From the IMG/VR virus record IMGVR_UViG_3300029867_000012: a stretch of 46,841 bases of DNA; one strand, written 5' to 3'. The notes below the pieces were generated by a model. That model made no database searches and was not told the DNA's origin. It saw only the letters and a list, made by a program, of their open reading frames with translations. The translations under genes were made by a program, and so were the position numbers. Positions 1 to 46,841 of this stretch are shown here, piece by piece. Each line of letters begins with the position of its first letter. The stretch's first letter is position 1. The DNA comes from a virus.

Positions 1-119
1 ATATTCGTGGAGAGGGGCTGTCTTTAAAATCTCTAATTGAGATAGTAATAAATCACCTTGGCATAGACATAACCGTCATTGATGAAGTTGGCCCGCCTTT
101 ATTTAACGGGGCAGAAGAC
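1..119. repeat. Terminal direct repeat, copy 1 (identical to 46723-46841); circular-assembly overlap
   Basis: Start and end of the window are identical over 119 nt by eye. The repeat lies inside an ORF and preserves its frame. Confidence 0.9.
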
Positions 120-797
120 ATTGCGGCCCCTGAACCGGGGGATAATGCTTTTAGTTTTATTAGTAAATATGCCGAAAAAAGACAGGTGCTTTTAACTTCC
201 AATGCCGATGGCAATTTAGTAATAGCGTCTAATTCGGGCGACCCTGCTGATGGGGTCGTACAACATATAATCGACGCTGAAGATAACAACGTTTTAGAAT
301 GTAATTTTAGTTACGACATTACCGGACGCTACAACAGCTATAAAATCAGTTCCGGCCTGAACCCTGTCGCCCTGAATAATGCCGGAGAGACCGACCTTGC
401 CTCTGTGGTTGATCAGGGTGGCGGGGTCTTTGATTCTGGTATCAGGTCTGGCCGACGGCTTACCCTGGAATCGAGGATCCCACTATCCGATGCAGAATGT
501 TTAAAAAGGGCATTTTGGGAAGCGGACGTAAGAAAAGCGCGAGGCCTGGCATACTTTGCAAGGGTGCCATTATTTAGAGTAGGTGGTGATACAGGCGACT
601 TGTGGGAGGTCAATAAAATCTATCAAATAGTTGACGATTTTATCGGAAAAATAGAACCTATGTTGTGTAATTCGGTAACGTTCACGCTGGATCTTGATGG
701 CGGGCGCTCTACTTCGTTGGGTTTCGTTGGTCAAAAAGCTTACACTTTAGACCTGGATCCAGAACCAGAAGTCAAGGTAGCCGAAAATGTTGCATAA
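1..797 (+). CDS. Baseplate hub protein, Mu gp44 / P2 gpD-like (C-terminal part; gene starts at 46404 and crosses the junction)
   Basis: Frame is open from nt 3 and is the same frame as the ORF starting at 46404 once the overlap is collapsed (371 aa in total). It lies between the DNA-circulation gene and the gp45/46/47/48-like genes, which is the Mu order. Confidence 0.7.
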   Translation, partial: IRGEGLSLKSLIEIVINHLGIDITVIDEVGPPLFNGAEDIAAPEPGDNAFSFISKYAEKRQVLLTSNADGNLVIASNSGDPADGVVQHIIDAEDNNVLECNFSYDITGRYNSYKISSGLNPVALNNAGETDLASVVDQGGGVFDSGIRSGRRLTLESRIPLSDAECLKRAFWEADVRKARGLAYFARVPLFRVGGDTGDLWEVNKIYQIVDDFIGKIEPMLCNSVTFTLDLDGGRSTSLGFVGQKAYTLDLDPEPEVKVAENVA

Positions 798-1347
798 ACT
801 GCTAAAATGGGCGCGAGTCACAAAAGCGGCGCCGACTGAGGCGCAGCAATTCGCAGTCCAGCAAGTCACGTATTCTGGAAAAGTTGGTGACGCGATTTTA
901 GTCATGCCTTACGGCATTCACGCTAATTTACCGGTTGATTCGCTTGCGTTAATGTTTGCGGTTAACGGAGAACCAGACAATCGGGCAATACTTGGGTTCG
1001 ATCCAAAGCAGCGGCCAGAATTAGCAGAAGGCGAAGTAGCTTTTTATCATCCACCGACAGGTTCATTTATTAAATGGACGGAGGCCGGGGATTTAGATAT
1101 TCAGGTCGGTGAGGGGAGTGGGGGCAACGTTACTATCAATTGTGCTTCTGCCACTATCATCGCTGCTGGTGATGTTGATGTGACTGCGGCTAATGTCAAT
1201 ATAGACGCCGGCACCACTAATTTAGGGGTGGGTGGGCTAGCAATAGCGAGAGTGGGAGACCCTGTTTCAGTCGCTGTTGTTGGAGGGTCAAGCGAAGGAA
1301 CTCATACAGGCACAATAACCGGCGGCGGGGGTAATACGAGCATATGA
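787..1347 (+). CDS. Baseplate spike / assembly protein V (Mu gp45-like)
   Basis: 186 aa. The N-terminal 'GDAILVMPYGIHANLP...GEVAFYHP' resembles the Gp45/gpV N-domain and the C-terminus is Gly-rich. Overlaps the hub gene by 11 nt. Confidence 0.7.
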   Translation: MLHKLLKWARVTKAAPTEAQQFAVQQVTYSGKVGDAILVMPYGIHANLPVDSLALMFAVNGEPDNRAILGFDPKQRPELAEGEVAFYHPPTGSFIKWTEAGDLDIQVGEGSGGNVTINCASATIIAAGDVDVTAANVNIDAGTTNLGVGGLAIARVGDPVSVAVVGGSSEGTHTGTITGGGGNTSI

Positions 1348-1793
1348 CAACAGACGCAATACTAACAATTGACCCTACTAGCGGCCTCTATGACATCAGC
1401 ATAGATGCTAACGGGGATATTGCTAACGATGATTTTTTCGATACCTCCATTCTCTACGCGTTATTTGGCGAAAAACGAGCGGGGCCGGAAGAAGTGTCTA
1501 GCCCTGAATTTCGCCGTGGGTGGATCGGCAATAGAGACGACTTTGAAAACGGTTCTAAATTGTGGCTACTGTCCCAATCTAGACTCACGAGAAACACACT
1601 AAATCGAATTGAAGATGAAGCTAGGAAAGCGCTTCAATACCTTGTTGATGACGGCCTGGCAGTTTCGATTGACCAAGTCGTCGCAGGGCTTAGAAACGGT
1701 AATGTTACACTTGATATCACTATTCGCAGATCACTAGACAAAGTAGATCGGAAATTTTTCTTACTTTGGGAGAATACAGGCCGTGGCACTTAA
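1344..1793 (+). CDS. Baseplate protein, Mu gp46 (GP46 family)
   Basis: 149 aa. 'RRGWIGN...GSKLWLLSQSRLT...ALQYLVDDGLAVSI' matches the GP46-family signature as I recall it. ATGA overlap with the upstream gene. Confidence 0.75.
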   Translation: MTTDAILTIDPTSGLYDISIDANGDIANDDFFDTSILYALFGEKRAGPEEVSSPEFRRGWIGNRDDFENGSKLWLLSQSRLTRNTLNRIEDEARKALQYLVDDGLAVSIDQVVAGLRNGNVTLDITIRRSLDKVDRKFFLLWENTGRGT

Positions 1794-3093
1794 CATTCCA
1801 GAAACCGCCGCCGAGGTTGACGACAGAGCCAAGGCTGACGTTCAGCGCGAGTTAAACCAATCCAATCCGTTTTTGAAAAATAGTTGGCTGGGCGCTCTCG
1901 TCACTGCGTACAGCAATCGGATTTTTGATTTTTACATCCAGCTTAATATCGCAATTAGGGAGAATTTCCCCGATACAGCCACGGGCGATTTTTTAATCCG
2001 ATGGGCTGCAATCTGGGGTAAACAACCTCAGGCGGCAACGCAATCAACGGGCAAGGTGGTAGCGACCGGCACGGCTGGCACGTTTATATCGCCGTCTACA
2101 GCTTTAACCGTAGCGGGTGTGGGTGATTTCACCACCGTTGGACTATCAACTATCAGCGCTCAAAATCTATCGGTTTTAGATTTAACTCGGTCGGGATCAA
2201 CCGCTACGGCATTATTTCCAACAGAGCACAAACTTGCTAGCGGCGTGGCGGTGGCGGTGGTTAATGCGAGCAACACAGAATACAACGTTACCGGACCTAT
2301 AACCGTAGTCTCAGCCACAAGCTTTGAATATCAAATAGTAGGCACGCCACCGGACGAGTTGGGAACGTCGGCTTTTGCTCAATTCACCACTTCATCTACC
2401 TCTATCCAGTCCGTTGATTTTGGGCAGGATTTTAATTTAGATGCTGGCACACAGTTAACACTACAAAGCCCTATTGCGGGCGTTGACGATACGCTGACAG
2501 TTGATTTTGATGCTGTAGGCGGTGGTACTGATGACGAATCAGACGATTCTCTACGCGATAGAATGCTGGATCGAATTCAAAACCCGGTGGCCCATTTTAA
2601 CGCGGCTGACATCATCGAAAAAGCTAAAGAAGTGCCTGGGGTAACGCGGGTTTTTGTTCAAGAAGTTACGCCCGCACTTGGAAGCGTTACTATTCATTTC
2701 ATGCGTGACAATGATTCTAACCCAATCCCATCTGGCGGTGAAGTGACGACCACAAAAAATAAAATACTTGAAATTAAGCCAGCTAACACAAGCAACGCCC
2801 AAGTTATTGTTGAGTCCCCCATCGGGGTCGATGTTGATTTTACTTTTACCGCTTTAAGCCCGAATACAGCAACAATGCAAAATTCAATAACGGCCAACCT
2901 TGGCCAGTTTTTTTCAGAACGTACAGAGGTTGGAGTAAATATTGAGGAGGACGCCTATCGCGCCGCAATACAGACTACTGTTGATACTGAAACCGGCGAC
3001 CTTGTGACCTCGTTTACGCTGTCCGTTCCTTCGGGTGATGTGGTGATCACAGCGGGCGAAATAGGCTTACTTGGAGCGCTTATCTATCCATGA
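1783..3093 (+). CDS. Baseplate J-like wedge protein (Mu gp47 / P2 gpJ-like)
   Basis: 436 aa. Size and position match baseplate J, and it overlaps both neighbours (11 and 4 nt). Confidence 0.75.
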   Translation: MALNIPETAAEVDDRAKADVQRELNQSNPFLKNSWLGALVTAYSNRIFDFYIQLNIAIRENFPDTATGDFLIRWAAIWGKQPQAATQSTGKVVATGTAGTFISPSTALTVAGVGDFTTVGLSTISAQNLSVLDLTRSGSTATALFPTEHKLASGVAVAVVNASNTEYNVTGPITVVSATSFEYQIVGTPPDELGTSAFAQFTTSSTSIQSVDFGQDFNLDAGTQLTLQSPIAGVDDTLTVDFDAVGGGTDDESDDSLRDRMLDRIQNPVAHFNAADIIEKAKEVPGVTRVFVQEVTPALGSVTIHFMRDNDSNPIPSGGEVTTTKNKILEIKPANTSNAQVIVESPIGVDVDFTFTALSPNTATMQNSITANLGQFFSERTEVGVNIEEDAYRAAIQTTVDTETGDLVTSFTLSVPSGDVVITAGEIGLLGALIYP

Positions 3094-3620
3094 TTCTTTT
3101 TAAGAAAAGAGACCTTGAGCAATATACGGACAGCTTGGCAGCGTATTTGCCGGGCGGGATTTTGTTCGCTATCAAGTCGTTTCAAGATAGCAATTTTAGA
3201 AAGTTGCTCAGGGGGTTCGCGGGTGAGTTATTCCGCAGTAATGGATTGTTAATCGAATATAGCGAGGAAGTCCTGCCTGATACCACAAACAAGTTTTTAG
3301 GTGAATGGGAGTCTTCGCTAGGATTGTCGCCAGGGTCTGGCGCTACGAACGAAGACCGTCGGCGCGATATCCTTGTTAGACTTGCTTCCTCTGGCGTACA
3401 AACCTCGCAGGATTTTATAGATTTAGCAGCTATTTTTGGAATTCCGGTTACTGTTACAGGGATCACATACACAATTACGGTGGGTGTTTCTATTCCCATT
3501 GCCGAAACATTCCCGCTAGAATTTGAAATAAATTTCGGAAGTGCTGAGATAGAATTATTACGTGGGCTTTTTGAAAACCTAATCCCTGCTAACTGTGAGT
3601 TAGTGATAGTACAAGTTTAA
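3090..3620 (+). CDS. Tail/baseplate protein, Mu gp48 / P2 gpI-like (DUF2313-like)
   Basis: 176 aa. 'FLGEWESSLGL...NEDRRRDILVRLAS' resembles the gpI/YmfQ family. ATGA overlap with the J-like gene. Confidence 0.6.
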   Translation: MILFKKRDLEQYTDSLAAYLPGGILFAIKSFQDSNFRKLLRGFAGELFRSNGLLIEYSEEVLPDTTNKFLGEWESSLGLSPGSGATNEDRRRDILVRLASSGVQTSQDFIDLAAIFGIPVTVTGITYTITVGVSIPIAETFPLEFEINFGSAEIELLRGLFENLIPANCELVIVQV

Positions 3621-3631
3621 AAGGTGAGTTA

Positions 3632-4939
3632 ATGCAATTACTAAACGATAAAATCGATGGATCAGGAAGCCCTGAAAACGTTCTCCCCGCAGTCGAGTGG
3701 AATCAACTTCCCAGTGAGATACAAAACATAATCACCGCGTTAGGCATGACACTATCCAATGGCGATTTAAACCAGCTAGGTAAAGCGCTGGCGGGATACG
3801 CTGCTAATGGAAGTTTTTTTACTGACAGCGGCGCGGCTAATGCTTATGTATTAACCGCTGTAGGTGGAAAACAAGTCCATCCAGATTACGAAGATGGCGA
3901 CGAGGTTGAATTTATAGCGGCCAACCCTAGTACCGGCGCATCGACTGTAAATGTCGCTGGTAAAGGCGTTAAAAATATAAAAATGGATGGTGGTGGAAAC
4001 CCGCCACCGGGGGCTATATCAGGGCGAACGAGTTTAAAATTTGACAGTGGTAATAATTGGTTTGAATTAATATACCCCTCTTCACTTTATTATCAAGATA
4101 AGGAGAGGCTGACTGCTGCGGGAGGGGGCGTCGTAGAATTACGTTCCGACGGCAACACTGATACCGAGAACCGGCGCATCACTTTTAAACACCAGGACGG
4201 CACCGAAAGGGGCACGGTCGGGTTCTTAAACGACTCCACGCTGGATCTCCGCAACACTATAAACGGTGGTCTCGTGGAGCTGAACGGTTTCAGCAATGGT
4301 GGCATACCGCGAAAATTAATCGTAGCCACACCAGATGACGACATTGCGCTATTCGACAATGGCTCCGAGGTGGCGCACACCCAACCTGCATCCGGTGGTG
4401 GATTTGCAATTAACAACACTGCCACTGGATCAGGGTTTGAAAGGGCTTTGACCACAAGCGATTTTGGTATAAGTGGCAACGGCACGAACCAATTTGATGA
4501 TGTTACAACGGCGGACATTTCTTACACTAATGATTCGACTGTGAACACCTTTTTCACCACGGCATTAGGGTCTGGCTCAACGGGTAAACAGTACAGCGGT
4601 AGGCTCGTTTTGTTCGGTGCGTCAGCTGTAACAGGCACTAATCCAGGGTTAAAATTAATAGTTGACCCGTCAGGCGTAACATCGGGGGGGCGGGGGGTTG
4701 TAACAAGTCATGAATCTTTAACTGGGGATGTAAAAACTAAAAAAGGCGTTGTGAACACAGAAATAACATCCATTCCCCTAGGTCTTACGACTAATGAAAC
4801 TATGATAGTTTATGAACATTACTTTAGTCCTAGTTCTGACTCGCAGACAGTCACCGCTAGAGCTGCACAATCCGTATCGAGCGGAAGTTTTTCTAGATTG
4901 CTAGAGGGCGCTAGGTGGTCACTAACGAGGTTTAATTAA
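3632..4939 (+). CDS. Tail fibre protein
   Basis: 435 aa directly after the baseplate genes. A conserved-looking N-terminal attachment region is followed by G/S/T/N-rich sequence. Confidence 0.6.
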   Translation: MQLLNDKIDGSGSPENVLPAVEWNQLPSEIQNIITALGMTLSNGDLNQLGKALAGYAANGSFFTDSGAANAYVLTAVGGKQVHPDYEDGDEVEFIAANPSTGASTVNVAGKGVKNIKMDGGGNPPPGAISGRTSLKFDSGNNWFELIYPSSLYYQDKERLTAAGGGVVELRSDGNTDTENRRITFKHQDGTERGTVGFLNDSTLDLRNTINGGLVELNGFSNGGIPRKLIVATPDDDIALFDNGSEVAHTQPASGGGFAINNTATGSGFERALTTSDFGISGNGTNQFDDVTTADISYTNDSTVNTFFTTALGSGSTGKQYSGRLVLFGASAVTGTNPGLKLIVDPSGVTSGGRGVVTSHESLTGDVKTKKGVVNTEITSIPLGLTTNETMIVYEHYFSPSSDSQTVTARAAQSVSSGSFSRLLEGARWSLTRFN

Positions 4940-5275
4940 ATGCCCGCATTTTCATCACTCAATAGACGTGACATAAGCGCCGAATTAATGACGAAAGAGT
5001 ATTGGCCCCAAGGTCACTCTAAGCAGGTCTACCCAATATGGCATTACACGTGCCGGGACATCGCTTTTTTCTATTCTCAGCCCCCCGGCGTGGGCGTCGG
5101 GTTAGAATCCAGCAAGGCCTACGATTATGACGGCAATCATCCAGAAACTAACAGTCCAATGGTTTGCGGTGCGTGCCATGAGACAATAAAAAAATTAGAT
5201 CTTTGCGATTCAAGGCCAGGGGAGTTGTTAGCATTACCTGGGGAAAACCCTATCTTTAAAGTGTTAAAATTATGA
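4940..5275 (+). CDS. Hypothetical protein (possible fibre accessory/chaperone by position)
   Basis: 111 aa. It abuts the fibre stop codon (TAA ATG) and has an ATGA overlap with the endolysin gene. Confidence 0.6.
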   Translation: MPAFSSLNRRDISAELMTKEYWPQGHSKQVYPIWHYTCRDIAFFYSQPPGVGVGLESSKAYDYDGNHPETNSPMVCGACHETIKKLDLCDSRPGELLALPGENPIFKVLKL

Positions 5276-5808
5276 CATTGAAAGACGAATTAATTCAGGA
5301 AGTGATAGCGATCGAGGGCGGTTACATTAACGACCCTCGCGATAGTGGCGGCGAAACTAACTACGGTATTACAGCGACCACGGCCAAAGAGTACGGCTAC
5401 AAAGGATTGATGGGGGCCATGCCCAAATCAATTGCGGTCGATATTTATTCGGACATGTATTGGCACCCGATCAAAGGCGACACGGTAGCCGAGATAGCGC
5501 CCATGGTTGCTGCTGAACTATTTGACACGTCCGTTAATGTCGGTGCTTCTAGGGCCGTGACATTCCTGCAGCGAGCTTTAACAGCGCTCAATTGCGGCGG
5601 TAAATTATACGCTGACATTAAGGTCGATGGAGCGATAGGTCCAAAAACCCTCTCTGCGTTACGCTGCTACATGGGGTGCAGGGATGAAATGGTGCTTGTG
5701 ACCGTCCTTAATTCGCTTCAGGGGGCTTTTTATGTTGAATTGGCAGAACAACGCGAGAAGGACGAAAAATTCTTGTACGGATGGATTAAGAACCGAGTAG
5801 AGATGTGA
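5272..5808 (+). CDS. Endolysin, glycoside hydrolase family 108 with C-terminal peptidoglycan-binding domain
   Basis: 'EGGYINDPRDSGGETNYGIT' is the GH108 catalytic-region signature. 'DGAIGPKTLSAL' is a PG_binding_3-type motif. Confidence 0.85.
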   Translation: MTLKDELIQEVIAIEGGYINDPRDSGGETNYGITATTAKEYGYKGLMGAMPKSIAVDIYSDMYWHPIKGDTVAEIAPMVAAELFDTSVNVGASRAVTFLQRALTALNCGGKLYADIKVDGAIGPKTLSALRCYMGCRDEMVLVTVLNSLQGAFYVELAEQREKDEKFLYGWIKNRVEM

Positions 5809-5891
5809 TTAATAGATTGGCTATATTGGTGACGTTGTGCGCCGCCGCTTTTATGTTTTTGATCGTTATAAATGATGGAATTTTAATATGA
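5805..5891 (+). CDS. Small hydrophobic peptide, 28 aa (below ORF-track cutoff)
   Basis: GTG overlaps the endolysin stop (GTGA) and the stop overlaps the next ATG (ATGA). One TM-like stretch, LAILVTLCAAAFMFLIVI. The SD is weak. Confidence 0.35.
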   Translation: MINRLAILVTLCAAAFMFLIVINDGILI

Positions 5892-6325
5892 TTAGGATAG
5901 TAACGCTCGTTGCGCTCGTGTTTGCCAGCGCTGTAATTGCCCAGCCTGAAGTGGAATTAAACGTTAAATTAGATCCGCCTGAAATTCGCCAGGGAGGCGC
6001 GAAATTAGACCCCGACGATATCAAACAATTCAATATTTATAAAGTCGATGGCGATGTTTTAATCCCGTTATTGCCGCCTGTTCTATACGATGGCGCAGGG
6101 GTTGAAGGCTCTGTTATGTCGCCGGTTGATGAGGCTGAAGGAATTATTATGGTTTGCGCTAAAACCGTGGATAAATTACTATTAGAAACATCAGCTTGTA
6201 GTGAGCCGGTGGAGGTGCCGTATGTCGTTCCTTCACCCGCTGCGCCGGGTGGGCTGACAGTGAAACAGATTAACGATATCAACATCAATCTTAATATTAA
6301 TGTGAACGTAACGGGGGAACAATGA
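5888..6325 (+). CDS. Secreted protein of lysis cassette (signal peptide; function unknown)
   Basis: N-terminal MIRIVTLVALVFASAVIA/QP looks like a Sec signal peptide. Translationally coupled on both sides. Confidence 0.7.
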   Translation: MIRIVTLVALVFASAVIAQPEVELNVKLDPPEIRQGGAKLDPDDIKQFNIYKVDGDVLIPLLPPVLYDGAGVEGSVMSPVDEAEGIIMVCAKTVDKLLLETSACSEPVEVPYVVPSPAAPGGLTVKQINDININLNINVNVTGEQ

Positions 6326-6450
6326 TTAAAGCTAATGCCGGCGGTAGAGGAACACAACGACCGAGAACCACCAGCCCTAAAAAAACCACAGCGCCTAAAA
6401 CATCGGCAGGCGGTCGAGGGAAGCAGCGAGTTAAAAAAACCCCTAAATGA
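6322..6450 (+). CDS. Small highly basic protein, 42 aa (below ORF-track cutoff)
   Basis: ATGA overlaps at both ends and GGGGGAA lies upstream. Sequence MIKANAGGRGTQRPRTTSPKKTTAPKTSAGGRGKQRVKKTPK. Confidence 0.45.
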   Translation: MIKANAGGRGTQRPRTTSPKKTTAPKTSAGGRGKQRVKKTPK

Positions 6451-6917
6451 TAACCTCAGTTCTCTTAATGATGATAGCGGCATCTTGTTTGATTCAGCCC
6501 AATGCCCCGCGCTTATTTGCTGCGGCGGTATTTGCGGGCTTGACTCTTACGCATGAGTTTTCGCTATCACATTTAGAGGGCCTTGAATACTACGGAAGTG
6601 CCGCTTTAGTCGATTTAGGAATAATGATCGCAATGAGTGGCATATCTCCTACCCCCGCAATGGTCATTAACTTACAGCGTATCTGCATTGCCTCCATTGT
6701 CACAAATTTTTTAGGTTGGGTGATGTGGTTAACATACCTACCCCCTATAGCATATAATTATGCCTATGTTTTTATATACATAGTTGCTTTTGCAGTGCTA
6801 ATAAAAAGGGATAAGGGAGATGTGGGAGGATTTGCAATGGCTGGCTGGCGGTCTTGTTTTCGCCTCAATATTTTTGCAAGGATTGACGGTTCTGGCGAGA
6901 GTGGTGGCAAGACATGA
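6447..6917 (+). CDS. Multi-pass membrane protein (holin/antiholin candidate)
   Basis: 156 aa with about 4 hydrophobic segments. Located in the lysis cassette and coupled to neighbours by ATGA overlaps. Confidence 0.55.
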   Translation: MITSVLLMMIAASCLIQPNAPRLFAAAVFAGLTLTHEFSLSHLEGLEYYGSAALVDLGIMIAMSGISPTPAMVINLQRICIASIVTNFLGWVMWLTYLPPIAYNYAYVFIYIVAFAVLIKRDKGDVGGFAMAGWRSCFRLNIFARIDGSGESGGKT

Positions 6918-7195
6918 GCGTCAAAGAATTGATGGCCGACCCCAGGATAGGCGCGGCGGTGGCGTCGGGAACAGTAGGGACGGGGACGATAATTGATTTA
7001 ATTCCTGATGGAATTGGCAAGGTCTCAATGCTGATAGGAATGATATTATCAATCCTTCTTATTAGAGTCCATTACGCGAATTTGCAAAAAATAAAAATGG
7101 AAGTGGGGATAATGAAACGCAAAGAAGAGGAGCGTCTTGAAGCGGCCAGACTTCGCAAAGAAGAAGGCCAACCGCTTAGACGCGAGGAAGATTAA
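6914..7195 (+). CDS. Membrane protein with highly charged C-terminus (holin candidate)
   Basis: 93 aa. A hydrophobic core (VSMLIGMILSILLI) is followed by a KRKEEERLEAARLRKEE tail. It is the last gene of the late block. Confidence 0.5.
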   Translation: MSVKELMADPRIGAAVASGTVGTGTIIDLIPDGIGKVSMLIGMILSILLIRVHYANLQKIKMEVGIMKRKEEERLEAARLRKEEGQPLRREED

Positions 7196-7238
7196 ATGCC
7201 CCTTGCGGCCCGCCAAGCAAGCCACATCACATCTTTCA

Positions 7239-7424
7239 TTATCCGACCCCAAAACCTTGCCTACTATACGCCCAAACAACCCACACGCAGGACCCTATAA
7301 AAACAGCAGCACTAATTCCGTTTAGCGTATTATATGTCGCGTAATACAATACACAAAACCCAGCCACGGTTAACATCAAAGAGGGCCAATAGGCGTATAG
7401 GCACCAATCTAGCCAAGTCAACAT
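7239..7424 (-). CDS. Small membrane protein
   Basis: 61 aa with two hydrophobic segments. Last gene of the early - block. Confidence 0.55.
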   Translation of the reverse strand: MLTWLDWCLYAYWPSLMLTVAGFCVLYYATYNTLNGISAAVFIGSCVWVVWAYSRQGFGVG

Positions 7425-7606
7425 TTAGCCCTCCTCAATGCTTGAAATATGCCTACAGACAAATAGAGCACTGCAAATATCGGCCAAAATAGGGACACGA
7501 TAACCGTTGAAAAAAAAGAGTGTTCGGCTGATTCATCGCTACTCATCCAGCCGACAAACATTACAGCACCCAAAATCTCAAGAATTATTATCGTTGTTAT
7601 AAGCAT
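7418..7606 (-). CDS. Small membrane protein
   Basis: 62 aa with two hydrophobic segments. Overlaps both neighbours. Confidence 0.55.
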   Translation of the reverse strand: MLITTIIILEILGAVMFVGWMSSDESAEHSFFSTVIVSLFWPIFAVLYLSVGIFQALRRAKC

Positions 7607-7875
7607 TTTTCAAATTCCCCTAATTGTTCGTGATAATACGTGATTATTTGTATTTTGCCGTTAGCGACGTATTCAAAATCAATCTGGTTCCCGCTGTGAT
7701 GGAGGCTAACCATCATGGGTATTTTCATGCGCGAGACTTTTTTTCCTAGTGGCCAGTCGCGCTGAACGTCGGCCTGACGGTCTCTGATTAGATCGATTTT
7801 TTCGAGTTCGAGGGCTAATTCCTTGTCCAGCTTGGCACGCCTCTTTGCCTTCTTTTCCATTAGTTTTTTAATCAT
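7597..7875 (-). CDS. Hypothetical protein, paralogue of 7872-8162
   Basis: Shares 'WPLGxKVxR...FEYVxNG...Y..EQLxEFEK' with the adjacent gene. Confidence 0.7.
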   Translation of the reverse strand: MIKKLMEKKAKRRAKLDKELALELEKIDLIRDRQADVQRDWPLGKKVSRMKIPMMVSLHHSGNQIDFEYVANGKIQIITYYHEQLGEFEKCL

Positions 7876-8162
7876 TTTTCAAAATCCACTAATTGATCTT
7901 GACGATATTCTATTCTGTAAATAACCCCGTTCGTTACATATTCAAATTCCACCCCTAGCGAGGTATGACCTGTAATGTATAGCGTTAATCCAAATCTATC
8001 GACTTTTGAACCTAGTGGCCACTCTTTGATTAGAGCGTCTCTCTTTGCGCGAGACGCTTCAATTGCTTTATTGTTTATTTCTTCAATACATTCATTCAAT
8101 GATTCCACTCGACCCTTATAGGGGTCATTCAAACTATCAAACCACCTGAAAAATTTATTCAT
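7872..8162 (-). CDS. Hypothetical protein, paralogue of 7597-7875
   Basis: 96 aa. AAGGAG SD upstream and ATGA-type overlap with the downstream paralogue. Confidence 0.7.
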   Translation of the reverse strand: MNKFFRWFDSLNDPYKGRVESLNECIEEINNKAIEASRAKRDALIKEWPLGSKVDRFGLTLYITGHTSLGVEFEYVTNGVIYRIEYRQDQLVDFEK

Positions 8163-8184
8163 AGTCGCACCACTCCTTTTTTAT

Positions 8185-8203
8185 CCTTTAATGTGTTGTT
8201 ATT
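8185..8203 (-). promoter_or_regulatory. Conserved leader box AATAACAACACATTAAAGG (copy 1 of 6)
   Basis: Exact 19-mer upstream of the 7872-8162 start. A second AAGGAG SD follows it here. Confidence 0.6.
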
Positions 8204-8369
8204 CACATGACTCTATCGCTTTAGTTAAAGCGGTATTTTGCTGATTAATTAGTGCTGCTTTGTCACTATCGCTCAACGCTGGAATAGCTACAAAATCAAT
8301 GCCAGCTTTTACAAACTCATCTACAAGACATAGATTCTTTCTCATTTCTACAGGGCTACACTTATCCAT
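8199..8369 (-). CDS. Hypothetical protein (56 aa)
   Basis: Start moved to the ATG 6 nt after AAAGGGG of the leader box. The ORF-track start at 8414 would translate the box itself. Confidence 0.6.
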   Translation of the reverse strand: MDKCSPVEMRKNLCLVDEFVKAGIDFVAIPALSDSDKAALINQQNTALTKAIESCE

Positions 8370-8377
8370 TTTCATCC

Positions 8378-8396
8378 CCTTTAATGTGTTGTTATT
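8378..8396 (-). promoter_or_regulatory. Conserved leader box (copy 2 of 6)
   Basis: Exact 19-mer immediately 5' of the 8369 start codon. Confidence 0.6.
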
Positions 8397-8409
8397 TATT
8401 ACTATCCGC

Positions 8410-8437
8410 ACCATATTGCTGACGCTAGCAATATGGT
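8410..8437 (-). other. Perfect 11-bp-stem hairpin ACCATATTGCT-N6-AGCAATATGGT
   Basis: Read directly. It starts at the nucleotide after the stop codon of 8438-9388 and has no U-tract. A near copy lies at 12103-12130. Confidence 0.7.
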
Positions 8438-9388
8438 TCAGTAAATTATTTTCAACTTTGGAATTTCATTTCTGGCCACTTTAGTGATTATCAATCTAGA
8501 ATGTTCCTCGCTTATCCCAATAGATTGAAGAGAAGCTAATATTTCGTTATTAATAATCCGTTGATTTTTTTTATCGGCTGCTTTTATTTCTGCCTTTTCT
8601 CGTTCGTCAGCCACTTTTTTTAGGCGTTCCGCTTCCTTCGCTTTGTGCTCTTTTTTTAGTCGTTCTTCTTGTTCTTCAAGGTCTTTAATTCTGCGCTCTT
8701 CCGCCAAAACCTTTTCCTGCTCCGCCTTCCACTGAGCTTTTTGCTTAGCTTCACGTTCTTGATTCAGTCGCTCTTCTGCATCAACCTTTGCCTGCCGTGC
8801 CTTACGCTGGGATTCCTCTTTAGCCTCCTCTGCCGCTTTTCTTAATAATATCTCCTCTCGTTCGCGCTGTTCTTTTTCAGCCTTGGCCGCCTCCTCTTCC
8901 TCAATGCGCTTTAACTCTGCTTGCCTTAGTTCTTCTTCTTTTAACTTAATCGCTTTTTGTCTATCAAATAAATCGTTTTCATCTATTGCGGATTCGTGCG
9001 CTTTGGCTTTTTCAGCCTCTAATTTGTCTTTTTCAACTTTGGCTTTTTCCACCGCTTCCCATTCAGTTAATGGATTTCTAACTTCATCCCTCAAGGCGTC
9101 AAGTCTATCTCTTATTTTCTTTCGGTCAGAGTCCACCGCCTTAGATTTTGCTTTCCATTCAGCCACTAAATCCTTTCCAAGCGCGTCTAATGCAGTCTTA
9201 GAACAGCTAACTTTATAGGCAAGAGAGGCTATTTCCTTCCTACCTTTTTTTGTTGTAACATCATGCACAATACTTCTAACTTCGCCCTCTAGCTCACTAA
9301 CAAGAATCTCTACCCCGTCTTTTTGAAACACATCTAAAGCGCTAGTTTGTTCTAGTGCTATCTCAAGACTAGATTTGTCTTCACTCAT
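8438..9388 (-). CDS. Coiled-coil protein, K/E/R/A-rich (DUF1351-like N-terminus?)
   Basis: 316 aa. A long EEAKxE-type charged helical middle region is flanked by a globular N-terminus and a short C-terminal domain. It sits in the recombination neighbourhood. Confidence 0.6.
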   Translation of the reverse strand: MSEDKSSLEIALEQTSALDVFQKDGVEILVSELEGEVRSIVHDVTTKKGRKEIASLAYKVSCSKTALDALGKDLVAEWKAKSKAVDSDRKKIRDRLDALRDEVRNPLTEWEAVEKAKVEKDKLEAEKAKAHESAIDENDLFDRQKAIKLKEEELRQAELKRIEEEEAAKAEKEQREREEILLRKAAEEAKEESQRKARQAKVDAEERLNQEREAKQKAQWKAEQEKVLAEERRIKDLEEQEERLKKEHKAKEAERLKKVADEREKAEIKAADKKNQRIINNEILASLQSIGISEEHSRLIITKVARNEIPKLKIIY

Positions 9389-9396
9389 TTTCGTAC

Positions 9397-9416
9397 CCTT
9401 TAATATGTTTGTTATT
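9397..9416 (-). promoter_or_regulatory. Conserved leader box (copy 3 of 6, variant)
   Basis: AATAACAAACATATTAAAGG immediately 5' of the 9388 start. Confidence 0.5.
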
Positions 9417-9443
9417 TATCTCCGCACTTCGTAGTAGTCGCAG

Positions 9444-9797
9444 TTAAAGGACGGTGAAATTATTAATAGCTTCTTGCCAGCTGTCGCCGAATGCATAATT
9501 ATCCGACTCTTGAAGGTCTATAAAATCGGCACCAACACAGCACCACATATTACCATCGGGCATACATTTGAATTCAACTTGTCGGCCTAGCTTTTCGCTG
9601 TAGATCTTGCTGTATATTTTCCCTTCTTTAATCATTTTATCCGCAATCTCCCACCCGTTATTTCTTTCCCCCCATCTAGAGCCAAACGGCATACCGTCCA
9701 TACATTCTCTATTTGTGCTGCCCTGAAGCCTTGAGTTAAACCCACCCCTGACTTCGCCGCTTGCAGTTTCTTTCAAGTAGTCCTGTGCTAATTTCAT
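9444..9797 (-). CDS. Hypothetical protein; C-terminal domain shared with 10845-11087
   Basis: 117 aa. 'DGNMWCCVGADFIDLQESDNYAFGDSWQEAINNF' aligns with 'DGDHWCVGIGIDLQQGLYAFDKTPAGAIALF'. Confidence 0.7.
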   Translation of the reverse strand: MKLAQDYLKETASGEVRGGFNSRLQGSTNRECMDGMPFGSRWGERNNGWEIADKMIKEGKIYSKIYSEKLGRQVEFKCMPDGNMWCCVGADFIDLQESDNYAFGDSWQEAINNFTVL

Positions 9798-9842
9798 AAA
9801 TCACCTTTATTTATAATCCACGTAGCAATCGGTCGCGCTACG

Positions 9843-9865
9843 CTTGCCGCTTATTACGGCGTTAT
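9843..9865 (-). other. Gene-end motif ATAACGCCGTAATAAGCGGCAAG (copy 1 of 3)
   Basis: Identical 23-mer to 11337-11359. Overlaps the TAA stop of 9862-10071. Confidence 0.65.
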
Positions 9866-10071
9866 GTGTATGAGTACCAGTTAGTCTTCATTATTTCTTC
9901 TTTGATCTTGATTTCTCGCTTACAAAACTTAGATGTATTCAGCATTCTTTCTCTCTCTTTTTCTGCTTCGTCTAGCGTGTTTGTTTCAGTATGTATAAAA
10001 TAATGATTAGCATCATTGCTGTAGCAAACCGCGTATCTTTTTTTCTCAAATGATTTTCCATACATAATCAC
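9862..10071 (-). CDS. Hypothetical protein
   Basis: 69 aa. The GTG start overlaps the upstream stop (GTGA); an alternative ATG lies 6 nt downstream. Confidence 0.6.
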   Translation of the reverse strand: MIMYGKSFEKKRYAVCYSNDANHYFIHTETNTLDEAEKERERMLNTSKFCKREIKIKEEIMKTNWYSYT

Positions 10072-10277
10072 GAAAACCCCTTAACCAGCTCAAAAACTTC
10101 ATTTAAACTACGGCAAACAGCCTCTTCTTTCAGTCCCTCAGCTTGATGCTCTGTGCTAGACCAAACCCTAAAAACTTTATTTGTCTCGTCGTAGTCAAAT
10201 ACCCAGCCATTCTCTGCCGAATTTTCCTGCCAAACCTGCGCACGTCCATTGTCAAAATCAAAATTAACAAAACTCAT
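10068..10277 (-). CDS. Hypothetical protein
   Basis: 69 aa with GGGAGGA SD upstream. Confidence 0.65.
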   Translation of the reverse strand: MSFVNFDFDNGRAQVWQENSAENGWVFDYDETNKVFRVWSSTEHQAEGLKEEAVCRSLNEVFELVKGFS

Positions 10278-10373
10278 AAATCCTCCCGTAATTCACACAT
10301 AACAAATTTAGCAATCGGACGGGTCAAGCCCGCGTGTTTCCTGCAATTCCTACCGCCGCCGTTTCTAAAGGGA

Positions 10374-10754
10374 TTAGCTGTATAAATCTCTGTGCAGCGT
10401 TTCTTCTTCATCTGTACAAAACGTACCCTCAAACTCTTGTGGCTCTCCGCAATCACCCTCAAGGTATACAGGGCAATCTAAACCACAGCCACCGTTTAAG
10501 CCCACAACATAACACCCACTCATTCCAACGGGGTAATGTCCATCAATTTGAGCCATTGCATTGCCCATGTTATTCACATCTTCCATTGTTTTAATGGGTT
10601 TACTTACAAAGCTTCCAGCTACTTGCGTTTCGCCAAATCCATCGTAAACTTTTTTACTAGCATCAATTAACTGGCCTTTATTAAAACCGTCTGGATGCTC
10701 AGTTTTTGCAATTTCAGCGGCCCTTTTTACTAATTCAGTATTGCTATTAAACAT
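10374..10754 (-). CDS. Hypothetical Cys-rich protein
   Basis: 126 aa. Contains a 'GGCGLDCPVYLEGDCGEP...FC' cluster. AAAGGA SD upstream. Confidence 0.65.
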   Translation of the reverse strand: MFNSNTELVKRAAEIAKTEHPDGFNKGQLIDASKKVYDGFGETQVAGSFVSKPIKTMEDVNNMGNAMAQIDGHYPVGMSGCYVVGLNGGCGLDCPVYLEGDCGEPQEFEGTFCTDEEETLHRDLYS

Positions 10755-10844
10755 AATAATATCCTTTAAAATAAACAGCTAACAAGCGCATCAACGTGGA
10801 ATTTCATTACGCTGCGCTCCATTCAATCCAGTTATGCACGGGCG

Positions 10845-11087
10845 TTACAACTTAATCTTGCTAAGAGCTTGGTTTGTGCCAGCGAATAATTCAGTCGGTT
10901 TGCAAGTCGCATAGTTTCTAAATTCCTCTTTGAATAATGCTATAGCTCCCGCTGGCGTTTTGTCAAAAGCGTAAAGCCCTTGCTGTAAATCAATGCCAAT
11001 CCCAACACACCAATGATCGCCATCCATCTTTAATTCGGCTTGTATTTTAAAACCGTCGTTTCCAAAATCTATCTCAATGTTGCTCAT
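10845..11087 (-). CDS. Hypothetical protein; domain shared with 9444-9797
   Basis: Start placed at the ATG 8 nt after AAAGG of the leader box. The alternative start is 11093. Confidence 0.6.
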   Translation of the reverse strand: MSNIEIDFGNDGFKIQAELKMDGDHWCVGIGIDLQQGLYAFDKTPAGAIALFKEEFRNYATCKPTELFAGTNQALSKIKL

Positions 11088-11095
11088 TTCCATGA

Positions 11096-11114
11096 CCTTT
11101 AATGTGTTGTTATT
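11096..11114 (-). promoter_or_regulatory. Conserved leader box (copy 4 of 6)
   Basis: Exact 19-mer. Confidence 0.6.
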
Positions 11115-11126
11115 TATAAACTACCA

Positions 11127-11141
11127 CGCTTATTACGGCGT
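11127..11141 (-). other. Gene-end motif core ACGCCGTAATAAGCG (copy 2 of 3)
   Basis: 15-nt core lying 2 nt after the TAA of 11143-11322. Confidence 0.55.
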
Positions 11142-11142
11142 A

Positions 11143-11322
11143 TTATTCTTTGCCGATAACTTCGATCCTATAATCGCTGCCAAGTTTTTTAACTGGTAGC
11201 TTACCGTTATCGGTCAAGCCTTCAGCCATTTTTAAAAGTAGCCTCAACTTTTCTTGAGGTAGCGCCACCACGCATGGCTGACTATCGAGCTCTACCATCA
11301 TGCTTATCAACCCAATTTTCAT
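11143..11322 (-). CDS. Hypothetical protein, 59 aa (below ORF-track cutoff)
   Basis: ATG preceded by GGAG. Fills an otherwise empty 260-bp gap, and its stop is followed by the gene-end motif as for two neighbouring genes. Confidence 0.5.
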   Translation of the reverse strand: MKIGLISMMVELDSQPCVVALPQEKLRLLLKMAEGLTDNGKLPVKKLGSDYRIEVIGKE

Positions 11323-11336
11323 ATTGCTCCGTTTAG

Positions 11337-11359
11337 CTTGCCGCTTATTACGGCGTTAT
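11337..11359 (-). other. Gene-end motif (copy 3 of 3)
   Basis: Identical 23-mer to 9843-9865. Overlaps the TAA of 11356-11553. Confidence 0.65.
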
Positions 11360-11553
11360 AACCCCCCAAAAGCCTCTGCATTATCTTCACCATAAGGAAG
11401 GGGGCAGCCATTTAATATAAACGGCTTAACGCCATTTCCGATGCTCAAAGTAACCCGCTGCGTACTGGTCAAAGCTTTCCACGGTTTGCACTGTCCTGAA
11501 AAAGGGCAGTTATCACAGCAGTCAACAACAATTATTTTCCGTTCTTTATACAT
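11356..11553 (-). CDS. Small Cys-rich protein
   Basis: 65 aa, 'VVDCCDNCPFSGQC...NGCP'. Confidence 0.6.
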   Translation of the reverse strand: MYKERKIIVVDCCDNCPFSGQCKPWKALTSTQRVTLSIGNGVKPFILNGCPLPYGEDNAEAFGGL

Positions 11554-11631
11554 GACTAAATCCTGTTAATATTTATAACAACCAATTCCAAGCGACAGCT
11601 AAAACTGATATTGAATAAAAAGATTATGTGT

Positions 11632-11850
11632 CTAGTTTGCTTGGTCGCCTTCTAGAATTCCAGCGCCGATAGCGCAATCGTGACAATACGGTTTGCCATC
11701 ATCATCGATAATATTATCTTCTTCGAAATTGCCTGTCGGCTCATCACATTTGCAGCAAATTTCAAGAGTTCCAGGGTAATTGTCAGCGTTCCAGTGCCTA
11801 TGCTCTTCTTGGGTCATTGCTTTGCGCTTCCCGTCTGGCCAAGTATTCAT
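11632..11850 (-). CDS. Small zinc-ribbon-like protein
   Basis: 72 aa, 'CCKC...(22)...CHDC'. The leader box lies directly upstream. Confidence 0.65.
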   Translation of the reverse strand: MNTWPDGKRKAMTQEEHRHWNADNYPGTLEICCKCDEPTGNFEEDNIIDDDGKPYCHDCAIGAGILEGDQAN

Positions 11851-11857
11851 TTCATCC

Positions 11858-11876
11858 CCTTTAATGTGTTTTTATA
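11858..11876 (-). promoter_or_regulatory. Conserved leader box (copy 5 of 6, variant)
   Basis: TATAAAAACACATTAAAGG. Overlaps the stop of the upstream gene. Confidence 0.5.
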
Positions 11877-12069
11877 TTTCTATTACAAAATCTTCAAAAT
11901 CGTAACAACTAACATAGGGCGAATTGTCAATCATACCAACAAGCCACCCACAATTTTCACAACTGTACTCTGTATATTGATCAGGGCGCAAGACGGTGGG
12001 GTGGTCGTAGATGTTAACCTTCTTACATCGACACTTAGGACACTTTCCTCTGTTCCTACCTTCATCCAT
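11872..12069 (-). CDS. Small zinc-ribbon protein
   Basis: 65 aa, 'CPKC...(29)...CENC'. Start placed 7 nt after AAAGGA of the leader box. Confidence 0.65.
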   Translation of the reverse strand: MDEGRNRGKCPKCRCKKVNIYDHPTVLRPDQYTEYSCENCGWLVGMIDNSPYVSCYDFEDFVIEI

Positions 12070-12077
12070 TTTCTTAT

Positions 12078-12096
12078 CCTTTAATGTGTTGTTATT
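12078..12096 (-). promoter_or_regulatory. Conserved leader box (copy 6 of 6)
   Basis: Exact 19-mer. Confidence 0.6.
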
Positions 12097-12102
12097 TACC
12101 AA

Positions 12103-12130
12103 ACCATATTGCTGGCGCTAACAATATGGT
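12103..12130 (-). other. Hairpin, near copy of 8410-8437
   Basis: ACCATATTGCT-GGCGCT-AACAATATGGT (one mismatch). It has the same position relative to a leader box as the first copy. Confidence 0.65.
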
Positions 12131-12384
12131 GGAGCCGTGCTCGTACGGGTCGGCAACCGTTTCAGTGCCACCGGGGCACCACCAGTGGTCTAGTTACGAG
12201 CTAACACTGAAATATTGGCTAACCGATCGTTCTGGACTCAACTATGTAAAGTGGTATAAATCCGAATAGAAACCAGCCGCACATTTCCACATGTTTTCCC
12301 GCGTGCCGGTTTCTGCTTTTCCTGTTAAACCATATTTTCTTAACAATCATTTCTTTAATCCCTGCATTTGTTTATAACATAATC

Positions 12385-12900
12385 TTAGAATGGGATATCG
12401 TCATCAAAAGCATCCCCAACATCAGGACCAGCAGGCTGATACCCTTGATTCTGTTGCGGCTGATACCCTTGATTCTGTTGCGGCTGCTGCTGGCTCTGCT
12501 GCTGGCTCTGTTGTTGCGGTTGGCTAGGCTGCTGTTCGGGCTGCTGGTTGTCGCCTTTACTGTCCAGCATTTCCATATCGCCGGCAATTATTTCTGTGCT
12601 ATACCGATCCTGTCCACTAGCTTTATCTTGCCATTTGTTGGTTACGAATTTACCGGAAATAAAAACTTTAGAACCCTTCTTTAAGAATTGTCCACAAATA
12701 TCCGCAAGCTTCCCAAAAGCAACAATATTTATCCAGTTCGTTACCTCAACTTTAGTCCCTGACTTGTCTTTGTAATCGTCTCCACACGCTATACTAAACT
12801 TGGCTACAGGAGACCCGCCCGCCGTATATCTAAGGTCTACATCCTGACCTAGGCGGCCTATAAATTTACAGTCATTAAGATTTTTCAATTTTTTCTCCAA
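12385..12900 (-). CDS. ssb: Single-stranded DNA-binding protein
   Basis: N-terminal OB-fold signature (NxxxxIGRLGxDxxLRYTxxGxxVAxFSIA), a Q/P/G-rich linker and the acidic C-terminal tip DDDIPF. Confidence 0.9.
   Translation of the reverse strand: MEKKLKNLNDCKFIGRLGQDVDLRYTAGGSPVAKFSIACGDDYKDKSGTKVEVTNWINIVAFGKLADICGQFLKKGSKVFISGKFVTNKWQDKASGQDRYSTEIIAGDMEMLDSKGDNQQPEQQPSQPQQQSQQQSQQQPQQNQGYQPQQNQGYQPAGPDVGDAFDDDIPF
12434..12508. repeat. Perfect in-frame tandem duplications in the ssb linker (24 nt x2, 12 nt x2)
   Basis: 12434-12457 equals 12458-12481, and 12485-12496 equals 12497-12508. Read directly. Confidence 0.9.
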
Positions 12901-13495
12901 GCTTTTCTAGAATTTCATTAAGATCATTTAAAAAATTATCGACTTCAATTTCTAATTCGCTGATGTATTTATCATCACGCTCGACCCTAGTCTTAAAATA
13001 AGACGAAGGGCCATTTATTCTAGGATCAAACGAAACAAAATCGCACCATTCCCGCTCCGCTACCCACATTTGCCCTTGAACCTGGGCTTTATACGTGGAG
13101 GGTAGATCGCCCTTTAGATATCGCTCAATTTGAGTTGTTGTTTTTGGACATTTAACTTCTAACATTCCAGCGCTGCCAACCAAGCCGTCTGGACTACACC
13201 CAACATCACTTATTCCGCGTATAAAAGTTACTTGCTCAACGTCTGCATTTTCCCTAAATTCGTAGCTTGATCTTGCTTGAGGTTCGCACTCGTTCCCCCA
13301 GTCCATTGCGGCGTTACTGTACGTCTCTACAGGCTGCCCTGTTAGCTGCTCAGCGGCTAATTGATACATATATGATAATCTGGTCTTACCTCCACCCTTT
13401 GCCATTACCTTAGAGAAATTAGAGGCCGTTACGATACCGCACCGGATAGCTAACCATTCTTCACTTCCTTGCTCTATCCCTCTAATTATTTCCAT
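12875..13495 (-). CDS. YqaJ-like viral recombinase exonuclease (lambda Exo-type PD-(D/E)XK)
   Basis: 'QGSEEWLAIRCGIVTASNFS' and 'SPDGLV...LEVKCP' are YqaJ-family signatures. Confidence 0.85.
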   Translation of the reverse strand: MEIIRGIEQGSEEWLAIRCGIVTASNFSKVMAKGGGKTRLSYMYQLAAEQLTGQPVETYSNAAMDWGNECEPQARSSYEFRENADVEQVTFIRGISDVGCSPDGLVGSAGMLEVKCPKTTTQIERYLKGDLPSTYKAQVQGQMWVAEREWCDFVSFDPRINGPSSYFKTRVERDDKYISELEIEVDNFLNDLNEILEKLGEKIEKS

Positions 13496-14087
13496 TTTTT
13501 AACTTCCCCATAACTTCGTTAAATTTAGATGCTGGAAGGTTTTTTAAACTGCCTATTTTGTAGGCGCCCAAAACCCGCCCGTGTAGATTATTCCATTTTA
13601 CTTCGCCGCTGATCTCTTCAGTCAGAAATGGTTCAATCTGGCTATATTGCTCTTGGCTAATAATATTTTGGGAGTCCATTTTATCAGCCCTACTTTCCTC
13701 ATCTTCGCCGGTTTCTAGCGCAAACCCTTTTGTTAGCATTATCTTAACCGCATAGGTCTGGGCCTTGCCTGGCGCTTTATCGCCTGCATCCATGCCTTGG
13801 CCAGATGCGGTTTGACTCATTCTTTCTTCTGGCTTATCGATGTTAATTAAATCTAATTTATATAACCCTTCAAAAAGATTTTGTTTTCCGCCTCCTAGCT
13901 CTGGGATATGAAAAAAACTAATCTGATTAACGACCATTACCACGCCGTGCTCAATCATTAACGGTCTAAGCATTGCTATAACGTCGTCATATCGAACGCC
14001 TTTACCCATTCCAGCGCCTTCTTTTTTAATGTATGAGCATTCTTTCATTATCGCGTTAACGCGCTGATAAATATTTTTTTCAGACAT
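13482..14087 (-). CDS. erf: ERF-family single-strand annealing protein
   Basis: 'NIYQRVNAIMKE...VRYDDVIAMLRPLMIEHGVVM' resembles the ERF N-domain, and it is adjacent to exo and ssb. Start set at the ATG 8 nt after AAGGA; the track start is 14132. Confidence 0.7.
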   Translation of the reverse strand: MSEKNIYQRVNAIMKECSYIKKEGAGMGKGVRYDDVIAMLRPLMIEHGVVMVVNQISFFHIPELGGGKQNLFEGLYKLDLINIDKPEERMSQTASGQGMDAGDKAPGKAQTYAVKIMLTKGFALETGEDEESRADKMDSQNIISQEQYSQIEPFLTEEISGEVKWNNLHGRVLGAYKIGSLKNLPASKFNEVMGKLKNGNN

Positions 14088-14209
14088 AGCTAAAATCCTT
14101 ATTTTCTCTCTCACATCCACAACCATAGCCATAAATAAAATTTAACGATCTAACCCCACAATCAATCCCATTTATAGCGGCGAAATAACCACCTAACCAC
14201 TCTATAAAT

Positions 14210-14596
14210 TCACACATAGATAACGCTCCTATAATTATTATCATCACGTAGCCGACTGGTAAAAAAATCAGTGATTTTAGGTTTTAGAATTTCCTGATTT
14301 TGGGATACGAAAAGACTAAACGCGCCCACTGATATCGATTCTTTTTCGCGCTTATCCAGCTCTAATTCCATAATTTTGTCTGCAAACTCAATAATCATGT
14401 CTTTATTTTCGCACCCAATTATAGCCTCTGCGTCACTAAGAACAGCGCTAACAAATGGGCAATCATGATGCTCCATATCGTCTAGCTTGAGACACACTGC
14501 GTCTAATCCCTCGCCTCTATGCCACTCACACGAGCTACATTCTGCTCGATTGGCAAACGCTGCGTCGTGTATGTCGTAAAGGTCTATGTATTTCAT
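14210..14596 (-). CDS. Hypothetical protein, first gene of early - block
   Basis: Start set at 14596 (MKYIDLY). The track start at 14659 lies upstream of the predicted promoter -10. Confidence 0.55.
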   Translation of the reverse strand: MKYIDLYDIHDAAFANRAECSSCEWHRGEGLDAVCLKLDDMEHHDCPFVSAVLSDAEAIIGCENKDMIIEFADKIMELELDKREKESISVGAFSLFVSQNQEILKPKITDFFTSRLRDDNNYRSVIYV

Positions 14597-14627
14597 TTGT
14601 CTTCTCGTTAATTGATTCGATGGATCT

Positions 14628-14711
14628 AATTTAGCAATAGTTAACATGACTGTCAACATATATTTACAAGAAAGTATAATAGTTGACTTATACTAACTCG
14701 TGTATTATTGT
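14628..14711. promoter_or_regulatory. Back-to-back divergent sigma70-like promoters
   Basis: On the - strand: TTGACA (14651-56), 17 nt, TAAATT (14628-33). On the + strand: TTGACT (14683-88), 17 nt, TATTGT (14706-11). A third GTTGAC lies at 14731-38. Confidence 0.5.
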
Positions 14712-14742
14712 CTAATCTCAAAATCAATAAAGAGTCAACATA

Positions 14743-14946
14743 ATGAGTGAAGAAAGAGCGTTTTTGACGGCAAAGCAGGCTGCAATTTACCTGGGTTACT
14801 CTCCAGGGACACTAAGAATAGGCAGGTCTACTGGAGTTCTTGCAGGTAGAGACGCACCAAAGTACTCAAAGCTAGGCAAGAGCAAAACATCACCAGTGCG
14901 ATACGAAAAAGAAGCGCTTGACAGGTGGATAAAGGAAGCTGAATAG
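14743..14946 (+). CDS. Small helix-turn-helix DNA-binding protein (AlpA/excisionase-type HTH)
   Basis: 67 aa. 'LTAKQAAIYLGYSPGTLRIGRSTG' has an HTH pattern. First gene of the + early block. No integrase is present in the genome. Confidence 0.55.
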   Translation: MSEERAFLTAKQAAIYLGYSPGTLRIGRSTGVLAGRDAPKYSKLGKSKTSPVRYEKEALDRWIKEAE

Positions 14947-14960
14947 CTAAAGGGGAAATC

Positions 14961-15872
14961 ATGGCAGCTTTACCTTATATGCAGCTATATGTGGCCGATT
15001 ACATCGCTGATACGTTCCATTTAACGACGGAGGAGAACGGAGCTTACTTGCTGCTAATGATGAATTATTGGCAAACAGGCAAACCGATTCCTAGGAAGCG
15101 TTTAGCTGGCGTTGCACGCTTGTCTAACGAACGTTGGACGGACGTTGAGGAAGTGTTGAGTGAATTTTTCAATGTGACTGAAACACACTGGCAACATGAC
15201 CGAATTGACCGTGATCTTGAGTTCGTTTTAAGCAAATCTATTAGTTCTTCAAAAGGTGGAAAAGCGTCAGCAGCGGCCAGAAAGCGTAAAAAAGAACAGG
15301 AATCCAACGAAAAACCAACGAACGTTAAACAGACGTTGGGCGAACGTTTAGCTAGTGTTGCAACGGAAAAGGAACGAGACTCTAACCATAAAGATAAAGA
15401 TAAAGATAAAGATAAAGATAAAGATAAAGATAAAGATAAAGATAAAGATAAAGATACAAAAGCATTGTCGAGCAAGCCCGACATACCGGTTTCTGATGAT
15501 GTTCAGGAAATATTTAATCATTGGGTTTACAGAATGGGCAAAACCGATCAAACAAAACTCACTAAAAAACGAAAATCTAAAATCATTGACAGACTCAAAG
15601 ATGGCTACACGGTTGATTATATTAAATCGGCTATCGATGGTTGCGCTAAATCGCCGCATCATATGGGCCAAAATGACCAGGGAACGGTGTATGACGATAT
15701 TGAGCTAATTTGCCGAGAGAGCACGAAAATGGAAAATTTCGCGGACAACATAGCAAAAATAACCCCAGCGGATCCCAGACAACCGGAAACCATTGCCCAG
15801 TTTCAGCAACGATCAATGCGGGCAGCCCAGGACGTTATTGACTCAGGATTTTTAGACGACCTACCGGATTAA
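14961..15872 (+). CDS. Replication initiator-type protein: DUF1376 (YdaU-like) N-domain, (Lys-Asp)11 linker, phage conserved C-terminal domain
   Basis: 'LPYMQLYVADYIADTFHLTTEENGAYLLLMMNYW' matches the DUF1376 signature. 'FNHWVYRMGK...RLKDGYTVDYIKSAIDG' resembles the Phg_2220_C-type domain. Confidence 0.7.
   Translation: MAALPYMQLYVADYIADTFHLTTEENGAYLLLMMNYWQTGKPIPRKRLAGVARLSNERWTDVEEVLSEFFNVTETHWQHDRIDRDLEFVLSKSISSSKGGKASAAARKRKKEQESNEKPTNVKQTLGERLASVATEKERDSNHKDKDKDKDKDKDKDKDKDKDKDTKALSSKPDIPVSDDVQEIFNHWVYRMGKTDQTKLTKKRKSKIIDRLKDGYTVDYIKSAIDGCAKSPHHMGQNDQGTVYDDIELICRESTKMENFADNIAKITPADPRQPETIAQFQQRSMRAAQDVIDSGFLDDLPD
15390..15455. repeat. (AAAGAT)11 perfect hexanucleotide microsatellite, in frame (KD x11)
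   Basis: Counted directly as 11 uninterrupted copies. Confidence 0.95.
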
Positions 15873-15875
15873 ATT

Positions 15876-16520
15876 ATGAATAAAAATGATTTCCAGCAAT
15901 TCAGCGCAGTCTGGGCGGCAACATGCGAGGTCGTGGGCAAAGTGCCAAGCTCCGCCGCTATTGGAATGGTGTTTAGATCTCTAATGAGTTACGAGCTCGA
16001 TGATGTTCGCAGAGCGCTAGATGCGCACATGAGAAACCCTGACGGCGGACAGTTTGCGCCAAAACCGGCTGATGTGATTCGCTACATCGACGGCGATACA
16101 GCTAGCAGAGCTTTGCAGGCGTGGTCTAAAGTCGTGGCCGAGATATCTAGTACGGGATCCTATCAAACGGTTGTTTTTGATGAGCCGCAAATAATGGCCG
16201 TGATCGAGGGGATGGGTGGCTGGATAACAATCTGTGAAGTGACCGAAAAGGAATTGCCGTTTATTCGGAATGAGTTTGTGACCCGGTACAAGGGTTTTTT
16301 AAACTCAAAACTTGAGCGCTGGCCGAAAAAATTAATCGGCATCACTGAGGCCCACAATCATCAGCACGTCAACGCTAAAATTCCAGAACCAATCCTACTG
16401 GGTGACCACAAGAAAGCGCTAGCGGTGTTCCAGGGTGGCGGTGACAAGCCCCGGCTATCAACTCCGCTAAGTCAGGCCCTAGCGAAAATCGATACAAAAT
16501 TGATAGGCGGCAAAACGTGA
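15876..16520 (+). CDS. Hypothetical protein of replication module
   Basis: 214 aa. Lies 4 nt after the initiator gene and has an ATGA-type overlap with the next gene. Confidence 0.7.
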   Translation: MNKNDFQQFSAVWAATCEVVGKVPSSAAIGMVFRSLMSYELDDVRRALDAHMRNPDGGQFAPKPADVIRYIDGDTASRALQAWSKVVAEISSTGSYQTVVFDEPQIMAVIEGMGGWITICEVTEKELPFIRNEFVTRYKGFLNSKLERWPKKLIGITEAHNHQHVNAKIPEPILLGDHKKALAVFQGGGDKPRLSTPLSQALAKIDTKLIGGKT

Positions 16521-16990
16521 AAGATTTTCATTTGAGTATTGATAATTTACCAGCGTTAATTAATTCGCTACAGGACGAGCTGAAAGAATCGCCGAATCTA
16601 ATCATCAATTCGAGCGATGCTAGCAACACTGGAAAATGGGGCATGGCAAGACTTTGGCGGTCCTGGATGAGCACCACAGCCGATTTTATGGCAAAAAACG
16701 GGGCGACAATGCCGCTGATGATCGACGTGGCCGGAAACAACTACGGAAAGCGAGAATTTAACAGCGATGACGCACACGCCTTATTTGCTTCACACTGGCT
16801 TGGAACGGATAACCAAGGGGTAAGGTTAAGTTGGAGCAGAAAAGGCCGCGACGGGATGCGTGCAGCGTCCAAAGGTGAAAGATTCGACGCTCTTCGGCGT
16901 CATGAGGCATGGGCGATAGAAAAAGGCATCATTTTGATAAATCCGAGAGATTCAGAGTATTTCAAAATAGCAGAGGAGCAAGGTTATTGA
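16517..16990 (+). CDS. NinB/Orf-like recombination mediator (tentative)
   Basis: 157 aa. The layout and motifs 'ARLWRSWMSTTADFM' and 'ERFDALRRHEAWAIEKGI' resemble lambda NinB as recalled from memory. Confidence 0.4.
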   Translation: MKDFHLSIDNLPALINSLQDELKESPNLIINSSDASNTGKWGMARLWRSWMSTTADFMAKNGATMPLMIDVAGNNYGKREFNSDDAHALFASHWLGTDNQGVRLSWSRKGRDGMRAASKGERFDALRRHEAWAIEKGIILINPRDSEYFKIAEEQGY

Positions 16991-17025
16991 GGATTGAGGG
17001 ACCTTATCCGCAAGAACTGATAAAT

Positions 17026-17226
17026 ATGGACCCATACCCCAAGTTTTATTACTGCAAATTGGGTGTGAGTGATCGTGATTGGATACTGTCTAGAATAGCA
17101 GTAATTCCGAAAGATAAAAAACAGGAGGTTTCAAACCATTATACAAAACTATTTTTAAGTAAAAAGTCTTCGGCGAGAAAAGATGCTAACACTTATTTAA
17201 ATAACGAAGCTAAAAAATATAGGTAA
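17026..17226 (+). CDS. Hypothetical protein
   Basis: First ATG in the ORF. An alternative TTG at 16987 overlaps the upstream stop (TTGA). Confidence 0.55.
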   Translation: MDPYPKFYYCKLGVSDRDWILSRIAVIPKDKKQEVSNHYTKLFLSKKSSARKDANTYLNNEAKKYR

Positions 17227-17487
17227 ATGAAAATGAACACCGCAAAGATATATCATGACAGCGAAGGCAATGATTGCACTATTTTCCAAGCCGTTAAGCG
17301 CGAGCCTGAATGGGCAGCTACACGCATTCAAGTCGGGGAAAAAGCGCTAGAAAATGTAGCGAGGCTTGAAGGAATGTTAATAAAAAAGCTGGATTTAATA
17401 AAGTGCGGAATAAGCGCTAATTATTCCGGTGATCCATGCAAAAGCCAACTTTATACAGAAGCAACTGATCTATTAAAAGAAATATAA
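17227..17487 (+). CDS. Hypothetical protein ('EPEWAATRIQ' small phage protein)
   Basis: 86 aa. Ends at TAA 17485-87, in frame with the nuclease ORF that follows. Confidence 0.65.
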   Translation: MKMNTAKIYHDSEGNDCTIFQAVKREPEWAATRIQVGEKALENVARLEGMLIKKLDLIKCGISANYSGDPCKSQLYTEATDLLKEI

Positions 17488-17499
17488 CTAGAGATATTA

Positions 17500-17793
17500 A
17501 TTATCAGTAAATACCGAAGGGCTGCAAGAGTAGACGCAAACCAATCAGACATTATTGATGCGCTCAGGGCGATTCCTGGCGTGTCAGTAGAGCCTGGGCA
17601 TGATGATATTTTAGTGGGCTATAAAGGAAATACTTTTTGGTTTGAAATTAAAGAGCCGTCTACTGTAAGCCCTGTAACTGGAGAGGTAAGGCCTAGCGAA
17701 ATAAAGCCCAGTCAAAAAAAACTCAAGGCGGAATGGGATGGCCACTATCAAATTGTTTGGGATATTGATCAAATTATTCAGGCGATAATGTGA
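17500..17793 (+). CDS. PD-(D/E)XK nuclease (VRR-NUC / resolvase-like), start codon unresolved
   Basis: 'RVDANQSDIIDALRAIPG...DDILVGYKGNTFWFEIK' has the D...E-x-K core. The frame is open from 17488 but the first canonical start is GTG 17581, after the conserved N-terminus. ATT 17500 is given as a provisional start. Confidence 0.45.
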   Translation: MISKYRRAARVDANQSDIIDALRAIPGVSVEPGHDDILVGYKGNTFWFEIKEPSTVSPVTGEVRPSEIKPSQKKLKAEWDGHYQIVWDIDQIIQAIM

Positions 17794-18089
17794 AGGGCAG
17801 GGCGCCCACAGCGGAAGAAAAGGAATGGATGGGCGCAATATGCGATTTAGGCTGTATCGTGTGCTTGTTGGAGCTTGATACATGGACAGAGTGTTGCCCG
17901 CATCACATGGACGGAAAAACAAAACTAGGGGCGCACCTAAAAACAATCGGCCTATGCGGTAGGCATCATCAAATAACCGGGCCGGGTTATAAATCGCGCC
18001 ATGGCGATGGCAAATATCAATTCGAGGAGAGACACGGCACGGAGGAATATCTTTTAAATAAAACCAAAGCGCTACTAAACAATGCTTGA
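17790..18089 (+). CDS. Ref-family (P1 Ref-like) HNH recombination-enhancement nuclease
   Basis: 'GRAPTAEEKEWMGAICDLGCIVC...CPHHMDGKT...GLCGRHHQ...SRHG...FEERHGTEEYLL' matches the Ref-family pattern as I recall it. Confidence 0.7.
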   Translation: MKGRAPTAEEKEWMGAICDLGCIVCLLELDTWTECCPHHMDGKTKLGAHLKTIGLCGRHHQITGPGYKSRHGDGKYQFEERHGTEEYLLNKTKALLNNA

Positions 18090-18114
18090 CATTATGACGC
18101 TAGTGTCATATATT
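18086..18114 (+). promoter_or_regulatory. Near-consensus sigma70 promoter TTGACA-17-TATATT with palindrome in spacer
   Basis: Read directly. The spacer contains TATGAC-gctagt-GTCATA. The -35 box overlaps the stop of the Ref-like gene. Confidence 0.6.
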
Positions 18115-18170
18115 TATATTTCAAGTTATACAAAATAACATTTAACATTTAACAATTAAAGGACAAAACA

Positions 18171-18464
18171 ATGAAGCTCGCAGACGCACTATTAAGACGT
18201 AAAGAATTACAGGAAAAGGTAAATCAGGTTCGAGCTGTAAAGGATAAAGATTTGTTTGAAATGAGATTTGAGCGAAAACAGATCAATGAAAATATTGATG
18301 ACATTGCAGCACAGGTGCCTAAATGTAGCCTTAACCAGGTAACGGCAGAATATGACTATTACGCTAACAAATTGAGATTAATCGATGGTGCTATCCAGCA
18401 GTTGAACTGGACCACAGACATATCAGTCAATCCTAAGGTTTGGGTAGATTTCGCGGACAAGTAA
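18171..18464 (+). CDS. Helical protein, short DIP1984-family-like (tentative)
   Basis: 97 aa. 'MKLADALLRRKELQEKVNQVR' and 'IDGAIQQLNWTTDI' resemble the two ends of DIP1984-family proteins. AAAGGA SD upstream. Confidence 0.35.
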   Translation: MKLADALLRRKELQEKVNQVRAVKDKDLFEMRFERKQINENIDDIAAQVPKCSLNQVTAEYDYYANKLRLIDGAIQQLNWTTDISVNPKVWVDFADK

Positions 18465-18606
18465 AAAGTTTTAGGTGTTCAAGGCGACTCGAAAAGGCTT
18501 GCTCCGTGCCTAAAACGGTCAGATGTTGCGCGACATCGTTGCCCTCGCTGAGAGGTTAAATCAGCATCCAGATGCTAATTGGAGTCATGAGCATGACGTT
18601 AAAATA

Positions 18607-18711
18607 CTCGACTAACTCCGAATACTGTAACAATTAACGCGTAATCATCCGAATATTAGAACCTCCGAATTTATAAGCCCGACTGTTATAAATCCGACTA
18701 ACCAACCGAGT
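18607..18711 (+). repeat. Array of 6-7 same-orientation CCGAMT-core direct repeats (iteron-like)
   Basis: CTCGACT 18607, TCCGAAT 18617, 18648 and 18664, CCCGACT 18678, TCCGACT 18693, ACCGAGT 18705. Confidence 0.6.
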
Positions 18712-18828
18712 GATTGAGCACCACCTATTTTATAGAGCTAATTAAAGACCATAAATGTCTATTTATTGAGATACCGATAGATATTTCAGAAAGAATTATG
18801 ATTAACAATTAACAATTAAGGAAAAAAA

Positions 18829-19140
18829 ATGGATATTAACGAACTAACATTAGGTCAAATAAAAGAAATTCAAAATATGGCGTATCAGATTCCTGAAGAT
18901 CACAAGGCGCATCTCGAATATCGTCAATATATTGGCGAACGCCCAACTATTTACGCGATGAACTATATTTATACGGGTGATTGTGTAGCGATTGTAGGTG
19001 ATTCTATTGTTTTTGAAAACGCAATGATTGTGTATAACACCGGTGACCACAAAACAGTTGATTGGTCCGATGCGGAGCAGATGCCCGGAAAATGGAGCGT
19101 GGCAATGCAATCAATTGAAAGCCACGGTATTTTCAAGTAA
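18829..19140 (+). CDS. Hypothetical protein
   Basis: 103 aa. AAGGA SD is preceded by AACAATT AACAATT. Confidence 0.7.
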   Translation: MDINELTLGQIKEIQNMAYQIPEDHKAHLEYRQYIGERPTIYAMNYIYTGDCVAIVGDSIVFENAMIVYNTGDHKTVDWSDAEQMPGKWSVAMQSIESHGIFK

Positions 19141-19164
19141 ACGAAGACTAAAGGGGGTCCAGCT

Positions 19165-19386
19165 GTGATGAAACGTAGCAAATTGGCACGGTCTTGGTCT
19201 AGGTCTAGTTCTGGGTCTTGGTCTTGGTCCAGATCTGGGTCTAGGTCTTGGTCCAGATCTGGGTCTAGGTCTTGGTCCAGGTCTGGGTCTGGGTCCAGAT
19301 CTGGGTCTTGGTCTCGGTCCAGGTCTGGGTCTGGGTCCAGGTCTGGGTCTGGGTCCAGGTCTGGGAGCGGTAAAGATGATGCGTAG
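19165..19386 (+). CDS. X-Ser dipeptide-repeat protein 1 (coding strand uncertain)
   Basis: AAGGGGG lies 7 nt before the GTG-ATG. A basic leader is followed by about 29 alternating (W/R/G/S)-Ser units. Co-oriented with flanking genes. Confidence 0.45.
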   Translation: MMKRSKLARSWSRSSSGSWSWSRSGSRSWSRSGSRSWSRSGSGSRSGSWSRSRSGSGSRSGSGSRSGSGKDDA

Positions 19387-19573
19387 GAATAAATTAAAAA
19401 GGTCCGGTTCTAGTTCTGGTTCTAGAACTAGGCAAAGGTCTAGTTCTGGGTCTAGTTCTGGGTCTTGGTCTTGGTCTTGGTCTTGGTCCAGATCTGGGTC
19501 AAGATCTGGGCCAAGTTCTAGAACTAGAAACAAGTCCAGATCTGGGTCCAGGTTTGTGTCTGGTAGCGGGTCT
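19190..19573. repeat. Two blocks of imperfect GGTCTN hexanucleotide repeats (19190-19365, 19401-19573)
   Basis: Read directly. Higher-order 18- and 24-nt units are present, and several frames on both strands are open through the blocks. Confidence 0.95.
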
Positions 19574-19591
19574 AATAATGCGTGGGAATAA
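19376..19591 (+). CDS. X-Ser dipeptide-repeat protein 2 (coding strand uncertain)
   Basis: GGGAG lies 8 nt before the ATG. The leader MMRRNKLKR is homologous to that of ORF1, and the start overlaps the ORF1 stop. Confidence 0.45.
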   Translation: MMRRNKLKRSGSSSGSRTRQRSSSGSSSGSWSWSWSWSRSGSRSGPSSRTRNKSRSGSRFVSGSGSNNAWE

Positions 19592-19594
19592 CAA

Positions 19595-19771
19595 ATGAAC
19601 TTAATGTGTAAGATTTTCGGCCACAAAAATAAATTGCTTTTTGACATGCCTACCGCATGCGTGAGGTGTGGTCAAGAGAGACCGGCAGTAAAACTAAAAC
19701 ACATTCCCCCGATGCCAAAAGTTAAGCAGCTTAAAAATGGCGATCGATGTGGTAAAATAAGATTCGATTAA
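19595..19771 (+). CDS. Small Cys-containing protein, 58 aa (below cutoff)
   Basis: The N-terminal MNLMCKIFGHK motif is reminiscent of DUF1660-type small prophage proteins, and CVRC is present. The SD is weak. Confidence 0.4.
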   Translation: MNLMCKIFGHKNKLLFDMPTACVRCGQERPAVKLKHIPPMPKVKQLKNGDRCGKIRFD

Positions 19772-19787
19772 TCATCAACGCTGACTA

Positions 19788-20129
19788 GTGGACAAATACA
19801 GACAACACTGTCACAATAAACAAATGACTATCGAATATAAAAAATTAACAGTTAGGCGCCGTGAAATACTCGGCTTAGCTTGCGAGTTAACAAAAGAGCG
19901 GCATTACAACACTATTAAGAGAAGCGACTTGGCCGAGCTTGGCAAAACATCCACTGGAAATGTTAGCAGAATAATGGGCGGCATGGATGAATTTAAAAAC
20001 CATCTTATTCAGTATGCTGTTAAACACGATCACCACAGCGTTATAGCTCAAGCCATTTCAGAAAATCACCCGTTAATTCAGGGTTTTTCTAATTCGAAAA
20101 AAAAGCGGCATTTAGTAGCCGCTATTTGA
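19788..20129 (+). CDS. Small HTH regulator (TetR-like N-terminal helix-turn-helix), tentative
   Basis: 'RREILGLACELTKERHYNTIKRSDLAELGKTSTGNVSRIMGG' fits the TetR-type HTH spacing. Start is GTG 19788 or ATG 19824. Confidence 0.4.
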   Translation: MDKYRQHCHNKQMTIEYKKLTVRRREILGLACELTKERHYNTIKRSDLAELGKTSTGNVSRIMGGMDEFKNHLIQYAVKHDHHSVIAQAISENHPLIQGFSNSKKKRHLVAAI

Positions 20130-20135
20130 TTATTT
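20097..20135. terminator. Bidirectional intrinsic terminator at convergence of + and - blocks
   Basis: An A8 run is followed by AGCGGC-atttagta-GCCGCT and then T-rich sequence. On the - strand the hairpin is followed by U7-8. Confidence 0.65.
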
Positions 20136-20142
20136 ACCTCTC

Positions 20143-20373
20143 TCATTTATTTTTAATAGTTATTGTTGATATTGAGTTAATTAAGATGGGTCTAATCTCC
20201 TCCTCAATTGCCCATCTTTCGCGGCAAAGACCGCCGTTTATAACTCCGCATGTTATAATATATAAGTCTTCAGATTCCTGGAAAATATAGGTAAATGTGT
20301 GTTTGTAATAGTATGAAAAGCACATCGTTTTGCCAGCGTGCTCTTCTAAAAATTCTTTTATATCGATATTCAC
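20143..20373 (-). CDS. Hypothetical protein
   Basis: 76 aa. Overlaps the upstream gene by 4 nt. Confidence 0.65.
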   Translation of the reverse strand: MNIDIKEFLEEHAGKTMCFSYYYKHTFTYIFQESEDLYIITCGVINGGLCRERWAIEEEIRPILINSISTITIKNK

Positions 20374-20555
20374 TTTAAGACCCCTATTTCTTTTATCACC
20401 GCTTCTTTGTGTTCTGGGCAGTATTGTGATGACCCATTATTTAAGTACAGCCAGCCAGCCGTTATCAATGCCCCCTGAACCCAGTATTTTAAATCAGCCT
20501 CTAGCTCTTCTGAACATCCGGCAGCATCGCAACTTATAATAGTTTTTATAGTCAT
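20370..20555 (-). CDS. Hypothetical small Cys/His protein
   Basis: 61 aa, 'CDAAGC...CPEH'. Confidence 0.6.
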   Translation of the reverse strand: MTIKTIISCDAAGCSEELEADLKYWVQGALITAGWLYLNNGSSQYCPEHKEAVIKEIGVLK

Positions 20556-20574
20556 AATTTATTCCTTCCGGTTT

Positions 20575-20763
20575 TTATAAAATCCCTTCTAGGACGCTCT
20601 CAGCGCCTTCGTATCGTCTGCAAAACTTGGGGTTATGATAAGTTCCGCTTTCCTGGCGTAAGAAGCCATCAGGGATATGAGAGAATTTATTTGTCGATAT
20701 ATACTCAACTCTGAACACTCTATTATTTATTATTACTAAATCACCTAATTTGAAATAATCCAC
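20575..20763 (-). CDS. Hypothetical protein
   Basis: 62 aa, co-oriented with its neighbours. Confidence 0.55.
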   Translation of the reverse strand: MDYFKLGDLVIINNRVFRVEYISTNKFSHIPDGFLRQESGTYHNPKFCRRYEGAESVLEGIL

Positions 20764-20782
20764 AGTAAAGCACTCTAAAAAA

Positions 20783-20953
20783 TCACAGTATTTTAACGTT
20801 AGGAGTTTTTAATAACTCAGCCACCCGCTTGAACTCCTCAGGATTGGACTTATGGATCCAGTGTTTGCGTGGGACCAGCCCAGCCGCACGCTTTTTGGCG
20901 TCGGCCTTAGCGGATCGTTTAGCGTCTGCGGCTCTTTTTTCGTGTATTAACAT
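20783..20953 (-). CDS. Small basic protein, 56 aa (below cutoff)
   Basis: AAAGGAAA SD lies 4 nt before the ATG. It replaces implausible + strand ORFs in a 330-bp gap. Confidence 0.55.
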   Translation of the reverse strand: MLIHEKRAADAKRSAKADAKKRAAGLVPRKHWIHKSNPEEFKRVAELLKTPNVKIL

Positions 20954-20994
20954 AGGTTTCCTTTTTCGATTGAGCGCCCAAACAGTGGGGCATT

Positions 20995-21011
20995 GCGGGG
21001 ATCACCCCCGC
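20995..21011 (-). other. GC-rich hairpin GCGGGG-N5-CCCCGC between two - genes
   Basis: Read directly. There is no U-tract, so this is a possible RNA stabiliser or weak terminator. Confidence 0.4.
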
Positions 21012-21095
21012 ACGTTAATTAGCTAAATTGACGCTTGTGTAGAACGATTGATTTTTCCGCGTATCTCACTAAAATGGCGGCACGTTCGCGCAGTT

Positions 21096-21476
21096 TCATC
21101 GCCACGCCCTACCGCCAAACGCTCTAACGTACAGGTAAGACCGCCACGCCCGCCACTTGCTCATACCGTCCTCTATGCAGATTTCTCTAAGCATTTTGTC
21201 CGCCACTTTGCGGTATTTTTTAGCAATTGCTCCGCGCTCAAGAAGATCATATAAGGCATCATGCACAAGTGATCCGCGCATAAAATTATCGGTGTCAATG
21301 CCACCCGTGGCCCCATCCCATTCGTAACCTACCGGGATTGACAGCACCCCAAGCCTATGGAGTCGCAAGCCGGTGGATGTTAACAACACATCGTTCTGAG
21401 GGAAAATATCAATCGGTATAGAGTAAGGTTCTATTAACTGATATTCACCATCGGCTGTCTTATATTTAATTTCCAT
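21096..21476 (-). CDS. DUF1353-domain protein
   Basis: 'PVGYEWDGATGGIDTDNFMRGSLVHDALY' matches the DUF1353 signature. Start is at 21476 (alternative 21494). Confidence 0.6.
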   Translation of the reverse strand: MEIKYKTADGEYQLIEPYSIPIDIFPQNDVLLTSTGLRLHRLGVLSIPVGYEWDGATGGIDTDNFMRGSLVHDALYDLLERGAIAKKYRKVADKMLREICIEDGMSKWRAWRSYLYVRAFGGRAWR

Positions 21477-21726
21477 AAAATTCACCCGTAGCATTTTTTA
21501 AAATAAGCGCCAATCTTGGCGGGTCTTCTGATTCAGCAACCCACGCGAAGGCACTCTCTAAGTTTTTAATCTCGTAATTCTCGCCCTCATGCTTTAAAAA
21601 TAACGCCACTGGGTCTGCTTTCCGTGAGACTTCCACCCCCATTATTTCGAGGCCGTGACGAGCTGCGGCCCCTTTTTTAGAAAAAGCCATAATCGTTTGC
21701 TGTTTGTAATCAACAAAGAAAAACAT
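21466..21726 (-). CDS. Hypothetical protein
   Basis: 86 aa with TTAAAGGA SD 6 nt upstream. Confidence 0.65.
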   Translation of the reverse strand: MFFFVDYKQQTIMAFSKKGAAARHGLEIMGVEVSRKADPVALFLKHEGENYEIKNLESAFAWVAESEDPPRLALILKNATGEFYGN

Positions 21727-21728
21727 TG

Positions 21729-22070
21729 TTATTCCTTTAAGTCATCAATGTGGATTGCGTATCTAAAAAGCAACGGCATTTTATTGCTGTCCGCGTGCTT
21801 GACCACATAATATTCCTCAAACATTCCTATGAATTCCAGGGAGAAGTCTGCAAATACAGGTGTTTTATCGTCGTCAACGTAAACAATATCTCCCTTGACT
21901 AATTTGCGGGGCGTTCTCTCTACATGCCTCCATTCACAAACCCTTCCGTCAGCCGCTTCGCACACATGTCCCCCAGTTTTTAAGGGGCCAACATAAAGCC
22001 ACCTCAAATTTGTATCCCATGTATCATTCTCTAGATCCTTAACTCTAACGGGTGTTCCTGGTTTAATCAT
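21729..22070 (-). CDS. Hypothetical protein
   Basis: 113 aa. The ATG overlaps the stop of the upstream micro-ORF. Confidence 0.65.
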   Translation of the reverse strand: MIKPGTPVRVKDLENDTWDTNLRWLYVGPLKTGGHVCEAADGRVCEWRHVERTPRKLVKGDIVYVDDDKTPVFADFSLEFIGMFEEYYVVKHADSNKMPLLFRYAIHIDDLKE

Positions 22071-22192
22071 GATTTTCCCCTTGGTAGTGATGCGATTGGA
22101 ATCAGTGTGGCCCCACGTCGCGGCTTAGGCCTGTATTTGCTTTTGGCTATTGTTACTAATACTAGTCCTACAGACAGTGCTATTATTAACAT
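22067..22192 (-). CDS. Small single-pass membrane peptide, 41 aa (below cutoff)
   Basis: MLIIALSVGLVLVTIAKSKYRPK.... AGGAG upstream and the stop overlaps the next ATG (ATGA). Confidence 0.45.
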   Translation of the reverse strand: MLIIALSVGLVLVTIAKSKYRPKPRRGATLIPIASLPRGKS

Positions 22193-22319
22193 GATAAATC
22201 GTACTCCTTAAGAAGATCTTCAAATTGATCGAGGGGCAATATTTCTTGTAATCGGTCGTAACTGTTACACCATTCATCCATTGGGGAATTGTGGTCTAAC
22301 AAAATGGCGCGTAGGACTA

Positions 22320-22559
22320 TTACTGATTGCATATTTCTTCCCCCACTTCCGCCAAAAATTTATCCAGTTCAATGGCGTCAATGCGGCATTCAAGCTCTTC
22401 GAGTAATACGCCGAAGTTAGAAAATGGTGGGTCAAGAAGCAGATAATCTTTTAAGTACTCATTACTCATTGCTTCGGCTTGTTTGACCGAAATTGAGTAC
22501 CAGCCTTGGGCGGTACACGCTCTTAATTCAATATTTGGTAGTGGTCCGATGGTGGGCAT
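22320..22559 (-). CDS. Hypothetical acidic protein
   Basis: 79 aa, co-oriented with its neighbours. Confidence 0.6.
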   Translation of the reverse strand: MPTIGPLPNIELRACTAQGWYSISVKQAEAMSNEYLKDYLLLDPPFSNFGVLLEELECRIDAIELDKFLAEVGEEICNQ

Positions 22560-22574
22560 AATGAATCCTTTTGA

Positions 22575-22853
22575 TTAATTAAAAGTGCTGCCGTCTTCGA
22601 ATGTGAACGTACCGTAGCAGTCCGGATTTTTGCTCTTATGAGTTGCGGCCCCTGCGTCACTCATAAGCATCATGGCTCTTAAAGCTCCGCCGATAGTGAT
22701 GTGATCCCTGATTATCCTGTCCGCTATTGTTTCATTGTCATCCAATCGGATATTGATGATGTTTATTATTTGCGCTCGATTAGACGAGGGGCGCATATCA
22801 ACAAGGTAGTCTTGTAGCTTTTTGCGTGTATTAAGGGGTAGTTTTATAGACAT
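22575..22853 (-). CDS. Hypothetical protein (cassette A)
   Basis: 92 aa. Preceded by the conserved 5'UTR and promoter cassette. Confidence 0.7.
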   Translation of the reverse strand: MSIKLPLNTRKKLQDYLVDMRPSSNRAQIINIINIRLDDNETIADRIIRDHITIGGALRAMMLMSDAGAATHKSKNPDCYGTFTFEDGSTFN

Positions 22854-22903
22854 GATTTAATCCTGTTTGATTTGGCCTGGGCTAATTCCCACACTGTATA
22901 AAC

Positions 22904-22932
22904 ATTGTATGTCATGAGTTCTCACATATCAA
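22904..22932 (-). promoter_or_regulatory. Sigma70-type promoter, cassette A: TTGATA-17-TACAAT
   Basis: The 17-nt spacer contains the conserved TGTGAGAACTCAT, as in cassettes B and C. Confidence 0.65.
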
Positions 22933-22935
22933 GCT

Positions 22936-23061
22936 TTACATTATGAGATAAAGAACCCCCACGCCGATTAACAATAGGCAAAAAAGAGTTGCCGGTATTA
23001 TTAACTGTACTGCTATGACCAGTCGGGTCTTGATTTCTTTACCTGTTAGAAATATTTTCAT
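22936..23061 (-). CDS. Small single-pass membrane peptide, 41 aa (below cutoff)
   Basis: MKIFLTGKEIKTRLVIAVQLIIPATLFCLLLIGVGVLYLIM. AGGGA SD lies 7 nt upstream. Confidence 0.45.
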   Translation of the reverse strand: MKIFLTGKEIKTRLVIAVQLIIPATLFCLLLIGVGVLYLIM

Positions 23062-23080
23062 GATTTTTTCCCTAGTTATT

Positions 23081-23356
23081 TTAATCTGTGTAGTTGCAAA
23101 ATTTAATAGCGTCTTGCTTAGAAATACATAGGCTGCTAGATTTACTAGTAATAAGTTTAAATATTTCGACTTTAAACCCCACCGATGTAGTAAATTTTTC
23201 CACTTCTAGCTGGGCGCCATTTTTAACAGCCTCGGAAAGGGCCGCATCAAAGCACTTTTCACTAGCTGCATCATCAGCGGCTTTTTTTGGGTGGTCGCCG
23301 TAGAAGTAATCGCCCATCGCGTCCTCTGCGTCTTGCATGCTTTCTGTTGTAATCAT
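23081..23356 (-). CDS. Hypothetical acidic protein
   Basis: 91 aa (about 16 D/E against 10 K/R). It shares the conserved 5'UTR but not the promoter part. Confidence 0.7.
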   Translation of the reverse strand: MITTESMQDAEDAMGDYFYGDHPKKAADDAASEKCFDAALSEAVKNGAQLEVEKFTTSVGFKVEIFKLITSKSSSLCISKQDAIKFCNYTD

Positions 23357-23376
23357 TTTTGAAATCCTTTTGATTT

Positions 23377-23397
23377 GGCCCAGACTTAACCTGGGCC
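23377..23397 (-). other. Perfect 7-bp hairpin GGCCCAG-N7-CTGGGCC in the 5'UTR of 23081-23356 / 3' of 23407-23619
   Basis: Read directly. It occupies the position of the TGGG-ATTAG-CCCA stem-loop seen in the other cassettes. Confidence 0.5.
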
Positions 23398-23406
23398 GGT
23401 TAGTGA

Positions 23407-23619
23407 TTATTTTGAATTAGAAAGCGTTACAGAACCCCAATAAAGACATTCAGATTCTGGGGATAATTCAAAAGCGCGGTTTGTGATCAAATCACAATCA
23501 GTGCCTTCATGATAGATATTCATTGCGTCTGATTCAGATTTTGCCCGCTCACTGATTGCAATGGCTACCGACTCGGAAAGCTGTAATGATTCCATTTGCT
23601 GTTCGTTAAAGTAGTTCAT
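23407..23619 (-). CDS. Hypothetical strongly acidic protein (cassette B)
   Basis: 70 aa (about 12 D/E against 4 K/R). Has its own promoter cassette. Confidence 0.7.
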   Translation of the reverse strand: MNYFNEQQMESLQLSESVAIAISERAKSESDAMNIYHEGTDCDLITNRAFELSPESECLYWGSVTLSNSK

Positions 23620-23668
23620 TTTGAAATCCTTTTGATTTGGCTTGGGCTAATCCCCAAACTGTGAAACT

Positions 23669-23697
23669 ATTGTATGCTATGAGTTCTCACACGTCAA
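23669..23697 (-). promoter_or_regulatory. Sigma70-type promoter, cassette B: TTGACG-17-TACAAT
   Basis: Read directly. The spacer is TGTGAGAACTCATAGCA. Confidence 0.7.
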
Positions 23698-23709
23698 TAG
23701 ATTCATAAA

Positions 23710-24060
23710 TTAACCTGTGAAATAATTTTTAACTTCGTCGCTGACTGGTAGTGCCAAAGCAAGCTTTTTAAGCTGCACCTGAGCGCGGTTATAATCCTGG
23801 GCTTTTCCGTTGGCCTCCGATAGCGGCACAACTTCCCCGAAGATATTTTCTTTCCATCCTTGACTTGCGGCTTTCATCCCTTCAGAGCTAAGCCAATTAT
23901 CTGCCAGAATAAAATCAAAGTGCTCTGTTAATGCACCGGCATCATTGGGCAGTTGTTGGCCAATCGCGACAAGCAATTTATCTGTTGGTTTATCGCCAAT
24001 GAGTCCGGCAATATAGTTAAAAGTACTGTTGGTTTGTAAAGTGTATTTTGGCTCGTTCAT
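23710..24060 (-). CDS. Hypothetical protein (cassette C)
   Basis: Start set at the ATG after the conserved AAAAGGATTTCAAA leader (116 aa). The track start at 24132 would translate the promoter. Confidence 0.7.
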   Translation of the reverse strand: MNEPKYTLQTNSTFNYIAGLIGDKPTDKLLVAIGQQLPNDAGALTEHFDFILADNWLSSEGMKAASQGWKENIFGEVVPLSEANGKAQDYNRAQVQLKKLALALPVSDEVKNYFTG

Positions 24061-24110
24061 TTTGAAATCCTTTTTGATTCGATTTGAGCTAATTCCCAAA
24101 CCGTGAAACC

Positions 24111-24139
24111 ATTGTATTATATGAGTTCTCACACGTCAA
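24111..24139 (-). promoter_or_regulatory. Sigma70-type promoter, cassette C: TTGACG-17-TACAAT
   Basis: Read directly. The spacer is TGTGAGAACTCATATAA. Confidence 0.7.
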
Positions 24140-24157
24140 TAGGTATTTAGGCTTATT

Positions 24158-24186
24158 TTGACCAAGGGGGCTGGATCGGGTAGCAT
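24158..24186 (+). promoter_or_regulatory. Possible promoter of the late block: TTGACC-17-TAGCAT
   Basis: The -10 box ends only 6 nt before ATG 24193, which would give a very short or absent leader. Confidence 0.3.
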
Positions 24187-24192
24187 AGAGAA

Positions 24193-25416
24193 ATGGAAAT
24201 AAAAGAGCAAAACCCGGCAGATTTAACGCATTTAGAGAATAATTCTAGGACTCATAGTGATCAACAAATAACCGAGATTGCCGCCAGTATCACAGAATTT
24301 GGGTTTACAAATCCGGTTCTTGTGGACGCTAATAATATTATCATAGCGGGTCATGGCAGAACTTCAGCCGCCATTGAATTGGGGTTTGATAAAATCCCCA
24401 CGATTGAGTTAAAGGGTCTTACGGACACACAGATAAAGGCCTACGTGATTGCAGACAATCAATTAGCGCTAAATGCTGGATGGGATTTCGATCAGCTTGA
24501 AATAGAAATTAGTGAGCTCAGGGAGTTGGATTTTGATATTGATATTTTGGGGTTTGATGATGAATTTTTAAATGGCTTGGCGGATGAATCTGCGGAGGGT
24601 TTGACTGACGAGGACGCAGTTCCAGAAGCGCCAGCAACGCCGGTTACAGTGTTGGGCGATATATGGCAGCTCGGAAACCATCGATTAATGTGCGGGGATA
24701 GTACGAGCGCTGACGCTGTAGAAAAGTTAATGGATGGGCAAAAGGCCGATATTGCTTTTACTTCCCCGCCCTATAACGTAGGCAAAACACCGAACGGCAA
24801 TGATAAAAAATACTTAAACGATAACGACAGCAAATCACAGGACGAGTACAGGTGTTTTTTAAATGACTTCACAAATAACGCTCTATTGTTTAGTGACTAT
24901 GTTTTTTCTAATATACAGTCATTAGCAGGCAATAAGATTGCTCTTATTAGTCATGTTTATGATATGCGAGAAAAATATGCTGATGTAATGATTTGGGATA
25001 AAGGTTCGGCAGAACCGGCTATGGCAAGAAAGGTGCTAAATAGCAGATTTGAATACATTTACATATTTTCAAATGAAGCAAAAAGAAGTATTGGCCGAAG
25101 AGACTTTAGAGGCACACTGTCCAACATCGTAGAAATAAAAAGCAGGCAAGATAAAGATTATGCGAAAATTCACAAAGCTACTTTTCCGGTAGAGTTCGCG
25201 TCTTTTTTCGTCTCTAATTTTTCAGAATCATCCGTATTGGATCAGTTCGGTGGCACAGGAACTACACTGATATCCTGCGAGAAAGAAAACAGACGCTCCT
25301 TTGTAATGGAGTTAGAGGAAAAATACTGTGACATTATTATAATAAGGTGGCAGGATTTCACAGGAAAGCAGGCTATACATATTGAAAGCGGCAAAACATA
25401 CAATGAAATGGTTTAG
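24193..25416 (+). CDS. ParB-like nuclease domain fused to N6/N4 DNA methyltransferase
   Basis: 'NSRTHSDQQITEIAASITEFGFTNPVLV...IIAGHGR' is a ParB-N-type region. 'FTSPPYNV' and 'DQFGGTGTTLISC' are MTase motifs IV and I. Confidence 0.85.
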   Translation: MEIKEQNPADLTHLENNSRTHSDQQITEIAASITEFGFTNPVLVDANNIIIAGHGRTSAAIELGFDKIPTIELKGLTDTQIKAYVIADNQLALNAGWDFDQLEIEISELRELDFDIDILGFDDEFLNGLADESAEGLTDEDAVPEAPATPVTVLGDIWQLGNHRLMCGDSTSADAVEKLMDGQKADIAFTSPPYNVGKTPNGNDKKYLNDNDSKSQDEYRCFLNDFTNNALLFSDYVFSNIQSLAGNKIALISHVYDMREKYADVMIWDKGSAEPAMARKVLNSRFEYIYIFSNEAKRSIGRRDFRGTLSNIVEIKSRQDKDYAKIHKATFPVEFASFFVSNFSESSVLDQFGGTGTTLISCEKENRRSFVMELEEKYCDIIIIRWQDFTGKQAIHIESGKTYNEMV

Positions 25417-25418
25417 TT

Positions 25419-25805
25419 ATGTCCGAGAATAAAAGACCAGCGCATAGGCCAAAAGAGTTTATTCCAGACTTGGAGCAGGTAGAAAAGCTCTGTAGACTGA
25501 ACTGTACTGACGACGAAATAGCGTCATTTTTCGGAGTTTGTAGAAAAACAGTCGAGCGGGAAAGAAAGTCTAATCCGGAATTTAATGATGTCATCGAGCG
25601 CGGTAAAAGCTATGGAAAATTATCGCTAAGACGAAAGCAGGTTGAGTTGGCCCACGACGGTAATCCGACTATGTTAATTTGGTTGGGGAAAGTTTATCTG
25701 GGGCAGCGAGAAAATATAGCGGTGGAGCATTCAGGCGAGGTGAACCATAAAAATCTCAACGATTTCTACAGCGGATCGGATGACGACGACAAAACCGACG
25801 CTTAA
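25419..25805 (+). CDS. terS: Terminase small subunit
   Basis: 128 aa. The HTH-like 'CTDDEIASFFGVCRKTVERERKSNPEF' lies immediately upstream of and overlapping terL. Confidence 0.75.
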   Translation: MSENKRPAHRPKEFIPDLEQVEKLCRLNCTDDEIASFFGVCRKTVERERKSNPEFNDVIERGKSYGKLSLRRKQVELAHDGNPTMLIWLGKVYLGQRENIAVEHSGEVNHKNLNDFYSGSDDDDKTDA

Positions 25806-27180
25806 CCCTGTCTTAAAAGATTTTTGGAAAACCAAAGCTGATATAAAAATCCTTAAGGGTGGTCGAAGCAGCTCCAAGACTTGGGACGCTGCGGGCTTTG
25901 CTGTTTATCTAGCGGTTAATTACCGTATAAAATTCCTTTGCATGCGGCAATTCCAAAACAAAATTAAAGAATCTGTCTATGCTGTTCTAGTGGTTCAGAT
26001 TGAGAGATTCGGTTTAATTGATCAATTCGAGATTTTAAATAACGTAATACGCCACAGATATACGGGTTCAGAGTTCCATTTTTACGGCATCCATAGGCAC
26101 ATAAGCGAAATAAAAGGTTTCGAGGGTGCGGATATAGGATGGATTGAAGAGGGGGACGGGCTGACTAAAGAGCAATGGAAATTCATAGAACCAACGCTCA
26201 GAAAAGAGGGCGCCGAAGCCTGGATTTTATATAACCCCGATCTAGTGAGTAATTTCATAGAATCGTTTAAACATGATTTGAGCAAAGGCGTTTTAGTTCG
26301 CCATATTAACTATGACGAAAATCAATTTTTATCAGATACGATGCTGCGTAAAATCAATCGGCTTAAAGAGTCCGACTATGACGAGTATGAGCACGTTTAT
26401 TTAGGGGTTCCTAGAACTGATGACGATACGGTAATAATAAAACGGTCTTGGATTGAGGCCTCTATTGATGCCCATATTAAACTTGGCATAGAACCCACTG
26501 GGGAAAAACGAGTGGGGTTTGATATTGCCGATGGTGGCAAGGATAAGAACGCTCTGGTTTACGCGCATGGAATAGTTGCCTTCTGGGGAGAGAGCTGGAA
26601 GGGCAAAGAAGATGAGTTGCTACAAAGCTGCACAAGAGCCTACAACAAGGCGTTATCTCTTGGGGCGTCCGTCGATTACGATTCCATCGGCGTCGGTGCA
26701 GGCGCAGGCCCTAAATTCAGTGAGTTGAACGATTCTAGAAGCGATGGAAAAGTGGTCAATTATAAAAAGTTTGTTGCTGGCGCAAAAGTCATAGATCCAG
26801 ATCAGCATTATATCGATACGACTGAGGCAAGAATCAAAAATAAAGACTTTTTTTGCAACTTAAAATCACAATCATGGTGGTTGGTTGCGGATCGATTTAG
26901 GAATACTTATAACGCGGTAATCAAGGGCGAGGAATTCCCGGAGGATCAGTTAATTTCAATAAGTTCGGAAATGGCGGGCTTAGCTGATATGATTACCCAA
27001 TTATCGACGCCTCGGCGTAAATTTGACAACACTGGAAAAGTCAAGGTCGAGTCAAAAGAGGATCTTGCCAAGCGCGAAGTGGATTCACCGAATGACGCAG
27101 ACGCATTTATTATGGCTTACGCGCCTAGGGAAAAGGATGTTTTTGGCGAACTGCTTAACCTTGCAATGGGGAACAATTAA
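25780..27180 (+). CDS. terL: Terminase large subunit (PBSX/Terminase_3-like)
   Basis: Walker A-like 'LKGGRSSSKT' is present, and the size (466 aa) and C-terminal nuclease-type acidic motifs fit. Confidence 0.85.
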   Translation: MTTTKPTLNPVLKDFWKTKADIKILKGGRSSSKTWDAAGFAVYLAVNYRIKFLCMRQFQNKIKESVYAVLVVQIERFGLIDQFEILNNVIRHRYTGSEFHFYGIHRHISEIKGFEGADIGWIEEGDGLTKEQWKFIEPTLRKEGAEAWILYNPDLVSNFIESFKHDLSKGVLVRHINYDENQFLSDTMLRKINRLKESDYDEYEHVYLGVPRTDDDTVIIKRSWIEASIDAHIKLGIEPTGEKRVGFDIADGGKDKNALVYAHGIVAFWGESWKGKEDELLQSCTRAYNKALSLGASVDYDSIGVGAGAGPKFSELNDSRSDGKVVNYKKFVAGAKVIDPDQHYIDTTEARIKNKDFFCNLKSQSWWLVADRFRNTYNAVIKGEEFPEDQLISISSEMAGLADMITQLSTPRRKFDNTGKVKVESKEDLAKREVDSPNDADAFIMAYAPREKDVFGELLNLAMGNN

Positions 27181-27525
27181 ATGAATTTTGAAAATATCAA
27201 AGAGGTCTGGGATTACAGGCTGTCCACTGCCACGGTCATGATCGACCGGCGCGGCGGTACTTGGGTAGTCAAGATTTTCTCAAAAATCAATCTTGACTAT
27301 GATCCAGCTAAACCCGAGACCGAAGCGCAACCGCTTGAAATATTCGATACGGGGATTAAGTGGGAAGACGGCGACGAGTACGACAAGGATAAGCTCGAAG
27401 TCTGCTTTAATTGGCTGTTAGATGTTCGTGATGAGTACGCATTGCCCAATATTGAAGTGCTCAAGCCGCTGGTTAAAACGATCAACGAAGCGAATGCAAA
27501 ACTTGCGGAACTGGGAGCGGTATAA
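27181..27525 (+). CDS. Hypothetical protein
   Basis: 114 aa. TAA-ATG junction with terL. Confidence 0.7.
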   Translation: MNFENIKEVWDYRLSTATVMIDRRGGTWVVKIFSKINLDYDPAKPETEAQPLEIFDTGIKWEDGDEYDKDKLEVCFNWLLDVRDEYALPNIEVLKPLVKTINEANAKLAELGAV

Positions 27526-27920
27526 TGGCTATCTTTAGAACTGACGCATTCAGAAATGCGATTATAACTCCGATAAATACCCAGCGTGGCTCAAGTGCTG
27601 AGGTGCAAGTTAGGTCAGGGGTTAACGCTGGCACAGGTGGCCAAGGCACGCTATTAGCCCAGTTAACCGGAAATGCCGGTGGATGGGGAACACCGACTAA
27701 TGGCGTTTTAACATCGAGCGCAATCACCGAAGATTCTAGCGCGGACGCGACCGGCACCGCAGGGCATTGGCAGATTAATACCTCGGGGTCTGTGTTTTTG
27801 GAATCCGGGTCATTCACTGGCGACGGTGTGACAATCGACAACGCATCAATAACAGCGGGCCAGGCGGTGACAATGTCTGGCAACTGGGTTAATACAGCTG
27901 CATATGATGATGGGGTCTAA
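27525..27920 (+). CDS. Hypothetical Gly/Thr/Ser-rich beta-type protein
   Basis: 131 aa. The ATG overlaps the upstream stop. Confidence 0.7.
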   Translation: MAIFRTDAFRNAIITPINTQRGSSAEVQVRSGVNAGTGGQGTLLAQLTGNAGGWGTPTNGVLTSSAITEDSSADATGTAGHWQINTSGSVFLESGSFTGDGVTIDNASITAGQAVTMSGNWVNTAAYDDGV

Positions 27921-27922
27921 CA

Positions 27923-28114
27923 ATGAGCACAAAAGCAACTTCGCGCGATGCAATAGCAGTAGTTCTAACCACCGCCTCCGCACTTTTCCCGCGCAACGGC
28001 TCGAATAAAGTCATCTATGAGGAGATCACACCAGGCGGCTCAACGTATGACACACCGGGGGATTTAACGGGCCTTCGAGCTGATCTGGTTGACGCTGTGG
28101 ACAAACTGGGTTAA
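27923..28114 (+). CDS. Hypothetical protein
   Basis: 63 aa, tightly packed with its neighbours. Confidence 0.6.
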   Translation: MSTKATSRDAIAVVLTTASALFPRNGSNKVIYEEITPGGSTYDTPGDLTGLRADLVDAVDKLG

Positions 28115-29319
28115 TGGCGTCTCCTACGGTAGTTGCGGAAACTCCCAGCAATGACGACAACGCGACAACATCATTTACAATATTAACCGGCTCTCCCCTT
28201 GAAGGTGAGGGCGTTGTTATCTTCCTGTCTAGGGATAACGGGGGAACCGGTACGGTTTCGTGGTCAGACGGCTATACCGAGTTATACGATTTAAACGACG
28301 ACGACGGTTTTTCCAGCGGCGCAGCGGCCTATAAACAGGCGGGAGCGTCTGAGCCGTCGTCTATCACGGTAACTGCTACAGTCTCCGGGGAATTCACGGC
28401 TCGCGCGTACAGAATATCGGGACACCTAAGTTTTGCTACACAGGCCCCCGATGTAGGAACAGTCACTAACGGTGGCAACACTGTTACTCATGACCCACCG
28501 AGCGTTAATGTAACCGGCGGCGCGGCGGATATTTTATCGTTTGCTGTATTGCCGTTTGACACTCACAATTCAGACGTTAATACATTTCCTTCGAGTTATA
28601 TTAACACTGGTGTTACGAGGTCTGGCGTCTCTGGCTCTCAATGCTCCCTAGCATTTTGCACTAGGGCGATAACGTCTGTATCCAGCGAAGATCCCGGCGC
28701 TTTTACGTTATCAGCTACGAGACGAGGCATTCCTACCACTGTATTAGTGCAGGAAGACGCGGCTAGCGGTAGCGCAATCACTGCAGACGTTGACGAGGCT
28801 GGCGATACCACAAGCGCCACACTTGAGGTTACTGTTAGTGTTTCCGCAAGCGTAGCAGAAGCGGGGGACACCACAAGCGCCGCACTGAATAACATTGTTA
28901 GTATTAACGCTAACGTGGCCGAAGCAGGAGACGCCACAACCGCGGCACTGGCCACCATCGTTAGCATTACCGCCAATCAAACAGAGGCCGGCGATACAAC
29001 AACAGCTACTCTAAATAACATTGTTAGCATTAGCGCTAACGTAGCCGAGGCTGGCGATACCACGGCGGCCAGTCTCACAGTTGGCGGCCTATCTCAAATA
29101 ACTGCCAATGTCAACGAGGCGGGCGACACCACAAGCGCCACGCTGAATAACATTGTTAGCATCACGGCAAGCGTGGCTGAGGCTGGCGACAGTACAGCGG
29201 CGGCGATATCAACAGGCGCCGCATTAATCGCGGCTACTGCTGAAATTGACATTTTCCCAGCTTATGGGGGACAATCGAATATAATCCCCGCTTATACTGC
29301 CATGGTTGACATATTATGA
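28114..29319 (+). CDS. Repeat-containing putative virion surface protein
   Basis: 401 aa. An N-terminal globular domain of about 225 aa is followed by about seven 21-aa repeats (AEAGDTTSAxLNNIVSIxANV). Confidence 0.7.
   Translation: MASPTVVAETPSNDDNATTSFTILTGSPLEGEGVVIFLSRDNGGTGTVSWSDGYTELYDLNDDDGFSSGAAAYKQAGASEPSSITVTATVSGEFTARAYRISGHLSFATQAPDVGTVTNGGNTVTHDPPSVNVTGGAADILSFAVLPFDTHNSDVNTFPSSYINTGVTRSGVSGSQCSLAFCTRAITSVSSEDPGAFTLSATRRGIPTTVLVQEDAASGSAITADVDEAGDTTSATLEVTVSVSASVAEAGDTTSAALNNIVSINANVAEAGDATTAALATIVSITANQTEAGDTTTATLNNIVSISANVAEAGDTTAASLTVGGLSQITANVNEAGDTTSATLNNIVSITASVAEAGDSTAAAISTGAALIAATAEIDIFPAYGGQSNIIPAYTAMVDIL
28792..29220 (+). repeat. About 7 tandem 63-bp (21-aa) in-frame repeats, diverged at synonymous sites
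   Basis: Read from the translation and the DNA. One unit is 23 aa. Confidence 0.85.
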
Positions 29320-29636
29320 CAGCGCTTTTTATAGATAACCCATCATGTTTGGAGCTTTCAGATTTAACCGCATGTGGTAGTACTGATCTGATCATTGACG
29401 CTACTGTCACGGGTACTATTTTTGATCCTGATGACGTGGAGGTAACTGGCGAAACGTGGCCGCTAGCCATGCCATTCGATTCGGTTACCAGTATTTACCG
29501 TGGCGTCACATCCGCAACGCTGGGATTAACTGAGGGCGTTAATTATCGCGTTAACATCGTTGCGAAAGACGGCGGGGGTAATGTATTGACCGATCAAGAT
29601 TTACAAATCAGAGCTACAAATAGGCGGACAACGTGA
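29316..29636 (+). CDS. Hypothetical protein (Ig-like beta-sandwich guess)
   Basis: 106 aa with ATGA overlaps on both sides. Confidence 0.65.
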   Translation: MTALFIDNPSCLELSDLTACGSTDLIIDATVTGTIFDPDDVEVTGETWPLAMPFDSVTSIYRGVTSATLGLTEGVNYRVNIVAKDGGGNVLTDQDLQIRATNRRTT

Positions 29637-30994
29637 GCGACGAAAAACTTAATGAGCTCCACACGATGGCCTCGGAATTAATGGTTAACTCTACCGCTTC
29701 TGGTCGTGATATCAGGCAGAGAATGGCACAAGTTTTATCTGGCGGGTATGATTTTGGCGACACGCTCCACAATGTTTATTTAGATTACGGATATCCAGGT
29801 AAGCTAGACTTTTTTAACTTTTGGAATATGTATCGCCGTTTTGGTATCGCTAAGAATGCGGTTGAACTGCCAGTGAATACAGGGTGGAGCACTCCGCCTG
29901 AAGTGACAGGGAATGATCAGTTTAACAAGGATGTTGAAAAACTGAATTCCAGAATCAACTTGTGGACACGGCTAAAAGGACTCGATACACGCCAACGCGT
30001 GGGCCGTTATGCTGGGATGTTCATGCGCGTTAGAGATGGGCAAACACCTGACCAACCATTAGAGGGAAAGCTAAGCGGTGAGGCGGTATTGGTTGAAATG
30101 ATGCCGCTTTATGAATCTCAACTGGACGTGATCGAGTCGGACACGGACGCCACAAGCGATACTTTCGGCGAACCTATTATGTTGCAATATAGTCAGTCGA
30201 TCACCGGCAGTCGGAACGAAGAAGCTAACGATACGATTAACATTCACGCCAGCCGCATTGTATTCGCGGCTGAAGATAGCGATAACGGATGGATTTACGG
30301 AATTCCCGCGTTAGAAGCTGGCTATAATTCGCTGATGGATTTGAGAAAAATTATCGGTGGGGGTGGGGAAGGATTTTATAAGAATTCAGCACAAAGCACG
30401 GTTTTTAATCTGACCGACCCGGCTAGCGCCTCGGTTTATAAAGACAAATTAGAGCAATTTAATGAACAGTATGACGAGTTCACACGTAACCGTCACCGCC
30501 GCGCTATGTGGACGCCTGGCATGGAGGCAAATACATTAACGTCGAATCTTATGAACCCTACTGGGTTTTTTGACGTTGCTCTGAATGACGTGGCCGCTAG
30601 CGTTAAAATTCCCGCCACTATTCTAATAGGAAAACAGACAGGCAGACTTGCGAGCACTGAAGACGGCGAACACTTTTTGGCTGGAATTCAATCACGTCGT
30701 TTGGATTTTATGACGGAAATGACTCGCAATGTATTCGATTGGTTAATTGAATTCGGTATATTGCCGGCTAGTGAATATGAGATTGAATGGGATGATTTAC
30801 TGGCTCGATCCGATGAAGAAAAATTATCTAATGCTGACATGATGGCTAGCGTTAATGAAAAACAATTTAGATCGGGTGGGGATATCCCGTTTACAGGTGA
30901 CGATATTAGAGAAGCTGCTGGGCATGAGCCTGGAGCGGAAGAAAACCCAGGCAACGAAGAGTTAGACGATGCCGAGGAAGAAGATGCCAAATAA
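29633..30994 (+). CDS. Portal protein (DUF1073-type)
   Basis: 453 aa with an acidic C-terminus. 'GIPALEAGYNSLMDLRKIIGGGGEGFYKN' resembles DUF1073 portals. Followed by a MuF-like gene. Confidence 0.75.
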   Translation: MSDEKLNELHTMASELMVNSTASGRDIRQRMAQVLSGGYDFGDTLHNVYLDYGYPGKLDFFNFWNMYRRFGIAKNAVELPVNTGWSTPPEVTGNDQFNKDVEKLNSRINLWTRLKGLDTRQRVGRYAGMFMRVRDGQTPDQPLEGKLSGEAVLVEMMPLYESQLDVIESDTDATSDTFGEPIMLQYSQSITGSRNEEANDTINIHASRIVFAAEDSDNGWIYGIPALEAGYNSLMDLRKIIGGGGEGFYKNSAQSTVFNLTDPASASVYKDKLEQFNEQYDEFTRNRHRRAMWTPGMEANTLTSNLMNPTGFFDVALNDVAASVKIPATILIGKQTGRLASTEDGEHFLAGIQSRRLDFMTEMTRNVFDWLIEFGILPASEYEIEWDDLLARSDEEKLSNADMMASVNEKQFRSGGDIPFTGDDIREAAGHEPGAEENPGNEELDDAEEEDAK

Positions 30995-31925
30995 GACTAG
31001 AGCCGACCCTACAGGGCAAGCAGGAAACCGTAACAAAGGAACGCGGCGGCTAACTGCTAGGTTAACTCGTGCAGAGTCTAGGGTTAAAGAATTGGTTCGC
31101 GCCATCCCCCGCGTGCGCAGGCGTATAGTTAAAATTCAGAACGCAGAGCAAACCGTTTTTTATGATTACGAATTAAGTGCCCAGGATCAAGAGCAGCTAG
31201 ATAGATCGATTCGGTTCATTCTTAATGAAGAGTTACTCGAGACTCAAACCGATATAAAACCGTTTAGATGGTATTGGCAAGATAATATAGAGCCACCGTA
31301 CCGGCAAGGCACGCTTGAAGAAGTGCGGGATTTTAATCAGTTGGTTGCCGGGGCAGTTATTGCCGGTGCAGTAGTCCGAGGCTTGCCACCTCAAACCGTA
31401 CCGTTTGAAAGAATTGTATTTTCTGAATTTTACAGAACAGAATTAAATAAGGCTTATGTTTCTAACTTTACGAGCATAAAAACGCTTAGTAATAACACGG
31501 CATCACAGGTTATACAGCGGATCAATGCGGGCATATCGTCAGGATTAACCCCTACGGCTATTGGTAATGACATTGCTGAACGTTTCGACGTTTCCAAAGC
31601 GAGCGCTAAGCGCATCGCGGAAACTGAGGTTAATAAGGCTTATAACGACGCAAAACTAAATGCCACTGGAATCATGGCGGAAGAGACAGGGCTAAGAGCG
31701 GCGGTGATCCATATTTCAGCGCTGACACCGACAACCCGACGACACCATGCGGCCAGGCACGGCAACGCCTACACTGTTGTAGATCAAACACAGTGGTGGG
31801 ATAGCGGGGCGAATAGAATTAACTGTAAATGTACGACGCGCTCGATACTACTTGACAGACGTGGTAACGTGGTGCAGTCAGAACTACAAGACGAAATTAA
31901 GGAGGAGAGGGTAGCTAATGCCTAA
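30969..31925 (+). CDS. Head morphogenesis protein (Mu F / SPP1 gp7-like)
   Basis: 318 aa. 'AKRIAETEVNKAYNDA' and the 'HHAARHG...CKC' region are typical of the Phage_Mu_F family. Confidence 0.7.
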   Translation: MPRKKMPNKTRADPTGQAGNRNKGTRRLTARLTRAESRVKELVRAIPRVRRRIVKIQNAEQTVFYDYELSAQDQEQLDRSIRFILNEELLETQTDIKPFRWYWQDNIEPPYRQGTLEEVRDFNQLVAGAVIAGAVVRGLPPQTVPFERIVFSEFYRTELNKAYVSNFTSIKTLSNNTASQVIQRINAGISSGLTPTAIGNDIAERFDVSKASAKRIAETEVNKAYNDAKLNATGIMAEETGLRAAVIHISALTPTTRRHHAARHGNAYTVVDQTQWWDSGANRINCKCTTRSILLDRRGNVVQSELQDEIKEERVANA

Positions 31926-33225
31926 GCGAATATTGATTCAATGCCGGACTAAAGTTAATTCTGATTCGATTCGGCGCGAAACTCTTGACGGAGTAGAGCA
32001 CATTATTGTGAGTTCCGCAACTTTGCCTGATGATATTGTGATGAATGGCGGCCTATACCCTGCGGATGAAATCGCGATTAGTTTTGAAACCTTGGAAGGG
32101 ACTTTGGCGCCGGTCGAGCATCCTGAAATTGACGGCAAGTTTTTACCTGCAAATGATGCCAGGGCTATCCATAATTTTCACGCGGGGGCGTTTAATAAAA
32201 ACGTTAAGCGTGAAGGCGGGCGTGTCCATATTGATAAATTTATTAATGTGCAAGAGGCGTTAAAAACAGAACGCGGTAAACGTCTGCTAGACAGAGTTAA
32301 TGAACTTGAAACTAACGATAACCCCCGGCCCATTCATACATCCACTGGGGTGTTTTTAGATGTCGAAGAGTTGGACGAACCTAAAACCAATGCTGAGGGG
32401 CAAAAATATACGTGGATCGCACGGGACATGGTGTTCGACCATGATGCTATTCTTTTGGATAGTGTGGGCGCAGCGCAACCCCATCAAGGCGTTGGAATGG
32501 CTGTTAATCAAGCTGGTGACGAGTTCGAAGTTAGCCAATTTGAGCTGGACGCTAACCAAGACCAATCCGTTAGCGACCTACATCAGGCCGTAAACGATGC
32601 GTTAGAGCGTTCGGCTTTTAGCGTCAGCTTTATAGAAGAATTATTTCCGGATCACGTTATTTTTTGGTCAGGAGAAAACCTATTTGATGTTCCGTTTGTC
32701 GTTGATGAACAGGGCATCGCCACCGTAGTTGGCATTCCGTTACCTGTTGAGCGCAATGTCACATTTACCCCAAAAACCAACCGCCAAAAAGGTGACAAAA
32801 TGAAGGAAATTATTATAAATGCGCTCAAGGCTGCGGGTATCAAGACAGAGGGATTGTCTGATGTCGAGTTGATGGACGCTCACGCTAAAATTAACGTTAA
32901 CGAAGAAAAACTACCCGCTGAAGACGACGTGGCGACAGTTGTAGCCAATGCCGTGGCAGAAGCTATTAAGCCCTTAGGCGCTCAAGTCGAAGCGTTGCAG
33001 GCGTCACAAGCCGCCTCTGGAATTGCTGAAATTACCAGCCTTGCTGAAATTGTTGCTAATAGCGGCAAATATCCAGGAATGGATGTTGATAGCGCCAAAT
33101 TGTTACCCGTCGATAAACTGAAAGAGCTAGCGGCTAATTGTTCGCCGTCGTTTGGCTTGTCACCCGTTATTAATTCCGGCGGCCAGGATGATCAATTTGC
33201 CGCGCCCGCTGATATGCCTGCCTAA
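31918..33225 (+). CDS. Scaffold / prohead protease-like protein (DUF2213-like)
   Basis: 435 aa. It sits between the MuF and capsid genes, with an N-domain around 'LAPVEHPE' and an A/E-rich helical C-half. Confidence 0.5.
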   Translation: MPKRILIQCRTKVNSDSIRRETLDGVEHIIVSSATLPDDIVMNGGLYPADEIAISFETLEGTLAPVEHPEIDGKFLPANDARAIHNFHAGAFNKNVKREGGRVHIDKFINVQEALKTERGKRLLDRVNELETNDNPRPIHTSTGVFLDVEELDEPKTNAEGQKYTWIARDMVFDHDAILLDSVGAAQPHQGVGMAVNQAGDEFEVSQFELDANQDQSVSDLHQAVNDALERSAFSVSFIEELFPDHVIFWSGENLFDVPFVVDEQGIATVVGIPLPVERNVTFTPKTNRQKGDKMKEIIINALKAAGIKTEGLSDVELMDAHAKINVNEEKLPAEDDVATVVANAVAEAIKPLGAQVEALQASQAASGIAEITSLAEIVANSGKYPGMDVDSAKLLPVDKLKELAANCSPSFGLSPVINSGGQDDQFAAPADMPA

Positions 33226-33238
33226 AGGAGGTTAAAGA

Positions 33239-33712
33239 ATGTCTACCATCGGTAAGAGATCGATTTATGTTGGCCCTGCGGACGGCTCGAATAACAAGCC
33301 CTTGAATGTCGAGGGGCTTTTGACTGTCTCCACCGCAAAACCCGGAACTATTTTGGAAGCCGTTCCGGGCGGCCTTCGGGTTAGCCAAAAAAATTCCACC
33401 GTTTTTTTCAGAGAATTAATTGTCGCGGATAAAGATCAACAAAGAGCAAAATCTGTTGATGATGTTTGGGTGCAAAACGAAACTATTGTCGGAATAAAGG
33501 CGCGATCTGGCGAGTTTTTAAATGTGCTTGTTGCCGCCGGCAATGACATAACTGAGCATGGGACACCCTTGTCAGTTAACGGTGCGGGGATTCTTCAGAT
33601 ATCAGATATCCCCGTGACAGTTGGGGCCACACTGGATTGGGCTATGTGTTATAGCGATGAAATCATAAATGTAACTGGCACCGATGCGCTTGTTCGCGTA
33701 AGGGTTGCTTAG
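33239..33712 (+). CDS. Head-associated protein, paralogue A (decoration/scaffold candidate)
   Basis: 157 aa, roughly 60-65% identical by eye to the next gene. AAGGAGG SD upstream. Confidence 0.7.
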   Translation: MSTIGKRSIYVGPADGSNNKPLNVEGLLTVSTAKPGTILEAVPGGLRVSQKNSTVFFRELIVADKDQQRAKSVDDVWVQNETIVGIKARSGEFLNVLVAAGNDITEHGTPLSVNGAGILQISDIPVTVGATLDWAMCYSDEIINVTGTDALVRVRVA

Positions 33713-33726
33713 AGGAGATTGAAAAA

Positions 33727-34200
33727 ATGTCTATCATAGGAAAGCGGCTAATTTATATTGGTCCTGCGGACGGGTCTAATTGCAGGCCCTTGAATGTCGA
33801 GGGTATTATTATCACTGCTTCAGTCTTGCCGGGAACGGTGCTGGAAGGCAGCGGAACAAGTTTGGCAACCAACGTTAACCCCGCTACAACATTCGGACAG
33901 GAATTAATTGTTGCGGATAAAGATCAACAGAGGTCAAAATCTGTTGACACGGTTTGGACGCAAAACGAAAACATAGTTGCTATTAAAGCGCGTTCTGGGG
34001 AATTTATGAACGTACTTGTTGCTGATGGCAATGACATAACCGCACAAGGTGTTCCGCTATCCTTAAACGGCGCGGGTCTGCTTAAAATAGCCGTTGTTCC
34101 GGCAACCGTGGGGGCTACTAGTGAGCAAGTTCTTTGCTATAGCGACGAAATTATTAATGTATCCGGCGCTGACGCGCTTGTTCGAATTAGAGTGGCATAA
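33727..34200 (+). CDS. Head-associated protein, paralogue B
   Basis: 157 aa, collinear with paralogue A. Confidence 0.7.
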   Translation: MSIIGKRLIYIGPADGSNCRPLNVEGIIITASVLPGTVLEGSGTSLATNVNPATTFGQELIVADKDQQRSKSVDTVWTQNENIVAIKARSGEFMNVLVADGNDITAQGVPLSLNGAGLLKIAVVPATVGATSEQVLCYSDEIINVSGADALVRIRVA

Positions 34201-34211
34201 GGGGAAATACC

Positions 34212-35270
34212 ATGCTTTTACAAAAAGAAATAATCGGTAATAGTCGGGCGGGTCGGGATCAGTGGACTGAGGTTAGCTCCGCACGAAGCCTTGCCAACAA
34301 CCACAATTACATGCTGGCTCGAAATGCTGGATTAGCGGTTAACGAGGGTTTAATTCCTCGTGACGTTTATCAAGAGTTCGACAACGTGACGGTTGAGCGT
34401 TTTCGCTCTGATGACGGCGACACATTTTTGAATGATTTACTGCCATTATCGCGGTCCATTAATATCGGTAAAACGGTTCATCGTTTTCGCCAAGTGTCTG
34501 ATGCTGGCAATGCCCAGACGTCTATGACTGGGCAGGTCGGCGTTAAGATGGACCAGACAGAATACACGTACGACGGGTCTATCGTCCCTATTCACGATAC
34601 CGGTTTCAGTCGAAATTGGCGTGAGTGGAACGCGATGACTTCCGAAGGGTTTGACGCTCTAATCGATGATCAGCGTGAGAGCGTTGCAACTTTGCGGCGT
34701 TTACTTGCTGATAATTTTTTAGACGGCCACAAGGATACGTCTGGAAATTTCATCAAGCTGGATGGCCTCGATTGGCAGGGTATGCGAGCCGATAGCCGTG
34801 TTGCTTCTATTAATGTCGGTGCGTCTGGAATCAATTTTGATTTTACAAGCAACGCAAATTCTGGCGACTTGATAAAAGCGGCATTTATTCAAATCCGAGA
34901 TGTAATGTGGATCACAAATAAGTGCGAAAAAGAATTAACTTATTATGTAAGCCGAGAAATCGCGAGCAACTTTGAACGCAAATTTTCCACTCAATATGAC
35001 GCTAAAATCATCATGCAGGAAATGGCGGATTTGATGGGCGTTGCTGCTATTAAAGTTAGCTCGAAATTGTCCGGCAATGAGTTGATGGGCTTCCCGCTCG
35101 ACGCTAATTCTCTACGCCCGATGGTTGGAATGGGAATAAACACTGTTGCCATGCCTCGTCCTGTTTATAATTCTAATTATGAGTTTGTTGTTTGGGGAGC
35201 GATTGGGTATGAAGTCCGTACCGATTTTACTGGCAACACATGCGCGTTTTTCGCTCAGGATTTAGGATAA
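34212..35270 (+). CDS. Major capsid protein (DUF2184 / HK97-fold type)
   Basis: 352 aa. The call rests on position after the scaffold and decoration genes, on size and on family recall. Confidence 0.65.
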   Translation: MLLQKEIIGNSRAGRDQWTEVSSARSLANNHNYMLARNAGLAVNEGLIPRDVYQEFDNVTVERFRSDDGDTFLNDLLPLSRSINIGKTVHRFRQVSDAGNAQTSMTGQVGVKMDQTEYTYDGSIVPIHDTGFSRNWREWNAMTSEGFDALIDDQRESVATLRRLLADNFLDGHKDTSGNFIKLDGLDWQGMRADSRVASINVGASGINFDFTSNANSGDLIKAAFIQIRDVMWITNKCEKELTYYVSREIASNFERKFSTQYDAKIIMQEMADLMGVAAIKVSSKLSGNELMGFPLDANSLRPMVGMGINTVAMPRPVYNSNYEFVVWGAIGYEVRTDFTGNTCAFFAQDLG

Positions 35271-35280
35271 GGGGATAACC

Positions 35281-35496
35281 ATGGCAGCACCTAAAAGACC
35301 GACCCATGTAGTAGAGCACAAGCGGCTATACCTAGCAGTTAAAGGCAAGTTATCGCACATTGAGAAAGGTACTCAATTAACGCTAACTGAAAAGCAGGCC
35401 GCCGGTCTAGGCCGTCGCGTTCGATCATTGAAAGATGATCCAATGCTTGATCTCGAAGCCGAAGCCGAAGCAAAAGCCAAAGATAATGCCAGCTAA
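35281..35496 (+). CDS. Hypothetical protein
   Basis: 71 aa with GGGGA SD upstream. Confidence 0.6.
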   Translation: MAAPKRPTHVVEHKRLYLAVKGKLSHIEKGTQLTLTEKQAAGLGRRVRSLKDDPMLDLEAEAEAKAKDNAS

Positions 35497-35764
35497 TCTG
35501 CTTAGTGTCACGCTGGCGACAGGTGAATGGACCGACCTTTACGCATCGACGTCAATACCCGTCGGTGCTAAATTAGGAGTCCATAACATCGGTTCGTCCG
35601 ATGTTTACCTTTCATCAGCGATATTACAGCCAGCTAAAGATTCGGATATGTTTCAGGTGATACAGCCGAATAATTTACCGATGACTAATGGCACAGGAGA
35701 CCAAGGAGCGTGGGCATTTAGCCCGAATCAACAAGCAAAATTGCAGGTCTGGCGAATACTATGA
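35486..35764 (+). CDS. Hypothetical protein
   Basis: Start set at the ATG (MPANLL) overlapping the upstream stop region. The track start is 35435. Confidence 0.6.
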   Translation: MPANLLSVTLATGEWTDLYASTSIPVGAKLGVHNIGSSDVYLSSAILQPAKDSDMFQVIQPNNLPMTNGTGDQGAWAFSPNQQAKLQVWRIL

Positions 35765-35937
35765 CATGGAAGCCACTGATAGAAACAGTTACCGAAGATG
35801 AAGGGGTCATCATGTCGGCAGCGGCGTTTAGAGTTCGCTCTTTGGCTATGCTGGGTTCTATCGTGTGCGAGTTAAGATTATTAAATGCCCGTTATGAAGA
35901 AACAGAAGAGACTGGCATTGAGGAGACGGACGTATGA
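35761..35937 (+). CDS. Hypothetical protein, 58 aa (below cutoff)
   Basis: ATGA overlaps at both ends fill a 170-bp gap. Confidence 0.55.
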   Translation: MTWKPLIETVTEDEGVIMSAAAFRVRSLAMLGSIVCELRLLNARYEETEETGIEETDV

Positions 35938-36530
35938 GCGGCGGAATAACAGTAGTGGTGGACGGGATAACAAGTCAAGCGGCGCGGGTTAATGAGGATG
36001 GGCAACTTTCCACTTTTTCCCAGGTGGTTTCAAACAGTTTAGCGGCATCGATCAAGGGCGACAGATACAACATAAGCCCCGATGGATTTATCACGCTAAC
36101 TGACGATGTGGAAACGCCGGTAATTTACGTTCAAAATAACGAACCCGAAACAATAGGATGGGCGCTTACTCAACTATTAATAGTGTCAACTCTAAGCGAC
36201 GGGGCAGGAGAATGGTTTGTTTCTTTTTATACAAACCCCACATCGGGAACGATAATTACTGGCGGAACTGATGCTCTTGTTATCTCACAGAATCTAGGAT
36301 CTCAAAAACCCCTAGAAGTGACGGCCAAAACAGGATCAACAGGCGATACCCTAGCGGGGAATGTGAAACTTGACAGACTCATTCCTATGACGCCCGCGAG
36401 TATTACTATTCCGCTCGATGCCATCGTTATTCCGCCGGGTACTTCGTTTGGAATGACAGTAACCGCGCCCGTGGGCAATACGTTCGTTAAAATCGACGTT
36501 GGTGTATCACTACTGAGACTGGAGGCGTAA
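35934..36530 (+). CDS. Structural-module protein, paralogue family member 1
   Basis: 198 aa. Shares N-terminal, middle and C-terminal motifs with the next two genes. Confidence 0.7.
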   Translation: MSGGITVVVDGITSQAARVNEDGQLSTFSQVVSNSLAASIKGDRYNISPDGFITLTDDVETPVIYVQNNEPETIGWALTQLLIVSTLSDGAGEWFVSFYTNPTSGTIITGGTDALVISQNLGSQKPLEVTAKTGSTGDTLAGNVKLDRLIPMTPASITIPLDAIVIPPGTSFGMTVTAPVGNTFVKIDVGVSLLRLEA

Positions 36531-36532
36531 CC

Positions 36533-37117
36533 ATGGCTACTATAAAAGGCGGTGATAATAGATATACAGCGTCGGTTGATAACACTAACCGATTATTAAC
36601 GCGGACAGTTGCGCGAGACGACGCGGTTGATGCAGGGGTGAGCGGTGACGCATATTTTATTCTAGTGCCTGAAATAGTGCTTACCTCGGCCAATCCCTCT
36701 GCAATTTACGTTTATCAAAATGATGAAAACCGTGACATTATCTTAAAGTCTTCGGTAACATCTGCCGGCCAAGCAGTGGGCGGAACAAATCAAATCTATC
36801 AATCATTTAGGCAATCGGGCATCGGTTTGAGCTTGGTGGGTGGAATAGGTGTTCCCGTCCCCACGATCAATGTTATTTTTGGCAATAATAAAACACTTGA
36901 AAATACTTCCGAACTAGGTCAAGAGGGCGCAACGGTAGTAGGCGGGGGGCCATCATCACCTTTATTTTTCACCACGGGGAACCAGATTGTTAATGAGGTT
37001 TTTATAATTATTCCTAAAGGCGTTTCTATCGCTGGGATCATAACACCCCCGCCTGGCAATACTTCGATGCCGCTCACGCTCTTGATAGAAGCGTATTTAA
37101 AGGAGATTACCACTTAA
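36533..37117 (+). CDS. Structural-module protein, paralogue family member 2
   Basis: 194 aa. Confidence 0.7.
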   Translation: MATIKGGDNRYTASVDNTNRLLTRTVARDDAVDAGVSGDAYFILVPEIVLTSANPSAIYVYQNDENRDIILKSSVTSAGQAVGGTNQIYQSFRQSGIGLSLVGGIGVPVPTINVIFGNNKTLENTSELGQEGATVVGGGPSSPLFFTTGNQIVNEVFIIIPKGVSIAGIITPPPGNTSMPLTLLIEAYLKEITT

Positions 37118-37548
37118 TGGCGTCCCCTTGCGTAATAATCGACGGTGACACTAATCTGCCAGCAAAAGTTACGTCTTTCGGTCAACTGGTAACGGCACCG
37201 ATTGAATATAGCGATGCATCGGCGCAAAACTTGGACGTGGTGGGCACCGCTTTTAACCTTGCAGTGCCCGAGCATGGAAAAGCAATAGTTATCACTGATG
37301 TGATAGCCAGTGCTAACAATACAGTCAGTAATACCAGCCCGGCGGATATCGTTATTTATGAATCAGATTCGGCCACGTCACTGACTGAATTGTCAGTAGT
37401 AGTCAGGCCGCAACTAGTTAGAGCCAACAACTTTATACTTACGGGTTTAAATTTAATTGTCCCTCCAGGTCGTTGGATCAATGCCTCGACTACCGACAAT
37501 AGTATTCTTGTAACGTTAATGTTTTATAGGATTGGATTCAGTGACTAG
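37117..37548 (+). CDS. Structural-module protein, paralogue family member 3
   Basis: 143 aa. Confidence 0.7.
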   Translation: MASPCVIIDGDTNLPAKVTSFGQLVTAPIEYSDASAQNLDVVGTAFNLAVPEHGKAIVITDVIASANNTVSNTSPADIVIYESDSATSLTELSVVVRPQLVRANNFILTGLNLIVPPGRWINASTTDNSILVTLMFYRIGFSD

Positions 37549-37918
37549 AGCAACAGTGACAGAAGTGCGGGTTATATTGCCCGCCTCAACATCATTAACA
37601 GACCCTCAGATCAGGGCCTCAATCGATGCCGCAACTTGTTTGGTTGATCGTATTGTCAATTGCGCTCAATTAACCGATGCTTGCTTGCTACAAGTTGAAA
37701 TTTGGCTGAGCGCACACTATGCCTCTGCTACTGAGCAAATGTTAGCTTTAATATCAGAGACCGATGCGTGTTCGGGCGGCAGCGCTGTATACGGTTTTAA
37801 AGTGGGTGATGGGATTAAGGGTACACCCTACGGCCAACGAGCTAATGCGCTGTCTGGCGGGTGTCTTGCTGAGCTAGATAAACAGCCTACCAACCTGCTT
37901 TCAATCGGGTGCTTGTAA
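37532..37918 (+). CDS. Head-tail connector-type protein (DUF4054-like, tentative)
   Basis: 128 aa. Start is TTG 37532 or GTG 37541. The call is based on its position before the adaptor genes. Confidence 0.4.
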   Translation: MDSVTRATVTEVRVILPASTSLTDPQIRASIDAATCLVDRIVNCAQLTDACLLQVEIWLSAHYASATEQMLALISETDACSGGSAVYGFKVGDGIKGTPYGQRANALSGGCLAELDKQPTNLLSIGCL

Positions 37919-38281
37919 ATGTCGTTGTTAGCCCACAATTTAGCGCAGAGTAATAAAACGGTGATACTGCAAAACCGTGACATTGCCCCGCCGCTTTTTG
38001 GCTCGACTAATTTTGACGAAACATTTTCCGGCGATAGTGATCCGCTGAAAGCTATCGTTAAAACTCCACGCGGAAAGACCTTTTTTGATGGCGTTGGCAC
38101 AGACGTTAATATCACCCACGAAATAATCATTGCTTTTGTGGAAGGCGTCACTGCTGAAACCTGGATCTTATTTAACGGTAGGAGAATCGATATCCTAGCT
38201 GTGGAAAATTGTTGTGAAGATGATCAAGTTTTAATTTTGACCTGCAACGATCGCGGCACGGGTGAGGCGTCCAAGGCATGA
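37919..38281 (+). CDS. Head-tail adaptor / head closure protein (SPP1 gp16-type)
   Basis: 120 aa. The C-terminal 'WILFNGRRIDILAVENCCEDDQVLILTC' fits the Phage_H_T_join pattern. Confidence 0.5.
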   Translation: MSLLAHNLAQSNKTVILQNRDIAPPLFGSTNFDETFSGDSDPLKAIVKTPRGKTFFDGVGTDVNITHEIIIAFVEGVTAETWILFNGRRIDILAVENCCEDDQVLILTCNDRGTGEASKA

Positions 38282-38757
38282 GTATAGAAATGGATCGACA
38301 AAGCAGGGGAACGGTTCATAAGATTGAAAACTTGCGCGGGCTAACCCGGTCTGGCATTGAGCACGCTGCTTACATCTCTGCCAAAGGGCTGCATAAGACG
38401 ATCAACGCAGAGATACTACACAAACCGAAAGGTGGTAGAGTTTACGTTATTAGGAGCGCTACGGGGCGTAAGCGTAGACATAGGGCATCGGCACCGGGGG
38501 AGACGCACGCCAACTTAACCGGCAAGCTTAGACGGTCGCTAGGGTTTAAAGTTAACCCCAGTCAGTTAGAATTCGGATATGGTGTTCAGTCGAAAGAACC
38601 CGCGCCGGATTACGCGGCAGGCGTCGAATTCGGCACTAAGAATATGGCGGCTAGGCCGTCGCTGCAAAACGGTCTTAGAGATGAGCGCCGCAACTTCCAG
38701 AATAATTTTGAGCGTGAGATTGGCAAAAGGCTAGAGGGAAGGGGTTTTGAAGGCTAA
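38278..38757 (+). CDS. HK97 gp10-family neck/tail-completion protein
   Basis: 'AAGVEFGTKNMAARPSL' matches the gp10-family motif. Confidence 0.6.
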   Translation: MSIEMDRQSRGTVHKIENLRGLTRSGIEHAAYISAKGLHKTINAEILHKPKGGRVYVIRSATGRKRRHRASAPGETHANLTGKLRRSLGFKVNPSQLEFGYGVQSKEPAPDYAAGVEFGTKNMAARPSLQNGLRDERRNFQNNFEREIGKRLEGRGFEG

Positions 38758-40735
38758 AGACATTGTTAATCAAATAGCGCTAGTATTACCGACTCAGGTG
38801 GATGATTTTACCACGCAGATTTCGGTTAGTAGTTTAGTTCGCGTGGGCACTACTGCCACGGCGACCACCCCCACTGCGCATGGTCTGTCGGTAGGTAGTC
38901 AGGCAAATATAAACGGCGCTCAAACCCCAATCGTAATCATTGATATTGATAGGGTGGGAATTGTTGCAACACTGATTACTGAAACTGATCACGACATTAC
39001 TGAAAATGCCGGGTTCGATGTCCAAATTAGCGGTACTACAGAATCAGAATTTAACGGCACGTTTGAACTATTAAGCGTTCCGAATCGAAGAACATTAACA
39101 TTCATGGTTGACGACAGCGGGCCAATATCCGGCACCGGCTCACCATTGCTATTAAACGCCTCGAATATTTTCGCAACATATAACGGTCTACGACAAATAA
39201 CAGCAGTTCCCACCCCGACAACGTTTGAATACCTCGTAACTGATGGCATATTCACCCCGGCGAGTGGCACTATCGTTGCTAAAACTAGCCCGCGTGTGTC
39301 CACTGCTGTCACCTTTGACCGATTGTTGGAGGCTTACACTAAGCAAAACCCGGACGAAGCATGGTTATTTGTTGTCTTGGGCGATGCTTTAGCCAGTAAA
39401 AACCGGAACATTGATACTGACAGCACCGATAACCTGCAAATAGGGCACTATTTTAATCAGCGAATTATTCAAGCTGTTAATATATTCGTTTTTTTGCCCA
39501 CTACGGGCGAAATTTCTGGCGCAGAAGCGCGGGACCGATGCGAGGAATTATTAAAGCCGATCTGTAACAGCATTCTAGGATTTAGGTTCCCTAGTTTAGT
39601 AGAAAATAGCAACAACCCGTTAATGCTAACCGGGCATGGATTGCAGGCGTACAGTACAGCATTCTACGCCCACCAATATGTTTACGAGTCCACTATTCAG
39701 CTTGGGCAATCCGATGTGTTCGTGCCGGCTGATGACGTAGCGTTTAGATGTATCGACATGACCATGGGCTTGGATATCGGGACAGAAACTTTTAACACTT
39801 TAATAGATTTGGATGACCAACCCTACCAAGAAGTGATCCCCTCAAAAGGTATTTATTCAAGCAGCTTCGGCAACCCAACCGCATTGGATGACGCCAACGT
39901 AAGGGGCGCATTGATTCGCGTGAAATGGAACGTTCTAGAAGCTGTGCAGGGTGTTTATGACTTCTCGTCCATTGACACAGAGCGCGAAGAGATCACGAGT
40001 AGAGGCTTGGATTGGTCGTTAGCTATAATTGCGGGGGGAGACACGCCCGATTGGATGATCGATACCCTCGGTGTTGATTTTTTCGATATTACAACACCCA
40101 GCTTAGAGGATAAACGAGTTCCGAAAATGTGGGATTCGTCTATCCCCAACGACAAATTAAGATTATTGCTTTTTGCCTTGGCTGAAGAATACGGCGACGA
40201 TGATAGCCTAAGATTAGTCTATCAGCCACAGTACACAGTTAACGGCATTGAAGGCCATTTTAACGGCGTTACCGATAGCGAATTGCTTGGATTCGGTTTC
40301 ACTGCCGATGCTTGGGTTGATGGTACAATCGAAAACAGCAGGAATATTTCTGACGCGTTCGGCAATAAAAATTCAGCTGTAGAATTGCATTATATTTTAA
40401 GTACAACGGTTATTGCAGATCGAATCATCGATGAATTAACGGCTGACTCTACGCTAACTCAAGTGGGAATAGCGTCTTGGTGGTTGTCCGGTAAAACATC
40501 ATTCCAGCCGGATCTTATCACAAGCATGACGGCGTTTACTGGTGATAAATACGCGCAAGTGATCGGGCGCTCTGATCAAACATTCAGATTTGAGGATGAC
40601 GACTACACGACTATTTTCCCACAAGCTATGGGAATCGGTTTTAGATACATTGAAGCGTGGGAATTTGAATTTATTAACGATACGTTCCCAACAGAATTCG
40701 CAGATTTTAATACCTGGGCTGATGCCAATTTTTAA
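38747..40735 (+). CDS. Large neck-region structural protein with C-terminal glycoside-hydrolase-like (clan GH-A TIM barrel) domain
   Basis: 662 aa with a TTG start after GAGGGAAGGGG. The N-half has repeated 'HGL..G....I.G....(Y/F)NG.(F).(L)..VP...TF' modules. The C-half has 'IRVKWNVLEAVQGVYDFSSID...GLDWSLAIIAGGDTPDWM'. Confidence 0.6.
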   Translation: MKAKDIVNQIALVLPTQVDDFTTQISVSSLVRVGTTATATTPTAHGLSVGSQANINGAQTPIVIIDIDRVGIVATLITETDHDITENAGFDVQISGTTESEFNGTFELLSVPNRRTLTFMVDDSGPISGTGSPLLLNASNIFATYNGLRQITAVPTPTTFEYLVTDGIFTPASGTIVAKTSPRVSTAVTFDRLLEAYTKQNPDEAWLFVVLGDALASKNRNIDTDSTDNLQIGHYFNQRIIQAVNIFVFLPTTGEISGAEARDRCEELLKPICNSILGFRFPSLVENSNNPLMLTGHGLQAYSTAFYAHQYVYESTIQLGQSDVFVPADDVAFRCIDMTMGLDIGTETFNTLIDLDDQPYQEVIPSKGIYSSSFGNPTALDDANVRGALIRVKWNVLEAVQGVYDFSSIDTEREEITSRGLDWSLAIIAGGDTPDWMIDTLGVDFFDITTPSLEDKRVPKMWDSSIPNDKLRLLLFALAEEYGDDDSLRLVYQPQYTVNGIEGHFNGVTDSELLGFGFTADAWVDGTIENSRNISDAFGNKNSAVELHYILSTTVIADRIIDELTADSTLTQVGIASWWLSGKTSFQPDLITSMTAFTGDKYAQVIGRSDQTFRFEDDDYTTIFPQAMGIGFRYIEAWEFEFINDTFPTEFADFNTWADANF

Positions 40736-40747
40736 TAGCGAGGGGCT

Positions 40748-40939
40748 ATGAAATTACAAAAACTTAAAATTAACAGCGTGCCGGGTTACACTGGCACAGT
40801 CACTATTAAAACTAACTCTAACGGCATCCCGCTAGATAAATTTTGGCGTAACCGAATCAAAGAATCAGAGTTAGACAATTGCGTGGAGATCGTTAAGCCC
40901 TACGCCCCAAAAAAGAAGAAAGGAGATGAGGCCAAATGA
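40748..40939 (+). CDS. Hypothetical protein
   Basis: 63 aa with an ATGA overlap with the sheath gene. Confidence 0.6.
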   Translation: MKLQKLKINSVPGYTGTVTIKTNSNGIPLDKFWRNRIKESELDNCVEIVKPYAPKKKKGDEAK

Positions 40940-42486
40940 CCACTATTAATCAACCGAAAGTCACCACTAGCATCATTGCGGCAACGCAAGTAGTGGGTAA
41001 TACCGCGCAAAGAATCCTGTTTGTTGGGCAGAAAACAACCGGCACCGCTGGCACTGGCGCATTGTTTGAAAATATTGTCAATGGCGGCGCTGAGGATGCC
41101 TTATTTGGCAAGGATTCAATGCTTGCCACGCTAATTCGGGCGAATAAGGTTCGAAATCAGCAAGTCCAAGTCGATGCAATTGTGCTTAATGACGACGGTG
41201 GGGCAAGCGCTTCAGAGGGTATATTCACGATTACCGGGACGGCCACGGCAGACGGTGAACTATTTTTTACGGCTGGATCAGATCGCAATCATAAACATTC
41301 GGTTGCTGTCACTTCTGGCGACACCCCAACCGTTATTGGGGATGCGTTAGATGCTGTGATTTTGGCGGATCTTAATTCCCCCGTAACCTCAGTTAATGTG
41401 GTGGGCGTTGTGACGCTGACGGCTGTTAACGGGGGGACTTATGGTAATTCAATCCCTATCGCTATATCAGGAGAGGCTGAGGGCGTTAGCGTGGCTGTTA
41501 CCGGCATGACCGGCGGAGCCACTGACCCATCATTAACTGGTGTATTTGATCCTGCTGGGGATCGCAGGTATCAAGCCGTCGTTTGGCCGTATCCCAATGA
41601 CACAGCAGAGCTAAGGGCATTTTTAGACCCTCGGTTTAATGCTGATGGTGCGGTGCTTGACGGTGTAGGATTTACGGCAAGTAATGCTACTTTTTCTAAT
41701 TTAATCGCGCTAGGTGATGGGCTTAACAGTCAATCACTCGTTATTTTCGGTGGTAAACAAGAGAACACACAGAGTCTAAAAGGAGGCGAAATTGTTGAAA
41801 TCCCTATGGTTAAAGCTGCGCAATTTGCTGGTTATCGCGGCCTGCGTCTTGATACTGACGGTTTTAGCATTGCTGACCTGGTTATTTCAGCAAACGGCCC
41901 GCTTGATGCGTTTGGTGGTCCGGCGCTTGCGTCCAAACCCTACTTTAACACCCCATTTGCCGATCTCTCGCCAATCGTGCCCGGGCGCGGATTTGATGCC
42001 GCTGAGATCGAATCACTAAAAGATTCAGGCATTACTGTACTCGGTAATAACCTGGGTGCCACTGGCATTATCGCGGGCGAAGTGGTGACGACTTATAAAA
42101 CCGACGCCGCATCTAATCCTGATATAACGTTTACTTTTTTGAACTATGTGGATACAGCAAGCCAAGCGCGGGAATATCTTTCTAATAATTACCGTAGTCG
42201 ATTCGGTCAGTCTCGATTAAACAACGGAGACCTTAAGAAAGGGCGTGATAGCGCTAACGCTGTTGTGATGCGGTCATTTTCAAAACGACTTTATCAGGAC
42301 TTAAGCGGGGTTAACTTCGTTTTACTTGAGTCTGGCGAAGAAGCGTTGAATTTTTTCAACGATAATTTAATTATCGTGATTGATAAGCCGTTGGGTAAAA
42401 TCACTACACAAATGACTGTCCCTATCGTCACTCAAACCCGCGAAATAATCACCACCATGAAAATTGCGTTTAGTACTGACGCTTAA
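40936..42486 (+). CDS. Tail sheath protein
   Basis: 516 aa. It is followed by a 129-aa tube-sized gene, the chaperone and the tape measure, which is the canonical myovirus order. Confidence 0.65.
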   Translation: MTTINQPKVTTSIIAATQVVGNTAQRILFVGQKTTGTAGTGALFENIVNGGAEDALFGKDSMLATLIRANKVRNQQVQVDAIVLNDDGGASASEGIFTITGTATADGELFFTAGSDRNHKHSVAVTSGDTPTVIGDALDAVILADLNSPVTSVNVVGVVTLTAVNGGTYGNSIPIAISGEAEGVSVAVTGMTGGATDPSLTGVFDPAGDRRYQAVVWPYPNDTAELRAFLDPRFNADGAVLDGVGFTASNATFSNLIALGDGLNSQSLVIFGGKQENTQSLKGGEIVEIPMVKAAQFAGYRGLRLDTDGFSIADLVISANGPLDAFGGPALASKPYFNTPFADLSPIVPGRGFDAAEIESLKDSGITVLGNNLGATGIIAGEVVTTYKTDAASNPDITFTFLNYVDTASQAREYLSNNYRSRFGQSRLNNGDLKKGRDSANAVVMRSFSKRLYQDLSGVNFVLLESGEEALNFFNDNLIIVIDKPLGKITTQMTVPIVTQTREIITTMKIAFSTDA

Positions 42487-42500
42487 AAGGAGCCGAGAAA

Positions 42501-42890
42501 ATGGCAACACAATTAAATGACATCACGATCCTTGTTAACAATGTCGCTGTAGCGTACACCGCCGATTCTCTGAAATGGAAAGACGGTTCCGGCGTTTATA
42601 GCGTAAGAAATGCTGTAATAGGCGGGGGAGAAACAGAGCAGGTTTTCAGTAAAGACTTGGCTTCTAAGTTTGGAGCGGTAGCATTTTCAATGCCTACCAC
42701 TGAAGAAAACGAGGCCAACAAACGAGCCTGGAAACTCAACGACAATAATAATGTGGTTGAATTGATCGGCCCCGCTTCTGGTTCTTTTACTAAAATATTC
42801 ACCGAAGCATCTATTTTAGAAGACCCTGAATCCAACGCCGCCACGGACGGCAACATTGAGATAGATTTTAATTCCAATCCAGCACAATAA
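42501..42890 (+). CDS. Tail tube protein
   Basis: 129 aa. Called on position, with AAGGAG SD upstream. Confidence 0.55.
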   Translation: MATQLNDITILVNNVAVAYTADSLKWKDGSGVYSVRNAVIGGGETEQVFSKDLASKFGAVAFSMPTTEENEANKRAWKLNDNNNVVELIGPASGSFTKIFTEASILEDPESNAATDGNIEIDFNSNPAQ

Positions 42891-42912
42891 CAGCAATTAG
42901 CAAGGTCGAAAT

Positions 42913-43371
42913 ATGAATGAGTGTAACTATGAATTAAAGCACCCTTTTAAATACGCTAACAAAGGGGAACAGGTGGACGCGGTTTTTATTACGTTATTCG
43001 CCCCCTCTTTTAAGCATATCGATAAAGTGGCTCCAATTAAGCAGGCTTTCACCGCCGCTCTTACTGACACGGTAAGCGACGTTAATGTTGATGAAGTAGA
43101 GGCAACGGAGCCGGAAGAAGGGGACGAGCTGATAACTCCCGCTCAAGCTATCCAAGTTTTATACCGGGCAAACGCTGATATTACTAAGGTGTTTTTACAC
43201 GCTCAAGAGCTGTTTAAATCAGGCGCTGCACTTGTCGATGGCGAGTCAAAATTAACCACCCCCTTGATGGAAAAGATGCATCTTGATGATTTTGAGGGGT
43301 TGGTAGGTGCCTACCTCGGAAATTTTATAGCACCATCCCTGATGGGTGGAGACGAGACCAACACAGACTAG
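42913..43371 (+). CDS. Tail assembly chaperone (G-like product)
   Basis: 152 aa, acidic, directly upstream of the tape measure. Contains a slippery heptamer near its 3' end. Confidence 0.6.
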   Translation: MNECNYELKHPFKYANKGEQVDAVFITLFAPSFKHIDKVAPIKQAFTAALTDTVSDVNVDEVEATEPEEGDELITPAQAIQVLYRANADITKVFLHAQELFKSGAALVDGESKLTTPLMEKMHLDDFEGLVGAYLGNFIAPSLMGGDETNTD

Positions 43372-43514
43372 AAATGTGTAAGCTAGCCGCCTTTTTTGAA
43401 GGCGGTATCACTTATGGCGAATTAGTCGAAATGCCTATTGGCGAGTTTAACGAGGTCGTTAAGTGCGCCAACGAAATCCAGCGGTTGCGCGATATTGAGA
43501 TGAAGAAAAAATGA
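43320..43514 (+). other. Predicted -1 programmed frameshift site (A AAT TTT) and -1 frame extension (GT-like product)
   Basis: The heptamer at 43320-26 is in X XXY YYZ phase. The -1 frame is open from 43296 to the TGA at 43512-14, which overlaps the tape-measure ATG. Confidence 0.5.
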
Positions 43515-45172
43515 CAAACAAAGTCAGTTTTATAATTCAGTTTAAGGACAAGTTTAGCCGCACGGCCTCAGATTTAAACCGAAGTTTTAAAAAAATAGAT
43601 CGCAATGCCGCCGCCGCTGGGCTTCGAATTAAAAAAATGTCCGCCCGATCTAGTTCAAGCATTAAACGGCTAGCGACCACTGCAAAAGTTCAATTTGCAA
43701 AAATGTCAGTGGCGATACGGAAAGTTAATTTTTCTAATATCGAGCGTGGTGCTAAACGCGCCACAGATCGACTAAAAGAGCTAGGTAAACGTGGCGAGAA
43801 TATCCGTAAAATCGGTAAAGGAATTGCCGGCGCAGGGTTGGCCGCCACCGCCACCATCACCCTTCCAGCTGTATTGATTGGAAAATCATTAGTAACCGCT
43901 GCGAGTGATGCCACCGAAACCACGAATAAATTTAATACCGTTTTCGAGAAGGTGAAAGATAAAGCCAATTCGGTTGCCAGCGCATTTGCCAAAAGTTTTG
44001 GTGTTGCTGAATCTACGTCTAGAAAACTAATAGGCGCTACTGGAGACTTGTTAGTAGGTCTGGGCATGACCGAGAAAGGATCGCTAGGCATGTCTAAGCA
44101 AGTGGTGGAATTGGCCGCTGACCTTGCATCATTTCAAAACTTAGAGGGCGGCACTGCTGACGCTGCGGACAGACTTACAAAAGCTCTCACGGGGGAAACA
44201 GAAAGCCTAAAAATGATAGGCATTGTCATTCGACAAGACACCAAAGAATTTAAGCAATTAGTAAAGCAGACGATGTTTTCCCAGCGCGTCTCAAGGCAAG
44301 CGGCAAAAGCCCAAGTTATTCTAGCTGAGGCGGTTAAGCAGAGTAAAAAAGCGATTGGTGATGTGGCTAGAACTTGGATGGATTACGCCAATGTTGTGCG
44401 CCGCGCAAGTGAAAAAAACAAAGAATTAAAAGAAGCGTTTGGCCTACATTTAATCCCTCTCGCTACGTTACTGAGCCATGCTTTTACTAAACTCGCAGAC
44501 GTTCTTATTAATCTATCGCCTAACACACAGAAATTCTTAATAACATTCGCGGGTCTCTTGGCAATAGCTGGGCCGTTAGTCGTGATTATCGGCGGCTTAA
44601 TCGTGGCATTTAGTTTTGCCTCGGCAACCGTGTTGCTGGTAGGCGGAGCAATTCTGGCGCTTATTGCTGGGATAGCATTGCTTATTGTCCACTGGAAAAA
44701 AGTTACGCAATTTATGGCCGATAGCATGAACATCGCTGCGGCAATAGCAATTGGGGCTATTGTCGGTGTTATCTTGATGTGGAAGAGTTTTAAGTCTTCG
44801 ATAATGGAAATAATCGACGCGGTGGGCGATGCGTTCACAGCTTTATGGGAAGGCCGTTTTATCGAGTCTATAAAACTAGCTGTTAACGCGGGCATTCTGA
44901 TTTTAAATAAACTAATTACCCCCTTTCGGTTAATGTCGGGATTGCTAGGATTCGACAACGTTAAAATTCCATCGTTGGACGTGGGCGGCGCTCATGCTCA
45001 AGCATTGGCGGCTAATGATGCTACAGCACCCACGGCACCTATTGGCGCGGCTAAAGGAACTCTAAGCGGGCAAATAACAGTAGCGGCGGCCCCTGGCTCT
45101 GAAGTTAAATCAACCAAGCTAACAAATAATGGTAGCGGATTAAATGTTGGCATGAATATGAGGGCTTTGTAA
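43511..45172 (+). CDS. Tape measure protein
   Basis: 553 aa. It has a helical A/K-rich N-half and hydrophobic segments in the C-half, and sits after the chaperone. Confidence 0.8.
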   Translation: MTNKVSFIIQFKDKFSRTASDLNRSFKKIDRNAAAAGLRIKKMSARSSSSIKRLATTAKVQFAKMSVAIRKVNFSNIERGAKRATDRLKELGKRGENIRKIGKGIAGAGLAATATITLPAVLIGKSLVTAASDATETTNKFNTVFEKVKDKANSVASAFAKSFGVAESTSRKLIGATGDLLVGLGMTEKGSLGMSKQVVELAADLASFQNLEGGTADAADRLTKALTGETESLKMIGIVIRQDTKEFKQLVKQTMFSQRVSRQAAKAQVILAEAVKQSKKAIGDVARTWMDYANVVRRASEKNKELKEAFGLHLIPLATLLSHAFTKLADVLINLSPNTQKFLITFAGLLAIAGPLVVIIGGLIVAFSFASATVLLVGGAILALIAGIALLIVHWKKVTQFMADSMNIAAAIAIGAIVGVILMWKSFKSSIMEIIDAVGDAFTALWEGRFIESIKLAVNAGILILNKLITPFRLMSGLLGFDNVKIPSLDVGGAHAQALAANDATAPTAPIGAAKGTLSGQITVAAAPGSEVKSTKLTNNGSGLNVGMNMRAL

Positions 45173-46407
45173 TGGCTGATGAGGGGAAGATACTAAACGG
45201 GTTTTATAAAACTATACCCATCGCCATGCGTTCTGGCAGTGTCGCGGGTGGGCGTAAGTCCGTTGTTAAGCAGTTTCCTAATCGAGACACCCAGTCAGTT
45301 GAGGATTTAGGGTTACAGCCTCGCAAATATTCACTTGAAATCATTGTTAGGGATACCACAGACGCCGAATACTTTAGCTACCGTGACACACTTTTAGCAG
45401 TCCTCGAACAGCAGGGACCAGGCGAGTTAATTCACCCGCTTTATGGTCGTGTCGATAATGTCATTGCGATCAATTACACGATAAGTGAAAACTTTAACTC
45501 GTTTGGCGACACGATTGTTAGTGTCAATTTTGAGGTTGATAACAGCACCGGCATTCCTCAAGGAACTGATAACGTAGGGCCTCAAATAGCCACGGCTAAT
45601 AGCGCTGTTCAATCGGCAGTTAATGCGGATATTGTCGAAAATTACAAAGTTAGCAATGAGTTCGTTGGTAATTTCCAGGCCGCTGTTGATAAAGTGGAGG
45701 CTGTTATTGAAACGGCTAGAGAGTCCACAGCGTTTATTGGTGAAGCGGCGCAGACATTAAACGAATTTAGCGCCGAGTTAGGTCAGCTTTCGGCAGACGT
45801 TAATAGCTTAGTATCTGACCCGCTTGCGTTGGCCGATGCGTTCACAGGATTATTTGAAAGCGTTAATGGTCTCTATGCTTCTGCAAGCGCTACGTTTGAC
45901 ACGTTCTTAGGTTTCTTCGGATTTGGTGATGGCGATCTAGAAATAAAACAGGACACGGTGGGCCGAATAGAACGACAAACAAACAAAGAAGTTCTCAATG
46001 GGGCGGTGGCCGCGTCGGCCCTTGGTTACGCTTTTTTAGCCGTTACCAATATTGATTTTGAAACTGTCCGCGAGATTGATGAGGTAACCGCCGAGCTAGA
46101 CGCCCAATACGAATTAGTGTTGACCGGACTTGCAGTGAACGCGGCTTCTGACAGCCAGCCTACCGTTGGCGCTTCTCAAGATGTAATCGATTCGATAACA
46201 GAAATGCGTGTAAAAGTATTGGGGGCGCTGGATGACATTCGAGTCAATACTAGTCAGATCGTAAGCGTTCACACAAACCCCACCACGGCCCGATTACTTG
46301 GATACACATATTATGGCAATGACGAAGAGGGGCAAGCCCTGGTGGACCTGAATGGCTTTACTGACGTGTCATTCGTAGAGGGAACTGTTGAGGTATTAAC
46401 CGCATGA
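45172..46407 (+). CDS. DNA circulation protein (Mu gp43-like)
   Basis: 'GGRKSVVKQFPNRDTQSVEDLGLQPRKYSLEIIV...GPGELIHPLYG' matches the DNA_circ_N signature. Confidence 0.75.
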   Translation: MADEGKILNGFYKTIPIAMRSGSVAGGRKSVVKQFPNRDTQSVEDLGLQPRKYSLEIIVRDTTDAEYFSYRDTLLAVLEQQGPGELIHPLYGRVDNVIAINYTISENFNSFGDTIVSVNFEVDNSTGIPQGTDNVGPQIATANSAVQSAVNADIVENYKVSNEFVGNFQAAVDKVEAVIETARESTAFIGEAAQTLNEFSAELGQLSADVNSLVSDPLALADAFTGLFESVNGLYASASATFDTFLGFFGFGDGDLEIKQDTVGRIERQTNKEVLNGAVAASALGYAFLAVTNIDFETVREIDEVTAELDAQYELVLTGLAVNAASDSQPTVGASQDVIDSITEMRVKVLGALDDIRVNTSQIVSVHTNPTTARLLGYTYYGNDEEGQALVDLNGFTDVSFVEGTVEVLTA

Positions 46408-46841
46408 TGTTAGAAGTAAACGGTGTTCAATACACGGATTTCGTGTCTGGCAATTGCGAAATCCATCTGGACGCTTTGAGCAATTCTTTTAATTTTGAAA
46501 CTGTCATGACGGACGGCCAAGCGTTGCCATTCAAGGGCGGTGAAGCGTGCAAAGTGATCGTTGATGGTGAAACCGTTTTAACAGGTTTTATCGAAGTAAT
46601 AGACGTGGATTATGACGGTGAAAGCCACTCTGTAAGCATTAGCGGACGCGATAAAACCGCCGATGTGCTGGATAGCACTATCGATTTAAAAAGCAAGGAT
46701 ACCGGCGAAGGCGGGCAGGACGATATTCGTGGAGAGGGGCTGTCTTTAAAATCTCTAATTGAGATAGTAATAAATCACCTTGGCATAGACATAACCGTCA
46801 TTGATGAAGTTGGCCCGCCTTTATTTAACGGGGCAGAAGAC
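46404..46841 (+). CDS. Baseplate hub protein, N-terminal part (continues at nt 120 after collapsing the overlap)
   Basis: ATGA overlap with the upstream gene. The ORF runs off the window end in the same frame as 1-797. Confidence 0.7.
   Translation, partial: MMLEVNGVQYTDFVSGNCEIHLDALSNSFNFETVMTDGQALPFKGGEACKVIVDGETVLTGFIEVIDVDYDGESHSVSISGRDKTADVLDSTIDLKSKDTGEGGQDDIRGEGLSLKSLIEIVINHLGIDITVIDEVGPPLFNGAED
46723..46841. repeat. Terminal direct repeat, copy 2
   Basis: Identical to 1-119. Confidence 0.9.

What the first reader, a model, noticed from the sequence alone, without database searches (positions are those of the whole stretch)
18465..18828. 364-bp ORF-free segment: palindrome cluster, 6-7 direct CCGAMT repeats, then an AT-rich tract (candidate origin, protein-binding array or ncRNA)
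This is the longest non-coding stretch in a tightly packed genome; the best ORF is 30 aa (18523-18615) with a poor SD. Part 1 (18465-18600) has GTTTTAGG/CCTAAAAC (8 bp, 33-nt loop), GATGT-TGCGCG-ACATC, CCTC-gctga-GAGG, GCATCcaGATGC and TCATGagCATGA. Part 2 (18607-18711) has CTCGACT, TCCGAAT x3, CCCGACT, TCCGACT and ACCGAGT, all in one orientation at 10-31 bp spacing. The outer pair is extended to (C/T)CGACTAAC. Part 3 (18715-18828) is AT-rich. Iterons beside an AT-rich segment is the textbook origin layout, and the initiator gene is 3 kb upstream. Alternatives are a centromere-like or regulatory array for the ParB-domain protein or the HTH proteins, or a structured RNA from part 1.
Basis: partly seen in the sequence, partly recalled or inferred. 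Interest (0 to 1): 0.65.

Follow-up and report, generated by a model that had tools for sequence, protein, structure and literature searches.

The report
New phage structured RNA with partner protein
The "origin-like" gap is really a ~250-nt, intricately folded RNA gene that always travels with one small protein of unknown function in phages of many bacterial phyla, and it matches no described RNA family.

Summary
The 364-nt gap is the largest ORF-free stretch in the window, and five CCGAHT motifs cluster on one strand.

The origin reading does not hold. Two sibling phages about 99% identical on both flanks lack window 18092-18804 entirely. That block holds a promoter-like site, a 97-aa DUF6847/DIP1984-like ORF, the element and most of the AT-rich tract.

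About 80 distinct relatives from very diverse phages carry the same layout next to the same small ORF:
- a long-range closing helix (P1a/P1b);
- an H-type pseudoknot;
- a hairpin P2 whose tetraloop is nearly always self-complementary;
- a variable region that in about 60% of members holds a tRNA or tRNA-like sequence, all called tRNAs on the + strand;
- a hairpin P4, possibly part of a second pseudoknot;
- a G-poor array of CCGA-H-U motifs in fixed register.

The helices covary strongly. G.U pairs far outnumber A.C, which fixes the + strand as the folded one.

Nothing in Rfam 15 matches. The only partial match is a sub-threshold YrlA (Y RNA-like) hit to the tRNA-like insert in three relatives. 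The ORF is the only gene linked to the element in every locus.

Best reading: an accessory RNA-protein module, with the array as a single-stranded platform and P2 as a dimerisation loop. Its biological role is unknown.

The parts
18086..18114 (+). Sigma-70-like promoter (TTGACA-17-TATATT, 11 of 12) at the left edge of the cassette. In the sibling phages a similar promoter drives the 18829 homologue directly.
18092..18804 (+). Accessory indel cassette: ORF, RNA and AT-rich spacer. It is absent from L001 and L002, where 28 bp stand in its place. The leader/RBS sequence TAACAATTAA(A)GGA..AAAATG is duplicated near both ends (about 18139-18173 and 18803-18831).
18171..18464 (+). 97-aa DUF6847/DIP1984-like protein. 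It has the invariant motifs KLAEALLRRKELQ and D..IQQ.NW. It is the only gene linked to the RNA in every locus.
18474..18482 (+). P1a 5' strand (GGUGUUCAA). It pairs with 18714-18722.
18483..18486 (+). Conserved GGCG internal loop, opposite the GA at 18712-18713.
18487..18491 (+). P1b 5' strand (ACUCG). It pairs with 18707-18711.
18494..18518 (+). H-type pseudoknot PK1. Helix A is 18495-18498 with 18508-18511. L1 is UUGCU (18499-18503). Helix B is CCGU (18504-18507) with ACGG (18515-18518). L3 is the A-rich run at 18512-18514.
18522..18537 (+). P2 hairpin: 6 bp with the self-complementary tetraloop GCGC (18528-18531).
18538..18583 (+). Variable region. In the window it holds P3 (18547-18551 with 18561-18565) and P3b (18567-18571 with 18579-18583, loop AUGCUAA). 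In relatives this is where tRNAs and tRNA-like domains are inserted.
18584..18610 (+). P4 / tentative pseudoknot PK2. S1 is GUCA (18584-18587) with UGAC (18594-18597). S2 is UGAG (18588-18591) with CUCG (18607-18610). L3 is the A-rich GUUAAAAUA.
   Evidence: S2 (= P4) covaries in the subfamily, although the window's own row is the mis-aligned one there. S1 was read by eye, and its permissive test is weak.
18611..18703 (+). Linker ACUAACU, then a G-poor array of five CCGA-H-U motifs (18618, 18649, 18665, 18679, 18694), ending in the near-invariant CCGACUAACC. It is predicted to be unpaired.
18707..18711 (+). P1b 3' strand (CGAGU).
18714..18722 (+). P1a 3' strand (UUGAGCACC). A U-run follows at 18728-18731.
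18723..18828 (+). AT-rich spacer outside the fold, with the duplicated leader/RBS of gene 18829.

Best explanation
Window 18473-18722 (+ strand) encodes a member of an undescribed family of large structured noncoding RNAs (about 250-480 nt). The RNA and the small DUF6847/DIP1984-like protein encoded next to it form a self-contained accessory cassette. That cassette sits in the early replication/recombination region of many unrelated phages.

Shown:
- The RNA folds into a closing helix P1a/P1b, an H-type pseudoknot, the P2 hairpin, a variable region that often holds a tRNA or tRNA-like domain, and the P4 hairpin.
- A CCGA-H-U array follows P4 in fixed register and is predicted to be unpaired.
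- The + strand is the folded strand.
- The protein gene is the only universally linked gene.
- The cassette is dispensable in near-identical siblings.

Inferred:
- The cassette is transcribed from its own promoter (18086-18114), and the transcript tends to end at a U-run after P1.
- The protein, probably as a dimer or oligomer, binds the RNA. The G-poor array of 4-7 CCGA-H-U sites would be its platform.
- The self-complementary P2 loop pairs two RNAs by a kissing interaction.
- The RNP acts in trans early in infection as a Y-RNA-like scaffold or decoy for a host tRNA- or RNA-handling factor. This last step is the weakest.
For: Family and linkage:
- 78 distinct loci recovered through the protein share the layout.
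- A covariance model of the 5' core hits 69 of 79 loci, once per locus and always on the + strand. The window scores 66.8 bits.
- The ORF is present in 78 of 78 loci. No other gene cluster exceeds 12 of 78.
- A scan with an array-only DNA pattern found 18 stretches. All 11 with enough flank have the ORF adjacent on the same strand.
- In L019 and L031 the order is reversed, RNA then ORF.
- A tandem-duplicated form of the protein is followed by the same RNA.

Fold:
- P1a: each locus's own 3' partner is the best of 40 in 33 cases and in the top 3 in all 40. Self duplexes average -16.9 kcal/mol against -6.5 for cross pairings (Mann-Whitney p = 3e-23).
- Helix B is 90% paired and P2 94% paired, and every pair shows double changes. 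Slid controls give 33-51%.
- PK1 helix A shows compensatory types: AAGGC/GCCUU, AAGGU/ACCUU, AGAGU/ACUCU, AAGCA/UGCUU and AAGUG/CACUU. Helix B has 37 types. L3 is AA in 44 of 64.
- The full-length model on eight close relatives is 95% paired, with 31 of 48 pairs showing double changes. Slid controls give 26-40%.
- The P2 tetraloop is self-complementary in 37 of 44 cases, against 1 in 16 expected.

Strand and transcription:
- G.U pairs number 39 against 4 A.C. P1 is more stable on the + strand (Wilcoxon p = 2.5e-9).
- All 22 tRNAs called inside the element are on the + strand.
- A U-run follows P1a' in 40% of loci against 8% of control windows.

Array and cassette:
- CCGA occurs a median of 4 times per 97-nt array, against 0.3 in shuffles. 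The distance from the first to the last motif is fixed at 77 nt.
- The cassette is absent from siblings L001 and L002.
Against: - No expression data exist. A single-stranded DNA fold of the + strand would give the same covariation.
- Protein-RNA binding is inferred from linkage alone.
- The AlphaFold model of the protein is poor (pLDDT 65) and has no significant structural match.
- PK2 stem S1 is weakly supported: 19% of shuffles reach the observed median score.
- The window's own copy has no tRNA-like module, so any tRNA-related role cannot depend on one.
- The P2 palindrome could equally be read as a DNA-level dyad.
- The covariation controls do not fully correct for relatedness among the sequences.
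Confidence: 0.78

Rival explanations
1. Replication origin. The CCGAMT repeats would be iterons bound by the phage initiator (14961-15872), and the AT-rich tract would be the unwinding element.
For: - Direct repeats lie next to a tract of 25% GC.
- An O-like/DUF1376 initiator gene lies 3 kb upstream.
- In many phages the element sits among replication and recombination genes.
Against: - The whole block is missing from two siblings about 99% identical on both flanks.
- The repeats are enclosed by a covarying closing helix and belong to a strand-specific fold.
- The same repeats occur with unrelated replication systems: SF4 helicase with DNA polymerase, polymerase A, or Rad52. Only the DUF6847 gene co-occurs in every locus.
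- The AT-rich tract is not conserved. In relatives a gene or a U-run follows directly.
Confidence: 0.03
2. A purely cis-acting mRNA element. It would be a long structured UTR that stabilises, terminates or autoregulates the DUF6847 mRNA, with the protein binding its own message and the RNA having no role in trans.
For: - It is always next to the ORF. It is usually a 3' UTR, and in L019 and L031 a 5' leader ending just before the RBS.
- A U-run after P1 is enriched.
Against: - 250-480 nt with at least one pseudoknot, a fixed-register array and a dimerisation-type loop is far more than known autoregulatory operators need.
- It works on either side of the ORF, and with 1-4 ORFs in between.
- tRNA and tRNA-like modules are embedded in about 60% of members.
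- Sequence and structure are conserved across phages assigned to several phyla.
Confidence: 0.1
3. A DNA-level element folded as single-stranded DNA: a primosome-assembly or single-strand initiation site, an ssDNA promoter, or a recombination site. The DUF6847 protein would bind DNA, and the perfect P2 dyad would be a protein site or cruciform.
For: - The neighbourhood is rich in replication and recombination genes.
- P2 is a perfect palindrome at the DNA level.
- Covariation and G.T tolerance cannot by themselves tell ssDNA from RNA.
Against: - An H-type pseudoknot with A-rich L3 is a typical RNA motif.
- The embedded tRNA genes are always co-oriented with the fold.
- A U-run follows P1.
- The P2 sequence varies freely while staying self-complementary, which argues against a sequence-specific protein site.
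- The cassette has its own promoter directly upstream.
Confidence: 0.07
4. A small mobile element (MITE-like), with the P1a arms as terminal inverted repeats.
For: - Inverted repeats flank the element.
- The cassette shows presence/absence polymorphism.
Against: - The arms differ completely between loci yet stay complementary, with G.U pairs, which is unlike transposase-recognised ends.
- The indel boundaries (18092 and 18804) lie far outside the arms and include the ORF.
- No transposase is linked.
Confidence: 0.02

Closest known systems
Bacterial Y RNAs (YrlA, Rfam RF02553; Chen et al. 2014, PMC4201824)
   Same: - Both are modular ncRNAs whose 5' and 3' ends pair in a stem.
- 11 of 74 relatives carry a T-arm, stem-loop, D-arm (permuted) tRNA-like domain, the order described for YrlA (paper).
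- Three relatives give sub-threshold YrlA hits to model positions 23-85/89.
- Both have a short CGA-containing single-stranded motif. The paper gives GNCGAA for YrlA and GGUCCGA for the Ro60 site on vertebrate Y RNA; here it is UCCGA-H-U.
- Both are encoded next to a partner protein gene on the same strand.
   Different: - There is no Ro60/Rsr gene. The partner is a ~100-aa DUF6847 protein.
- The RNA is 2-4 times larger, and PK1, P2 and P4 have no Y RNA counterpart.
- The motif is repeated 4-7 times in the 3' half, rather than occurring once near the 5' end.
- The tRNA-like module is optional and absent in the window.
- No hit reaches the Rfam gathering score, and the window gives no hit at all.
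GOLLD and ROOL, large ornate phage-associated RNAs (Rfam; cryo-EM paper PMC12286853)
   Same: - All are large, complex-folded orphan ncRNAs.
- From memory, not tested here: GOLLD and ROOL lie in phages or prophages, often beside tRNAs or with a tRNA embedded.
- The paper's abstract reports homo-oligomeric complexes for GOLLD, ROOL and OLE. That is what the self-complementary P2 loop suggests here.
   Different: - No sequence or structure match to any Rfam model.
- This RNA is much smaller (250-480 nt; GOLLD and ROOL are about 600-800 nt, from memory).
- It has an obligatorily linked protein gene. The cryo-EM paper describes GOLLD and ROOL as RNA-only complexes.
Iteron-type origins (lambda ori, plasmid iterons)
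   Same: Several short direct repeats in one orientation lie beside an AT-rich tract and near replication genes.
   Different: - The repeats are part of a folded, strand-specific element.
- The block is dispensable in siblings.
- It is not linked to any particular initiator family.
DIP1984 family / DUF6847 proteins (PDB 3KDQ; NCBIfam NF038048), for the partner protein
   Same: Shared N-terminal LAEAL..R..LQ helix and C-terminal D..IQ..NW helix.
   Different: - The phage form has ~100 aa and covers only profile positions 66-141 of 141.
- It scores below the NCBIfam cut-off (31 bits against 70).
- A bacterial full-length relative (Enterococcus, L027) gave no hit with the RNA's 5'-core model.
- No function is known for any member.

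Membership tests
Iteron-type replication origin | Required for replication of the genome that carries it | tested here: not met
   L001 and L002 are about 99% identical on both flanks and lack 18092-18804. This is indirect: both are metagenomic contigs, seen in two samples.
Iteron-type replication origin | Repeats co-occur and co-vary with a cognate initiator protein | tested here: not met
   The same CCGA-H-U array occurs with O-like, SF4 helicase/DNA polymerase, polymerase A and Rad52 neighbourhoods. Only the DUF6847 gene is constant.
Iteron-type replication origin | Conserved AT-rich unwinding element next to the repeats | tested here: not met
   In relatives the array is followed by the P1 3' strand and then a gene or a U-run. 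No AT-rich tract is conserved.
Iteron-type replication origin | Initiator binds the repeats as double-stranded DNA | not testable with these tools
   Needs EMSA or ChIP.
Y RNA / YrlA (RF02553) | Score at or above the Rfam gathering threshold (69 bits) | tested here: not met
   The window gives no hit at E <= 10. Relatives L016, L095 and L087 score 31-36 bits, on the tRNA-like part only.
Y RNA / YrlA (RF02553) | Encoded within about 4 kb of a Ro60/Rsr (TROVE) gene on the same strand | tested here: not met
   The scanned large ORFs of the window and the called neighbour genes show no TROVE domain. No large gene cluster recurs near the element.
Y RNA / YrlA (RF02553) | tRNA-like domain with T-arm, acceptor-like stem-loop and D-arm in that order | tested here: inconclusive
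   This motif order is seen in 11 of 74 relatives. Another 21 have a canonical tRNA, 12 are partial and 30 have none, including the window. The test used sequence motifs only.
Y RNA / YrlA (RF02553) | Length 80-130 nt, with one stem and one large internal loop | tested here: not met
   The distance from the ORF stop to the end of the last repeat is 220-481 nt, and the fold has at least one pseudoknot and several extra helices.
Any Rfam 15 family (including GOLLD, ROOL, HEARO, tmRNA, RNase P, group I/II introns) | Covariance-model match over the element | tested here: not met
   Nothing at E <= 10 in window 18465-18730. Only tRNA and weak YrlA hits fall inside the element in 14 relatives. ARAGORN finds no tmRNA or tRNA in the window.
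DUF6847 (PF20935) / DIP1984 family (partner protein) | Pfam gathering score, and NCBIfam NF038048 cut-off | tested here: inconclusive
   Pfam gives 30.6 bits against a cut-off of 27, but only profile positions 66-141 are matched. NCBIfam gives 31.3 bits against 70. PDB 3KDQ is matched at E = 1.7. This is a short phage subfamily of the fold.
ParB-parS centromere | Palindromic parS sites linked to a ParB gene | tested here: not met
   The repeats are direct, not palindromic. The ParB-methyltransferase gene (24193) is 5.4 kb away and is not linked to the element in relatives.

The most novel reading that the evidence does not exclude
The RNA and the DUF6847 protein assemble into a dimeric or higher-order RNP. 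RNAs would pair through the self-complementary P2 loop, and several protein dimers would sit on the CCGA-H-U array. The RNP would act as a phage-encoded, Y-RNA-like tRNA mimic or decoy that captures a host tRNA-handling, RNA-repair or defence factor early in infection. That would make it a new class of RNA-based host-takeover or anti-defence module spread across phages of many phyla.
Probability: 0.25. Interest if true: 0.9.

Novelty: categorically new. Interest (0 to 1): 0.8.

Why it matters
- Large, complex-folded bacterial and phage RNAs are rare. Historically they have turned out to be ribozymes, RNP scaffolds or unexpected assemblies.
- This one is compact (about 250 nt minimal) and has very strong covariation.
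- It has a clear protein partner from a family with no known function. Linking the two gives that family its first functional lead.
- It occurs in loci assigned to Gammaproteobacteria, Alphaproteobacteria, Planctomycetota, Verrucomicrobiota, Ignavibacteriales and Latescibacterota.
- It is present in cultured Vibrio phages (PS32B.x, PS35B.x and 1.264.O), so it can be tested directly.
- Natural siblings with and without the cassette offer a ready comparison.
- For annotation, it shows that an 'iterons plus AT-rich' picture can be produced by an RNA gene.

Tried and rejected
- **TTGAC as a promoter.** The TTGAC after the last repeat looked like a -35 box, with the array as activator sites. It is the P1b 3' strand, the GA bulge and the start of P1a'.
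- **attP with arm-type sites around a tRNA core.** Rejected: the tRNAs are full-length, of many identities, and optional. The integrase is not linked.
- **Pairing of the invariant ACC after the last repeat with the GG of AAGGC.** RNAalifold suggested it, but the ACC does not change when helix A changes.
- **K-turn at the GGCG/GA internal loop.** The strand lengths (4 x 2) do not fit the 3-nt bulge plus tandem G.A geometry. This was judged by inspection only.
- **Templated repeats or telomere-like use of CCGAAU.** The motif is at chance elsewhere in the genome.
- **Type III antitoxin-like repeat RNA.** From memory, known antitoxin RNAs are tandem 34-45-nt units, and none are seen here. No PADLOC hit.
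- **DNA similarity to deposited phages.** None.
- **PHROGs and PADLOC for the protein.** No hit.
- **AlphaFold and Foldseek.** Low confidence. The best shape match is prefoldin beta, and it is not significant.
- **Domain fusions of the protein.** Only tandem duplications, plus one probably chimeric fusion to ribosomal protein L1.
- **Formal test of PK2.** Weak.
- **Literature.** No paper on DUF6847 or DIP1984 function. The 2023 catalogue of about 10,000 viral candidate RNAs could not be checked, because its supplements are not held.

Full report
**1. The observation**

Window 18465-18828 is the largest stretch without an ORF of 40 aa or more on either strand: 364 nt, against 93 nt for the next. 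Five CCGAHT motifs lie at 18618, 18649, 18665, 18679 and 18694, all on the + strand. No shuffle of the window puts more than three in 100 nt. Genome-wide the motif is at chance, 19 found against 18.3 expected. The facts as described are correct.

**2. Context in the window**

The window is a temperate, lambdoid-style phage genome.
- A cI/cro-like divergent pair sits at 14210-14946, as judged from its position and orientation; these two genes were not scanned.
- Downstream lie an O-like/DUF1376 initiator (14961), a DUF6475 protein, a NinB-like protein and a Ref-like nuclease.
- A near-consensus promoter-like site follows at 18086-18114.
- Next comes a 97-aa ORF at 18171-18464. It matches the C-terminal half of Pfam DUF6847 and, weakly, the DIP1984 family and PDB 3KDQ.
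- The gap follows this ORF directly.

**3. The cassette is dispensable**

Two IMG/VR contigs (L001 and L002) align at about 99% identity to window 14127-18091 and again from 18805. Between these points they have 28 bp where the window has 713 bp. The block missing from them holds the ORF, the gap element and most of the AT-rich tract.

In the siblings a similar promoter drives the homologue of gene 18829 directly. The leader/RBS sequence is duplicated near both ends of the window's insert. This is the behaviour of an accessory, moron-like cassette, not of an origin.

**4. Relatives**

Searching public contigs with the small protein gave about 100 loci, 78 of them with distinct downstream regions. 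The genome-collection hits include MAGs assigned to Planctomycetota, Fluviicoccus, Hyphomicrobiaceae, Sansalvadorimonas, Chthoniobacterales, Ignavibacteriales and Latescibacterota. Nearly all loci show the same noncoding layout after the ORF, with CCGA-H-U motifs only on the ORF strand.

Linkage to the ORF was tested in several ways.
- Clustering every ORF in these loci shows that the DUF6847-like gene is the only universal neighbour (78 of 78). The next real cluster reaches 12 of 78. Neighbours vary: polymerase A, YqaJ, RecT, SSB, RecA and a clamp loader.
- A DNA pattern built from the array alone found 18 stretches in IMG/VR. All 11 with enough flank have the ORF adjacent on the same strand.
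- In two lineages (L019 and L031) the order is reversed. There the RNA ends in a U-run just before the ORF's RBS.
- In three loci one to four small ORFs lie between the ORF and the RNA.
- About 40 library proteins are tandem duplications of the ~100-aa unit. One of them (P0121, locus L129) is followed by the same element.

Cultured carriers exist. They are Vibrio phage 1.264.O._10N.286.51.F2 and the Vibrio crassostreae phages PS32B.x and PS35B.x (Zobellviridae). In them the ORF is annotated 'hypothetical' and the gap is unannotated.

**5. The fold**

*(a) Closing helix.* The 9-14 nt just 5' of a conserved GGCG pair with the nucleotides just 3' of a conserved GA that follows the array.
- These arms share no sequence between loci.
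- Each locus's own 3' arm is the best partner among 40 in 33 cases, and within the top 3 in all 40.
- Self duplexes average -16.9 kcal/mol and cross pairings -6.5 (p = 3e-23).
- An inner helix, P1b, covaries likewise.
- In the window, P1a is 18474-18482 with 18714-18722, and P1b is 18487-18491 with 18707-18711.

*(b) Pseudoknot PK1 (18494-18518).*
- Helix A shows compensatory types: AAGGC/GCCUU, AAGGU/ACCUU, AGAGU/ACUCU, AAGCA/UGCUU, AAGCG/CGCUU and AAGUG/CACUU.
- Helix B has 37 sequence types, and nearly all of them are fully complementary.
- There is no spacer between helix B's 5' strand and helix A's 3' strand.
- L3 is AA in 44 of 64 cases.
- Only 0.2% of shuffles reach the median score.
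- On the MAFFT alignment helix B is 90% paired, against 33-51% for slid controls.

*(c) Hairpin P2 (18522-18537).*
- It is 94% paired, and all six pairs show double changes.
- Its tetraloop is self-complementary in 37 of 44 cases (GGCC, GCGC, UGCA, UCGA, CCGG, GAUC, GUAC, ACGU, AGCU). The chance expectation is 1 in 16.

*(d) Variable region.*
- Of 74 elements, 21 hold a canonical tRNA and 11 hold a T-arm, stem-loop, D-arm arrangement.
- A further 12 hold partial tRNA-like motifs and 30 hold nothing tRNA-like, including the window.
- ARAGORN called a tRNA in 22 of 63 elements, all on the + strand. Ile, Gln, Asn, Arg, Thr and Lys are the most frequent.
- In the window's subfamily this region forms P3 and P3b, the latter with a 7-nt loop NNGCUAA.

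*(e) P4.*
- It covaries in the subfamily. The window's own row is mis-aligned there, and its P4 was placed by eye.
- By eye it is stem 2 of a second pseudoknot with an A-rich L3, but a permissive test is weak.

*(f) The array.*
- The consensus is A-n-n-U-CCGA-H-U-R.
- CCGA occurs a median of four times per 97 nt, against 0.3 in shuffles.
- Spacings fall into classes of 8, 15-16, 30 and 38 nt.
- The first and last motifs are 77 nt apart.
- The array is G-poor in the window (11 G in 89 nt).
- It is predicted to be unpaired.
- One subfamily tolerates a hairpin insertion at a fixed point.

*Whole model.* On eight close relatives without a tRNA, the full model is 95% paired, with 31 of 48 pairs showing double changes. 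Slid controls give 26-40%. The window's own minimum-free-energy fold recovers P1a and P1b (z = -2.5).

**6. Strand and ends**

G.U pairs outnumber A.C 39 to 4 in helix B plus P2. P1 is more stable on the + strand than on its complement (p = 2.5e-9). A run of four or more U follows P1a' within 16 nt in 40% of loci, against 8% of control windows. This is a lower bound, because some P1 helices extend further than the window tested. Together with the co-oriented tRNAs and the upstream promoter, this points to a + strand transcript.

**7. Known families**

No Rfam 15 model matches the window element at E <= 10. In 14 relatives the only hits inside the element are tRNAs and three sub-threshold YrlA matches (31-36 bits against a threshold of 69). 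Those matches cover the tRNA-like part of that model.

The YrlA paper describes the same T, acceptor-like stem, D order. It also describes a short GNCGAA motif related to the Ro60 site GGUCCGA. So there is a real resemblance in design: a closing stem, a tRNA-like module and a CGA-containing motif.

The defining features fail, however.
- There is no Ro60 gene.
- The size and architecture are wrong.
- The module is optional.

The protein has no PHROG or PADLOC hit, and no paper addresses its function. The AlphaFold model (helix, beta-hairpin, helix) is of low confidence.

**8. Interpretation**

Shown: a conserved, strand-specific, complex fold that includes the 'iterons', obligate linkage to one small protein gene, and dispensability of the cassette.

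Inferred:
- It is an RNA.
- The protein, probably as a dimer or oligomer given the tandem-fused forms, binds the RNA, most plausibly on the exposed array.
- The self-complementary P2 loop mediates RNA-RNA pairing.
- The RNP acts in trans early in infection, in a Y-RNA-like manner.

The origin model, a purely cis-regulatory UTR, a single-stranded-DNA element and a MITE are considered and ranked lower, for the reasons given under the rival explanations.

**9. Verdict**

The finding is real and more interesting than proposed. It is not an origin. It is a member of an apparently undescribed family of structured phage RNAs that comes with a dedicated protein partner.

Noticed in passing
window 19190-19365 and 19409-19521: Hexanucleotide tandem repeats (GGTCTN)n. 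They produce spurious miRNA-like Rfam hits. The minus-strand ORF 19111-19647 reads PRPRPG-type repeats, and short + strand ORFs overlap it. Similar repeats lie downstream of the cassette in L017.
   Followed up: partly
window 18139-18173 and 18803-18831: The leader/RBS sequence TAACAATTAA(A)GGA..AAAATG is duplicated near both ends of the 713-bp cassette. This suggests module exchange by recombination at gene starts.
   Followed up: partly
L105 about 3425-3490; also L034, L035, L063, L071, L006, L016, L095, L068, L076, L087: Inside the element the order is T-arm, short stem-loop, D-arm. This is a permuted tRNA-like domain of the YrlA type, not a canonical tRNA.
   Followed up: partly
L019 2060-2345 and L031 4690-4990: Here the RNA lies upstream of the DUF6847 ORF. 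It ends in a U-run just before the RBS, the reverse of the usual gene order.
   Followed up: yes
P0121 / L129 1501-2560: A tandem-duplicated (209-aa) form of the protein is followed by the same RNA, with a tRNA, the array, and P1a' plus U6. About 40 such two-domain proteins are in the library.
   Followed up: partly
P0231: The N-terminal 53 aa of the family are fused to a ribosomal protein L1 domain. This is probably a chimeric gene call, though L1 is an RNA-binding protein.
   Followed up: no
L082, L096, L103, L097, L075, L063 (middle of the array): One subfamily carries a hairpin inserted at a fixed point of the CCGA array, after CCGAUUAA.
   Followed up: no
L127 3677-4236 and L128 3603-4162: In the cultured Vibrio Zobellviridae phages the cassette sits between an SF4 helicase and two small genes, followed by a ~660-aa RNase H-like-domain protein. 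MG592629 annotates the two small genes as sigma-70 region 2 and region 3/4 fragments.
   Followed up: no
elements: ARAGORN calls one 'tRNA-Stop' (possible suppressor) and one tRNA of undetermined identity among the tRNAs embedded in the element.
   Followed up: no

Follow-up and report, generated by a model that had tools for sequence, protein, structure and literature searches.

Tandem X-Ser dipeptide-repeat genes and a predicted Sm-like protein form a putative two-gene module of uncultured phages

Two arrays of GGTCTN hexamers in IMG/VR virus record IMGVR_UViG_3300029867_000012 (the 46,841-nt stretch analysed here, hereafter "the window") lie within two small tandem genes, each encoding a peptide in which Ser alternates with a variable residue X. 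Sequence comparison indicates that these X-Ser peptides and a predicted Sm-like protein encoded upstream of them (hereafter "the partner") constitute a widespread, unnamed two-gene module of uncultured phages. The extreme composition of the peptides, and their tight coupling to an Sm-fold protein, point to an undescribed kind of phage early function. We estimate a probability of about 50% that the acidic Sm-like protein and the cationic X-Ser peptides act as an early nucleic-acid-binding or condensate module.

We read the region as an early operon, on the + strand, of a phage of lambdoid type. The partner gene (18829-19140, +), characterised with AlphaFold2, Foldseek and a family profile, encodes an acidic protein of the type that we call A. 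ORF1 (19165-19386, +) begins 24-27 nt past the partner stop and has its own Shine-Dalgarno-like sequence, AAGGGGG (19151-19157, +), spaced 7 nt from a GTG at 19165 and 10 nt from an ATG at 19168; the product is 73 aa from the GTG or 72 aa from the ATG. Array 1, (GGTCTN)~29, occupies 19190-19365 (+) and reads in the ORF1 frame as (TCT/TCC-NGG)n; Tandem Repeats Finder assigned periods of 18, 24 and 42 to this interval. The ORF1 stop shares bases with the start of ORF2 (19376-19591, +; 71 aa) in the sequence ATGATGCGTAG, and a second Shine-Dalgarno-like sequence, GGGAG (19363-19367, +), lies within the 3' end of ORF1, 8 nt from the ORF2 ATG at 19376. Array 2 (19401-19573, +), the more degenerate of the two, is where change is fast; Tandem Repeats Finder called repeats in it at 19409-19521 and 19437-19519, with periods of 6, 12, 18 and 30. 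The next gene in the operon begins 3 nt past the ORF2 stop and encodes a 58-aa DUF1660 protein (19595-19771, +; Pfam PF07874, E 7.6e-6); we regard it as context, outside the two-component module. A scan for promoters and terminators found nothing separating the partner, ORF1 and ORF2; a "terminator" called inside array 1 is the repeat itself. Neighbours of the module are early DNA-metabolism genes, not lysis genes. A 178-aa ORF also spans the arrays on the opposite strand (19111-19647, -). Tandem Repeats Finder and the ORF list confirm the arrays and the ORFs on both strands as described in the initial annotation, and the same holds for the two Shine-Dalgarno motifs and the ORF1/ORF2 overlap, which we verified in the sequence; its view that a leader-repeat-tail unit is tandemly duplicated and matches no known family still holds.

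Comparative data show that the + strand reading, with two small genes, is the biological one. We identified 153 X-Ser ORFs at 97 loci. These are built to one plan: a leader, then (Ser-X)n, then a stop codon at once (modal tail length 0 aa). Codons at the Ser position differ across lineages (TCT, TCG, TCA, AGC, AGT and TCC); the dominant Ser codon per partner-retrieved locus is TCG (11), TCA (7), AGC (6), TCT (2) or AGT (1), and Ser positions near both array ends in the window include AGC. Flanking genes are mostly co-oriented with the X-Ser frame (89 versus 22), and the ENA gene caller placed ORF1 on the + strand in contig L158. Selection thus acts on the amino-acid pattern and not on the DNA. 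Since only the Ser-[W/R/G] pattern is conserved while the Ser codon varies, we reject both a DNA or RNA motif and the antisense ORF, and the initial preference for the + ORFs is borne out across the 153 ORFs.

The antisense ORF, which reads as Asp-X and then Pro-Arg repeats, is the longest in the region; an equivalent of 195 aa was called by one pipeline in relative L161, and the antisense reading puts the variable base at Pro third positions. Its openness nonetheless follows from repeat composition. The genetic code dictates that, opposite TCN-NGG hexamers, the codon-aligned antisense frame (CCN-NGA) stays open with TCT, TCC or TCG as the Ser codon but reads TGA with TCA, and in TCA lineages every unit of this frame contains TGA (L129). 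The antisense product changes with the Ser codon, to Pro-Arg, Pro-stop, Pro-Ala or Pro-Thr, while the sense product stays Ser-[W/R/G]. The antisense ORF has no Shine-Dalgarno sequence, runs against the direction of the operon and, as previously reported, overlaps the flanking + genes by 30 and 53 nt, and six-frame translation confirmed that its Pro-Arg frame is closed by stops in block 2. The sole difference in array 1 between the window and relative L002 is synonymous on the + strand but changes Ser to Pro on the - strand. As a gene, the antisense ORF is therefore already refuted by comparative data, and we consider its being real scarcely credible. The initial argument for antisense selection from Pro third-position variability fails, with Ser encoded elsewhere by TCG, TCA, AGC or AGT, and the proposal of an acidic propiece joined to a Pro-Arg cationic peptide is likewise rejected.

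A reading in which the selected feature is the nucleic acid itself, as slippage-prone or protein-binding DNA, folded RNA or GGTCT/AGACC sites, with the ORFs incidental, is very improbable and already largely refuted. Window RNA does fold far better than shuffles (z = -9.95), all GGTCT copies point one way, AGACC (the complement of GGTCT) is the sequence recognised by EcoP1I, and NGG accounts for nearly every X codon. AGC arrays, however, show no folding excess (z about -2 to +2, near zero in five of six); the Ser codon varies to include AGC and AGT, leaving nothing beyond GG common to lineages; and the start codon, leader, immediate stop and partner coupling are all conserved. The same Ser-codon data dispose of the purely DNA-level array suggested initially. 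We rejected an RNA hairpin on codon data, and sub-threshold Rfam matches to microRNA precursors correspond to long imperfect hairpins that the repeat can form. We also rejected a Type III restriction-site array (AGACC, EcoP1I): the pentamer is not conserved, and relatives use GGTCG, GGTCA and GGAGC. Within each Ser-codon class NGG makes up 81-98% of X codons, greatly exceeding background codon usage, and this excess may reflect some nucleotide-level constraint or very fast turnover.

The arrays are not an artefact of one assembly, a concern raised in the initial annotation: a 451-nt region is identical in the independent contigs L158 and L159, and the ORF1 protein is identical in at least seven contigs from different samples. 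Contigs L001, L160, L163, L164 and L166 end within arrays, and the GenBank assembly of a distant relative (L128) has a run of N within its array. Because assemblers struggle with the arrays, we trust an array length only when several assemblies concur. Compared with L002, array 1 differs by one base (AGA to AGG), and array 2 by about 25 differences and a 6-nt indel in about 100 nt, between flanks that are 96-99% identical. Among near-identical phages, ORF2 has length alleles of 69, 71 and 75 aa, all differing by 6n nt; length changes in relatives, suggested at the outset as a test of frame, thus keep the + frame. The arrays thus change fast by gain and loss of 6-nt units. Some phages have up to about 10 tandem X-Ser gene copies. 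The X-Ser family offers a clean natural case of a coding repeat that combines hexamer slippage with selection on the protein pattern.

The X-Ser peptides are predicted to be disordered and are strongly basic. The ORF1 product consists of the leader MKRSKLAR, then (Ser-[W/R/G/S])n and the tail KDDA; that of ORF2 has the leader MMRRNKLKR, a degenerate (Ser-X)n core and the tail NNAWE. Each window peptide has a net charge of +14, and the ORF1 product has a pI of 12; family median charges are +7 for the peptide and -3 for the partner. Members of the family are 40-110 aa long, made solely of leader and repeat, with a composition of about 49% Ser, 14% Trp, 14% Arg and 15% Gly. A single-sequence AlphaFold2 model of the ORF1 product is mostly coil (pLDDT 58.7, pTM 0.20). 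Pfam, PHROG and NCBIfam searches gave no domain match for X-Ser peptides, and a protein search with ORF1 returned no match because HMMER corrects for biased composition. There was likewise no match to the window in nucleotide searches of a phage collection (megablast, blastn), or to the exact junction pattern among metagenome contigs.

The partner (103 aa, net charge -8, pI 4.7) was modelled by AlphaFold2 with a pLDDT of 86.4, as helices at residues 8-18 and 23-34 followed by five strands. The Sm fold consists of an N-terminal helix and then a strongly bent five-stranded beta sheet. In a Foldseek search of the PDB with the partner model, nearly all of the top 50 matches are Sm/LSm chains (E 1.4e-4; TM-score relative to the target about 0.74-0.76), and the predicted fold is Sm/LSm-like. 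Sm1 and Sm2 sequence motifs are absent, with no Pfam match in the window protein; Pfam LSM (PF01423) touches one of 36 family members at E 0.021, below the cut-off. Members of the Sm/LSm superfamily form RNA-binding rings of six or seven subunits; because the partner is acidic and lacks Sm sequence motifs, RNA binding by the partner alone is doubtful. A family profile matched at least 7,270 metagenomic clusters, none of them named; it had no match among PDB sequences, and the family has no Pfam, PHROG or NCBIfam match. Thousands of members are thus present in public metagenomes, yet the family has no name, database model or cultured representative. We distinguish two partner types, A (in the window) and B.

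Partner and peptide genes are paired throughout thousands of uncultured phages. Among loci retrieved with the partner motif W[VI]AD[ST]GRF, an X-Ser ORF lies directly 3' of the partner in 25 of 25, of which 24 were scored by script and the last (L136), a degenerate copy, was read from the sequence. Distinct contigs reached via partner proteins all have an X-Ser ORF too. Starting from the peptides, the partner is directly upstream in 74 of 97 locus-strands, with 6 further cases cut by a contig end; no partner could be recognised immediately upstream of about 15% of X-Ser ORFs. At the partner/peptide junction, ATGA (-4) occurs 32 times and TAATG (-1) 6 times; in most relatives the two genes are translationally coupled via overlapping stop and start codons. 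The initial annotation had missed this context, namely the upstream 103-aa Sm-like partner, which we call obligate and translationally coupled. Type A partners pair with basic leaders, such as MKRSLKQKW, and type B partners with leaders of the MNxxILRTGFD type; common descent by itself could explain this co-variation.

Clustering of 552 neighbouring ORFs identified the Sm-like protein as the only recurrent neighbour, with no recurrent modifying enzyme or kinase near the arrays. A second, "opposite-strand" neighbour cluster proved spurious, consisting of an antisense ORF that runs across partner genes of type A. Outside metagenome contigs, the module was found in two metagenomic GenBank records and in no cultured phage; among 185,579 species genomes it is present in five, all metagenome-assembled, which gave no prophage-based host name. 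The terminase is most similar to that of Vibrio phage 1.210.O (68% identity), which directs attention to marine or freshwater Gammaproteobacteria. We found no published description in the literature on phage Sm-like proteins, phage repeats, GW repeats and Argonaute, or Ser-Trp repeats.

A disordered RS/SW-type nucleic-acid-binding peptide is still the best of the functional ideas put forward in the initial annotation. Because leader type co-varies with partner type and the charges are opposite, we infer that the X-Ser peptide would dock through its leader on a probable ring of the acidic Sm-like protein. Numerous Arg and Trp side chains, separated by Ser and Gly residues, would thereby be displayed for weak, multivalent contacts with RNA, single-stranded DNA or a host factor; the peptide would act much as an RS domain or a eukaryotic Sm protein's Arg-Gly tail does, but in trans. 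The complex might form a condensate during early infection, and extra tandem gene copies would raise both dose and variety. If it binds RNA or condenses, Sm-type biology and low-complexity "sticker-spacer" proteins would be extended to phages. We tentatively propose a more specific version, a possibility to which we give considerably less weight: a minimal "Sm ring plus sticker-and-spacer peptide" system, widely encoded by uncultured phages, in which an acidic Sm-like oligomer, loaded by way of the short leader with hypervariable Ser-spaced Arg/Trp peptides, would early on assemble RNA and protein into a condensate or else capture immune proteins or host RNA machinery, and in which single-base changes in NGG codons, together with hexamer slippage, would keep the repeats in flux among Trp, Arg and Gly. 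Such a system would be an independently evolved phage counterpart of eukaryotic Sm/LSm granule proteins.

The Arg-Gly tails of SmD1, SmD3, SmB and LSm4 contact RNA or partner proteins. These eukaryotic Sm/LSm proteins resemble the phage module in combining a small Sm-fold barrel with a disordered Arg/Gly-rich dipeptide repeat, but the phage repeat is a separate, coupled gene product and not a C-terminal tail, it alternates with Ser and contains about 14% Trp, and the phage barrel is acidic, without Sm motifs, its fold being predicted. RNA binding and condensates are linked to the RS domains of SR proteins and to viral SR-rich regions, which share with the X-Ser peptides alternating Arg-Ser runs, disorder and basic charge. 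In SR proteins a dedicated kinase regulates the RS run, which shares its chain with an RNA-recognition domain; X-Ser peptides have no RNA-recognition domain in the chain, Trp and Gly are as frequent in them as Arg, and they are of phage origin and 40-110 aa long. We therefore do not class them as SR proteins or RS domains: they comprise leader and repeat only, with no domain match and no recurrent kinase. Among phage proteins, GoF, MotB.1 and Frd.2 of T4-type phages are early proteins with a predicted LSm-like fold, a suspected RNA role and no sequence similarity to cellular Sm proteins (PMC12152347). The partner family is unrelated to them in sequence and is known from metagenomes alone, whereas these proteins come from cultured T4-like phages and have no repeat-peptide gene.

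Several other functions would fit part of the evidence. Rather unlikely is an effector-chaperone pair, in which cationic Trp/Arg peptides poison or shut off the host at its membranes, ribosomes or DNA, and the Sm-like protein neutralises, stabilises or delivers them. Antibacterial Arg/Trp-rich peptides are known, among them indolicidin and synthetic (RW)n, and the X-Ser peptides are very highly cationic, Trp making up about 14% of their residues; the partner is oppositely charged, coupling would match amounts, and multi-copy arrays with fast turnover suit an arms race. However, hydrophobicity is low because half of the residues are Ser and 15% are Gly, the peptides have no signal peptide, and the module sits among early DNA-metabolism genes rather than lysis genes. 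This alternative and the nucleic-acid-binding module differ here solely in the role of the partner. Less likely still is an anti-defence decoy or hook, in which Trp among small residues, or Arg-rich repeats, bind a host immune protein and so block it. Precedents are GW/WG "Ago hook" repeats, which bind Argonaute, and sponges, which bind defence proteins; Ser/Gly-flanked Trp in a disordered chain may resemble GW/WG motifs, and the module is early, variable and often multi-copy. Against this, our data hold no link to any defence system, the literature on GW repeats and Argonaute yielded no such case, and the Sm-like partner is left unexplained. Whether as an effector or as an anti-defence device, the module would represent a new class.

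We consider it more improbable again that the peptides are precursors of modified products (RiPP-like, phospho-Ser or glyco-Ser) with the leader as recognition element. A conserved leader, a hypervariable core and tandem precursor-like copies are consistent with this idea, as are the glycosylation of staphylococcal Ser-Asp repeats and weak matches to the SdrC and ClfA models. The only recurrent gene near the arrays is that for the small Sm-like protein, with no modifying enzyme, and we know of no Sm fold acting as a recognition element for RiPP-like precursors. Thus, although the leader-core layout is present, the lack of a recurrent modifying enzyme among the 552 neighbouring ORFs argues against a RiPP precursor assignment.

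Other known repeat systems share individual features with the arrays. The staphylococcal Clf/Sdr adhesins have X-Ser dipeptide repeats encoded by short DNA repeats of variable length, but theirs are acidic spacers in large, secreted, cell-wall-anchored proteins. Matches to the repeat part of SdrC and ClfA are at chance level (E 0.078-0.083, against cut-offs of 1150-1700 bits), and the 72-aa peptide has none of the signal peptide, ligand-binding A domain and LPXTG anchor; we do not assign it to this family. A variable region of a diversity-generating retroelement is also rejected. Such an element would pair a template repeat with a variable one, altered at template adenines alone, and encode a reverse transcriptase; the two window arrays, however, share the same variable position, so that an all-A template is absent from both, and the Ser-codon adenines of TCA and AGC arrays are invariant. 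The human C9orf72 GGGGCC expansion is likewise a hexanucleotide array open in several sense and antisense frames (Pro-Arg, Gly-Arg). That repeat, however, is non-coding and its unconventional translation pathological, whereas in the phage array one frame is an ordinary gene, complete with start codon, leader and stop codon, and no other frame is conserved. A long antisense ORF over an array of this kind should be read as a composition artefact. X-Ser genes are often missed, or placed on the wrong strand, by annotation pipelines.

The arrays, ORFs and signals that the initial annotation described in 19141-19600 are all present in the sequence, as judged by repeat finding, an ORF list and direct reading. 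Tandem Repeats Finder placed the arrays at 19190-19365 and 19409-19521, where repeat periods range from 6 to 42. The ORF list contains two plus-strand ORFs in which Ser alternates with another residue, X (ORF1, 19165-19386; ORF2, 19376-19591), and an antisense ORF on the minus strand (19111-19647). Two Shine-Dalgarno-like sequences, one per plus-strand ORF, are visible by direct reading, as are the ORF1/ORF2 overlap at ATGATGCGTAG and the overlaps of 30 and 53 nt between the antisense ORF and its neighbours. The window is a lambdoid-type phage. The X-Ser genes sit among a NinB-like gene, a DUF1660 gene and one for a DUF1376 replication protein, and the late genes lie further on; the phage's large terminase is closest to that of Vibrio phage 1.210.O (68% identity).

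For most N in a TCN-NGG hexamer, the genetic code leaves several frames besides Ser-X unable to hold a stop codon. Hence, a long antisense ORF is expected from composition alone and an open frame proves nothing, so that the choice of frame needed relatives. The array DNA pattern matched at least 120 viral contigs, in which the same frame is always a short ORF: a 7-15-aa leader, Ser alternating mostly with Trp, Arg or Gly, and a stop directly after the repeat or a few residues on. At loci retrieved through the partner gene described below, the dominant Ser codon is TCG (11 loci), TCA (7), AGC (6), TCT (2) or AGT (1). Since Ser is drawn from both codon boxes, no nucleotide motif explains its positions. 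Depending on the Ser codon, the other sense frame reads Gly-Leu, Gly-Arg, Gly-His/Gln or Gly-Ala, and the antisense product reads Pro-Arg, Pro-stop, Pro-Ala or Pro-Thr. Long flanking ORFs in the relatives' contigs are co-oriented with the Ser-X frame by 89 to 22. The plus-strand ORFs that the initial annotation favoured are upheld by this orientation and by the variety of Ser codons. The alternative that it left open, a real gene in the antisense ORF, is essentially refuted, because the product differs among Ser-codon lineages, with Pro-stop in the TCA type and, at one TCA-lineage locus (L129), a TGA in each unit of the codon-aligned frame. A purely DNA-level array, or any other nucleic-acid element, is essentially refuted by the switching between TCN and AGC/AGT among loci, with no common nucleotide motif. 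We also rejected a row of EcoP1I sites (AGACC, the complement of GGTCT); the GGTCT pentamer is not conserved among relatives. What is under selection in the X-Ser repeats is the protein pattern.

Among independent contigs of near-identical phages, at least seven encode an identical ORF1 protein, ORF2 has alleles of 69, 71 and 75 aa, and the array region is 445, 451 or 463 nt long; all indels are therefore multiples of 6. Flanks are 96-99% identical to the window, and the centre of array 2 (the array within ORF2) is heavily rearranged. The sole difference in array 1 from a near-identical relative (L002) is AGA to AGG, which is synonymous on the plus strand and Ser to Pro on the minus strand. 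X-Ser genes evolve by hexamer slippage under selection for the amino-acid pattern. In L002, 18092-18804 and the region beyond 19742 are missing or replaced (identity elsewhere is 96-99%), which shows that small early genes to either side of the module undergo mosaic exchange. The DUF1376 replication gene (14961-15872) contains a perfect (ATAAAG)11.5 array at 15388-15456 that encodes a (Lys-Asp)12 linker joining the two halves of the protein. With 11 copies in the window, 10 in L002 and 8 in another relative, L001, this array shows that hexamers also slip at other sites of this phage.

In many contigs the X-Ser ORFs form a tandem series of 2 to about 10, with nearly identical leaders and differing cores within a contig. 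Ser makes up 49% of core residues, Gly 15%, and Arg and Trp 14% each, and the family median net charge of the core is +7; both window peptides have a net charge of +14 and a pI of 12, and the ORF1 product modelled alone is mostly coil, at low confidence. X codons are 81-98% NGG in each Ser-codon class: Arg is encoded by AGG or CGG, and Gly nearly always by GGG, a codon that accounts for just 19% of the Gly codons in other genes of the window. One reading of this bias is that first-base changes keep switching the residue between Trp, Arg and Gly in young, slippage-homogenised arrays. Trp has only the codon TGG, which would hold the GG in place. A GG constraint in the mRNA is also possible.

When 552 neighbouring ORFs were clustered, one neighbour dominated: an 85-115-aa protein whose gene lies directly upstream in the same orientation. 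The window's copy is the plus-strand gene 18829-19140, which the initial annotation had missed. A second cluster, on the opposite strand, was discarded because it consists of a spurious antisense ORF spanning genes of this kind. Using a profile HMM, we found the partner directly upstream in 74 of 97 locus-strands, with 6 more cut by a contig end. Conversely, loci were fetched independently of the DNA pattern, through the partner motif W[VI]AD[ST]GRF or database partner proteins. An X-Ser ORF lies directly downstream in all 25 motif-retrieved loci (L133-L157; the degenerate L136 was read by eye) and in each of four found via partner proteins (L125, L126, L127, L129). Partner stop and peptide start overlap as ATGA in 32 junctions and TAATG in 6, as is usual for translationally coupled genes. 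In the window, ORF1 starts 24-27 nt beyond the partner stop, behind a Shine-Dalgarno sequence of its own. At 19138-19168, six-frame translation places partner and ORF1 in frame with a single TAA between (…GIFK*TKTKGGPAVMKRSK…), readthrough of which would append the repeat as a tail to the Sm-like domain; this layout is not conserved, since most relatives overlap out of frame (ATGA). Leader type tracks partner type, with basic leaders for type A (including the window) and MNxxILRTGFD-like leaders for type B. No recognisable Sm-like partner lies directly upstream in seven contigs with the leader MIKKSIYKRNI (L037, L038, L054, L056, L072, L096, L119; an unrelated 112-aa ORF takes its place in L038, L054 and L096) or in L063, whose repeat variant is rich in Ser/Trp/Leu/Phe. 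These X-Ser ORFs may be a separate branch or use a different partner.

A profile of the partner family matched at least 7,270 clusters (E <= 0.001), all unnamed and none with a Pfam domain. A narrower profile, built from the window partner and the four homologues closest to it, matched 274 representatives at 50% identity. Sequence searches of Pfam, PHROGs, NCBIfam and PDB with the partner returned nothing. AlphaFold2 models the window partner, at a pLDDT of 86.4, as two helices and five strands, and almost all of the best PDB matches to this model are Sm/LSm proteins; the predicted viral structures that it matches include those of a Gordonia phage 'RNA binding protein' and of DUF6948 proteins. 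The partner is thus Sm-like by predicted fold and not by sequence. It is acidic (net -8, pI 4.7; family median net charge -3).

We conclude that a protein of predicted Sm fold and one or more Ser-[W/R/G] peptides form a conserved plus-strand pair or series, coupled in most relatives. The leader may dock the peptide onto the acidic partner, which is probably oligomeric, and the complex could bind nucleic acid or a host factor through many Arg/Trp side chains spaced by Ser/Gly, possibly as a condensate. Rival explanations make the peptide a toxic or host-shutoff effector, with the partner as its chaperone, or the module an anti-defence hook or decoy; a third, in which the peptide is a precursor that becomes modified, loses weight because the neighbour clustering showed no conserved enzyme near X-Ser ORFs. 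The nearest analogies include Sm proteins with Arg-Gly tails, RS domains, LSm-like early proteins of T4 (PMC12152347), staphylococcal Ser-Asp repeats and the multi-frame dipeptide repeats of the C9orf72 expansion; none of the five is the family of this module. Only two GenBank phage records carry it, both metagenomic and from Manatee Spring, with the peptide unannotated or a 'hypothetical protein', and we found no description in the open-access literature. We rate the pair, with its putative function, as a new kind of phage module.

Gene calls conflict. The ENA assembly of one relative (L158) has both plus-strand ORFs and other pipelines called nothing; antisense ORFs of 195 (JGI), 139 and 117 aa were called in L161, L163 and L164 by the JGI and ENA pipelines; and the partner gene and first peptide gene are unannotated in MW202825.1 (GenBank). 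Assemblies often break or carry N runs inside arrays (L128, GCA_003191745.1; L134; ends of L001, L160, L163, L164 and L166). The X-Ser family is probably under-counted, and array lengths from single assemblies are unreliable.

The plus-strand RNA of 19141-19600 self-folds strongly (z = -9.95), as do TCT arrays of relatives (z from -5.6 to -7.6). AGC arrays show no excess folding (z about -2 to +2, near zero in 5 of 6), so strong folding is a by-product of the Ser codon used; in the window phage it could influence translation or mRNA stability. Plus-strand RNA of TCT-type arrays can make very long imperfect hairpins via G-U pairs and CCAGAUCUGG palindromes, and Rfam matches of 19141-19600 to microRNA precursors are sub-threshold only. 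Elsewhere in the window, a 63-nt period repeat (28833-29063; 3.7 copies, 69% matches) lies inside a 401-aa late-region ORF (28114-29319), and a perfect 24-nt repeat (12434-12510; 2.2 copies) lies beside CTG and 12-nt repeats within a minus-strand ORF (12385-12900).

Follow-up and report, generated by a model that had tools for sequence, protein, structure and literature searches.

Putative early-expression cassettes bordering exchangeable ORFan genes in a small marine myovirus

Introduction

Why should a small phage place nearly the same 80 or so nucleotides in front of several unrelated small genes? The question is raised by a minus-strand gene block in IMG/VR record IMGVR_UViG_3300029867_000012, here called the window, by which is meant the whole stretch of 46,841 nucleotides that was analysed. 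The original prediction described an array of promoter/5′UTR cassettes, each driving one small and mostly acidic protein, with a shared operator in the promoter spacer and with products that were likely to act against restriction or other host defences, or in host takeover.

The window holds a marine phage genome of 46.7 kb, that of a small myovirus, which encodes sheath and baseplate proteins, a PBSX-type terminase and the recombination proteins SSB, YqaJ exonuclease and ERF annealase. Its nearest cultured relatives by TerL and MCP are phages of Vibrio and Enterobacterales, and GC is 42–47%. The Vibrio phages 1.210.O and 1.214.O and the Edwardsiella phage PEi21 were considered as test cases and set aside, as they share single genes only and have no comparable early block; the related genomes used for comparison are a handful, all of them metagenomic. 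The phage also encodes one HTH_17 protein (14743–14946).

Organization of the cassettes

Cassette P1 (24061–24142, minus strand) carries a −35 box TTGACG (24139–24134), the spacer element GTGAGAACTCAT (24132–24121) and a −10 box TACAAT (24116–24111), followed in the 5′UTR by the hairpin CGGTTTGGG/AATTAG/CTCAAATCG (24103–24080) and the leader AATCAAAAAGGATTTCAAA (24079–24061). The same succession recurs on the same strand in P2 (23620–23700), with its −35 box (TTGACG) at 23697–23692, spacer element at 23690–23679, −10 box at 23674–23669, hairpin at 23661–23638 and leader at 23637–23620, and in P3 (22854–22935), with a −35 box TTGATA at 22932–22927, spacer element at 22925–22914, −10 box at 22909–22904, hairpin at 22896–22873 and leader at 22872–22854. 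Unit 4 (23357–23397, minus strand) consists of the hairpin GGCCCAG-GTTAAGT-CTGGGCC (23397–23377) and a leader (23376–23357), with neither promoter nor U-tract. A fifth copy, reduced to the leader (TTAATCAAAAGGATTCATT, then ATG; 22560–22578, minus strand), lies 5′ of the 79-aa gene F, and the corresponding leader of the relative L002 has a hairpin of the unit 4 type upstream. The promoters, the spacer, unit 4 and the open reading frames of 116, 70, 91, 41 and 92 aa thus lie on the minus strand where the original prediction had placed them.

The three promoters score 10/12 in their hexamers, share the −10 box TACAAT, have 17-nt spacers and rank second to fourth among the 31 σ70-like sites found in a scan of 15–26 kb, which bears out their description as repeated σ70 promoters; hexamer matches of 10/12 with a 17-nt spacer are also present in seven further distinct cassettes of relatives. 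A repeat finder places P1–P3 in a single 82-nt family (D6) with 74–83% identity. The leader AATCAAAAGGAT precedes genes A, B, C, E and F, with or without a hairpin, and its form CCAAATCAAAAGGATTTCAAA occurs exactly at 23640–23620 and 23378–23358, where chance would give 0 matches. In every copy AAAGGA is followed after 7–8 nt by ATG, so that a Shine–Dalgarno sequence and a start codon form the 3′ end of the motif. A second leader family lies upstream of six genes at 8.1–12.2 kb, two of them with a hairpin.

Every unit contains a predicted hairpin, the whole-segment energies ranging from −10.6 to −17.4 kcal/mol, and the register of the stem is specific (83% of cells paired, as against 50% after sliding by 1). 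The predicted stem-loop was found in the 5′UTR, but it is not limited to TGGG/CCCA, its stem reaching up to 9 bp. It occupies the stretch 8–31 nt downstream of the −10 box, is followed by no U-tract and would begin 1–4 nt past the point where transcription is predicted to start (1 nt in P1 and 3 nt in P2 and P3). Covariation within the hairpin is not significant, the observed values being reached in 132–356 of 500 shuffles, and the invariant loop AATTAG suggests recognition of sequence, not of structure alone. No known RNA families or tRNAs were found in the cassette block.

Genes of the block

All of the genes described here lie on the minus strand. Downstream of P1, gene A (23710–24060; 116 aa, net charge −4) is an ORFan whose only relative stands behind a different cassette (P3′) in the related genome L004. 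P2 is followed by three genes: gene B (23407–23619; 70 aa, net −8), a lineage-restricted ORFan; gene C (23081–23356; 91 aa, net −6), reached through the promoter-less unit 4, an ORFan for which no homologue besides itself was found among 5.8 billion proteins; and gene D (22936–23061), encoding a 41-aa transmembrane peptide (net +3) with conserved counterparts in L002 and L004. Behind P3 more than ten genes follow in a run, which begins with gene E (22575–22853; 92 aa, net +1) and continues through tightly packed small genes (20143–22559), including one for a DUF1353 protein (21096–21494), until a terminator-like hairpin at 20123–20104 closes the transcription unit. As had been anticipated, the products of A–E have no family match in Pfam, PHROGs or NCBIfam, and no homologue of gene A, B or C lies outside the present phage lineage. 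Gene E is one of a small family whose C-terminus, GTFTFEDGS, is conserved; other members come from unrelated phages and from a bacterial-looking contig. The confident structural model of gene E (pLDDT 89) shows four helices and a β-hairpin.

The terminator scan found no convincing terminator between the units, and the idea that each cassette drives one small protein had to be given up, given the three genes after P2 and the more than ten after P3. The expected acidity was found in the 70-aa and 91-aa products, both strongly acidic; it does not hold for all products, given the positive charges of the 92-aa and 41-aa proteins and of the alternative genes that occupy the same slots in relatives (+7 and +8).

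A conserved palindrome in the promoter spacer

Within the 46.8-kb window, TGTGAGAACTCAT occurs exactly three times, only in the cassettes, and its core palindrome TGAGNNCTCA is likewise restricted to them. The block shared across relatives is GTGAG-N-ACTCAT (12 nt), which reads GTGAG(A/T)ACTCAT in P1–P3; as GTGAGnACTCAT it shows 97% pairwise identity, with 11 of its 12 positions invariant, among ten distinct cassettes from three genomes. In these cassettes the −35 box is 84% identical, the −10 box 90% and the remaining spacer bases 41–64%, and the conservation of the spacer element was matched in just 562 of 100,000 shuffles. Gene conversion among the cassettes could account for part of this conservation, but not for the variable bases that flank the element.

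The symmetry of the element is retained where its sequence is not. A perfect palindrome, TGAGTACTCA, is found in P4 of L002 and in P2′ of L004; L021 and L023 have GTTAGATCTAAT at the place of the spacer together with a second site, GTTAGAACTTAC; and L025 has GTTAGCACTAAC and GTAAGATCTAAC, with hairpin and leader unchanged. In distant relatives the palindrome has another sequence and is shifted in register by 2 nt, and still follows G-T-n-A-G-n-n-C-T-n-A-Y. Because the dyad pattern is kept while the sequence differs, the spacer element, judged by its sequence, is very probably an operator for a dimeric protein. The inverted repeat (4+4 bp with a 2-nt gap) is too weak for folding. The proposal of a shared operator was therefore strengthened, by the 11 invariant positions of the ten cassettes as well as by the symmetric replacements in distant relatives.

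When collections of viruses, metagenomes and genomes were scanned for the exact promoter-plus-operator pattern, the present lineage alone was returned, and no promoter with an embedded RTNAGNNCTNAY was found in about 266 kb of unrelated loci. Hits in L003 and L016 were rejected as chance matches inside genes. One promoter of a high-GC phage (L017) has GTGAGATCTCAC as spacer content, and an unrelated 73-kb phage contig (L005) has a promoter/palindrome/leader family of its own.

Exchange of genes at the cassette borders

Alignment of the window with L002 by BLAST shows that homology breaks off at 24066, where the P1 leader ends, and is taken up again with the −35 box of P2, at 23697; between the two cassettes a 154-aa gene replaces gene A. 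An additional module, consisting of cassette P4 and a 77-aa gene, is intact in L002 and L019, while the window retains only a remnant of its 3′ end (approximately 21020–21072, minus strand), the rest having been deleted. In L004, gene A stands behind P3′, unit 4 and gene C are missing through an indel, and a new 86-aa gene follows P1′. P1 of L002 is a chimera of the flank of the window's P1 and a P2-like 3′ part, and near-identical genomes differ in the P3 variant that they carry. In L021 and L023 the same leader is followed by different first genes. Comparison of these sequences shows that genes have been replaced, inserted, deleted and moved exactly at the borders of the cassettes.

Proposed working of the cassettes

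We consider it probable that the units are modular early-expression cassettes, composed of a σ70 promoter, a 12-bp operator, a hairpin and a Shine–Dalgarno leader, which recombine as modules. Host RNA polymerase would read the near-consensus promoters and start about 7 nt past TACAAT; both the start sites and the 'early' timing are inferred from promoter anatomy. Because the units are not separated by terminators, the output of P1, P2 and P3 would accumulate along the block, and a dimeric DNA-binding protein seated between the −35 and −10 boxes would silence all of the promoters together. The module of hairpin and leader most likely shields the 5′ end of the mRNA or insulates the ribosome site. 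It may also serve without a promoter as an intercistronic unit, as in unit 4, and the leader-only copy may do likewise.

The roughly 80 nt of sequence common to the cassettes would provide portable homology, at which the SSB, YqaJ and ERF proteins of the phage, or a host system, may recombine, so that ORFans would be swapped, inserted, deleted and moved as cassette-bounded modules. The fifth leader copy, the cassettes as module borders and the resemblance of the operator to a host binding site, discussed below, go beyond the original prediction.

Candidate binders of the operator

By sequence, the best candidate for a binder of the operator is the host nucleoid-occlusion factor SlmA. The SlmA-binding site (SBS) is a 12-bp palindrome of γ-proteobacterial nucleoid occlusion (Tonthat et al., 2011, PMC3020112; Cho & Bernhardt, 2013, PMC3573117), with the consensus GTGAGTACTCAC, in which positions 1, 2, 4 and 5 are strongly preferred while positions 3 and 6 are tolerant. 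In the operators of the window 10 of 12 positions agree with this consensus, and in the T-variants of relatives 11 of 12. The invariant positions of the operator (G1, T2, A4, G5, C8, T9 and A11) are those that SlmA needs, and the variable ones (3/10 and 6/7) are those that it tolerates. All four key SBS bases are present in the left half, GTGAG(A/T), of every copy; the right half, read on the complementary strand as ATGAGT, has three of the four, A replacing G1 in the window lineage, and both sites of L025 have the four key bases in both halves. The operator lies between the −35 and −10 boxes, as does the SBS in the engineered Psbs::lacZ reporter that is repressed by SlmA. It would be a natural SBS on the DNA of a phage, whereas Tonthat et al. 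found no SBS of the Escherichia coli chromosome in a promoter region (PMC3020112).

Counted genome-wide, near-SBS 12-mers are not significant by themselves; the argument for SlmA rests on position and conservation. The TerL and MCP kinship and the GC content are no more than compatible with an SlmA-bearing γ-proteobacterial host. No SlmA or TetR homologue was detected in the phage by tblastn of the window, an SBS-like promoter site was not found in PEi21, and a literature search returned no report tying phage DNA to SlmA sites. That the spacer palindromes are genuine SlmA-binding sites, wiring the early promoters of the phage to host nucleoid occlusion, is put forward tentatively, as a possibility to which we give somewhat less than an even chance.

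Control by a phage-encoded repressor, exerting an early-to-middle shut-off or an immunity-like control and making the likeness to SlmA sites coincidental, appears rather unlikely, even if spacer operators in phage promoters are usually controlled by phage proteins. The last position of the operator is T in most copies, including all ten cassettes of the window lineage, and not the C of the SBS consensus, and the symmetric positions 3/10 differ between lineages (GTGAG..CTCAT versus GTTAG..CTAAC) in the pattern expected of repressor–operator co-evolution; position 3, however, varies within the single genome of L025 (GTTAG and GTAAG), and the binder therefore tolerates this position, which speaks against a specificity switch. 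Three candidates are available: the HTH_17 protein, an HTH-like 113-aa ORF (19788–20129) and gene E. Yet the palindrome is missing from all other intergenic regions, including those upstream of the candidate regulators. The 113-aa ORF was rejected as a TetR/SlmA-like repressor, having no Pfam, NCBIfam or PDB match even at permissive thresholds and no BLASTP alignment with SlmA; its single-sequence model (pLDDT 49) is unusable, and its sole phage homologue, gp63 of PEi21, lies in a replication module between helicase and primase genes. For gene E, winged-helix regulators give the best fold matches, though these are weak and none of them is significant (E at least 0.4, TM 0.3–0.4), and the gene E family also occurs in phages and bacteria without these cassettes; gene E as a ribbon–helix–helix autorepressor was likewise rejected, since the N-terminus of the family is unconserved and the model shows four helices and a β-hairpin.

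Were SlmA indeed the binder, it would repress the ORFan block from between the −35 and −10 boxes, as at the engineered Psbs promoter. Replication would then turn three to four sites per genome copy into a dispersed, multicopy SBS array, which could titrate SlmA and de-repress the promoters, or could activate SlmA cell-wide and block Z-ring assembly, as the pUC-2xSBS plasmid does. Host nucleoid occlusion would in that case be linked to early transcription of the phage and possibly to division arrest, and the phage would have a protein-free means both of sensing a factor of the host cell cycle and of stopping its host from dividing.

Other readings of the block

The view of the original prediction, by which every cassette would express a single small acidic protein on its own but under identical regulation, to serve in anti-restriction, anti-defence or host takeover, is unlikely. 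It draws on a block of small ORFans behind strong promoters that adjoins the packaging genes, on the acidity of B, C, F and G (net −8, −6, −9 and −7) and on the fast turnover among close relatives that is seen here and is typical of accessory and counter-defence loci. Against it stand the several genes that follow P2 and P3 in units not separated by terminators, the basic charge of the genes in the same slots of relatives and family searches that found no similarity to known anti-defence families; nor did structural evidence of DNA mimicry emerge.

That no operator exists, the cassettes being recent duplicates whose spacers are conserved through shared ancestry, gene conversion or promoter strength, is very unlikely: the cassettes are clearly paralogous, and sequence outside the hexamers can be common to strong phage promoters, but conservation is sharply local, high in the 12-mer and low in the adjoining spacer bases, and neither ancestry nor strength predicts a palindrome that reappears in distant relatives with a new sequence and a shifted register. 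Most improbable is that the hairpins are terminators or attenuators insulating each gene from upstream transcription, for although the stem-loops of promoter-early stem-loop (PeSL) cassettes have been shown to terminate transcription and the GGG...CCC stems resemble their polyG/polyC stems, a terminator role is unlikely for hairpins that have no U-tract, are not reported by the terminator scan, lie downstream of their own −10 box, where they would terminate the cassette's own transcript, and in unit 4 stand between two co-transcribed genes.

Comparison with known systems

The modular cassettes favoured here recall two systems. PeSLs are mobile regulatory cassettes of T4-type phages that combine a σ70 promoter, a stem-loop and a Shine–Dalgarno sequence with ATG at the 3′ end, are preferentially associated with ORFans in hyperplastic regions, coincide with indels and give rise to mini-circles when neighbouring motifs recombine (Arbiol et al., 2010, PMC2839356; Comeau et al., 2014, PMC4122927). 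The present cassettes are likewise short repeats with a strong, early, σ70-like promoter, a 17-nt spacer and an AT-rich upstream region; they contain an inverted repeat or stem-loop in whose stem a G-run faces a C-run, and at the 3′ end they carry a start codon with its Shine–Dalgarno sequence; and they are concentrated in an ORFan block, with crossovers inside the motifs and with indels and replacements that map to them (the breakpoints at 24066 and 23697, the P4 module and the rearrangements of L004). They differ from PeSLs in residing in an unrelated 46.7-kb myovirus with lambdoid-type recombination genes, from which the T4 core architecture is absent, so that it is not T4-like (Tevenvirinae-type). 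In PeSLs the stem-loop lies mostly between the −35 and −10 boxes or over the −10 box; here the stable stem-loop is in the 5′UTR, has no U-tract and is probably no terminator, and the inverted repeat between the boxes is a short, 12-bp operator-type palindrome, too weak to fold.

The start-associated sequences (SAS/ESAS) of Cluster K mycobacteriophages (Pope et al., 2011, PMC3203893) are asymmetric conserved motifs just upstream of the starts of unrelated genes, about half of them preceded by an inverted repeat (PMC3203893). This pattern is fitted by the hairpin-and-leader module, as seen in unit 4, the leader-only copy and the second leader family at 8.1–12.2 kb. The resemblance is an analogy only, the sequences being unrelated and the host group another, and three of the copies here are fused to a promoter, unlike SAS/ESAS.

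Shuffling of ORFans by cassettes, previously described for T4-type phages, is encountered here in a small marine myovirus that is not related to them and that offers clean natural recombinants. Together, the window lineage and L005 point to a general principle in the design of phage accessory regions, and such cassettes may help in practice to mark off exchangeable modules in phage genomes from metagenomes. As parts, they join in compact and naturally optimised form a promoter, an operator, a 5′ hairpin and a ribosome-binding site.

Phage genome and relatives

The window represents a complete phage genome with a unit of 46,722 bp, as bases 1–119 recur identically at 46723–46841; either this end repeat is a short direct terminal repeat, or the genome is circular or circularly permuted and the repeat stems from assembly overlap. 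The plus strand encodes a ParB–N6/N4 methylase fusion, small and large terminases, portal, capsid, tail sheath, baseplate and tape-measure proteins and a DUF1376-type replication block, while a recombination block (SSB, YqaJ exonuclease and ERF) lies on the minus strand. No integrase was found among the large ORFs of the window, no tRNA in the window and no DNA-level similarity among 50,697 GenBank phages; for single proteins, the closest cultured relatives are phages of Vibrio and Enterobacterales. A (KD)n repeat (AAAGAT, about 13 times) is present at 15383–15466 within the DUF1376 replication protein.

Pattern scans of viral, metagenome and genome collections confined the promoter cassette to one phage lineage, comprising a fragment near-identical to the window (L001), two 46-kb genomes that are about 95% identical (L002 and L019), a 3.4-kb contig mis-binned in a Phycisphaerales MAG (L004) and several more fragments. 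Capsid and portal clusters, together with the small terminase, led to the more distant relatives L021, L023 and L025. Immediately before the major capsid gene lie two neighbouring paralogues of 157 aa each (33239–33712 and 33727–34200, about 72% DNA identity); L023 has a single 150-aa copy. Dense 12- and 18-nt tandem repeats (19111–19647, 15 overlapping copies) specify SGSRSW-type repeats on the plus strand or PRPRPG and DLDP repeats in a 178-aa minus-strand ORF; only about 70% of this region can be aligned with L002, and it is thus variable in length or sequence.

The cassettes and their genes

The cassettes open a minus-strand run of small genes (24132–20143) that diverges from the packaging genes. 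Upon re-inspection of the sequence, the three cassettes P1 (24142–24061), P2 (23700–23620) and P3 (22935–22854), the promoter-less hairpin–leader unit 4 (23397–23357) and their ORFs were exactly as originally described. Each cassette scored 10/12 promoter matches with a 17-nt spacer in a promoter scan, a repeat finder assigned the three to one family, and throughout the genome TGTGAGAACTCAT and its core TGAGNNCTCA were present in these cassettes only. An additional leader-only copy (22578–22560) precedes the 79-aa gene F.

The products had been described as small and mostly acidic, each anti-defence protein being driven by its own promoter. Net charges of −8 and −6 hold, but the 92-aa product carries +1 and the 41-aa transmembrane peptide +3. 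A terminator scan found no credible terminator between the units, so that P2 would serve three genes and P3 the whole downstream block. The reading of one promoter for one anti-defence protein is unsupported as stated.

Genes A, B and C are lineage-restricted ORFans. The gene E family forms six clusters; it also occurs as a lone insert amid the structural genes of a different phage, in a phage of 73 kb and on a bacterial-looking contig. The insert (L009) is a lone opposite-strand gene pair between portal and terminase genes, and in its promoter (3870–3925) the palindrome GTTTCTA-TTTT-TAGAAAC stands just before a TATACT −10 box. The unrelated phage L005 (ENA JOHN19-1 scaffold_272, 73.8 kb, positions 1–6000) has, besides the gene E homologue, its own cassette family, with a TTTGACA-17-TACTAT promoter (three copies), a 26-nt perfect palindrome CAATCTAGTAACCAGTTACTAGATTG (seven copies) and a leader AACCAACTAAATTTTAAAGGAAAAAATGATG (at least four copies); the promoter–palindrome–leader design therefore recurs.

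A palindromic operator in the promoter spacer

Ten distinct cassettes gave a gap-free alignment over the stretch that runs from −35 box to hairpin. The spacer element GTGAGnACTCAT is invariant at 11 of 12 positions, with 97% pairwise identity, compared with 84% for the −35 box, 90% for the −10 box and 64% and 41% for the spacer bases on either side; its conservation was matched by only 562 of 100,000 shuffles. The sole variable base is central, and in two cassettes it renders the palindrome perfect (TGAGTACTCA). L021 and L023 display a single first promoter, TTGAC-GTTAGATCTAAT-ATGGAT-TACTAT, and a second site, GTTAGAACTTAC, in the 5′UTR, while L025 shares the hairpin and leader of the window, its two spacers containing GTTAGCACTAAC and GTAAGATCTAAC. 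The resulting cross-lineage element, G-T-N-A-G-N-N-C-T-N-A-Y, always overlaps the core promoter, its register shifting by 2 nt.

The retention of dyad symmetry while the sequence changes argues that the element is an operator, the predicted site of a dimeric DNA-binding protein, and its position predicts repression through occlusion of RNA polymerase. About 266 kb of unrelated loci contained no promoter with this palindrome embedded. The original suggestion of a shared operator is supported and sharpened.

The only other match to the element in the genome, GTTAGCGCTAAT (29029–40, minus strand), falls among 63-nt (21-aa) tandem repeats (28777–29201) inside a 401-aa ORF (28114–29319), and may be a chance match or an extra site resembling those of SlmA, discussed below. 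A high-GC contig from an unrelated phage (L017, IMGVR_UViG_3300022689_000337, 1080–1108) provides a single case of a perfect SlmA-type palindrome at the same spacer position, in the intergenic promoter TTGACC-T-GTGAGATCTCAC-GGTC-TAGAGT.

Candidate binding proteins

A literature search with the palindrome sequence led to the binding site (SBS) of SlmA, the TetR-family nucleoid-occlusion factor of gamma-proteobacteria. In this site, 5′-GTGAGTACTCAC-3′, the bases at positions 1, 2, 4 and 5 are strongly preferred, either purine is accepted at position 3, and position 6 is flexible (PMC3020112, PMC3573117). The window cassettes match 10/12 positions and the T-variants 11/12 of this consensus. The positions invariant across lineages are the key positions of SlmA, and the variable ones those that SlmA tolerates. 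Natural E. coli sites, read off primer sequences, are looser than the phage sites (SBS12 core, GTGAACGCTAAC; SBS17 core, GTGACCATTTAC). V. cholerae SlmA recognizes the E. coli consensus and is also a transcription factor.

SlmA is tentatively predicted to be the best single candidate, a possibility falling short of an even chance. Against it, position 12 is T in the window lineage and C in the consensus, and counting near-SBS 12-mers across the genome gives no significance by itself; the literature search found no report linking phage DNA to SlmA sites. A phage-encoded binder is judged only slightly less probable than SlmA. A co-evolving repressor would likewise explain the lineage-specific half-sites, but variation at position 3 within the single genome L025 favours a binder that tolerates changes there, and the phage yielded no regulator that was convincing. 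A tblastn search of the window found no SlmA or TetR homologue.

Hairpin and leader

Folding predictions give each cassette a GGG/CCC-centred stem of 4–9 bp, which starts 1–4 nt past the predicted transcription start and encloses a loop, AATTAG, that never varies; the unit 4 hairpin is stronger. The stem register is specific, and covariation is not significant. No hairpin has a U-tract or was called by the terminator scan, no Rfam family matched, and hairpin and leader also occur promoter-less between genes that are transcribed together. In the block on the recombination side (8.1–12.2 kb; 8163–12130, minus strand), six genes follow a second leader family of unrelated sequence, TAAATAACAACACATTAAAGG-N5-10-ATG; two copies have an upstream hairpin, CCATATTGC-N8-GCAATATGG (8437–8412 and 12130–12105), and none of the six has a sigma-70 promoter. 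Together, these features point to a possible mRNA-level role in 5′-end protection, processing or ribosome-site insulation. The SAS/ESAS motifs of Cluster K mycobacteriophages, themselves unexplained (PMC3203893), may be analogous.

Module exchange and comparison with known systems

Homology between the window and L002 ends at 24066, the end of the P1 leader, and restarts at 23697, the P2 −35 box, an unrelated basic 154-aa gene replacing gene A in L002. This relative also has a fourth cassette (P4) with a 77-aa gene behind a DUF1353 gene, only the 3′ end of which 77-aa gene is retained in the window (about 21072–21020), and a unit-4-type hairpin before the gene F leader. In L004, an N-terminally extended gene A homologue sits behind the third cassette, the first is followed by a new 86-aa gene, and unit 4 is absent along with gene C. 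P1 of L002 is a chimera, in that its flank is that of P1 and its 3′ half resembles P2, and the P3 variant differs between nearly identical genomes. From these comparisons the cassettes are the borders of exchanged modules and apparently their crossover sites; annealase, exonuclease and SSB are all phage-encoded.

The gene adjoining P1 is also mosaic (24193–25416, against L002 351–1930 and L004 1–1940): the window has the ParB_N–N6/N4-methylase fusion, L002 and L019 a 183-aa ParB_N protein and a separate C5 cytosine methylase, and in L004, L021 and L023 the small terminase gene directly adjoins P1. Within 24133–24192, the plus strand holds a promoter-like site that points the other way, TTGACC-17-TAGCAT (24158–24186); it ends 6 nt before the ParB-methylase ATG (24193) with no intervening Shine–Dalgarno sequence, which suggests a possibly leaderless mRNA. 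L004, L023 and L025 conserve the TTGACC region upstream of P1 despite the different genes that follow.

Module exchange at such motifs has been described for the promoter-early stem-loops (PeSLs) of T4-type phages (PMC2839356, PMC4122927), and the cassettes behave alike. They share five of the PeSL features compared and differ in two: their stem-loop is of another position and nature, and their taxonomic setting is not T4-like. They fit best as a new form of PeSL-type mobile regulatory cassette that lies beyond the T4-like phages. What sets them apart is the operator that they embed, as its sequence logic agrees with that of the host SlmA site; this agreement is the most interesting and most testable outcome of the analysis. 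Their architecture is mirrored by two experiments on SlmA (PMC3020112, PMC3573117): a synthetic promoter whose −35/−10 interval holds an SBS, which SlmA represses, and a multicopy plasmid with two SBSs, where dispersed SlmA–SBS complexes bring about a block of division that is lethal and depends on SlmA.
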